DNA of 35,098 nt, from the IMG/VR virus record IMGVR_UViG_3300042199_000161, positions 1-35,098 of that record; one strand, written 5' to 3'. Source of the DNA: a virus (lineage: Duplodnaviria; Caudoviricetes). The number at the start of each line of letters is the position of its first letter. The stretch's first letter is position 1. This document shows, piece by piece, positions 1 to 35,098 of this stretch. Below the pieces are notes generated by a model, which made no database searches, was not told where the DNA came from, and worked only from the letters and a program-made list of their open reading frames with translations. The translations under genes were made by a program, and so were the position numbers.

Positions 1-1
1 C

Positions 2-916
2 CTTATCAGCCCCCGCTTCCAGTTTGCGTGGGACTCGACATCAATCGGTGCGTTTAAGACGTGCCCGCGCTACTACCAACTGAGCATTTTAGAGGGGTGG
101 CAGCCGCGTGAAACATCCGTGCATTTGATTTTCGGTCTGCACTTTCACTCCGCGCTCGAACGCTACGACCATCTGCGTTTCGGCGGCATGGATTATGACC
201 AAGCTGTGCGCGAAGTGGTGAAATATGTGTTGACAATTACCTGGGACGAGAAAAAAAATCGTCCGTGGCTTTCAGACGATCCGAACAAAAATCGCATGAC
301 GCTCCTGCGCTCGGTCGTTTGGTATTTGGATCAGTTCAAAGATGATCCGATTGAAACGGTGAGACTGGCGAATGGCAAGCCTGCAGTCGAACTTTCGTTC
401 CGTTTCGACAGCGGTTATCAATCGCGCAACGGGGAGACGATTTTGCTCTGCGGGCATCTTGATCGCCTTGCCTCGCTAAACGGCAAAGCGTTTGTGCTCG
501 ACCGCAAAACCACCAAAAGCACAATCAACCAGTCGTTCTTCGACAAGTTCACACCTGACAACCAGATGTCGCTCTACGCCATCGCCGGGAAGATCGTTTA
601 CAACGTGCAGATCGAAGGGATCATTGTGGATGGCGCGCAGATCGCACAAACATTCACGCGCTTCTTGCGTGGTGTTGTGCCACGCACGGAGTCTGGCCTT
701 GAGGAATGGTATTTCGATCTCGGCCAATACATCGCGACAGCCGAACTTTACGCGGCCCAGAACTATTGGCCCATGAACGACAAATCCTGCGGCATGTATG
801 GCGGTTGCCCGTTCCGCAAAATCTGCGGGCTTCCTCCCAGCGTTCGACATGAATGGCTGCGCGCTGATTTCACCAAACGCATTTGGGACCCGCTGCAAGT
901 TCGTGGAGACATCTGA
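2..916 (+). CDS. PD-(D/E)XK exonuclease, Cas4/AddB-like with Fe-S cysteines (5' truncated)
   Basis: Frame is open from position 2 (LISPRFQFAWDSTSIGAFKTCPRYY...), so it extends upstream of the listed ORF. N-terminal CPR cysteine, core GHLDRL...VLDRKTT, QMSLY, and C-terminal C-GMYGG-CPFRKI-C give the 1+3 Cys pattern. Confidence 0.85.
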   Translation, partial: LISPRFQFAWDSTSIGAFKTCPRYYQLSILEGWQPRETSVHLIFGLHFHSALERYDHLRFGGMDYDQAVREVVKYVLTITWDEKKNRPWLSDDPNKNRMTLLRSVVWYLDQFKDDPIETVRLANGKPAVELSFRFDSGYQSRNGETILLCGHLDRLASLNGKAFVLDRKTTKSTINQSFFDKFTPDNQMSLYAIAGKIVYNVQIEGIIVDGAQIAQTFTRFLRGVVPRTESGLEEWYFDLGQYIATAELYAAQNYWPMNDKSCGMYGGCPFRKICGLPPSVRHEWLRADFTKRIWDPLQVRGDI

Positions 917-1068
917 TGAAAACCGCTCACGAATACATGCTTGCTCTTCCCAAAGAGGAAATGACAGGCAACGTCAAAGCAATGGTGGACATCATTCTGC
1001 TCGACGCTGAACGTGAAATCGAAGAAGCCGCGATAGAAGCAGCGTTAGATGATGAGGCTGAGGAATGA
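916..1068 (+). CDS. Small acidic hypothetical protein (50 aa)
   Basis: ATG overlaps the upstream stop (TGATG) with GGAG upstream; MKTAHEYML...ALDDEAEE. Confidence 0.6.
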   Translation: MKTAHEYMLALPKEEMTGNVKAMVDIILLDAEREIEEAAIEAALDDEAEE

Positions 1069-1214
1069 GCGTTCATATCGTTCGTCATTCTGACGATGGT
1101 TTTATCGTCATCGTCTTTGATCGCAAAACCCAGAACTGGATCGCCGTCGCCATCACACCACACGAAAATCTCGCAAAACAAATCGAAAAGGTTTTATCAA
1201 ATGCCATCCCTTAA
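1065..1214 (+). CDS. Small hypothetical protein (49 aa, MSVHIVRHSDDGFIVIVFDRK...)
   Basis: Read manually (below the ORF-track cutoff). ATGA overlap with the previous gene, GAGG upstream, fills the gap to the ATPase. Confidence 0.55.
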   Translation: MSVHIVRHSDDGFIVIVFDRKTQNWIAVAITPHENLAKQIEKVLSNAIP

Positions 1215-2004
1215 AGACCATCACTCCGCAGACACCACCAAACTACTTTTTGTAGGTGACTCAGGGTCTGGAAAGACCGGCGCTCTCGCGTCCCTTGCAG
1301 CCGCCGGTTACAAAGTTCGCATCCTCGATCTCGACAACGGTGTGGACGTGCTGCGCGATTTGCTCACGTCAAGCAAATACCCGAAAGACGCAGTTGCGAA
1401 CGTGGACTACGTGACGATCACGGAGCCCATGAAAAACGTGGGCGGCAAACTGATCCCCGCGAAGGCGTCTGTCTGGCAGCGCACCGCTGGCATGTTGGGT
1501 GATTGGAAAGACGGCGACACGAACCTCGGCCCGATCACCACATGGGACAGCAAAACAGTCCTTGTGATTGATAGCCTGACAATGCTTTCGGACGCAGCGC
1601 TTTCCTACATCCTCGCCATGAACGGTCGCCTCGGCCAGCACCCGCATCAGTCCGACTGGGGCCTTGCACAAGTCCTCGTCGAGAACCTTCTGCGTATGCT
1701 CTACGACGAGTCCGTAAAATGCAACGTGATTATAAATTGCCATATCAAACCGATGGGAGACGATAGTGGGCCGGAGCGTTACTATCCTAACACCTTGGGA
1801 AAAGCTCTCCCTCCGAAAGTCGGTCGTTATTTCAACACAGTCCTGCTCGCCCAAAGTTCCGGTCGCGGCACTTCGCTCAAGCGCCAAATCTTCACGACCT
1901 CGCAAGGCACGATTGAATGCAAGAATACTGCGCCGTCTAAAGTGCAGCCATCTTATCCGCTCGAAACAGGTCTAGCCGACTATTTCGCAGCTGTCAGGAA
2001 TTGA
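1201..2004 (+). CDS. AAA-family P-loop ATPase (AAA_24/Sak4-like recombination ATPase)
   Basis: Walker A GDSGSGKT, Walker B VLVIDSLT, ILDLDNG; position between a nuclease and an SSB-like gene. Start moved to ATG 1201. Confidence 0.8.
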   Translation: MPSLKDHHSADTTKLLFVGDSGSGKTGALASLAAAGYKVRILDLDNGVDVLRDLLTSSKYPKDAVANVDYVTITEPMKNVGGKLIPAKASVWQRTAGMLGDWKDGDTNLGPITTWDSKTVLVIDSLTMLSDAALSYILAMNGRLGQHPHQSDWGLAQVLVENLLRMLYDESVKCNVIINCHIKPMGDDSGPERYYPNTLGKALPPKVGRYFNTVLLAQSSGRGTSLKRQIFTTSQGTIECKNTAPSKVQPSYPLETGLADYFAAVRN

Positions 2005-2037
2005 CGCGAATGCGTCAATGCTCGCCCCTCACGGGGC
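2000..2037. promoter_or_regulatory. Two adjacent inverted repeats between ATPase and SSB-like gene
   Basis: ATTGACGC-gaat-GCGTCAAT (2000-2019, perfect 8 bp) followed by GCCCC-tcac-GGGGC (2024-2037). Confidence 0.4.
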
Positions 2038-2057
2038 ATATCACTATGGAGTAAACC

Positions 2058-2495
2058 ATGTCTGTTAATTTCAAAGAACTGCTCTCAACCAAACTCGATG
2101 ATGTCAAGGCTCCTCTCGCTCTCCCCGAAGGCACTTATCACGGCACTATCGCTTCTTTCGAATACGGAGATAACAACAAGAACAAAACCCCTTACGTGCG
2201 TTTTGGTTTGAAGTTCCATTCGGCCAGCGATGACGTTGACCCGAAGGACCTCGCGGACATCGACCTGTCGAGCCGCAAGCTGTCCACGGACTTTTACCTC
2301 ACGCCGGACGCTCGCTTTCGCTTGAAGGATTTTCTCGTCAGCCTCGGACTCCAGACCGAAGGTTCTTCTTTTGACGAGTTGATCCCGGAGGCCGTTGGTC
2401 AGAGCGTTCTCGCGTATGTCACGCAGCGTTTTAACCCGGAGCGCCCGGATGATCCGCCGCGTAACAACATCAAGAGCGTGAAGGGCGAGGCGTAA
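2058..2495 (+). CDS. Putative ssDNA-binding protein (DUF669-like)
   Basis: GGAG RBS; LPEGTYHGTI N-terminal motif and RNNIKSV end are typical of this phage family; follows the Sak4-like ATPase. Confidence 0.65.
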   Translation: MSVNFKELLSTKLDDVKAPLALPEGTYHGTIASFEYGDNNKNKTPYVRFGLKFHSASDDVDPKDLADIDLSSRKLSTDFYLTPDARFRLKDFLVSLGLQTEGSSFDELIPEAVGQSVLAYVTQRFNPERPDDPPRNNIKSVKGEA

Positions 2496-2521
2496 TCGCA
2501 ACAGGCCCTTGGCCTAACAAC

Positions 2522-2550
2522 GGGGGAGGCAGGAGCCTTTTGCCTCCCCC
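2522..2550 (+). terminator. GC-rich hairpin (terminator or processing/stability element)
   Basis: GGGGGAGGCA-9 nt-TGCCTCCCCC, a perfect 10 bp stem just after the SSB-like gene; no clear U tract. Confidence 0.5.
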
Positions 2551-2573
2551 ACTCACCTGTCAGGAATTTGAAA

Positions 2574-4025
2574 ATGGAAATCGCTCTCAAAGACATTTGG
2601 ATCGACCGCGCAAATCGACAGCGGAAAGAGATCGTCGTTGACGATCTGCTGGAAAGCATTCCGCGCAATGGTGTGCTGGTCCCGATTATTGTTTTGCCAG
2701 AAGAAGGCCCTGCGGGTCAGCCCTACAAACTTGTGGCGGGTGAACGCCGTTACACCGCCAGCACAAAACTAAACCGCGCCACGATCCCCGCCCATTTGCT
2801 GACAGAACTTTCCCCCATCGAGCAGCGGGTTGTGGAATTTGAAGAAAATTTGCGCCGTAAAGATTTGGGTTGGCAGGACCAGTGCCTTGCGATGGCTGGA
2901 TTGCATGAAGTGCTGGGCCAGCAGAATGGTCCCGAATGGAATTACACAAAGACCGCCGAAAACCTGGGGTATTCCCCGGCGTGGGTGCAGCGGTGCTGCC
3001 GGGTCGCCAAGGAACTTTACCGGGACAACGTGCGCCAGATGGAGTCTGCGACAAGGGCGTATAATTTTATCTCGCGAGAGGACGAACGGGTGGCGGCGGA
3101 CGCCGTAAGCAATCTATTGTCAACAGCCACAGAGGCGGTCGCTGATAGGCTTTCGGGGCAATCCGGTATAGACCCCCTAGACGACCTATTGAACGCAACC
3201 ACCGCCCCGGAAAATCAATCCTCCGGCCTATCCCCGGACGCGCCCGCGAAAAGTGCCCGACATGCGCCCCTAATCACGCCCGCCGAGGCTTCAATCCTCC
3301 AGCAGTCCTTCCTCGACTGGGCTCCAGCCTATCGCGGCGAACCCTTTAATCTTATCCACTGCGACTTCCCCTACGGCGTGAATGTTTTCGGCGGCGCTTG
3401 GTCAGGCAAAAAGTCTTGGAACAACTACGACGACGCAGCAGACGTTTACGAAAAACTAATCCATGCGCTTTGCACAAACCTCGACCGCATCATGGCGCAC
3501 AGCGGGCACTTGGTCTTTTGGCTATCTGGCGACATCAAAATCCAAGCCAAGACCCTCGAAATGTTTGCCGAGTTGGCCCCGCAGCTTTCGTTCTGCAATT
3601 TCCCGTTGATCTGGGTCAAAAGCGACAACGTGGGTATCGTGCCTGATCCCAAGCGCGAGCCCAGAAGAATTTACGAGACGGCCCTGATCGCCTCTCGTGA
3701 AGATAGGCTGTTGGTTAAGCCTGTCAGTAATGCGATTGCGTCCCCCACAAACAAGGAGAACCATCCCCATACCAAACCCGAGCCAGTGCTAAAACACTTC
3801 CTACAAATGTTCGTGGACAGCAACACTCGTATGCTGGACCCGACATGCGGAGGCGGATCATCCCTTCGCGCAGCCGAAGCCCTTGGTGCCGAGTATGTTC
3901 TTGGCCTCGAGATTGACGATGACTACGTGGCGAACGCGAGGCGAGCCCTCAATCACTCTCGTGTTTTACGCAAAGCCTCGTCCATGCAAAAGGAGCAAAA
4001 GAATGACACAGGAAAATCTAGCTGA
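2574..4025 (+). CDS. ParB/Srx-domain plus N6-A/N4-C DNA methyltransferase fusion
   Basis: N-terminal LVAGERR and EENLRRKDL (ParB) with an HTH-like segment; C-terminal CDFPY (motif IV variant), HPHTKP and MLDPTCGGGSS (motif I) in beta-class order. Confidence 0.85.
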   Translation: MEIALKDIWIDRANRQRKEIVVDDLLESIPRNGVLVPIIVLPEEGPAGQPYKLVAGERRYTASTKLNRATIPAHLLTELSPIEQRVVEFEENLRRKDLGWQDQCLAMAGLHEVLGQQNGPEWNYTKTAENLGYSPAWVQRCCRVAKELYRDNVRQMESATRAYNFISREDERVAADAVSNLLSTATEAVADRLSGQSGIDPLDDLLNATTAPENQSSGLSPDAPAKSARHAPLITPAEASILQQSFLDWAPAYRGEPFNLIHCDFPYGVNVFGGAWSGKKSWNNYDDAADVYEKLIHALCTNLDRIMAHSGHLVFWLSGDIKIQAKTLEMFAELAPQLSFCNFPLIWVKSDNVGIVPDPKREPRRIYETALIASREDRLLVKPVSNAIASPTNKENHPHTKPEPVLKHFLQMFVDSNTRMLDPTCGGGSSLRAAEALGAEYVLGLEIDDDYVANARRALNHSRVLRKASSMQKEQKNDTGKSS

Positions 4026-4440
4026 ACGCATCAACATTCACGAACTTTACGAAACCATTGCTGACATCAAGCCGACAGCCAACAAGGAGCCTGCCGTGAA
4101 CAAAGTCCCAACCCCCGTCACGAACAGCAACCCGCAGCTCACCATCATTGCAGACGCCATGAAGCGGGCTGAAAAACTTTTCGCCACGAAGAACGCTGAG
4201 TATGGCGACAAGGCTGACATCCTCGCAAACTTCCGTCGCCTCGCAGACCAGCAGGGCGTTCCCATGTCAACCGCCTGGTTCTTTCTTGCTGGCAAACACA
4301 TCGACACCATCACACAGTATGTGAAGGACGTGCGTGAGAATAAGAACCGTTCGCGAAGCGAGCCCATCCGTGATCGCATCGACGACATGGTTGTTTACAG
4401 CATTCTGCTGCTCGCCATTGTGGCCGAGGAAAACCGCTAA
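4003..4440 (+). CDS. Nucleotide-modification-associated helical protein (DUF1599/Nmad-like, MazG-type NTP pyrophosphatase fold suspected)
   Basis: AGGAG RBS then ATG 4003; KNAEYG...ANF, KHID and RIDDMVVYSILL motifs. Confidence 0.6.
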   Translation: MTQENLAERINIHELYETIADIKPTANKEPAVNKVPTPVTNSNPQLTIIADAMKRAEKLFATKNAEYGDKADILANFRRLADQQGVPMSTAWFFLAGKHIDTITQYVKDVRENKNRSRSEPIRDRIDDMVVYSILLLAIVAEENR

Positions 4441-4682
4441 TGCCTGAATTAACTTATGGCGAGAAGATCGTCCGCAAGTCTTTCAACCCTTCCGAGTCCG
4501 CAGACGTGAAAGAAGCAAAGCGTCTGTGCGCGGAGATGATCGACTTTTGCTACAACATGACTCCCGCCAAACCAGACACCGTGCTTCTGCAAGAAGAAGA
4601 ACGCCTGTTTGGAAATGCCGCCACAGCTTTTGAAGAAGGCTGCATGTGGCTCGTCAAGGCACTAACTGTGAAAGCGCAGTAA
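4440..4682 (+). CDS. Acb2/Tad1-like helical hairpin protein (candidate cyclic-nucleotide sponge)
   Basis: 80 aa, TAATG-coupled; GEKIVRKSFNPS...R-LFGNAATAFEEGCMWLVKALT resembles the family's R..A.T..EEA.MW.VKA C-terminal helix. Confidence 0.55.
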   Translation: MPELTYGEKIVRKSFNPSESADVKEAKRLCAEMIDFCYNMTPAKPDTVLLQEEERLFGNAATAFEEGCMWLVKALTVKAQ

Positions 4683-4683
4683 A

Positions 4684-5739
4684 ATGCACAACGCAGCGCC
4701 AGCATTTGCTCACACGTCAGGCCCCAAAGACGCAAAGATTGCGATTGTGGGCGAGGCATGGGGTGAACAGGAAGCACTTATCGGCAAGCCGTTTCAAGGT
4801 TACAGCGGTCAAGAGTTGACTCGCATGTTGCAAGAGGCTGGCCTTTCCCGACGCGAATGTTTTCTGACAAACGTGCTGGCGCTGCGTCCCCCGAACAATG
4901 ACCTTCAAGCACTCTGCGTGAAAAAAGCAGACTGCGGAGAGGACTATCCCCATCCGCATCTCGGCAAAGTCGGTCAATACCTCGCCCCCGAATATCTTTC
5001 AGAATTGGAGCGCCTCCGTGAAGAATTGGAAGAAGTTCGTCCTAATCTCGTTATCGCTTTGGGGGCTACAGCTTGTTGGGCTTTGCTTGGCACTAACGGT
5101 ATTGGAGCTTTACGCGGAACAGTGGCAACAGGAACTCTTGTTAGCAGCAAAGTCCTCCCAACCTATCACCCAGCGGCGGTCTTGCGTAATTGGGCCTGGA
5201 GACCGATTGCCCTCGCGGATTTAATCAAAGCGAAACGTGAGAGCGCGTATGCTGAAATCAAACGACCGCAGCGTTTCATACTTGTAAACCCTACGATTGC
5301 AGAGTGCATTGAGTGGATCAAACGTCATGTTCGCGCCGAAACCGCCTGCGACATCGAGACAAAATACGGCATGATCGAAATGATAGGGTTTAGTGCAAGT
5401 GCTGAACACGCAATGGTTGTGCCTTTTTGGGATCGCTCGAAAGGCGGAAACTTTTGGCCTTCTGTTGCCGACGAGCGTTCGGCCCGCAATGTCGTGCGAA
5501 GCATTCTGGAAAATCCTTTCGTCACCAAAATCTTCCAGAACGGTCTTTATGACTTGCAATACCTTATGAAAGAAGGTTATCGTCCGCGTTCATGTCTCGA
5601 AGATACGATGCTTTACCACCATGCCCTTTATCCAGAAATGCAAAAAGGGCTGGGCTTCTTAGGCTCCATTTACACTTCCGAACCTGCGTGGAAAACAATG
5701 CGCGGGAAGAAGATCACGGAGATGAAAAAGGATGACTGA
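4684..5739 (+). CDS. Uracil-DNA glycosylase (family 4/SPO1-polymerase type) fused to a partial 3'-5' exonuclease; N-terminal part of a split PolA
   Basis: UDG motifs IVGEAWG.QE...PFQGYSG, TNV...RPPNN, TYHPAAVLR; then ExoI CDIET, ExoII QNGLYD and DTML. No ExoIII before the stop. Confidence 0.85.
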   Translation: MHNAAPAFAHTSGPKDAKIAIVGEAWGEQEALIGKPFQGYSGQELTRMLQEAGLSRRECFLTNVLALRPPNNDLQALCVKKADCGEDYPHPHLGKVGQYLAPEYLSELERLREELEEVRPNLVIALGATACWALLGTNGIGALRGTVATGTLVSSKVLPTYHPAAVLRNWAWRPIALADLIKAKRESAYAEIKRPQRFILVNPTIAECIEWIKRHVRAETACDIETKYGMIEMIGFSASAEHAMVVPFWDRSKGGNFWPSVADERSARNVVRSILENPFVTKIFQNGLYDLQYLMKEGYRPRSCLEDTMLYHHALYPEMQKGLGFLGSIYTSEPAWKTMRGKKITEMKKDD

Positions 5740-5974
5740 CATTTATAACTTCAAAATGCTCACGACATGGCATGATTGCGAATGCTGCGGATCATATTAC
5801 GATATGGAGTTAGAAATTTATCGTGGTGAAGATTTTGTTACGTCCTTTTATAAAGACGGCCATTTTGGAAATGGCGATAATGTGGAGGATATTGTGCAAA
5901 TGCTGCCAAAGATTTTCGAAGCAATAGGATTGAAAGCGACGTGCGAGGAAATAACCACCGATGCAGAGTCGTAA
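5732..5974 (+). CDS. Small acidic protein with HDCECCG motif
   Basis: Overlaps both neighbours; AT-richer than flanks; Cys cluster. Confidence 0.6.
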   Translation: MTDIYNFKMLTTWHDCECCGSYYDMELEIYRGEDFVTSFYKDGHFGNGDNVEDIVQMLPKIFEAIGLKATCEEITTDAES

Positions 5975-6182
5975 ACATTCCTTTCTCGAGGCGCTTCTAA
6001 ACACCGCCTCCGGGTTTGTGACTTCACTTCTAACCCAATGGCTGGTGTTTCCATGGTTCAACCTACACCCTTCACTCCAAGAGAACCTCAGTCTAACCGC
6101 AATATTTACCATTGTAAGTATTGTCAGGAGCTACGTTTGGCGCAGGACGTTCAATCACCTGCAAACAAAAGGAATGCTCTAA
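5961..6182 (+). CDS. Small two-TM membrane protein of a common phage family
   Basis: GAGG RBS; MQSRKHSFLEALLN...SIVRSYVWRRTFN with two hydrophobic segments. Confidence 0.7.
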   Translation: MQSRKHSFLEALLNTASGFVTSLLTQWLVFPWFNLHPSLQENLSLTAIFTIVSIVRSYVWRRTFNHLQTKGML

Positions 6183-6295
6183 TGATAACCCTTTTCTGCC
6201 TTTCCTATCTCCCGTTTGGTTATTACATCGTGACAGGAAATGAATATGCGCTTGTGCTGTGGATGGCTTTGCTTGCTTTCGTGGCGGTGCTTTAA
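6182..6295 (+). CDS. 37-aa hydrophobic membrane peptide
   Basis: TAATG coupling at both ends; MITLFCLSYLPFGYYIVTGNEYALVLWMALLAFVAVL. Confidence 0.5.
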   Translation: MITLFCLSYLPFGYYIVTGNEYALVLWMALLAFVAVL

Positions 6296-7776
6296 TGCCG
6301 ATCATTGACACGTCCACGCTGCAAGAAGGCATCGTTCTTCCAGAGAACGAACAAATCTATAACGGCCTTGACTGCTGCATCACGCATGAAGTCTTGGACG
6401 CTATTCGAGCGCTTGGTGCTCCCCCGCGCATTTACAATTTCGCCCGTGCCCTGCAAGCACCTGTCATGGCGATGATGCAGCTAGGCTTCCGCATTGACAA
6501 CTACGAACGTCAAAAAGGCATCGAGGCTCTCAATGTCGAAATCGAACGTCTTACTATTCTGCTCAATCGTTTGTCTAACGCTGTTTGGGACAAACCTCTC
6601 AAAGCCAACTCCCCCAAAATGCTGCAAGAATTTTTCTTCGGCGCAATGGGCATTCCTGAAATCTGGACCTCAAAGAAAGGGGAGCGAAAACTCTCCATGG
6701 ACCGAGAGGCCCTTGAAAAACTCGACAATTATTTTCACGCCAGACCTATTGTTGCAACAATCTTATCTATACGAGATGCCGTCAAACAACTCTCAGTTCT
6801 TAACACCGAAGTCGATGCTGACGGGCGAATGAGGACTTCTTACAATGTCGCAGGCACAGAAACGGGACGCTTCAGCAGTTCAACCAATGCTTTCGGCACT
6901 GGCACAAACTTGCAAAATATCACTTCGTCTTTGCGAAAAATGTTTGTGGCTGACCCCGGATACAAAATCTGCGGGATCGACCTTGAACAAGCAGAGTCCA
7001 GAGAAGTGGGATGGCTTTCGGGCACCATTTGTGGTGACTGGTCTTATCTGGACGCCTGCTATAGTGGCGACCTTCACACTCTTGTTGCAAGGACTGCTTG
7101 GCCCGAACTTGCTTGGACCGATGACCCCAAGCGCGACCGCGCCATTGCAGACACACCCTTCTACCGTCACCTCACCTACCGCGACATGGCGAAGAAACTC
7201 GGCCACGGAAGCAATTATCGCGGATTACCTCCGACCATGGCCCGACATGCCAAGCTCCCCGTTGCAGTCGCAGAACAATTCCAAAAGCGATACTTTGATC
7301 GTTTCGCAGGAATACCAAAGTGGCATAGATGGGTCGCCCAACAACTCCAAACCGCCCACCGCATCATCACTCCGCTCGGACGAGAACGCACGTTCTTCGG
7401 GCGCTCGAACGACGACACGACGTTACGGGAGGCGATTGCGTTTTCACCACAGAGCGCGACGGCGGACAGGCTAAACCTCGTGATGTGGCGCATTTGGTAT
7501 CACATGCCTGAAATACAACTTATCGCCCAAGTCCATGACGCTGTTTATTTCCAGTATCCTGAAAAGCTCGATGAAGTTGAAGTCATAACACAAGCCCTTT
7601 CGTATTTCGATCTCGCGTTTGAACACTCGGGTCACAAACTTGTAGTGCCTGGGGAGGCCAAGGTCGGCTGGAATTGGGGAAACTTTGATCCGCAATCCAA
7701 CCCCGATGGCCTCGCTAAATGGAAAAACAAAAAGGACGAGCGCAAACGAACGCCGCTGCTCTCACAAAAACTCTAA
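6295..7776 (+). CDS. polA: Family A DNA polymerase (ExoIII plus polymerase domain; C-terminal part of the split PolA)
   Basis: YNGLD (ExoIII), TETGRFSS, NLQNI, motif A DLEQAESR, motif B RDMAKKLGHGSNY, motif C QVHDA. Start at the TAATG-coupled ATG 6295. Confidence 0.92.
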   Translation: MPIIDTSTLQEGIVLPENEQIYNGLDCCITHEVLDAIRALGAPPRIYNFARALQAPVMAMMQLGFRIDNYERQKGIEALNVEIERLTILLNRLSNAVWDKPLKANSPKMLQEFFFGAMGIPEIWTSKKGERKLSMDREALEKLDNYFHARPIVATILSIRDAVKQLSVLNTEVDADGRMRTSYNVAGTETGRFSSSTNAFGTGTNLQNITSSLRKMFVADPGYKICGIDLEQAESREVGWLSGTICGDWSYLDACYSGDLHTLVARTAWPELAWTDDPKRDRAIADTPFYRHLTYRDMAKKLGHGSNYRGLPPTMARHAKLPVAVAEQFQKRYFDRFAGIPKWHRWVAQQLQTAHRIITPLGRERTFFGRSNDDTTLREAIAFSPQSATADRLNLVMWRIWYHMPEIQLIAQVHDAVYFQYPEKLDEVEVITQALSYFDLAFEHSGHKLVVPGEAKVGWNWGNFDPQSNPDGLAKWKNKKDERKRTPLLSQKL

Positions 7777-7796
7777 AATATTTTAAGGGGCTCAAG

Positions 7797-8987
7797 GTGG
7801 ATTTCATCGACACTTATGTGGCGTTCACAGACGAACGCCCCTCGCCAGAACTTTTCCGCAAGTGGGCCGCTATCACCACGTTATCCGGCGCTCTCGAAAA
7901 ACGTGTCTGGACCAAGACCAAAGCAGGCCCGCAATACGCAAACCTCTACACAATGCTCGTCGCCCCGCCGGGAGTTGGTAAATCACAAGCCATTAACCCC
8001 TCCGAACAGTTGCTCAAGGCTACGAAGAAGTTTGCGATTGCACCAAACAGCGTCACGGCTGCTTCGTATATTGATGCTCTGACAAACGCCGCAAGGATCA
8101 AACTAAAACCAAACAACTCCGGCACTTTGACCTACCATCACCTTTTTGTGTTCGCCGCAGAGCTAGGCGTCTTTATCAACTCCCACGATCTAAACTTCCT
8201 TTCAATCATAAATGAATTGTTCGACCACAAAGAGTCCTATCGAGAAGAACGCAGACACAGCCTCAAAGAGCCGATTGACATTTCAAATCCCATGACCACG
8301 CTCCTGATTGGCTCCCAGCCAGGATTTCTTGCGACCTTGCTCCCAGAGGCCGCTTGGACAATGGGTTGGACCTCTCGAATGCTCATGGTTTATTCATCCA
8401 CCATGCCAGATGTTGCGCTCTTTGGTGAATACAAAAACATGGACTCTCTGCAAAAGAAACTCGTCGCCAAGTTAAACGACTGCGCGGATTATTATGGTGA
8501 AATGAAATGGGATGCTGCGGCGATTGCGGACATGGAGCGTTGGCGCAAAGACAAATGGGGGCCGATCCCAGACCATCCTAAACTTGCCAACTACGTGCCG
8601 CGCCGGGGGACGATCTTCGCAGTCAAGTTGGCAATGGTTTCCGCTTTGTCGAGGGGCGAGGAACTCGCTATTCGCCTGCAAGATGTCGAACGCGCTCGCG
8701 GTTGGTTGTTAGAGATCGAGGCCCTGATGCCGCAAATCTTCCGCGACATGATTATGCGCTCCGACGACCAAGTGATCGAAGAAACATTCCAATATTTATT
8801 CAGCATGTATATGAAAGCGCGCACACCCATCGCAGGTGCAACAATTTTAAGGTTCTTGTCGCAAAGAACTCCTGCCGAGAAGGCAGAAAAGATTATGTCG
8901 TTGATGGAAAAGTCGGGGATTTTGGAGCGGCAAGCGGGGTCTGAAAATTATGTCCCGCGAGCAAGAGAATTGCATGGGGTGGGATAG
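7797..8987 (+). CDS. P-loop NTPase, DUF3987/YfjI-like (putative replicative helicase)
   Basis: GTG start after AAGGGG; Walker A APPGVGKS; GWTSRML arginine-finger-like motif; follows the polymerase. Confidence 0.65.
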   Translation: MDFIDTYVAFTDERPSPELFRKWAAITTLSGALEKRVWTKTKAGPQYANLYTMLVAPPGVGKSQAINPSEQLLKATKKFAIAPNSVTAASYIDALTNAARIKLKPNNSGTLTYHHLFVFAAELGVFINSHDLNFLSIINELFDHKESYREERRHSLKEPIDISNPMTTLLIGSQPGFLATLLPEAAWTMGWTSRMLMVYSSTMPDVALFGEYKNMDSLQKKLVAKLNDCADYYGEMKWDAAAIADMERWRKDKWGPIPDHPKLANYVPRRGTIFAVKLAMVSALSRGEELAIRLQDVERARGWLLEIEALMPQIFRDMIMRSDDQVIEETFQYLFSMYMKARTPIAGATILRFLSQRTPAEKAEKIMSLMEKSGILERQAGSENYVPRARELHGVG

Positions 8988-8998
8988 ACCCACCCCAT
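8974..8998. terminator. Hairpin at the convergence of the two genome arms
   Basis: ATGGGGTGGG-ataga-CCCACCCCAT, a perfect 10 bp stem; the helicase-like gene's TAG lies in the loop. Confidence 0.65.
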
Positions 8999-9016
8999 AT
9001 TCCCTACAGAGTGGGC

Positions 9017-10129
9017 TTAATACTTCACGCAATATTGAACACCATAGTTTCTCGGACGAGACTCAATTCCACCAGTCGCTTGAATATTCGCAAAGCCTGT
9101 TCCAGAGGTTGCCGGAGTTTGTGTATATCCAGCTCCTCCTTGAAATGTCGGTGTCGCAGATGTGTTTGGAGTTTGGTAAGAATGCGTATGCCCCGCATCT
9201 GTATGTGTATGACTTAGATTTGCAGAGGTTTGATAATCAGCCGAGCCAACAGTCTGAGGTGTTACGGCAACTGCATCAGGCGTTGTAGCACGAGCACCCG
9301 CCGGACCATTCATATTCGAAGCACCTCGAGCAAATACACCACGTAAATCCGGCAACACAACATTACCCGCACTTACGCCCCAAGTTGTCCCAAGCGCCAA
9401 GGTTAATTCGGGGTAGCTTGCCGAACTTTTTGAAGAGCCGTCAGCCGGAAACCATCCATTCGGGCAAGACGCCATCGCAAACATGCGAACTTCTCCCGCA
9501 AACGAATAATTGTTATTGACGATTAGGTGAAACTGCCCCGTAGTCTGCCGATACGTGACGCCGACAACATTGCCAGCAGTAAGTTCTGTGCCGGACAAAA
9601 AGATCGGACCAGCAGGCGTGTCCTTCACAATGGCTGCCGCGCCAATACCATTGATGTTTAAGGTCATCGGGCCGGTATTTGTAAAGCCTGCGACAAAATA
9701 AACAGTTTGCCCGTCAAGCCCTGTAAATGTAGAAGCAGTTAGCGTCTGCACATTCGCAGATCCACCACTAACATTTCCCCATCCCAAGTTTGACGCAGAC
9801 GATGTATCAGACGTGTATTTTGTCCAAACTGTATTTCCTAATTGATCTTTCAAAACCTGGCAATACGCGCCCGAGCCAAACAATGTTGCACGACCGGCAG
9901 CATCCAACACAACAGGATTGGTGTTCAGCACAGTTCCCGCAGAGTCTTGATACGTGTTTTTCAAAACCGTGCAGGTTGGAAAGTTACTGTAAAAGTAAAC
10001 CTTGCCGTTGGCGTAGGGCTTGCCATTCGCGTCGATAAACTGCTGCTGCCCATTCGGCAGCAAAGTCGCGCTCCACAATCCACTCGTGCTCGCAATAAGT
10101 GCCGCGAGGGCTCCTGTTACTTTTTTCAT
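9017..10129 (-). CDS. Tail fibre protein with P22-like virion-binding N-domain and tail-collar domain, preceded by a signal-peptide-like leader
   Basis: LLPNGQQQFIDANGKP...GKVYFY...TYQD...NTNPVVLDAAGRA anchor domain; GEVRMFA...PNGWFPADG...PDLRGVFARG...ESRPRN...YCVKY collar. GGAG RBS and ATGA overlap fix the start. Confidence 0.8.
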   Translation of the reverse strand: MKKVTGALAALIASTSGLWSATLLPNGQQQFIDANGKPYANGKVYFYSNFPTCTVLKNTYQDSAGTVLNTNPVVLDAAGRATLFGSGAYCQVLKDQLGNTVWTKYTSDTSSASNLGWGNVSGGSANVQTLTASTFTGLDGQTVYFVAGFTNTGPMTLNINGIGAAAIVKDTPAGPIFLSGTELTAGNVVGVTYRQTTGQFHLIVNNNYSFAGEVRMFAMASCPNGWFPADGSSKSSASYPELTLALGTTWGVSAGNVVLPDLRGVFARGASNMNGPAGARATTPDAVAVTPQTVGSADYQTSANLSHTHTDAGHTHSYQTPNTSATPTFQGGAGYTQTPATSGTGFANIQATGGIESRPRNYGVQYCVKY

Positions 10130-12480
10130 TTCTTTCTCCGAGATTTATAAGTTTCCGCAGCACTTACCGAGCCCGACACGCCGACAGGTCCAGCAAGCAC
10201 GTTATGGAGTGCAGGGGCTTCGCCTTGCATAATCGCACGGCTGTAATAAGGCTGGGTTAGCATATGATGTTTAGCTGCTTCAAAGCCTTTGGCCCCGCCG
10301 TAACGCATGGCCGCAAGCGCCGCTCCACCGGCAGCCGCAGACCAAGGACTAAAGCCGATTTGAGAAAGAGCCGCCGCCCCTAAGTCACTCATAAATCCAG
10401 CAGCAGCAGGCGCAGCAGCAGCACCGGCAATTTGCACCATCGGATTTTCCCAAAACTTTTGTTTTTGTTGAGGACCAGGAATTATTGGCATACCCTTTTC
10501 ATCTACACTGAACATCAACTTGCCTATCTCTTGCAACTCCTGTTCGGCCCCAGCAGCTTGTCTATTCTCAGCAGCATTTGCAAACTTTACGGGGTCTAAG
10601 ATGCCAGATTCTGTTGCAGCTTCTTCTGCCATTGATGCAGTTTTATACATCCGTCTGGCTTCTCGCCAAGCGTCAGCCTTGCCAGGAATTGTCGCCCCTT
10701 CAAACACCTTATCAGCAATGCGCTGAAGTTGGGTGTTATAAAACTGGTAAAGCGAGTTACTTGTCGGCGGCAGCCCGTGGTTAATCGTGCCATTTTTCTG
10801 CACCAGATCTTGAATTAAATCTCCTGTTAACCCTTTTTGAAACACAGTAGAATCTACATTGGCAATAGTCCTCAGAATTTTATTCTGATCTGCAGGATCA
10901 ATGCCAGATGTAATAACTCGGTGCACCAGCGCATCAATATCTCGCCTAACCTGCCGTCCCAGACCTGAAGTTGTCAGGCTAATCGGAGTGCTTCTGGCAA
11001 TATTACCAATATCCTTTCCGATTACATCAAGTCTGGCATCAATAGCTTTGGGCGTAAATGCTCCTGTATGCCCAAATCGCTCTCCGACAGCCTTGCCAAA
11101 CTCTTTCGCCTGTTTGACGGCAACTTCCGGCGTCAGCAACTTACTTGAAAGCTGCTGCTCGGCAGGCATGTTCGACAACTGCCAAGGCATCAAGGAGATG
11201 TTGTATTTGCCTTGCGCGATTTTTCCGATGTCACGCACAGGTTCTTCGAGGCGAGGAGCCATGGCGGGACCAGCAGCGCCCATCATGTAACGAGCGGCAG
11301 GCTCGGCAAATGCACCCATGCCTGCACCCGTGGCGATCTGTTCGCCAGCCGGGACTTCCGGGTGAACGCCGACATTGAGCGCCGCTTGTGCCGCCCCTTT
11401 GCCCGCGCCGATGGCACCACCACCCACAAGGCGCTCGACCGCACCCACCACCCCCGGCTTTGCGACATACCCACCGCTTGGAAACGGCCCTGCCATGCCC
11501 GGACGATAGGCCGCAAGGCGTTCGACATAGGGAAGGGCCTTCGACACATAGGGAAGCGCCTGTAAGGCTTTGGAACCCAAGAGCGCCGCCCCGGCATAAG
11601 GAGCCGCCGCCGCCAGACCAACACCTTGCGCCACGCCCCCCGCGATTTCCGCCGCAGCACTTCGATACGGATATTCCTGCTCGTAAGCCTTCCGGGCCGC
11701 TTGAACTTGCTGCGTCGTGTAAGGCCCCGTCGCAGCCATTACAGACGGGACCGCGCCCATCGCAACAGCATTCAAAAATTCCTTACCCGCGCCCCACTCA
11801 ACCGGGGGAACAGGCGAAGCCGGAGCGTTGACACTAATTGGCGGAGCCGGATGAGGCACAGTCGCAGGAGTCTCCGGCAACGGTGTCGGCGTCAAACGCT
11901 GCGAGGCACGTTGTTGCAAACGAGCAAAAGCATCTTCTGCCCCCGGCGCACCAGTCGTGACCTCACCCTGCACTTCCGGGTTCAGCCGCTGCGCGGCACG
12001 AGCCTGCAGCCTTTTGAAAAGTTCTTCATCCCCACCAGCAACTTGAACCCCCGGCATGGACCCAGCCTGCTGACCAAGCGCACTCGCCACATATTGTCCA
12101 ACACCCATGTTGATGTCGTGTGCCCCAGCCTTCTGGGCTTGAGCCAAGGGCCTTCCCGAAAACCACACCGACGCAGCATCCTGCAAAGTTCCATATTTGT
12201 GCAGATTGTTAATCATCTGGTTTTCAAACACAGCCTCTTGCGCTTCCGGGCTGTGCAGAAATTCGAAAGGCGTCAGCTTGCGGCCAAGGGCTTGCTCAGT
12301 CCATGACGGAATATTCGCACCCATGACCTGATATTTGCCATAAGCACGATCTGTGGTGCCGCCCTTACGCTTTAGTTCCTCTCCAAGGGCCATATAGTTA
12401 TTACCACTCTCCACTCGCCCGATGCCTTGTTTAAGGGCCTGGAGAGGATTGTAAGAAACATCAAAATTTCTTGCCATCAT
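10126..12480 (-). CDS. Internal virion (ejection) protein with N-terminal lysozyme-like/transglycosylase domain
   Basis: IGRVESGNNY...AYGKYQVM...PEAQEAVF...WFSG; Ala/Gly-rich helical remainder. Start at the ATGA overlap, 12480. Confidence 0.75.
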   Translation of the reverse strand: MMARNFDVSYNPLQALKQGIGRVESGNNYMALGEELKRKGGTTDRAYGKYQVMGANIPSWTEQALGRKLTPFEFLHSPEAQEAVFENQMINNLHKYGTLQDAASVWFSGRPLAQAQKAGAHDINMGVGQYVASALGQQAGSMPGVQVAGGDEELFKRLQARAAQRLNPEVQGEVTTGAPGAEDAFARLQQRASQRLTPTPLPETPATVPHPAPPISVNAPASPVPPVEWGAGKEFLNAVAMGAVPSVMAATGPYTTQQVQAARKAYEQEYPYRSAAAEIAGGVAQGVGLAAAAPYAGAALLGSKALQALPYVSKALPYVERLAAYRPGMAGPFPSGGYVAKPGVVGAVERLVGGGAIGAGKGAAQAALNVGVHPEVPAGEQIATGAGMGAFAEPAARYMMGAAGPAMAPRLEEPVRDIGKIAQGKYNISLMPWQLSNMPAEQQLSSKLLTPEVAVKQAKEFGKAVGERFGHTGAFTPKAIDARLDVIGKDIGNIARSTPISLTTSGLGRQVRRDIDALVHRVITSGIDPADQNKILRTIANVDSTVFQKGLTGDLIQDLVQKNGTINHGLPPTSNSLYQFYNTQLQRIADKVFEGATIPGKADAWREARRMYKTASMAEEAATESGILDPVKFANAAENRQAAGAEQELQEIGKLMFSVDEKGMPIIPGPQQKQKFWENPMVQIAGAAAAPAAAGFMSDLGAAALSQIGFSPWSAAAGGAALAAMRYGGAKGFEAAKHHMLTQPYYSRAIMQGEAPALHNVLAGPVGVSGSVSAAETYKSRRKK

Positions 12481-13937
12481 TCTTCTCCCTTCGGCCCTTC
12501 GTATTTGTAAAGCTGCGGGTGGCGCTTCACATGCTCGAACCACTCTTTTTCAAACCGCACCGCATCCCTGCCGTGAGGCGTATGACCAAGTTCTGCAGTA
12601 TAATCTTCAAGAAAGTTCGCACGTTCCTGCACGATCTTATTCAGCTTGGTCATGTATTTATAGATTTCCTGAATGCCCTGTGGCGAAGTCCGCAGACCAA
12701 CAAGCGCATCTTGGAAAGTCTTGAACTCAGTATTTGTAAGTTTGTTTGCGGAGCCCATGGCCGTGCGAAGCGCCTCGGTTTTTTGGATGATCGCTTGCTT
12801 ATCAAACGCCTCCATAGTGCCGATAACTTTTGCAGCTTCTTTCGGGTCTTTCGTGCCAAGCACAGCATTAAGCGCGCCGCTCGTATCCTGCGGATCAAAG
12901 AACAGCGCGGCTTTTGCCAGCTGGAGTTGTTCCGGGCTGAACGTGCCAGTCCGATACCCCATGCTTTTCAGCTTCCCTTCCATGTCCTCAATCTGCATCA
13001 TGCTGGCGGTCGCATTCTGCGCCCCTTCCTGCACTTCACCACGCAGTTTGTTCCATGCGTCGGTCTGGCCCTTGATCGCTTCCGCTTCACCAGCCGGAAG
13101 TCCCGTCGCCACACTACGTCCAGCATAGTCGGCAGCAGGGAGAGCCGAGGGTGACTCTCCCTGCCTACTTGCGGTGCCAGGAGGAGCCGACCCTACACCA
13201 ACAAGATTTCCACGAGCAGCCTGACGCTTCATCCATTCCGAACGCGGAATGGTCGTCGGCACGTATTCACCAGTATTCGGATCGTATTCGACCACGTTCA
13301 CAGGCTCAGTCATCATCTTAAACTTTTCCATCGCCTGCGTCGTCGCAGCACGACCAGCTTCCGATCCCGCCAATGCGTTCTTCACAAACTGCGACGGCAT
13401 TACACCGCCTTTTTGCTGCAGCTGCTGATAGTTAAGAACTTGCTGCGTTGCCCAGTTGCGCGGCTTGCCAGCCGCTATACCGATCTGTGCAAAGGCTCCG
13501 AAGATTTTGCCATTGGCGTCAGGCGAATTATCACGCACGTCCGGGTCATCAGCGAGGCCAGCCATGGCTTTTGCGGTGAAGTCTAATTCTTTCGCCTGCG
13601 CCTCAAGCTGCTGATTATGCCGCTGCGCGTCAACAAGGCCCATGTTAAGAGCCTGCTGCGCCAGATCAACATATCCCAAAGCGGCATCTGGGAGCTGTGC
13701 CGCCATGCCCAACAATTTGTGCATGTCAACTTCGCCCGTCGCAGGGTCCAGAGCATGTTGCGCCAGCACACCAATGGCCCGCTTCGATCTATTTACAAGT
13801 TCCTGCTGCTCAACGGCCTGTTGAACGCGCTGCATTTCTGCGCCACGCAGACCAAGAGCCTGAAATTGCTCCATCTGCTGCAGAGGGTTCGGCGCGCTAT
13901 AGGTCGGAGCCTGCGGATACGGAATACCATCAGCCAT
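12477..13937 (-). CDS. Putative ejection/DNA-transfer protein
   Basis: 486 aa, Gln/Ala-rich and helical; position in a P22-like ejection gene block. Confidence 0.6.
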   Translation of the reverse strand: MADGIPYPQAPTYSAPNPLQQMEQFQALGLRGAEMQRVQQAVEQQELVNRSKRAIGVLAQHALDPATGEVDMHKLLGMAAQLPDAALGYVDLAQQALNMGLVDAQRHNQQLEAQAKELDFTAKAMAGLADDPDVRDNSPDANGKIFGAFAQIGIAAGKPRNWATQQVLNYQQLQQKGGVMPSQFVKNALAGSEAGRAATTQAMEKFKMMTEPVNVVEYDPNTGEYVPTTIPRSEWMKRQAARGNLVGVGSAPPGTASRQGESPSALPAADYAGRSVATGLPAGEAEAIKGQTDAWNKLRGEVQEGAQNATASMMQIEDMEGKLKSMGYRTGTFSPEQLQLAKAALFFDPQDTSGALNAVLGTKDPKEAAKVIGTMEAFDKQAIIQKTEALRTAMGSANKLTNTEFKTFQDALVGLRTSPQGIQEIYKYMTKLNKIVQERANFLEDYTAELGHTPHGRDAVRFEKEWFEHVKRHPQLYKYEGPKGEE

Positions 13938-13948
13938 TTTCTAATTCC

Positions 13949-14818
13949 TTAGTAGCCGCCAATACCGGGGAGTTGTGGGCCGTAATTCATTGGGTTCATC
14001 TGGCGCGTGGGAGTTCCAGTCCCGAACCAATCGAACAGTCCAGCCGGAGCGCCAGCGGTAGGCGATCCCGTTGAGCCAGGCTGCTGCCGACCAAAATTCG
14101 CAGCAAAATACGGCATAGACACAGCCGAGCCGATGCCGCCGAAAAGCGCATTTGTGCCCTGTGCCGCAGCGTTGCCTGCGCCCATGATGCCCTGCCCCAA
14201 GGCAGTTCCCGCGCCCGTCGCAGCCTGACCAATCATCCCCGCCGCGCCCATTGCCGCATTCGCAATACCGCCCGCCGCAGATGCGCCCAACTGAGACGGA
14301 CCGTAAAGCATGTTATATGCCGTCTGATTTTGCTTTAAGTAATTTTCAAGCTGCTGCTGAAAGGTTTGCGAGGCCATGCCTGTAGCAGTCTGGCCGATTT
14401 GCTGAACCAGATTACCAGAAGTCCCAAGACCTCTTGCGGCACCAGCGTTCGACATCGCACCAAGCGCCTGACTCCGCGCCCACTGATAACCTGGAGTCTG
14501 TTCAAGCTGCGCTTGCGTCGGCTGAAAGGTGGACATCAGGTTTGCACCGCCGCCACCAATGCCAGCTTTCTGCGCCGCATCACCAGTCAGATAAGACTGC
14601 AAAAGATCAAGCGACTTCTGACCGGCAGTGCTGTAGGGCGAAAGGGCCTGCGAGGCGCGCTGATAGCCTTGATCTGCAGCCTGTGCTGCCAGAAAGGAGC
14701 CAAGCCATCCCATCTGCCCAGCAGAACTTGCCGCATTCGCCTGCGTCCGAGAGCCAAACAAACTACCGAGGCCAGAGAGCGCGGTGCCGCCCATCATTGC
14801 TAGTGTTACAGGGTCCAT
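13949..14818 (-). CDS. DNA-transfer/pilot protein (P22 gp7-like position)
   Basis: Gly/Ala-rich; MDPVT...GSLFGS N-terminus, LSPY...G and TPGYQW...AARG motifs typical of podovirus pilot proteins. Confidence 0.7.
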   Translation of the reverse strand: MDPVTLAMMGGTALSGLGSLFGSRTQANAASSAGQMGWLGSFLAAQAADQGYQRASQALSPYSTAGQKSLDLLQSYLTGDAAQKAGIGGGGANLMSTFQPTQAQLEQTPGYQWARSQALGAMSNAGAARGLGTSGNLVQQIGQTATGMASQTFQQQLENYLKQNQTAYNMLYGPSQLGASAAGGIANAAMGAAGMIGQAATGAGTALGQGIMGAGNAAAQGTNALFGGIGSAVSMPYFAANFGRQQPGSTGSPTAGAPAGLFDWFGTGTPTRQMNPMNYGPQLPGIGGY

Positions 14819-14827
14819 ACCGCTCTC

Positions 14828-15079
14828 CTAAATCAGCGTTATGACTTTATAGGTGTTCGCACCTATGGTCAGTGTGTCAATTTGTGTCCAGCCGGGAGGA
14901 GTAATCGCCGCATTCGGCAACAAAACCACCCCCGCCAAGGGCGCACCAGTGGTGCTATCTTCCGTTACCGGGACGCTATTTGCAACCAAAGCGGTGAGCA
15001 AAAGCTGTAATTGTCGGGAAATAGACCCATCCGGCTGTATCAGGTTCTTCAAGGAGTTTGGGACGAGCGCACGAAGCAT
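14828..15079 (-). CDS. Small hypothetical virion-module protein (83 aa)
   Basis: ATG 15079 immediately after the gp10-like stop with GGAG upstream. Confidence 0.6.
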   Translation of the reverse strand: MLRALVPNSLKNLIQPDGSISRQLQLLLTALVANSVPVTEDSTTGAPLAGVVLLPNAAITPPGWTQIDTLTIGANTYKVITLI

Positions 15080-15080
15080 C

Positions 15081-16496
15081 CTACGTCTCCATCTTCTCAA
15101 TATCAATGAACGCCCCGTTCAGCGCCGTCGCCGCTGCGGCAGTCCACGAAAGTTCAAAAACCCGATCTCGAGCAAAGCCCAGTCTATTCCAACTCGGGAT
15201 AGTTTTGTATGCACCAGTCTTGCCCAGCGTTTGCTGCACTCCATTCCCAAAACTCACGCCACGATCATCACTCCAGCGTAAGTTCAAAAAAGGATCAGAC
15301 TCGGGGTCAAGGTCTGTGCCGACTTCAATATCAGCTATAAATTGTTTATAGCTTATACGATCCAGACTGCTCACAAGATGAGGGAACGACCGAAGTTTTA
15401 CAATCGGCTGCCCATCATCGGTATAGGTTTGCAAATTCCAGTCGTAAAGTTTTCCGTTTTGCCAATCACCGCACACAGTCTTGCCGTAAGCAAATGCTAC
15501 GCAATTCGCACGATGTCGGCGCAGATCGCCATTATTATCCAGATAAGCCCGCTCATGCCACAGTTGAGTTGACAAATCATAAACCCAAGTCCTGTCGGCA
15601 GTTGGGAAAGTCAACACATAGAAAATATGGGTGCCTTGCTGATAGCAGAACCCAATCGCATCGTTGATTTCTTCATATCTGCCGATGTCATCAGAAATAG
15701 CAGGTGTGGAGATAACTTCAGCCTTATAGGCCGTCCCCATCATTACCAACGCTTGCCCGTTATTGTCTTGGGACAGGAAGAAAATATTTAAACCCCACTT
15801 TGCCAGCGAACGCATTGCAGCAATACCATGCTGTAAGAAAACACCGGGGATCGGAGAGAACGGAAACGGAAAACCACCGACATTACTCCAGACTTCCGTA
15901 GTTCTTCGGCCAAAACTCCAAATTTCCTTATGCACCACGTCGATAATTTGCAACTGATCAGCATCACCAGACATAGTTGCGACAGACAATGCGGTGTAAG
16001 TTGTGGCGTTTGAGTCACTCGCTTGAATATTGCCATTTTGAGTGCTCGATACCAAAAACGTATCAATATATCTAATTTGATTGCCACCTACAAAGTTTGC
16101 AGGATTAAAAACTGCAAACGCATGAGTTACTAAATCCACGCTCCAGCCATTTGTCGATCCATCTAAAATAATGAGCGAGAATTTATTATCATACATTGAC
16201 ACCATTCCGTTTTGTGTAGCAATGGTGCCAAGAGCAGTTAAAGCAAAAACATCATTCACGAAATAAACAACGTCTCCGATGACCGCAAATAATTCACCAT
16301 TACTCGCGGTGTAAAGCTGACGAACTTCGGCAACAATTCCTTGCGCCAAAGTCGTCAGCCCAGGAGTGCAGTAATGCGTGTAAGGAACTTCCGCATCTTT
16401 CGTATTAAGTTCGGGATACAGATTGATGCAACGCTGGGCATTTGCAATGACCGAACGCGCTTCATATGCACCTTGAACTAACTGGATCTGCGGCAT
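15081..16496 (-). CDS. Tail hub/packaged DNA stabilisation protein (P22 gp10-like)
   Basis: QRCINLYPE...TPGL, TWVYDLSTQLWHER, LRWSDDRG..F, WNRLGFARDRVFEL. Confidence 0.85.
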   Translation of the reverse strand: MPQIQLVQGAYEARSVIANAQRCINLYPELNTKDAEVPYTHYCTPGLTTLAQGIVAEVRQLYTASNGELFAVIGDVVYFVNDVFALTALGTIATQNGMVSMYDNKFSLIILDGSTNGWSVDLVTHAFAVFNPANFVGGNQIRYIDTFLVSSTQNGNIQASDSNATTYTALSVATMSGDADQLQIIDVVHKEIWSFGRRTTEVWSNVGGFPFPFSPIPGVFLQHGIAAMRSLAKWGLNIFFLSQDNNGQALVMMGTAYKAEVISTPAISDDIGRYEEINDAIGFCYQQGTHIFYVLTFPTADRTWVYDLSTQLWHERAYLDNNGDLRRHRANCVAFAYGKTVCGDWQNGKLYDWNLQTYTDDGQPIVKLRSFPHLVSSLDRISYKQFIADIEVGTDLDPESDPFLNLRWSDDRGVSFGNGVQQTLGKTGAYKTIPSWNRLGFARDRVFELSWTAAAATALNGAFIDIEKMET

Positions 16497-16512
16497 CTTA
16501 CACCTTTTGCCT

Positions 16513-16908
16513 TTAGGCAGTTAGCAGCGAGAACCAAACGCCATTCGTCGCGGCGACAAACAACACAGTTTTAGCTGACGCAACGCTAATGCCAGTTGCA
16601 CCAGCCGTGCCGTTGATCGTGTCCGAACCGTTCGCAAACACCTGCACCGCGTCCGCCGCATCAGCGTTACGCAGCCAAACAACGCTGCCCGCTACCGCTT
16701 TGGGGAGAACAACGCTGTCAGCCGCCGTAGCGACAGTCGTAACTGTGTTCGCACCGAGCACCAAAATAGGTGTAGAAGAATTGCGCGCACCGCCAGCCAA
16801 AGCAGTGATACCGTAATTCGTCTGCAACATCGGAGTAGCAAGGATCGTATTAAGCGCGTCATCGTCCGCAAGACGCTGGCCGGGCTGGAGTCTCTGGGGA
16901 GTTGCCAT
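16513..16908 (-). CDS. Small virion protein; stand-alone copy of a module also found in two fibre genes
   Basis: GQRLAD...LN...ALAGG...SVVLPKAVAG...VFANGSDTING is similar to the tailspike N-terminus. Confidence 0.7.
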   Translation of the reverse strand: MATPQRLQPGQRLADDDALNTILATPMLQTNYGITALAGGARNSSTPILVLGANTVTTVATAADSVVLPKAVAGSVVWLRNADAADAVQVFANGSDTINGTAGATGISVASAKTVLFVAATNGVWFSLLTA

Positions 16909-16912
16909 TGTA

Positions 16913-17641
16913 TTACCTCGTCTGGTCGGAGTAAATGTTGTAAACGCCCGGACGGACCAGATTATCCGGCATTACAAGGGACGGGATTTGCGCGTTTGCA
17001 GAACGTAGTGTCTGCATCGCATCTGCCGCAAGGCCACTATATCCAATGTCCTCTGGCATACGATAAGCAGCGCGCAAGCGCACCACCATGTTGTAATGCA
17101 GCGCGGCCAGATATTCTGGGGGAAAGTCGAACGTGGATGTTAAGTCCGCAAATTCACTCAGCACTTCTTTCAGAATAATATGCACTTCGTAAAGATTTGC
17201 TTGCGGGATCGGCCACGGATAAATCTTGCCCAGAGGATAGGCACTATCATAAAAGATACACTGAGAAAACGATACCAAACTTTTCAGTGTAATTCTCGCA
17301 TAATCCTCATAAGAAAAGAGGATCTGCAAAGGATAGTCCACAGATTGTGTGCCCGTGGACCCCGGCAACATTCTGAAAAAAGCACTTTCGAGTTTATCCG
17401 GTCGCCACGAGACATTTATATCACCGCCGGGGCCGACCGTGTAACTCTGCGCCCCCGTGCTAACTACGCTCTTATCCACAAGATGCCACACAAGCCAGCG
17501 TTTAACACGCCACTGTGCAATCATCATATTCATGCGGGTGAGCGCATCGTTATAATCTTCGGGGAGCAATGACTGCCCGACACCGAGAATACCAGCGTCC
17601 TTAAACGCAAGGGTTATGATGTCTAAGGCAGTCGTTGCCAT
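16913..17641 (-). CDS. Head-tail adaptor (P22 gp4-like)
   Basis: TTALDIITLAFKDAGILGVGQ...DALTRMNMMIAQW, FPPEY..AL.YN; position after the coat gene. Confidence 0.8.
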   Translation of the reverse strand: MATTALDIITLAFKDAGILGVGQSLLPEDYNDALTRMNMMIAQWRVKRWLVWHLVDKSVVSTGAQSYTVGPGGDINVSWRPDKLESAFFRMLPGSTGTQSVDYPLQILFSYEDYARITLKSLVSFSQCIFYDSAYPLGKIYPWPIPQANLYEVHIILKEVLSEFADLTSTFDFPPEYLAALHYNMVVRLRAAYRMPEDIGYSGLAADAMQTLRSANAQIPSLVMPDNLVRPGVYNIYSDQTR

Positions 17642-17644
17642 GGG

Positions 17645-17968
17645 TTATCCTTCTTTCTTCGCAGGCGACAGAACGGCAGATTTCGCCTTATCCTGCTGCG
17701 CTTTGAGTTCCGCAAGCTGCTTTTTGGCCGCTTCCAGCTCTACGGCCTTCCGCTCTAATTCAGCCTGGAGTTCATCTTCTCGTGAAATATGAGCCCCCGG
17801 AGCGCCAGTGGTGATAAATTCCACTTCTTCTCGAGCGTCAGCAACAATAATCGGATCACGCTTTTTGTCATCCCGATAGCCGACGACTTTCGGATATTCC
17901 TCAAATTTATAATCAGGAAAATCCATGTTTTCGTAAACCCCTAAAAACTGCTTTCTTGCCTTAGCCAT
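17645..17968 (-). CDS. Hypothetical protein after the coat gene (EYPK motif, coiled-coil C-terminus)
   Basis: AGGAG RBS then ATG 17968; FEEYPKVV and a charged helical tail. Confidence 0.7.
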   Translation of the reverse strand: MAKARKQFLGVYENMDFPDYKFEEYPKVVGYRDDKKRDPIIVADAREEVEFITTGAPGAHISREDELQAELERKAVELEAAKKQLAELKAQQDKAKSAVLSPAKKEG

Positions 17969-17987
17969 TTTACTGCTCCTTGAAGGT

Positions 17988-18010
17988 GGCGGGGGCCGAA
18001 GCCCCCAGCC
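17988..18010 (-). terminator. C(UUCG)G hairpin after the coat gene
   Basis: Minus strand GGGGGC-TTCG-GCCCCC just after the coat stop; the T run is on the + strand side. Confidence 0.6.
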
Positions 18011-18018
18011 TTTTGTGA

Positions 18019-19230
18019 TTAGATGATGTCCGCGACGACCACGGCCCATTCCGGGCGAACCCAGAGATAACCGTAAAGAACGTCCAGACGAGTGATGAAC
18101 TGATCCGACTTAATGTCGAAGCCCGTCACCATGCGGAGCGACACGCCGTCCATGCGCTCACGCGCAACTTCCTGCATGTTCTTCGGCATTTCCAGATCGG
18201 CAGTCGCCATCGTCACCGCGTCGGGGATAAACGCAATGTTCTTGCGATAAACCGCGCCCGTCAGCGTCAGGCTGTTAATGGCAGCGCCGTTCGCAGGCGA
18301 AGCCGTAACCGTCTGATACTGGACGTTCGAACCACCAACCGGCGGAACGATGGCGGGGTAAATGCCAAGGACACCGCCTGCATAGCTCGTAACAACGAAC
18401 TGCTGCAGTTCACCAGTCGAAACCTTGGTGATGCGGTTGACAGCGTTCACGCCAGCAAACGTGATGATGTCGCCAACGGTGAACGAGGACGCGCCGATAG
18501 TGACGTTGATGCTCGTGCCCGTCTGGTTCGCACCGTTGACGGTCGGAGAAACGCCGACAACATACGTGCCAGTCGTGTGCTTGATAACGGTCTGATCTTC
18601 GAACCAGTCGAAGCCAATCGCGTTATAAACTTCACCGCTGCGATACTGCTCGGAGATTTCCGTAGCCGGGTTCAACAGACCAGACAGCGACTGCACCGTG
18701 CGGGCCATCGAAACCGGGTCCAGAATGAACTTGCGGTTATCGGTCGGGGCCGAACGCAGCGAGAGCAGGGCTTTCGCCTGCAGCCACGTATCGAGGGTCG
18801 GACGGAGCAGATTGCCAGCCGCGTCGAAGTTACCGACAAGGTTGGAAACGCCACCTTCAACACCAGACATAACGTCCGCAGCAACCGCGCCCACGAGGTT
18901 GTTCACCGCCGGAGCAAGAATGCGCTTCGAGTAATCGTCCAAGCTCATGGTGCGCTCGGCAGAGTTGAACGAAACGTCCACGCCCTTCTGGGTGGCGAGC
19001 GTCAGCGTGGTGCTGGTTTCCGCCGTGTCCTGAATCTGCGCGACCGGACCCGTGCGAACGGTATAGTCGTTCGGCAGGCGGATACGCAGGCTCTGGCCGA
19101 TCTTCGCGCCAGTAATGGCGAACTGGTCGTCATACTGCGTGTCGATATGCTGGAGGAACGAGTTGGTGTTGACCCAGAGGCGAACGGCCTCACGGGTAAT
19201 CATCTTAATTGTAAGAATTTCATTGGACAT
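18019..19230 (-). CDS. Major capsid protein (P22 coat protein gp5 family)
   Basis: MSNEILT..MITREA, KIGQSLRIRLP, and C-terminal RLDVLYGY..VRPEWA; 403 aa. Confidence 0.92.
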   Translation of the reverse strand: MSNEILTIKMITREAVRLWVNTNSFLQHIDTQYDDQFAITGAKIGQSLRIRLPNDYTVRTGPVAQIQDTAETSTTLTLATQKGVDVSFNSAERTMSLDDYSKRILAPAVNNLVGAVAADVMSGVEGGVSNLVGNFDAAGNLLRPTLDTWLQAKALLSLRSAPTDNRKFILDPVSMARTVQSLSGLLNPATEISEQYRSGEVYNAIGFDWFEDQTVIKHTTGTYVVGVSPTVNGANQTGTSINVTIGASSFTVGDIITFAGVNAVNRITKVSTGELQQFVVTSYAGGVLGIYPAIVPPVGGSNVQYQTVTASPANGAAINSLTLTGAVYRKNIAFIPDAVTMATADLEMPKNMQEVARERMDGVSLRMVTGFDIKSDQFITRLDVLYGYLWVRPEWAVVVADII

Positions 19231-19389
19231 TTTACTGACCTCTGGTTAAGCGCGGACGCGCTGCTACTGACATCAAAAAGCATGGGGGAGTCCCCTGCGT
19301 TTCGACGGTGCCCGCGTCCGTCACTTTGTCGGGCCAGCCCAGACCGTTTGCCCCACGGCCAGAGAGGGGGGATCGTAAGGTGATCCCGC
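19231..19389 (-). promoter_or_regulatory. Structured intergenic leader upstream of the coat gene
   Basis: Several nested inverted repeats; the outer stem pairs with the AGAGG RBS (see findings). Confidence 0.45.
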
Positions 19390-20175
19390 CTACCTTCTAC
19401 GACGCGATACACTCGCGTTTCGTAATCTCGCCCATTCTTCCATAGAAATGTTAGGATCGTCAAGGGTGGCCGGAGCCGCACCAACGCCCTGCACTTTCGG
19501 GGTAATGGGAGGCGGCGCAGAAGAAACACGCTTGGGCGAATTAAGCCCCTGTGCAATCTTCGCCACCGCAACTGCCTGCCTTGTCGGAGGCAGCATGGCA
19601 ATCCGCGCCGCTTCATCCGGGTTCTTCGCCAGATGATAAAGCACGTCCTGCGGATTTCCAGTTTCAATCGCAGCTTCCGTGAGGGTCGTCGGAATACCCC
19701 CTAAAATCTGCGCCATGTTGTTTAACTGCGGAGCCCAGTCGCCGTATTTACCAAGGCCCTCATTCCAGATTTTATCAGTAGTGTCTTTCCACTGTTGCTG
19801 CTTGGCAAGTTCCTGGGCCTGCCGGTGAACTTCAAGCTGTATCTGGCGAGGATCATACGGGACTTCGGCAGCGGGCTGCTGCGGAGCGTATTGCTGCTGC
19901 TGATAGTATTCAGCCTGCTGCAAGCGTTCTTCAAGTTCCCGCTTCTGTCGGGTAAGCTGGCCGATGCGATCCAAAAGGCCCTGCGGGGGTTTTGCAGAGC
20001 TGTCAGCAGTTATGGACTCGTCGTTACCGAGCGCCTCACCCGCAACTGCTGTATCTTGAGCCGCATCGGCCACAACGGGGGCTTCGACAGCGGCTGGTGC
20101 TTCTGGCGTTGCCGCGCCGCTTTCCCCGTCACTTTGCCGCATCGCGGCTTCCCAGAATTTCTGCATGGTGTTCAT
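19390..20175 (-). CDS. Scaffolding protein
   Basis: Acidic N-terminus, RIGQLTRQKRE coiled coil, YHLAKNPDEAARIA, SSAPPPITP, SMEEWARLRN; directly upstream of the coat gene. Confidence 0.82.
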   Translation of the reverse strand: MNTMQKFWEAAMRQSDGESGAATPEAPAAVEAPVVADAAQDTAVAGEALGNDESITADSSAKPPQGLLDRIGQLTRQKRELEERLQQAEYYQQQQYAPQQPAAEVPYDPRQIQLEVHRQAQELAKQQQWKDTTDKIWNEGLGKYGDWAPQLNNMAQILGGIPTTLTEAAIETGNPQDVLYHLAKNPDEAARIAMLPPTRQAVAVAKIAQGLNSPKRVSSAPPPITPKVQGVGAAPATLDDPNISMEEWARLRNASVSRRRR

Positions 20176-20177
20176 GG

Positions 20178-20510
20178 TTAGGCTCCTGCACCTTTCTTCA
20201 TTTGAAGGACGCCCTCACGTCCCCGACGCAACGTCGCGTCTCTTACTAATGCCTCATGTATCTGATCTTTCAAGGACTCATCCATGTTGGTCGTTAATAA
20301 CTGCGTCAACGTGGCCCTAGCAGCATCAAGATAAAGAGCCCAACAAGAGGACACATACGCCTCTCGATCTGGGTATTTTTCATAAAATTCATTTGACCTT
20401 CCGGCATTCTTTTCGTAAACTTCTTGCGCCATTTCCATGGCAGTTTTCGCCACCAGTTTATGCGCGTGTGCCCCTTTTCCGGGTAGTCGTAACAACGGTT
20501 CTCTTGACAT
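20178..20510 (-). CDS. Hypothetical protein (110 aa)
   Basis: GGAG RBS, tight packing; AHKLVAKTA.EMA..VYE helical protein. Confidence 0.7.
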   Translation of the reverse strand: MSREPLLRLPGKGAHAHKLVAKTAMEMAQEVYEKNAGRSNEFYEKYPDREAYVSSCWALYLDAARATLTQLLTTNMDESLKDQIHEALVRDATLRRGREGVLQMKKGAGA

Positions 20511-20519
20511 TCTTGGCTC

Positions 20520-21098
20520 CTATTGTGGCAGCAGCACTCTTACAGGCCGCTGATGTTCGCCCACACGATACTCATTTCGTAAGTAAGTGCCCTCTGGGCT
20601 ATGCTCATAATACGCCCCGCTTGTGAACGGAGCAAGGCGATAATTCTGATCTGTGTAAGATTGCAACACGTTACCTAAACCCGGAAGGCTTTGCACAGGT
20701 GGCAAACTGTGTCGGAGCCCAGAATATTCCGTGAAAGACATATCAGGGATTGCAGGATGTTGAGCGTAAGCTGCTTGCTCACGTAAATAATGCTCACGCA
20801 TCGCCGCCAAATCTTCTGCAGAAAAGTAACGCTGTTGAATTGGCTCTTGGTCCCCGACATACGTGCCAACAGCAGCGCGCAAGTTGGCGGGCATAAGGGT
20901 GTTGAAGAAGTTTTCAGTCGGTGACGGTGTGCCATACAGGGCATTCATTTGCTCGCGTTCTTGCTGACCATAAAGCACATTCTCACCCGGAGTTACCCTC
21001 GCCTCCGGGTGGAGTTTATAAAACTCCTCTTGGAGTTTGAAAAGGTCTTGTCCGGCAGGGGCTTCATAAACGCCCCCGCGCAATTTGGGCTCAGCCAT
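20520..21098 (-). CDS. Hypothetical protein (192 aa)
   Basis: GAGG RBS; co-oriented and tightly packed. Confidence 0.65.
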   Translation of the reverse strand: MAEPKLRGGVYEAPAGQDLFKLQEEFYKLHPEARVTPGENVLYGQQEREQMNALYGTPSPTENFFNTLMPANLRAAVGTYVGDQEPIQQRYFSAEDLAAMREHYLREQAAYAQHPAIPDMSFTEYSGLRHSLPPVQSLPGLGNVLQSYTDQNYRLAPFTSGAYYEHSPEGTYLRNEYRVGEHQRPVRVLLPQ

Positions 21099-21108
21099 TA
21101 TTCAACCC

Positions 21109-22500
21109 TCAATACGGCCAGGGGTTTGTCGCATAATATTCTTGATACTGCCGACCACGTTCAGCTTCACCCTGTCCGAAAAGACGATCAAGGGCCTGCG
21201 TCACGTAATAGTTCAAGTTGCCTTCGAACTGGGCCTGTTGCTGCGAAGCAGCCTTTTCCCCTTTCTTCCCGCCTTTGCTTTTCGAAGTCCGGGCTTCCGC
21301 AGGCGACATCGGCATATTCTCGCTACGCAGCGTTGCCCCACCAGCAGAACCCTGCATCGGATTATTCGGGAGGGACATCAAAGACATCTCCGGGCCGTAG
21401 TTGCGCGGCATCTCCGGGCCATAAGCGTGAGGGCCGCGATGTGCGTAAACGTCCATGACAGGCAATTCGGCACGAGGCTCGCCACCGCGACCGGCCATGT
21501 AACCAGTCGCACCGCCAATCGCTGCCGCAGCCAAACGCGGATCAAAACGCATTCCAGAAGGCGACATCGCCATGCCTTCACGAGTCACGCCGAAATCCAT
21601 TCCGCCGCCATAAGGCCGTGCCTGCGGGCCACCAATGCCATAAACCTCCGACCACTGGCCTTCAATCGGGCCTCTTTCATAACCCAGACGCGGCGCACCC
21701 TGCGGGCCTCCAATCTGCCGAGGAGCCGCACCTTGCGCCTGCTGCCCAACGGGCTCATAAACCAGCCCGCCCTGACGATACGGCACCATCGCGGAGCCCA
21801 TTTCCTCTGGAGTGTATTCGCCATACATTCCACGCGAAGCACCCGTGCCCATACGTCCACGGCGATAAGCGTCCATTATATTCTGGTCGAACTTGTTCAT
21901 CGGCGTAGGGCCAGTCGTCGTGCGACCCATTCCGCCCGGAGCATACGACTCGTAATCCGTGACAGCCATCTCCGGGGCATAACCCTGCATTCCAAACCGA
22001 CCCGTCGAAAGGCCGACTTGGTTCTGCTGGAACGGCGTCATCGGACGCATCGACGTGCCCATTTCCGGCGGCACATTGCGATAGTAAGGCGCAACTGGCG
22101 CAGTCTCGGGGGGCATGTAGCCAATCTGCGGCATCGGGGAAATCACTTCCCCTTCCATAGCAGCAGGTCCTGCAATCTCTCGCCGAGCAGCTTCCTGCGC
22201 TCCTTTTTTGGCGCCCGCTTTTGCGCCCTTTTTTACCAATCCTCGCAGCGCAGCCAGAGGCAAAAGGTCCTCTGCAACACTTACAGGATTTTGCCGAAAT
22301 GTTTCCAGCGCAGTCGGAAGATTTTTATAACGTCTGGCATAATGTCCATAAGCACGAGTTGCAGCTTCTTGAGGGCGCATCGCATAATAACCGACGCCTT
22401 GTGCAGCCTGTAGGGGATTTGCGGCTATATCATACATGCCCTGTGAGGAACCTATTAAACCTTCCGGCACATTGCCAAACACTTCATCCCAATAAGCCAT
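21109..22500 (-). CDS. Low-complexity Gly/Pro/Met/Tyr-rich protein, probably virion-internal
   Basis: AAGGAG RBS; starts just after the portal stop; recurring PEM motifs. Confidence 0.65.
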   Translation of the reverse strand: MAYWDEVFGNVPEGLIGSSQGMYDIAANPLQAAQGVGYYAMRPQEAATRAYGHYARRYKNLPTALETFRQNPVSVAEDLLPLAALRGLVKKGAKAGAKKGAQEAARREIAGPAAMEGEVISPMPQIGYMPPETAPVAPYYRNVPPEMGTSMRPMTPFQQNQVGLSTGRFGMQGYAPEMAVTDYESYAPGGMGRTTTGPTPMNKFDQNIMDAYRRGRMGTGASRGMYGEYTPEEMGSAMVPYRQGGLVYEPVGQQAQGAAPRQIGGPQGAPRLGYERGPIEGQWSEVYGIGGPQARPYGGGMDFGVTREGMAMSPSGMRFDPRLAAAAIGGATGYMAGRGGEPRAELPVMDVYAHRGPHAYGPEMPRNYGPEMSLMSLPNNPMQGSAGGATLRSENMPMSPAEARTSKSKGGKKGEKAASQQQAQFEGNLNYYVTQALDRLFGQGEAERGRQYQEYYATNPWPY

Positions 22501-22501
22501 A

Positions 22502-24703
22502 TCAAATCTCCTTCGTTACACGGGCCAGCACACCCGGCATCTGCGGGTGCGGGGCATACACTTCACCATCGGGGCCGCGTGAGCCTCCCGGCGGAATTTC
22601 GTGATCTTCGAGCGCCAAAGGCATCTGGCGTCCCGGCATCTGATCCTGATGACCTTCGTAGGTATCGCTGATCGGAACCTCGGTGCTTTCCTCGACGGCC
22701 TGATCGGAAATCTGTGCATTTTGCTGCTGCGTAAGACCGACGTTCTTGAGCAGAATATCGAGACGCTTGGTGATTGCGTCGTAAACCTCGACTTCGCGCT
22801 TTTCGAGGCGAGCCTGGGACTTGCCCTTTTCCTTTGCAAGTTCGTCCATCGTGGTCTGCAAGGCTTGTTGCAGTTGCTGCGCCTGCTGTGCAAGCATCTG
22901 CTCGTTCTGCGAAGGTCCTTGGCCGAGAGCCTGCGGAGGCACCATGCGCTTGAGGCGTTCCGCAGCTTCTTCTGCCATCGGAAAATCACCAGCGCGGAAC
23001 ATGATGTCACCGATGATGCTGGTAAGGCCGGGGTTCTGCGTGAGGATCAAAGTGAGCGCGTTAAACGCTTCCTCACGCCTCGTTGCATAACCCGGACCCA
23101 CATCTGCCGTGACTTCATACTTACCAATCGCGGGATTTAATATGCGCCCGATGACCTCATTATTTTCATTAACTTCCAGCATGTGCGCCTGCTGCAACTG
23201 CGGATCAAGTTTGACCTCAAGGCTCTCATTGTTTTCCGCAAGGATCATAATGATACGATTGGTGTCGTAAATCTTAGGCACCAAGTCCAAAATGATCTTG
23301 CCCACCTGCCGGATGGCGATTGCCAGATTATCAATGAAATGATAGGTCGCACGGTCGCCCTGACGCTGCCGTTCAGCAATCGCCCGACCTGTGCGCTCAT
23401 TGCCTTGCATCCCCAGCTGATTTTCGTATTGCCCCGAAACCATCTGCATTTCGATATTCGCCACTTCCATGCCTTTCAGCGCGACCGGCGACGGAACAGG
23501 TGGTTCAATACGAGAAGGTGGAGGCAAAGGCTTACCATCATCTCCAACAGACTTGTAAGGCAGATACGCATGATTTTGGCGATTAGCCGTAGCCCAGTAT
23601 TCCTCAAAGCCTTCAACGCTTTCCACCCCGACAATCCACGGGGTTTTGGACTGCAAGGCTCCGTATTCTACTGCAGCAGACGCCCAATAGTTATACATAC
23701 GCTGCGGGTCTTTCATTGCACGGGTATGACCCTTACGATCCAGACGACCTTCGATAATCGTTTCTTCGCCAATCACTGGGATAATCGGGATGGTTTTGCC
23801 AATCCAGATCTTTTCTTCCTCAGTAATCACATGGTTGCCGATTATCAGATGATAATGAATAATACGGCGAGTTGTCGCACGTTTCCGAGTCTGCGGATCA
23901 TCAAAGATTTCACTTTTCGGATCGACCTTCCGCAAATCAGAAGCCAGCAATGTCATGGGCTGACCATCCGGCCCATTAAACATCAGCAACTCATCATTCA
24001 CATCTTCTGCTTCAAAATATTCCGCAACGCGAACATGGTCCTCATCAAACCAGCCCTTTTCACCAACCAGCACTTCCTGTCCAGCAAACTGCTTATACTG
24101 CGGATATTTCTGGTCGAAAACTTCCTTCGGCATATCCTCAAAGATAAACGCAAAACGTGCATCCTCTTTCGCAGGAGCCTTCGCATCCGGGTCCATATAA
24201 ACCGTCAGCGGGTCAGGAATGCTCGTGACATAAATCTCTTGATCGAAAGAGTTCTCGTCCACGTAGTCTGTAATGACACGCAGATAGCCGATGCCAGCTT
24301 CGACCTGAAAAGTAGTAGCAGCGTCATAATGCGCCGGGGCGTTTGACTGATACTCAATATGCCGAGCGATGCCATCCCAAATGCGGGCGCTTTCAGCCGT
24401 CGCACCATTGCCAGCCGCACGATACTTGATCCCCGGCTTATTCATCTTTGCATCATTTATGATGTTCAGATTATGCTGGCGGGTCTTGTTGATCGTCAGC
24501 GCAGGGCGCTCGTCCCTCTGCCGATCATTCCACATACGTGTAGGCCACTGATATTTATTATCAGCGTCAGCATTCGCAAAGCGCATATCATCCATGAACA
24601 AGCGGCGAGCATAGGACTCCCACGCTTCACAGCGTTTGAACCGCTCCTGCGCTCTTTTCAGAACTTTCTGATATTTGTCGCTGTCTACTGCTTGACGTGC
24701 CAT
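22502..24703 (-). CDS. Portal protein (P22-like)
   Basis: QWP...RPALTINK, IPIIPVIG, KDPQRMYNY, GKYEVTADVGPGYATRREEA; 733 aa. Confidence 0.92.
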   Translation of the reverse strand: MARQAVDSDKYQKVLKRAQERFKRCEAWESYARRLFMDDMRFANADADNKYQWPTRMWNDRQRDERPALTINKTRQHNLNIINDAKMNKPGIKYRAAGNGATAESARIWDGIARHIEYQSNAPAHYDAATTFQVEAGIGYLRVITDYVDENSFDQEIYVTSIPDPLTVYMDPDAKAPAKEDARFAFIFEDMPKEVFDQKYPQYKQFAGQEVLVGEKGWFDEDHVRVAEYFEAEDVNDELLMFNGPDGQPMTLLASDLRKVDPKSEIFDDPQTRKRATTRRIIHYHLIIGNHVITEEEKIWIGKTIPIIPVIGEETIIEGRLDRKGHTRAMKDPQRMYNYWASAAVEYGALQSKTPWIVGVESVEGFEEYWATANRQNHAYLPYKSVGDDGKPLPPPSRIEPPVPSPVALKGMEVANIEMQMVSGQYENQLGMQGNERTGRAIAERQRQGDRATYHFIDNLAIAIRQVGKIILDLVPKIYDTNRIIMILAENNESLEVKLDPQLQQAHMLEVNENNEVIGRILNPAIGKYEVTADVGPGYATRREEAFNALTLILTQNPGLTSIIGDIMFRAGDFPMAEEAAERLKRMVPPQALGQGPSQNEQMLAQQAQQLQQALQTTMDELAKEKGKSQARLEKREVEVYDAITKRLDILLKNVGLTQQQNAQISDQAVEESTEVPISDTYEGHQDQMPGRQMPLALEDHEIPPGGSRGPDGEVYAPHPQMPGVLARVTKEI

Positions 24704-26068
24704 TTATCCCATCCATCCCAGGCTCTCGGTAAAGCCCTGTAATTTACCCATCAAACCGCTTTGACGCTTCAACGCTCCAGCAACTTTACGACTACGCCCA
24801 TCCGAGCCTCCTTCGTTCGAGGCGATTGCCATGTAACGAAAGGCGTCAGCTGCATGGGATGACCAGTCGTGGACTGGCTCGTTGGAAAGCGTCTCAGTTT
24901 TTGAGTTTTCTTCGTAATGATAATGGCGAAGGGCATGAAGCAACCCTTTTTCGCAACGCGAAGCATCAAACCAGCATGTCGGAAAAATGCTTCTTGCCGC
25001 GATGATCCCGTCGAATTTGCTCAACCTCGGAACAATGCGGACTTGGAAACCCGCATCCCGCATCTGTTCTTCTATCGACTTTTTCGACCCGAGCGTTTTC
25101 GCACGAGCGTCGTGAGGAAGCCAGCAAGTGCCGTAATCATACAACTCCCCAGACGAGCCTCTGCGTGTGCGAAGCACATGAATGTAATGATCTAGCCCTT
25201 TGAGCCTATTCTCGTAAAAGTCCACGATTCGTCGTTGCATTCCGATATACTGCTCAAAGATAATTGACGTGCTGTCAGACCGGCCAAGATCGAAATATAG
25301 ATTAACAGCAGAGCTAGAATGATGAGGAACGTGTGTGATACGACCTTCTTCAGCGCAGTCACGAAGTTCGTCCGCATAGACCGCGCCCTCCAGGCTTTTC
25401 CGGCACTCGCCTTCCCAGACATGCAGATAAGCGTCCCGGTCGCGGGCCTTTAGGTCTAACATTTCCTGTTTAAGAACCTGCGGAAACCACGGATTATCGC
25501 GCCACGAGATTTTCTGCACAATCGCGTTTTTCGGCGGGTGAAGGACAAAACGCACATATGTGTCGTCCGACTCAAGCTCCGGGTTAAACGAAGCCCAGAT
25601 TTCAGAACCTTCCTTACGGATCGTCGGAATGAGAACGTCCCACGAATTTTTCGTGACCTTGTTCGCTTCTTCCACCCAGCAAACGTCCACGCCTTCATAT
25701 GACTTAATCTTCGTGACATTGTTGCGAATGCCTTCGAAGGAAAATTCAGACCCCGTAGAGGGACAATAAATACGCGCCTGCTCGATTTGATAAAAACCGT
25801 TTAGCCCCAGCAGTTCAATCTGGTCACTTAAAATTCTATGCACAGAATCTCGAATTGAGTTCTGTAATTCACGAGCGCAAAGAACGCGAATGTTGCGCTT
25901 TGCGGCAAGAATGACGAGCGCGCGAGCGATGCCCCAAGACTTCGCTCCACCGCGCCCGCCGTAAAGCACCCGATAACGCACAGGCATACCATTGACCTGC
26001 GGCCAGAACAAGCATTGCAGCTTCTCCGGCCACTCAACAACCTTCGCATTTTGCGTGGTTAGGTCCAT
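24704..26068 (-). CDS. terL: Terminase large subunit (PBSX/Terminase_3 type)
   Basis: YGGRGGAKS Walker A, CARELQNSI, WVEEA Walker B, SFNP, DLGRSDST, HDWSSHAADAFRY. Start set at ATG 26068. Confidence 0.93.
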   Translation of the reverse strand: MDLTTQNAKVVEWPEKLQCLFWPQVNGMPVRYRVLYGGRGGAKSWGIARALVILAAKRNIRVLCARELQNSIRDSVHRILSDQIELLGLNGFYQIEQARIYCPSTGSEFSFEGIRNNVTKIKSYEGVDVCWVEEANKVTKNSWDVLIPTIRKEGSEIWASFNPELESDDTYVRFVLHPPKNAIVQKISWRDNPWFPQVLKQEMLDLKARDRDAYLHVWEGECRKSLEGAVYADELRDCAEEGRITHVPHHSSSAVNLYFDLGRSDSTSIIFEQYIGMQRRIVDFYENRLKGLDHYIHVLRTRRGSSGELYDYGTCWLPHDARAKTLGSKKSIEEQMRDAGFQVRIVPRLSKFDGIIAARSIFPTCWFDASRCEKGLLHALRHYHYEENSKTETLSNEPVHDWSSHAADAFRYMAIASNEGGSDGRSRKVAGALKRQSGLMGKLQGFTESLGWMG

Positions 26069-26091
26069 GTTATACTCAATCCGTGGTGGGC

Positions 26092-26265
26092 TTACTTCTT
26101 TTTCGCCTTGGCGACCTTGGCATTGTAAGCAGCGAGGCCCTTTTTGTCCATCGCCTTGTCTTTGGCAGAGCCCTCTTTCACGCCCTTTTTCTTGAGCGCT
26201 GCGTCCTTTTTCTTGTCCATCGGGGAGCGTTCCCACTCGGCCATGGTCATCTTGCCTTTTGCCAT
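26092..26265 (-). CDS. Small Lys-rich protein (57 aa)
   Basis: MAKGKMTMAEWERSPMDKKKD...KEGSAKDKAMDKK; GGGGGGA upstream. Confidence 0.65.
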   Translation of the reverse strand: MAKGKMTMAEWERSPMDKKKDAALKKKGVKEGSAKDKAMDKKGLAAYNAKVAKAKKK

Positions 26266-26266
26266 G

Positions 26267-26440
26267 TCAATTCCCCCCAAGCTGCTTGCTGGCTTTCAGC
26301 GATTTCAATTCTTTCTGCTGCGTATTCGGGGCAATGCCGCCCTTATTCGCTTTCGCAGACATCAACTTTTTCATGTCATGGTGAACAGACATGATGTGGC
26401 TTTCCCGATCAGGGCGTTTATGGTCGCAGCACTTTTTCAT
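26267..26440 (-). CDS. Small basic protein (57 aa, MKKCCDHKRPDRESH...)
   Basis: Read manually; ATGA overlap with the upstream gene, GAGG upstream, fills the gap exactly. Confidence 0.55.
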   Translation of the reverse strand: MKKCCDHKRPDRESHIMSVHHDMKKLMSAKANKGGIAPNTQQKELKSLKASKQLGGN

Positions 26441-26670
26441 TCGTCATTCCTCGTCCTGTCCCACAACTTAAACCCGATCTGCAATGACAGGTAGATGCAG
26501 CCGAGGATTGGCGCAAACACCGCCGCTATGTCCGACACAGGTTTAATCTGTTGCAGCCATAGCGGAGATGAAATCATTGCCGCCGAAACAAGCCCTCCAA
26601 CCTTTTCACTTGTTGTCGTAAATATTAACCCAAGACTATCTGTCGCATGATGGTCATGTGATAGCGGCAT
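26437..26670 (-). CDS. Putative holin-like membrane protein (77 aa)
   Basis: Two hydrophobic segments and a charged C-terminus; lies downstream of the tailspike. Confidence 0.45.
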   Translation of the reverse strand: MPLSHDHHATDSLGLIFTTTSEKVGGLVSAAMISSPLWLQQIKPVSDIAAVFAPILGCIYLSLQIGFKLWDRTRNDE

Positions 26671-26687
26671 TATTTTGACTTTCTTAT

Positions 26688-29600
26688 TTAGCTGGCCGAG
26701 CCTTTTATGACGGAGAAGTTGAACACAGGCTGCTCAACCGTCGTTCCGCCAGTTGTGTAGAATGTGATTTCGAAGCTGTTCGCTGCAACTGCTGTCACCA
26801 ACACCACGTATTTGTCCGTGCCAGACTTTTGGTTCACGATAATGGTATCTGCTGCGGCCACACTGGTATTGTTCACCGTGAACGAAGCGGCAGTCGCAGA
26901 ACCCGCCGCCGAGAACAGCGTGATCGCCCCGGACATCGTATTGAGCGAAACTGGCGTTGTGCGCGACGTAAGCTGCGTGACCGTGCCGCCCGCACCCGTG
27001 CCAAACCCAACGCCTTGCGTCGCGGAGTTCGAAATCAGATCCCGTCCGTCGCCGAGCGTGCGCCAGCCACCAAAAGAAATAAGCCTCACTGATTGATAGT
27101 TAGACGACAAAAGATAACCTACGACACCATCGACAGTATTTGTAATCGTGATATTATTCGTCGAAGCTGTGCCGCTTATATCCTTCACCTCACAAACATA
27201 TCCATCCGGCACGTTTGTCGGCAAAGTCACATTTACAGGTGCTGCTGCGTTCACCAACAAAACATCTTCCGGGGATGTCATATTGTAGTTAGTAGTCGCG
27301 AGCGCAACTGTTTTGTCCACACGTCCATTAATATTTGTGCCCAGCCCAAGCCCATTTGACATAGAGTTTTTCTCTACGACATTTGTATTAAGGCTTAGTG
27401 ATGTTCTACCATAAGTAAATCCACCTGGAATGGCACTGTTTACCGCACCTCCAAAAATATTTCCGTCAATAGTCACGGAAGTAGACGTATCCATCACCAA
27501 ACCGTAGGCGTAATCAGCATTCGCGCCAGTATTAGAGACATTATAGCAATTATAACCTGTAAAGTTATTACCGCTAATTACGCCTCCAGCTGTTCTTCTC
27601 AACACGATTGGTGTGCCGACACAATTAGAAAAACTGTTGCCAACCATCGTGTAGTTGAACAATACGTTCGCAGTTCCAAACGGATTGATGGATTCCATCG
27701 CCCCTTTGCAGTAGATCTGCAAATTAAACGTGTTATCGGACATCACAAACTGCCCAACGGACGGCCCATTTGACTGCGGTGTGATACTGATTGCTCTTCC
27801 ATCCCATGCCGCGCCATCAAAAAAGTTATTATGTATGCGGACTTGAGATAAAATTGTATTAGGAGACAAGTTGATGTTGTTAAAGGCTTGCCCGCCAATG
27901 TAACAACCTGTCACGAGCAACCCTTCAACTCCATACACAAGCAATCCTGACTGTGGGCCAGAATTGTTGCCCAAAAATATTTGGTTAACTGTATTTGCAT
28001 CGGGAACAGATGTCCAAGTTATTTTCTGAATACCAGCATCGTTTCCTCCCAGATAACACTCCACCACGTCTAGAAGAACAACGTAATTAGCCAGCCCGAC
28101 GCCTATTGCAGCAATACTTTCCTGAGCGGTAGTGTTATATCTGTTGAAGACTCCTTGGATAGAACATCTGGAGATTCTAGCAATAGACCCTTGATACAGC
28201 AGAATACCCCACTGCATTCGCCACAGCCAACAATCTTCAATCAGCAACGCTTGGCAGTTACCAACGTCAATGTGAGCGCCACTTGTAGCAACATTGATAA
28301 GCCCGCCTGTTCCTAAATACAGCGCGCTATTGTTTGCAAAGTTTGTAGTTCCCACACCTGAGCTAAAAGCCAGCGTTACCGGAATACTCCAATACGAAGT
28401 CGGAGATCCAGGATTAACATTTGTCGGAGCCCCCGTAACGGTCCACTTCTGATAATCAGGCGTAGGCGCTGAAGGATTAGACGGTTGCGTGATTTGAAAT
28501 TCCTGCCCACTATAAACCAATGGCAGAAACGGATTAGCATTGCCATTGGCATCTTTTTCTGCAATCAAAATCGTCGTCGCAGTAGCCTGGGCAGCATTAT
28601 TCCAAATGATTTTGCCATCACCGGGATAGCCAGATGTGGCAGTTGTATTCGCCACATAGCTTTCAAAAAGAGAAGGGCCACCGCGAGGCAGACCATGCCA
28701 AAACCAAATACCAGATATTTGTGCCGCACCTGCATTAGTAAACGCCAGTGTGGAACCGTAATTACCAGTTCGCCAGAAAAGTGTCTGGTTAGGCCCAGCC
28801 CCTTCAATTACAAGACTAGCAGGGCAGTTAATAGTTGCACTCAAAAAATACGACCCAGGTGGCACAATAACTTTACCGTTTACACCAGCATAAGTAAAAG
28901 CCGCCTGAATAGCCGCCGTCTGATCGGTGCCGTCACCTAACGCACCAAAATCACGGACATTAATCTCATCTCGCATTTTAGCTTGGGCTGTGCGAGCAAC
29001 AGCGCCCGACCCTCCTTGAATAAATCCAACCAACGATGATCCCGAAGATGCAGCAAGTCTTGTCATAACTTCCGCAATAGCGCCCTGCACCGATGTAGAC
29101 GTTAAAACGCCTGTCGGTGCAAACGCAATATACGCAGCTTGAACAAGTTCACGCTTCCAACGATTTCCTACCGCATCGACGATAATCGTAGTGCCATTGT
29201 CGGGACTCGTAACGTCCGTCGCATCCAGATAAAAAATGCCACCGCCGTCATTCACGACAGTATTATAGATCAGGGAAACCTGAGCAGATGCCTGCGGGGC
29301 CGGAATAGTCTGCGCCCGCAGCGTCGTGATATTAGTGAGAACACGAATTTCCGTCTGATTAGCGTTCAACGCCACAAACGGCATACTTACCCAATTTCCA
29401 ACTTCCGTAGCAGTATAAAGGACCGCTTCAAACGCCTGCTGATACAGGCCGACGCTGCCCGGAATGCCATTAATCGTGGACCCTCCTTCGGCATACACGA
29501 CAATCTGCAAAAGCGAGCTGTTGATAACAAGCAGCACTCGCCCCGGCAACGCCGTTGGTAGTGCTACACCAGCATTTGTTGCGCCGACAACGCTAATCTC

Positions 29601-29762
29601 CGTGATCGTATCAACGATCTTCCTCGATGTCGTGACCGTGCCGCCAGTCGTAGCGTTCGGGTTCTGCGAAACCGACCATTCCGGGTTAGCGAGGGCTTCA
29701 TTCAGATTAGTTCCGTCAATTAGACGGAAACCATCGAGAAACGGATCAGGCTGCGTCATCAT
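26688..29762 (-). CDS. Tailspike / receptor-binding protein with pectate-lyase-like beta-helix
   Basis: DGGGIFY...DNGTTIIVD..GNRWKR, GSSLVGFIQ.G.GAVART.Q.K.RD.INVRDFGALGDG.DQTAAIQAA, Asn-rich parallel beta-helix repeats, C-terminal GGTVTQLTSRTT.V.LN module. Confidence 0.85.
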   Translation of the reverse strand: MMTQPDPFLDGFRLIDGTNLNEALANPEWSVSQNPNATTGGTVTTSRKIVDTITEISVVGATNAGVALPTALPGRVLLVINSSLLQIVVYAEGGSTINGIPGSVGLYQQAFEAVLYTATEVGNWVSMPFVALNANQTEIRVLTNITTLRAQTIPAPQASAQVSLIYNTVVNDGGGIFYLDATDVTSPDNGTTIIVDAVGNRWKRELVQAAYIAFAPTGVLTSTSVQGAIAEVMTRLAASSGSSLVGFIQGGSGAVARTAQAKMRDEINVRDFGALGDGTDQTAAIQAAFTYAGVNGKVIVPPGSYFLSATINCPASLVIEGAGPNQTLFWRTGNYGSTLAFTNAGAAQISGIWFWHGLPRGGPSLFESYVANTTATSGYPGDGKIIWNNAAQATATTILIAEKDANGNANPFLPLVYSGQEFQITQPSNPSAPTPDYQKWTVTGAPTNVNPGSPTSYWSIPVTLAFSSGVGTTNFANNSALYLGTGGLINVATSGAHIDVGNCQALLIEDCWLWRMQWGILLYQGSIARISRCSIQGVFNRYNTTAQESIAAIGVGLANYVVLLDVVECYLGGNDAGIQKITWTSVPDANTVNQIFLGNNSGPQSGLLVYGVEGLLVTGCYIGGQAFNNINLSPNTILSQVRIHNNFFDGAAWDGRAISITPQSNGPSVGQFVMSDNTFNLQIYCKGAMESINPFGTANVLFNYTMVGNSFSNCVGTPIVLRRTAGGVISGNNFTGYNCYNVSNTGANADYAYGLVMDTSTSVTIDGNIFGGAVNSAIPGGFTYGRTSLSLNTNVVEKNSMSNGLGLGTNINGRVDKTVALATTNYNMTSPEDVLLVNAAAPVNVTLPTNVPDGYVCEVKDISGTASTNNITITNTVDGVVGYLLSSNYQSVRLISFGGWRTLGDGRDLISNSATQGVGFGTGAGGTVTQLTSRTTPVSLNTMSGAITLFSAAGSATAASFTVNNTSVAAADTIIVNQKSGTDKYVVLVTAVAANSFEITFYTTGGTTVEQPVFNFSVIKGSAS

Positions 29763-29770
29763 TCACTCCA

Positions 29771-29968
29771 TTATTCTTCTACATCCGCCTCAAACGGCGT
29801 CGTCGGCATATTCGCCGGGGTAAACAGCTTACTCATATCAACAGTTGCCGGGTCCACATATGCAGGCTGGCTCTGCAAAGCCTTTGAAACCGCAGCCGGA
29901 GACATCCCCATCATGCCCGCAATCTTTGCTATGGTCATGGGATCAGTTGTATCTGGCGTATCAGACAT
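29771..29968 (-). CDS. Small acidic hypothetical protein (65 aa)
   Basis: GGAGG RBS; overlaps the upstream gene by 8 nt. Confidence 0.55.
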   Translation of the reverse strand: MSDTPDTTDPMTIAKIAGMMGMSPAAVSKALQSQPAYVDPATVDMSKLFTPANMPTTPFEADVEE

Positions 29969-30347
29969 TGGAAACCTCCGAAATCATAGAATAATCTGGA
30001 ACTGCGGCAGGTTCTTTATCCGGCCACGGAAGCGGCGGGGCAACCACGACAGGGTTGAGCTGGGCATTGATCGCACGGTCAACAATTTCATGCACCGCTG
30101 CAATACCATCCGGGCCGAGCGTAGCCTCAAGCCATCCCACAACAATCGCAGGCGTCAACTGGTCATACGGCGTAAAAGGCTGGCCGGGGTCGAACGTAAT
30201 CGGCGTCGTGCCATACGCCTGCCCAAAATGCCCTTCGCCATCAGTGCCGTCCATACGCCACACGATCTTAAACACAGCATTCTGCTGTCCCTGATATTCA
30301 GGGTAACACATCAAATTGCTGATAAACCATTCGTAACTATTCGCCAT
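29961..30347 (-). CDS. Tail-fibre-associated protein (assembly chaperone-like)
   Basis: YEWFI..L...VFKIVWR..GTDG...FTPYDQLT...V.GW...LPW, a pattern common downstream of S74-containing fibres. Confidence 0.65.
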   Translation of the reverse strand: MANSYEWFISNLMCYPEYQGQQNAVFKIVWRMDGTDGEGHFGQAYGTTPITFDPGQPFTPYDQLTPAIVVGWLEATLGPDGIAAVHEIVDRAINAQLNPVVVAPPLPWPDKEPAAVPDYSMISEVSNV

Positions 30348-30358
30348 AATTTTGCTCC

Positions 30359-31504
30359 TTACGGATGAGCCGCAACGTAGGCTTCGAACTTCGCATTCAG
30401 GTCCTGCAAAGCCTTCGTCAACGCAGCAATCACCGATCTATCATAAAATCCATACATACCATCCGAGCCCATCGGGGCTGCAGACGGGATAATCGGCGCA
30501 GCTTCATTCGCAAAAAAGCCGATTTCGATCGCTGCCTTTTCTCCACGAAGCGCAATATCGTCCAGCCATTTATATGCCACAGGGCGAAGCTGCAGAACTT
30601 CTTCTAAGCCTGGAATTTTAGCATCCAAAACTTCCTGCTTCAGTCTCGCATCTGATGCCGCCGACAACTTGCCATTCGCATCAGCATTGACTGCTCGCGA
30701 ACCTGCGCCCGCCAAATTAACAACAGTCAGCACACCAGTATTATCGAAATATCCACGGGTGTTTTGCTGCCCATCCGAGAATACAATATTATTGCTTCCA
30801 GTTGCACTAATCGGCGCAGCCGATCCTGTAGCCGAGCCGATAATTACGTTATAATTACCCGTTGTGATCGCACTACCTGCACCCACAGACGCATACGCAC
30901 CAATACAGGTGTTATTTCCACCGGACGTTACGCCCGACATCGCTCCATAACCGATTGCAGTATTGTAACTGCCGGTAATACCTGCAGGAGTGCCGTTGAT
31001 TGCAGAAATACCGATGCCGATATTGCCCGCGCCGGTCGTCATCCAAAAACCAGATCCATACCCGATGCAGTTATTCGAACTGCCAGTCGAGGTCTGGTTG
31101 AGCACATTCGCACCGATAGCGACGTTGTTTACTGAGCCATTCGTGTTCGCAAGTCCACCGTCGCCAATGACCACGTTATACTGGCCAGTCGTTACGTTTG
31201 TCAGTGCATTTCGACCGATGCCTACGTTATACTGGCCAGTAGAAATGTTTGTAAGGGCTCCCGCACCGAACGCCACGTTCGACGTAAGACTGCTATTGCC
31301 CAGACCAACTCGCGCTCCGTTCACCGTGATGTCGGTAGTGAAAACCGGACTCGCGGTCAGCGCAACAGTCGTGCCTGTCCCCGACACGCTATACGAGACA
31401 AGATTTCCACTCGCATCTGTTGAGACAACCTTTGTCGCCCCCATCGCAGAGGGCAATCCTGGGATCAGATATGCAGGCTGTGAAGGGTTGTTGTTAAGTC
31501 CCAT
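30359..31504 (-). CDS. Fibre protein with ~14-aa N-x-x-I-G beta-roll repeats and C-terminal peptidase S74 intramolecular chaperone
   Basis: Repeats such as TGQYNVGIG, TGQYNVVIG, TGSYNTAIG; SDARLK...LRPVAYKW...GFFANE...LTKALQDL. Confidence 0.82.
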   Translation of the reverse strand: MGLNNNPSQPAYLIPGLPSAMGATKVVSTDASGNLVSYSVSGTGTTVALTASPVFTTDITVNGARVGLGNSSLTSNVAFGAGALTNISTGQYNVGIGRNALTNVTTGQYNVVIGDGGLANTNGSVNNVAIGANVLNQTSTGSSNNCIGYGSGFWMTTGAGNIGIGISAINGTPAGITGSYNTAIGYGAMSGVTSGGNNTCIGAYASVGAGSAITTGNYNVIIGSATGSAAPISATGSNNIVFSDGQQNTRGYFDNTGVLTVVNLAGAGSRAVNADANGKLSAASDARLKQEVLDAKIPGLEEVLQLRPVAYKWLDDIALRGEKAAIEIGFFANEAAPIIPSAAPMGSDGMYGFYDRSVIAALTKALQDLNAKFEAYVAAHP

Positions 31505-32247
31505 TACATTTCTCCCGCAACAATCTTATGCCCGGTCGTCGCCGCATTCACACTAATCGCCTGTGTCGAAATCGGCCCAGCGTCACTCTCATACGAGCCG
31601 CAAGCCAAAATCTCAATCGACGTGCCGTTGTTCACACCAGCCGCGCCCGTGAAGCTGATGTAAATGCTTTCCACAGCTGCGATGCCCTGTCCCGTTGCGG
31701 TGCAAGGATTTTGGATGTAGAATTTACGACGAGAGGCGTTTGACGCCATCAAGTCTTGTGCCGTGCCGCCGGTCGTAAGTGCCAAATTTCGGCTTGTGTA
31801 TGTGCCCGCCAGCGGGTTCAACGAACCAATCGTGTTCGTGCCAGCTGGCAACGCAGCATTTACCTGCACACCATTCGTGGTGCCCGGAGTTGTCTGGTCA
31901 ATACCAACTCTACCGATAATGTTCGTGCCAGCCGGAAGCGAACCGCTGATGGCCGTCCGCAGATTACCCGACAGATCGAGGCTAAAAGGATTGTTCGTCC
32001 CATCAACATAAGTCGGCGCAGCGGTAGTCGCCCGACCATAAGTCAGCACAATCGGGCTTCCCGACAGCGTTACAGGCAAATTCCCCGATGCATCTGGCGC
32101 AGCGCAACGAAACGGGCTATTCGGATTACACACCGCAACGCTATACTGGATCGTCCCGCTCGCGCCGCCCGGAGTGCTTAACTGGGCGTCCGCAGGAACA
32201 ATTAAAGCCCCAAACATCAGGGCCGTCGATGCAAGGAGCTTTTTCAT
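31504..32247 (-). CDS. Signal-peptide-bearing, fibre/decoration-like protein
   Basis: GGAG RBS then MKKLLASTALMFGALIVPADA-Q; two LPAGTN.IG repeats; C-terminal SNASRRKFYIQNP beta domain. Confidence 0.7.
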   Translation of the reverse strand: MKKLLASTALMFGALIVPADAQLSTPGGASGTIQYSVAVCNPNSPFRCAAPDASGNLPVTLSGSPIVLTYGRATTAAPTYVDGTNNPFSLDLSGNLRTAISGSLPAGTNIIGRVGIDQTTPGTTNGVQVNAALPAGTNTIGSLNPLAGTYTSRNLALTTGGTAQDLMASNASRRKFYIQNPCTATGQGIAAVESIYISFTGAAGVNNGTSIEILACGSYESDAGPISTQAISVNAATTGHKIVAGEM

Positions 32248-32274
32248 AGCTTTCTCCAAAATAACCTAAAAGGT

Positions 32275-32295
32275 GAGGGGGCTTTCGGCCCCCTC
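32275..32295 (-). terminator. Rho-independent terminator-like hairpin
   Basis: Minus strand GAGGGGGC-CGAAA-GCCCCCTC followed by ACCTTTT. Confidence 0.65.
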
Positions 32296-32304
32296 TCGCA
32301 ATAC

Positions 32305-32766
32305 TTAGTTATACGCCCAAGCGTAGGTCGTCGCGCCAGCGGTATTCGTGCAGATAACCTGACGAGTAACAGCGCCCGACGCGCCAACCGCAGAACCATA
32401 CGTGCCGGTCGCATAAGCGGTGCCGTCCGTAACAGCCGCAACCGCACCGTTAAGCGCAGCAGCGCAGGTCGGCAGCGCCGCAATCGTCGAAGTCGGCAGC
32501 TTGATATACGTCAGAACGCTTGAGCCCGAAAGCACGTAAGCGCGCAACTGCGCCGTGGTGATAACTTCGGTCTGCGGCTGAATGCCATACGACAGCATCG
32601 TGTCAGCCGGAATCTGCTCCACACCCGTCAGTGGGAGCGTAACAGCATTTCCAGAGGACGGCGAAGCCGTGGCGAGCGGATAACCCGGAAACTGACCCTG
32701 TGCAAAAGCGGCACTTACACCCACAAGCGCAAGCAGACCGCCAAAAAGAGCAACTTTTTTCATCAT
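32305..32766 (-). CDS. Signal-peptide-bearing small protein (virion decoration-like)
   Basis: (M)MKKVALFGGLLALVGVSAAFA-Q; LTGVEQIPADT; TIAALPTC...GAVAAVTDG module seen in fibres. Confidence 0.7.
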   Translation of the reverse strand: MMKKVALFGGLLALVGVSAAFAQGQFPGYPLATASPSSGNAVTLPLTGVEQIPADTMLSYGIQPQTEVITTAQLRAYVLSGSSVLTYIKLPTSTIAALPTCAAALNGAVAAVTDGTAYATGTYGSAVGASGAVTRQVICTNTAGATTYAWAYN

Positions 32767-33035
32767 TTGCCTCTTATGAGCGAGATTGCTCCGCGCAGTC
32801 CGTCACTCTGCACGGGATTACCAACATTCTGGGTGACGCCAGACTGATAATCAGGATTTCCGGGCACAAATCTGTCCGGTGCCTGATAATTCGCATTGCC
32901 CTTTCGGGCCTCTTTCGAAAAAGTCCCCGACTTTTCATCGAATTTATATTCGGTCGAGTGCTGAATGTCGCGGGTGTTCACGCCTCGGGGCGGCTTTTCC
33001 GCTAACACTTTTCCACTATTATTCTGTTTCGCCAT
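32763..33035 (-). CDS. Hypothetical hydrophilic protein (90 aa)
   Basis: AAAGGGG RBS then ATG 33035; ATGA overlap with the next gene. Confidence 0.6.
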   Translation of the reverse strand: MAKQNNSGKVLAEKPPRGVNTRDIQHSTEYKFDEKSGTFSKEARKGNANYQAPDRFVPGNPDYQSGVTQNVGNPVQSDGLRGAISLIRGK

Positions 33036-33283
33036 CTTAAACCCCTTTACCGCCTCGCGGCACGTCATGCCTGCTTTCGAGGGCTTTGGGCACCCTGCAA
33101 TCTGACCCGATTTGCTTCGCCAGTCAACGCATTACCCCCACAAAACTTTCAAAAATGGCTCTGACCCAACAACAGTTTCAACACATTATGCAAAGAAATC
33201 ACTACAATCCCCAATCCCACCAGACGAATGGCAAAAAACAAGAAAAATTCCCAATCTGGTGGTAACATGGCGCACCTTTCGGG

Positions 33284-33754
33284 TTAAAGCGGCATTCGCT
33301 CCATCCAATGCAGCACTGGAATGACCTTTTGTGTTTCGGCGCGAAGAATTGCGGCCTTCAAGGTGCTTTCCACCAGCCCTGTGTCCGGGCATTTGCTTAA
33401 ATGTCTCGCCGCCACAATCCCCAACGGCTTTTTGTCAGGCCAGACAAGCTCCGCAATCGGGAAATACAAATGGCGCAACTGCGCCATTCCCTGTTCAATA
33501 TCCGTCAGCTTACACTCAATTATCACAATTCTTTTCTGCCCTTCAATCACCAAATCCATCTGGCAATGTCCAGGCCCGTTCAAATCTCTAAACTCAAACC
33601 ATTGCCCGTGATCGGCACGAGGGATCGCCGCCGCTAACGCCTTTTCATAGCGCAGCCCCGCCGCTTTCGCCCCTTTCGGCCTACTTTTCGGGATATGGGC
33701 GGGGCGCAAACACATCGCTGCATATTGCAACCCTGCCAGATGTCGAAAACTCAA
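33284..33754 (-). CDS. PD-(D/E)XK endonuclease (resolvase-like)
   Basis: G.RYE...QMDLVI....IVIIECKL...G.AQL..LY; TTG start after AAGGGGG. Confidence 0.7.
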   Translation of the reverse strand: MSFRHLAGLQYAAMCLRPAHIPKSRPKGAKAAGLRYEKALAAAIPRADHGQWFEFRDLNGPGHCQMDLVIEGQKRIVIIECKLTDIEQGMAQLRHLYFPIAELVWPDKKPLGIVAARHLSKCPDTGLVESTLKAAILRAETQKVIPVLHWMERMPL

Positions 33755-33757
33755 GGC

Positions 33758-33976
33758 TTACGCCCCCTTTTTACCCTTTGCCAGCACCTTGTTGGCCTTC
33801 GCCTTGATCTTAGCTGCAGAACTTTCACTCAACTTGCCCTTGGCAACCATCTGCGTGGCCCGTGCTTTAGCGTTCGCAGCATGAGCCCTGTCCGGCATCG
33901 GATACTTGCGCTCGCCCGGAAGCCCAAATTCACCCTTCGGGATAGCCTTACGGCCCTTGGTCGTCAACTTCGCCAT
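33758..33976 (-). CDS. Small basic phage protein (72 aa)
   Basis: GGAG RBS; MAKLTTKGRKAIP..EFGLPGERKYPMPDRAHAANAKARA is a recurrent phage motif. Confidence 0.75.
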   Translation of the reverse strand: MAKLTTKGRKAIPKGEFGLPGERKYPMPDRAHAANAKARATQMVAKGKLSESSAAKIKAKANKVLAKGKKGA

Positions 33977-34157
33977 GTTTTCTCTCCGCAACCCAGACCC
34001 AAATTTCCTTTCCCCTCACCTCCAGCATCAATTCGCCATTCGGGTGATCTTTCGGGGAAAACTGCAAAAACCCATAAGCCCGGAGGGGAAAAGGGCCGCT
34101 TTCAACCGCCTCAATTTCCAGCAATCCTTCAAACGATCCGAGCCGATACCGAGTCAT
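33948..34157 (-). CDS. Hypothetical protein (69 aa)
   Basis: ATGA overlap with the upstream gene; fills the gap. Confidence 0.45.
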   Translation of the reverse strand: MTRYRLGSFEGLLEIEAVESGPFPLRAYGFLQFSPKDHPNGELMLEVRGKEIWVWVAERKHGEVDDQGP

Positions 34158-34315
34158 TTTTTCTTGACTTTTTTAGGAAGTTTGGAAAGCGCGCCCTTCC
34201 CCTTAACCTCAAATTCTTTCCCTACACTCTGCGGAATGCCCAGCCGCTTTGCAGCTTTGGGGTCATGCGCGACCATCGCCATCATCTTCGCCTGCGCTTT
34301 GCTTTTAGCTGGCAT
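34154..34315 (-). CDS. Small basic phage protein (53 aa, MPAKSKAQAKMMAMVAHDPKAAKRLGIPQSVGKEF...)
   Basis: Read manually; GAGGAG RBS; recurrent phage motif AH.P..AK..GIPQSVGKEF. Confidence 0.75.
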   Translation of the reverse strand: MPAKSKAQAKMMAMVAHDPKAAKRLGIPQSVGKEFEVKGKGALSKLPKKVKKK

Positions 34316-34327
34316 TTTACACTCCTC

Positions 34328-35098
34328 TTACAGACTATTGATCGTCACAATCAACGAGGGGATGGCTGGCAAGGCAGGACTCACGCCTGGCACCGCCGCT
34401 TGGGCAGGCTGTGCGTAAATCCGCAAATCCGCGTCCGCCGACCACCACGCCAACTGCACAAAATCCCCAGCATTCAGCGGTAACACAAAGTTCCACGCCG
34501 CTACCACTTTCGCATTATTCCCCACCAGTGACAAAGTTGTATTGCTATTAGGCACATTCTGCCCATTCACCATCAACCAAACATCCACAACATCTGTTCC
34601 AGAGTCCGTCTTATCCATCTGCGCTGAAAACTGAATGTTATAAACGCCAGTATTTGCGACCGTGATCTGCGATCCACCCACAATACTAATACCCGGCGAA
34701 GTTGCGACCGTATTGTTCAGCGTCATAATCTGACGATCGGTGTTATCTGTGTTTGTTTGGATTTGGGTGGAATAGAAAGACCCGTAGGATAATAGTGTGG
34801 AAGCGGTTGGAATTTTTGCCGTGACCCATTGGCGCAAAGACTGCGCGATGTAAAATGCCACGCTTGGTCCTAGCTGCAATATGCCTGTATCACCGCTTAC
34901 CGCATTTATGGTTGATGACCCGTCTGAGAAAACCCGCAAGTCGGTTGTGGTATTATTGCATACCAACACGACTTTGCCGGGAACCGCCACGGGAAGCGTC
35001 ACACCTGCCCCAGTAGCACCAACCGTCGCCACATTCGCAATAGCCTCAGTGATCTTCACGCTCGTCGCCCGCGTCCCCCCCCCCCCCCGACAGTAGCC
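34328..35098 (-). CDS. Fibre/decoration protein with shared N-module and C-terminal C1q/BclA-like domain (5' truncated)
   Basis: The N-part matches the tailspike N-terminus; C-part YGSFYS...ITVANTGVYNIQFSAQ...VAAWNFVL.LNAGDFVQLAW...IPSLIVTI. Confidence 0.75.
   Translation of the reverse strand, partial: GYCRGGGGTRATSVKITEAIANVATVGATGAGVTLPVAVPGKVVLVCNNTTTDLRVFSDGSSTINAVSGDTGILQLGPSVAFYIAQSLRQWVTAKIPTASTLLSYGSFYSTQIQTNTDNTDRQIMTLNNTVATSPGISIVGGSQITVANTGVYNIQFSAQMDKTDSGTDVVDVWLMVNGQNVPNSNTTLSLVGNNAKVVAAWNFVLPLNAGDFVQLAWWSADADLRIYAQPAQAAVPGVSPALPAIPSLIVTINSL
35075..35088. repeat. C14/G14 homopolymer tract
   Basis: 14 consecutive C on the + strand, 10 nt from the window end, inside the fibre gene. 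Confidence 0.85.

What the first reader, a model, noticed from the sequence alone, without database searches (positions are those of the whole stretch)
10067..10129. A recognisable tail fibre carries a Sec-type signal peptide
Seen: the start is fixed by a GGAG RBS and an ATGA overlap, and the protein begins MKKVTGALAALIASTSGLWSA (basic N-region, hydrophobic core, small residues), directly followed by TLLPNGQQQFIDANGKP. From recall, related P22-like fibres begin at that LLPNG segment. The protein has exactly 4 Cys: two in the anchor domain and two at the ends of the collar domain. Established: tailed-phage virions assemble in the cytoplasm and fibres normally lack export signals. Inference: this fibre is exported, possibly disulfide-bonded in the periplasm, and either joins virions at lysis or acts as a free receptor-blocking decoy.
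Basis: partly seen in the sequence, partly recalled or inferred. Interest (0 to 1): 0.82.

Follow-up and report, generated by a model that had tools for sequence, protein, structure and literature searches.

The report
Phage tail fibre with export signal
A freshwater short-tailed phage and its relatives put a predicted bacterial export signal and paired cysteines on the one fibre that carries the usual tail-docking domain, so the fibre likely folds outside the cytoplasm and would clip onto the virus particle only as the cell bursts, a route I found described for no tailed phage.

Summary
Observation confirmed. ORF 9017-10129(-) is a 370-aa fibre: 20-aa leader, P22/Pam1-type head-binding (tail-docking) domain, beta domain, T4 gp12-type collar and tip. 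The leader behaves like a Sec/SPI signal: 119 of 120 close homologues keep the n-h-c pattern while its sequence drifts. Among 150 representatives under 50% identity, the domain starts within 5 residues of Met (113) or behind 19 or more (36), never behind 10-18. Cysteine pairs track the leader (docking domain 38/50 vs 0/58; even counts 25:3 vs 43:59). It is the only such domain found in six near-complete leader-bearing genomes. Best reading (0.58): export, cleavage after Ser20, periplasmic disulfides, docking at lysis. Export, cleavage and docking are untested; SignalP was unavailable. Against: the leader is weak, a possible internal TTG start persists in the clade (29/31), leaderless spikes also exist, and WceF is an exported non-virion protein with this domain. 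This scan found the same phenomenon before in many other genomes, including this domain family; ten literature searches found no description. Cultured Cellulophaga phi10:1 and phi18:3 (leader-bearing, MS/MS-annotated virion proteins) and Acetobacter phiAX1 make it testable.

The parts
10136..10139 (-). Shine-Dalgarno GGAG, 6 nt before the ATG; inside the end of the upstream gene (ATGA overlap at 10126-10129)
   Evidence: an SD-like site precedes the leader ATG in 31 of 31 clade members
10070..10129 (-). Predicted Sec/SPI signal peptide, residues 1-20 (KK n-region, uncharged core, L at -3, S at -1)
   Evidence: separate helix 2-13 in the model; pN/pS 0.355
10058..10063 (-). Codons 23-24 (TTG CTG) with a GGAG upstream: possible internal start, unproven
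9800..10069 (-). P22/Sf6/Pam1/Pan3-type tailspike head-binding (tail-docking) domain, residues 21-110, with C53 (9971-9973) and C90 (9860-9862)
   Evidence: Cys co-occurrence
9515..9793 (-). Second beta domain, residues about 113-205, like a Pseudomonas phage Pa193 fibre domain
   Evidence: 9b45_2, Z 9.2, rmsd 2.7, 91 aligned
9332..9496 (-). Phage tail collar domain PF07484, residues 212-266, with C222 (9464-9466)
9017..9331 (-). T4 gp12-like tip with HxH motifs at 307 and 314 and C367 (9029-9031); stop codon
   Evidence: low pLDDT over 269-362 in the monomer model
8973..8999 (-). Terminator-like 11-pair hairpin after the fibre gene, the last gene of the late strand
   Evidence: 2 found, 2.2 expected in shuffles: consensus match only
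15081..16496 (-). Head closure Hc3 (P22 gp10-like hub), leaderless; inferred docking partner
   Evidence: phrog_578, E 1e-96
16913..17641 (-). Head-tail adaptor Ad3 (P22 gp4-like), leaderless; inferred docking partner
31504..32247 (-). Second late-strand gene with a signal-like leader, 247 aa, 4 Cys, function unknown
32305..32766 (-). Third late-strand gene with a signal-like leader, 153 aa, 2 Cys; homologues in G001, G005, G007 also carry leaders

Best explanation
The gene encodes a tail fibre with a P22-type docking domain and a T4 gp12-type collar and tip, and its first 20 residues are a predicted Sec signal peptide, so the fibre is likely exported, likely cleaved after Ser20, likely disulfide-bonded (C53-C90, C222-C367) in the periplasm, and would dock on the finished tail hub when lysis mixes the compartments. 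Shown: domain anatomy, gene slot, leader pattern across homologues, Cys co-occurrence, one docking domain found per genome. Inferred: translocation, cleavage site, disulfide bonds, trimerisation in the periplasm, docking and its timing. Cleavage would give the same N-terminus (ATLLP) as leaderless relatives have after Met removal. Tailspike addition is the last, cell-free-capable step of P22 assembly, so this part is the one that can be made in another compartment.
For: Leader pattern: of 120 listed homologues 119 have a 17-27 aa leader; -1 is G/S/A in all 119, -3 is L or A in 118 of 120, all 119 have a basic and none an acidic residue in the first six, 1 of 119 has a charge in the core; median identity to the window is 53% for the leader and 80% for the domain (that query included the leader). 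Leader-free profile against 50%-identity representatives, best 150 of 28,995: 113 start within 5 residues of Met, 1 at 9, 36 at 19 or more, none at 10-18; 34 of the 36 pass my signal rule and the other 2 failed only a Met rule. Cys parity in those: even>0/odd/zero 25/3/6 with leader vs 43/59/11 without, Fisher p 9e-6. Docking domain with 2 or more Cys: 38 of 50 leader-bearing vs 0 of 58 leaderless, four different Cys sets; 5/7 vs 0/16 after 60% clustering, p 6e-4. Collar C222+C367 in 108 of 108 leader-bearing collar proteins; leaderless ones have V/I or A/I. Fold: Pam1 Z 9.3, P22 Z 8.7; TM 0.69-0.75 to Pam1/Pan3. One match per record in 12 leader-bearing records, 6 of them at least 90% complete. 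Docking domain 74% vs tip 34% median identity, 17 loci. In complete G007 all five accessory late genes I read as possible appendages carry leaders. Cellulophaga phi10:1 gp091-094 and phi18:3 gp085-087 have such leaders and are annotated as MS/MS virion proteins. P22 heads bind tailspike in vitro as the last step (10.1101/2021.09.20.461090, passages).
Against: No export, cleavage or virion data exist for this phage. The window's own leader is at the weak end: best 8-mer hydropathy 2.36 is inside the range of 8 exported E. coli proteins (2.25-3.16), but the best 12-mer 1.74 is below it (1.99-2.72); my rule missed the fibre leaders of G002, G003, G007 and G008 and misplaced the window's cleavage site. 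A start-type codon sits at Leu23 or Leu24 in 29 of 31 clade members, 15 of 29 with an SD-like site. The window and G001, G002, G003, G005 also encode leaderless spike-like proteins on another anchor (window 26688-29762, 10 Cys), so virions may have another receptor-binding protein. In the representative set the docking-domain Cys pair alone is not significant (2/34 vs 0/113, p 0.052). An E34 tailspike with 43 extra N-terminal residues still bound P22 heads, so cleavage is not forced. WceF is an exported bacterial protein with this domain and no virion role (PMC7949094). Disulfides occur in tails of ordinary phages (PMC13576161, search listing only). Homologues are related, so counts overstate independence; the number of leader origins is unresolved.
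Confidence: 0.58

Rival explanations
1. Exported but never on the virion: a periplasmic or released fibre that blocks receptors or excludes superinfecting phages, while leaderless spikes on another anchor do the adsorbing.
For: Leaderless spike-like proteins with a different N-terminal anchor exist in the window and in G001, G002, G003, G005. WceF (Tat-exported, P22-like head domain) shows the domain can persist off-virion.
Against: The gene holds the tailspike slot after the ejection genes beside intact gp4/gp10-like genes; no second docking domain was found in 12 records; the domain is under stronger purifying selection (pN/pS 0.152) and is kept while tips swap; in G007 I found no long leaderless appendage on the late strand.
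Confidence: 0.12
2. Dual start: an internal TTG/GTG/ATG at Leu23 or Leu24 makes a leaderless cytoplasmic form that goes on the virion, and the exported form does something else.
For: 29 of 31 clade members have a start-type codon at one of the two positions, the highest of 28 site pairs compared; TTG is 27% of Leu codons; 15 of 29 have an SD-like site, the window included.
Against: The next site pair reaches 27 of 31 and the rows are related, so this is a few events; the other 14 of 29 lack such an SD-like site; other leader lineages show 8 of 19, 2 with an SD; the product would be 2-3 residues shorter than natural leaderless starts; it does not explain the Cys pairs.
Confidence: 0.12
3. The leader is a Sec-targeted but uncleaved tether (signal-anchor or SAR-like, concept recalled) that holds the fibre on the periplasmic face of the inner membrane until lysis releases it; docking then follows with the leader attached.
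For: The clade's leader is weakly hydrophobic, rich in G/A/S/T, with L rather than A at -3; N-terminal extensions are tolerated on a P22-type head.
Against: -1 is small in 119 of 119 and falls exactly at the natural N-terminus; distant lineages have textbook AxA sites at the same point.
Confidence: 0.1
4. Not a targeting signal: a cytoplasmic N-terminal helix that packs on the hub or portal, with disulfides forming by air oxidation after lysis.
For: Within the closest clade the leader sequence is fairly conserved (53% median) and under purifying selection; the model gives a helix at 2-13.
Against: Unrelated leader sequences replace each other on domains 70-86% identical (14 of 119); the leader matches nothing in solved tail complexes, whose chains begin at about residue 19-20; length is bimodal and Cys parity follows it.
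Confidence: 0.06

Closest known systems
Tailspike head-binding domains of P22 gp9, Sf6 gp14, cyanophage Pam1 (7EEQ) and Pan3 (9VYG)
   Same: Same fold and detectable sequence homology; same gene slot and gp4/gp10-like hub; docks laterally on the hub (PMC9728967, passages).
   Different: Those chains begin at the domain, with no leader; P22 tailspike has no disulfides in the native state (PMC3357383, passages); their body is a beta-helix, here a collar fibre.
T4 gp12 short tail fibre collar and receptor-binding tip (1OCY, 1PDI)
   Same: PF07484 collar, HxH motifs and C-terminal strand.
   Different: gp12 has non-Cys residues at the positions of C222 and C367, no P22-type anchor and, by recall, no leader.
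Leaderless fibres/spikes of cultured relatives: Rhodoferax P26218 gp26, Pseudomonas PAE2, Xanthomonas PBR31 gp34, Vibrio VvAW1 gp40
   Same: Same docking domain, same slot.
   Different: Met directly before the domain, no Cys in it.
Cellulophaga phi10:1 gp091-094 and phi18:3 gp085-087
   Same: Signal-like leaders on proteins that GenBank annotates as virion proteins by MS/MS.
   Different: Bacteroidota phages, few Cys, no homology to this fibre tested; I read the record notes only, not the proteomics paper, and cleavage is not stated.
Pantoea WceF (PMC7949094) and Bdellovibrio MAT fibres (PMC10769870)
   Same: Exported trimeric phage-like spikes or fibres; WceF has a P22-like head domain behind a signal; MATs have a signal peptide (one passage).
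   Different: Bacterial chromosomal proteins, not virion parts; WceF uses Tat and has a beta-helix.
Filamentous phage pIII (recalled, no call)
   Same: Sec-exported, disulfide-bonded receptor-binding protein that joins the virion outside the cytoplasm.
   Different: Membrane-anchored and added during extrusion of a non-lytic ssDNA phage, not onto a cytoplasmic tailed particle.

Membership tests
Sec/SPI signal peptide | Basic n-region | tested here: met
   KK at 2-3; 119 of 119 full leaders
Sec/SPI signal peptide | Uncharged hydrophobic core | tested here: met
   8-mer hydropathy 2.36 within the range of 8 exported E. coli proteins, 12-mer just below it; 1 of 119 charged
Sec/SPI signal peptide | Small residue at -1, neutral at -3 | tested here: met
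   S20 and L18; G/S/A in 119 of 119, L/A in 118 of 120. The -3/-1 rule itself is recalled.
Sec/SPI signal peptide | SignalP-type call; real translocation and cleavage | not testable with these tools
   No SignalP on hand; needs fusion assay or N-terminomics
Lipoprotein (SPII) or Tat signal | Lipobox Cys at +1 or twin-Arg motif | tested here: not met
   +1 is A or G in 120 of 120; no twin-Arg motif in the window leader or in 34 leaders
P22-type tailspike head-binding domain | Fold and homology | tested here: met
   Z 9.3, rmsd 3.7, 90 aligned to 7eeq; Z 8.7, rmsd 2.5, 84 aligned to 2vnl; profile E 4e-10 to 7eeq
P22-type tailspike head-binding domain | Genome encodes gp4-like adaptor, gp10-like hub, P22 portal and coat; gene follows the ejection genes | tested here: met
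P22-type tailspike head-binding domain | Trimer bound to the tail hub of the virion | not testable with these tools
   Needs virions or purified parts
P22 gp9 tailspike proper | Beta-helix endoglycosidase body | tested here: not met
   Body is a beta domain, collar and gp12-like tip
T4 gp12-type collar fibre | PF07484 collar, HxH tip, C-terminal strand | tested here: met
   57.5 bits vs cut-off 24; E 2e-10 to 1ocy; HxH at 307 and 314
Periplasmic disulfide-bonded protein | Cys occur in co-varying pairs | tested here: met
Periplasmic disulfide-bonded protein | Paired Cys within bonding distance, oxidised in vivo | not testable with these tools
   Model coordinates are not returned
WceF-like exported bacterial tailspike | Tat signal, beta-helix, host EPS cluster | tested here: not met
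   No twin-Arg, no beta-helix, lies in a phage virion operon

The most novel reading that the evidence does not exclude
Tailed phages have a second assembly compartment: a widespread group sends its tail-docking fibres and other appendages through Sec, lets the host periplasm fold and disulfide-bond them, and finishes the virion only when lysis mixes periplasm and cytoplasm, so progeny are unarmed until release.
Probability: 0.55. Interest if true: 0.92.

Novelty: new variant of a known kind. Interest (0 to 1): 0.78.

Why it matters
Tailed-phage particles are held to be built wholly in the cytoplasm. A docking fibre that is exported means the last assembly step happens across a membrane, at or after lysis. 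That would change how burst, infectivity timing and receptor-binding protein folding are understood, would explain disulfide-rich appendages, and means such proteins need periplasmic expression and are easily annotated as secreted host proteins. Leaders appear on about a quarter of the top 150 representatives of this domain, so this is not a one-off. The protein's parts are all known kinds, hence 'new variant'; the route would be categorically new for tailed phages if docking of the processed form is shown, and cultured phages exist to test it.

Tried and rejected
Complex prediction of three docking domains with the Hc3 hub gave no answer (score 0.06, mark 0.32) and is not used either way. Cys-Cys distances could not be read from the two models. 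Trees: the 92-column domain tree needs 6 changes and the hub tree 5, but starred branches force only 1, so single versus repeated origin is open; the domain tree held two mislabelled rows, L078 and L079; the window's clade of 16 hub rows is all leader-bearing (support 100). Host: not found. The only close GTDB hit is a leaderless copy in a Beijerinckiaceae MAG; 18 of 401 genomes of that order matched and all copies read were leaderless. No cultured phage with a leader on this domain among 33 records (N-termini read for 5). Rows left out: 6 loci with an insertion in the domain, domains under 80 aa and 4 unclear rows; 4 rows were relabelled by eye; 3 of 150 left out. My signal rule is crude and also flags genes in leaderless-fibre genomes (G011 2, G012 0, G013 2, G014 7). 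Atlas, Pfam and PHROG searches named neither of the two other leader-bearing genes; the 131-aa anchor family had no PDB match. RNA run X17 gave two short contigs only, no expression claim. My recollection that the RcGTA head spike has a signal peptide was not borne out in the passages shown. Passages in PMC3556154, PMC12633290, PMC9206674, PMC5723332, PMC12048535, PMC10975493, PMC10820202, PMC13184272 and 10.64898/2026.03.17.712343 mention signal peptides only for lysis or other proteins, or not at all.

Full report
Setting. The window is a 35-kb fragment (63% complete) of a freshwater phage with P22-like portal, coat, adaptor Ad3, hub Hc3 and ejection genes on the minus strand. The last gene of that strand, 9017-10129, encodes the 370-aa protein in question.

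Observation. The start, GGAG, ATGA overlap, leader and four Cys are as described. Contigs of three public runs carry the leader region unchanged, two of them possibly this DNA's source.

Anatomy. The model has an isolated helix at 2-13 and then beta domains. Residues 25-110 match the tailspike head-binding domain of Pam1 (Z 9.3), P22 (Z 8.7, 8.4), Sf6 (8.2) and Pan3; the domain alone gives TM 0.69-0.75 to Pam1 and Pan3 and a profile E of 4e-10 to Pam1. In Sf6 this domain attaches the spike laterally to the tail hub (PMC9728967, passages). Residues 115-209 resemble a Pa193 fibre domain (Z 9.2), and 212-370 are a T4 gp12-type collar and tip. The solved chains begin at about residue 19-20 of this protein, so the leader is an addition.

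Is the leader a signal peptide? Of the 120 listed homologues (235 found), 119 have a 17-27 aa leader with a basic start, an uncharged core and G/S/A at -1; one has an internal deletion. Leaders drift faster than the domain (53% vs 80% median identity), and in 14 of 119 the leader is at most 40% identical while the domain is at least 70% identical. That search included the leader, so I repeated the test with a leader-free domain profile on representatives under 50% identity: in the best 150 of 28,995, 113 start within five residues of Met, 36 behind 19 or more residues, one at 9 and none at 10-18; 34 of the 36 pass my rule and most end in AxA-like sites right before ATLLP or ASLLP. Cultured relatives are leaderless and start at that point. 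The leader is translated and constrained (pN/pS 0.355 vs 0.152 for the domain, 94 related pairs). The window's own leader is weak but plausible against 8 exported and 14 cytoplasmic E. coli proteins (their status partly from annotation, partly recalled). SignalP was not available.

Cysteines. C53 and C90 come and go together. Among unique domains from loci, 38 of 50 leader-bearing and 0 of 58 leaderless have two or more Cys, in four different sets (53/90, 30/80, 43/96, 56/71/88/107); after 60% clustering 5 of 7 vs 0 of 16. C222 and C367 are both present in 108 of 108 leader-bearing collar proteins, while leaderless docking-plus-collar fibres, three types in my set, have V/I or A/I. In the representatives, mature chains have even Cys counts 25:3 with a leader and 43:59 without (p 9e-6), although the pair inside the docking domain alone is not significant there (2/34 vs 0/113). 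This is the signature of folding in an oxidising compartment; bonds were not measured.

Virion part or decoy? The gene sits in the tailspike slot in both classes. The profile finds one docking domain per record in 12 leader-bearing records, six at least 90% complete; a far-diverged copy could be missed. Over 17 loci the docking domain (74%) follows the hub (80%, Spearman 0.71) while tips swap (34%; lengths 342-553; pairs not independent). In complete G007 the five accessory late genes I read as possible appendages all carry leaders and I found no long leaderless one on that strand. Cultured Cellulophaga phi10:1 gp091-094 and phi18:3 gp085-087 have such leaders and GenBank notes of MS/MS detection in virions; I followed this lead from earlier scan notes and read only the records. 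In P22 the tailspike is added last and binds heads in vitro (10.1101/2021.09.20.461090, passages).

Results against. The window and four relatives also encode leaderless, partly Cys-rich spikes on a different anchor. WceF is an exported non-virion protein with this head domain (PMC7949094, passages and section 4). A 43-residue N-terminal extension did not stop E34 tailspike binding P22 heads. A start-type codon lies at Leu23 or Leu24 in 29 of 31 clade members, half with an SD-like site, though not in other leader lineages (8 of 19) and only slightly above the next site pair. My signal rule is crude.

Mechanism. Shown: anatomy, slot, leader pattern, Cys pairing pattern, single copy. Inferred: Sec export, cleavage at S20|A21, two disulfides, periplasmic trimer, docking on the gp4/gp10-like hub when lysis opens the inner membrane. 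A relative, G001, has an endolysin and holin- and spanin-like genes (the last two by inspection). I put this at 0.58, decoy-only 0.12, dual start 0.12, uncleaved tether 0.10, no targeting 0.06. Export in some form is about 0.9.

What is known. The protein works like a P22-type docked receptor-binding fibre and passes the domain tests; it is not a P22 beta-helix tailspike, a lipoprotein, a Tat substrate or a WceF. Ten searches of the open library and passages of 15 papers showed no account of Sec-exported virion fibres in tailed phages; subscription papers and all supplements were not seen, and virion proteomics tables there could bear on this. The scan itself has noted the phenomenon in at least 528 genomes by word match, 49 with this domain's words, none on this genome or sequence; these are unchecked notes and not counted as support.

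Verdict. Real, widespread, surprising and testable in cultured phages; the decisive steps are experimental. Interest 0.78; new variant of a known kind of protein, with a route that would be new for tailed phages.

Noticed in passing
window 31504-32247 and 32305-32766 (-): Two more late-strand genes with signal-like leaders and even Cys counts (4 and 2); no family named; the second has leader-bearing homologues in G001, G005 and G007.
   Followed up: partly
window 16513-16908, 26688-29762 and 34328-35059 (-): A 131-aa protein between adaptor and hub genes whose domain also forms the N-terminus of leaderless spike-like proteins here and in relatives: a second, unnamed anchor family with no PDB match.
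   Followed up: partly
L259 17120-18085 and about 18089-20014 (Acetobacter phage phiAX1): Two genes between adaptor and hub carry signal-like leaders; the annotated start of gene 450 misses an upstream in-frame ATG that adds the leader. No docking domain of this family among the 16 genes tested.
   Followed up: partly
L041 about 6025-8030 (Pseudomonas phage PAE2): The leaderless tailspike-like ORF (about 668 aa) is not annotated; two opposite-strand ORFs are annotated instead.
   Followed up: no
G014 (L234 9250-13694, L235 12555-15194): Leaderless docking fibre but several other long genes with leaders, one with a beta-helix match: export and the docking domain are not always on the same gene.
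   Followed up: partly
L096, L099, L101, L110, L122, L176, L177: Docking domains interrupted by an inserted repeat-like beta segment; N-termini not resolved, left out of counts.
   Followed up: no
L109, L111, L113, L121, L186: Two tandem leaderless genes, each with the docking domain, about 1.35 kb apart.
   Followed up: no
window 4684-5739 and 6259-7776 (+): Two separate ORFs match consecutive parts of one DNA polymerase family (phrog_17), with small ORFs between them; same layout in G001.
   Followed up: no
window 26437-26688: The endolysin, holin-like and spanin-like genes that G001 has next to this gene are not at this place in the window; the window is incomplete.
   Followed up: no
G001 L202 14590-16848: A 752-aa methyltransferase + glycosyltransferase + TPR protein in the late region beside the spike gene.
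   Followed up: no
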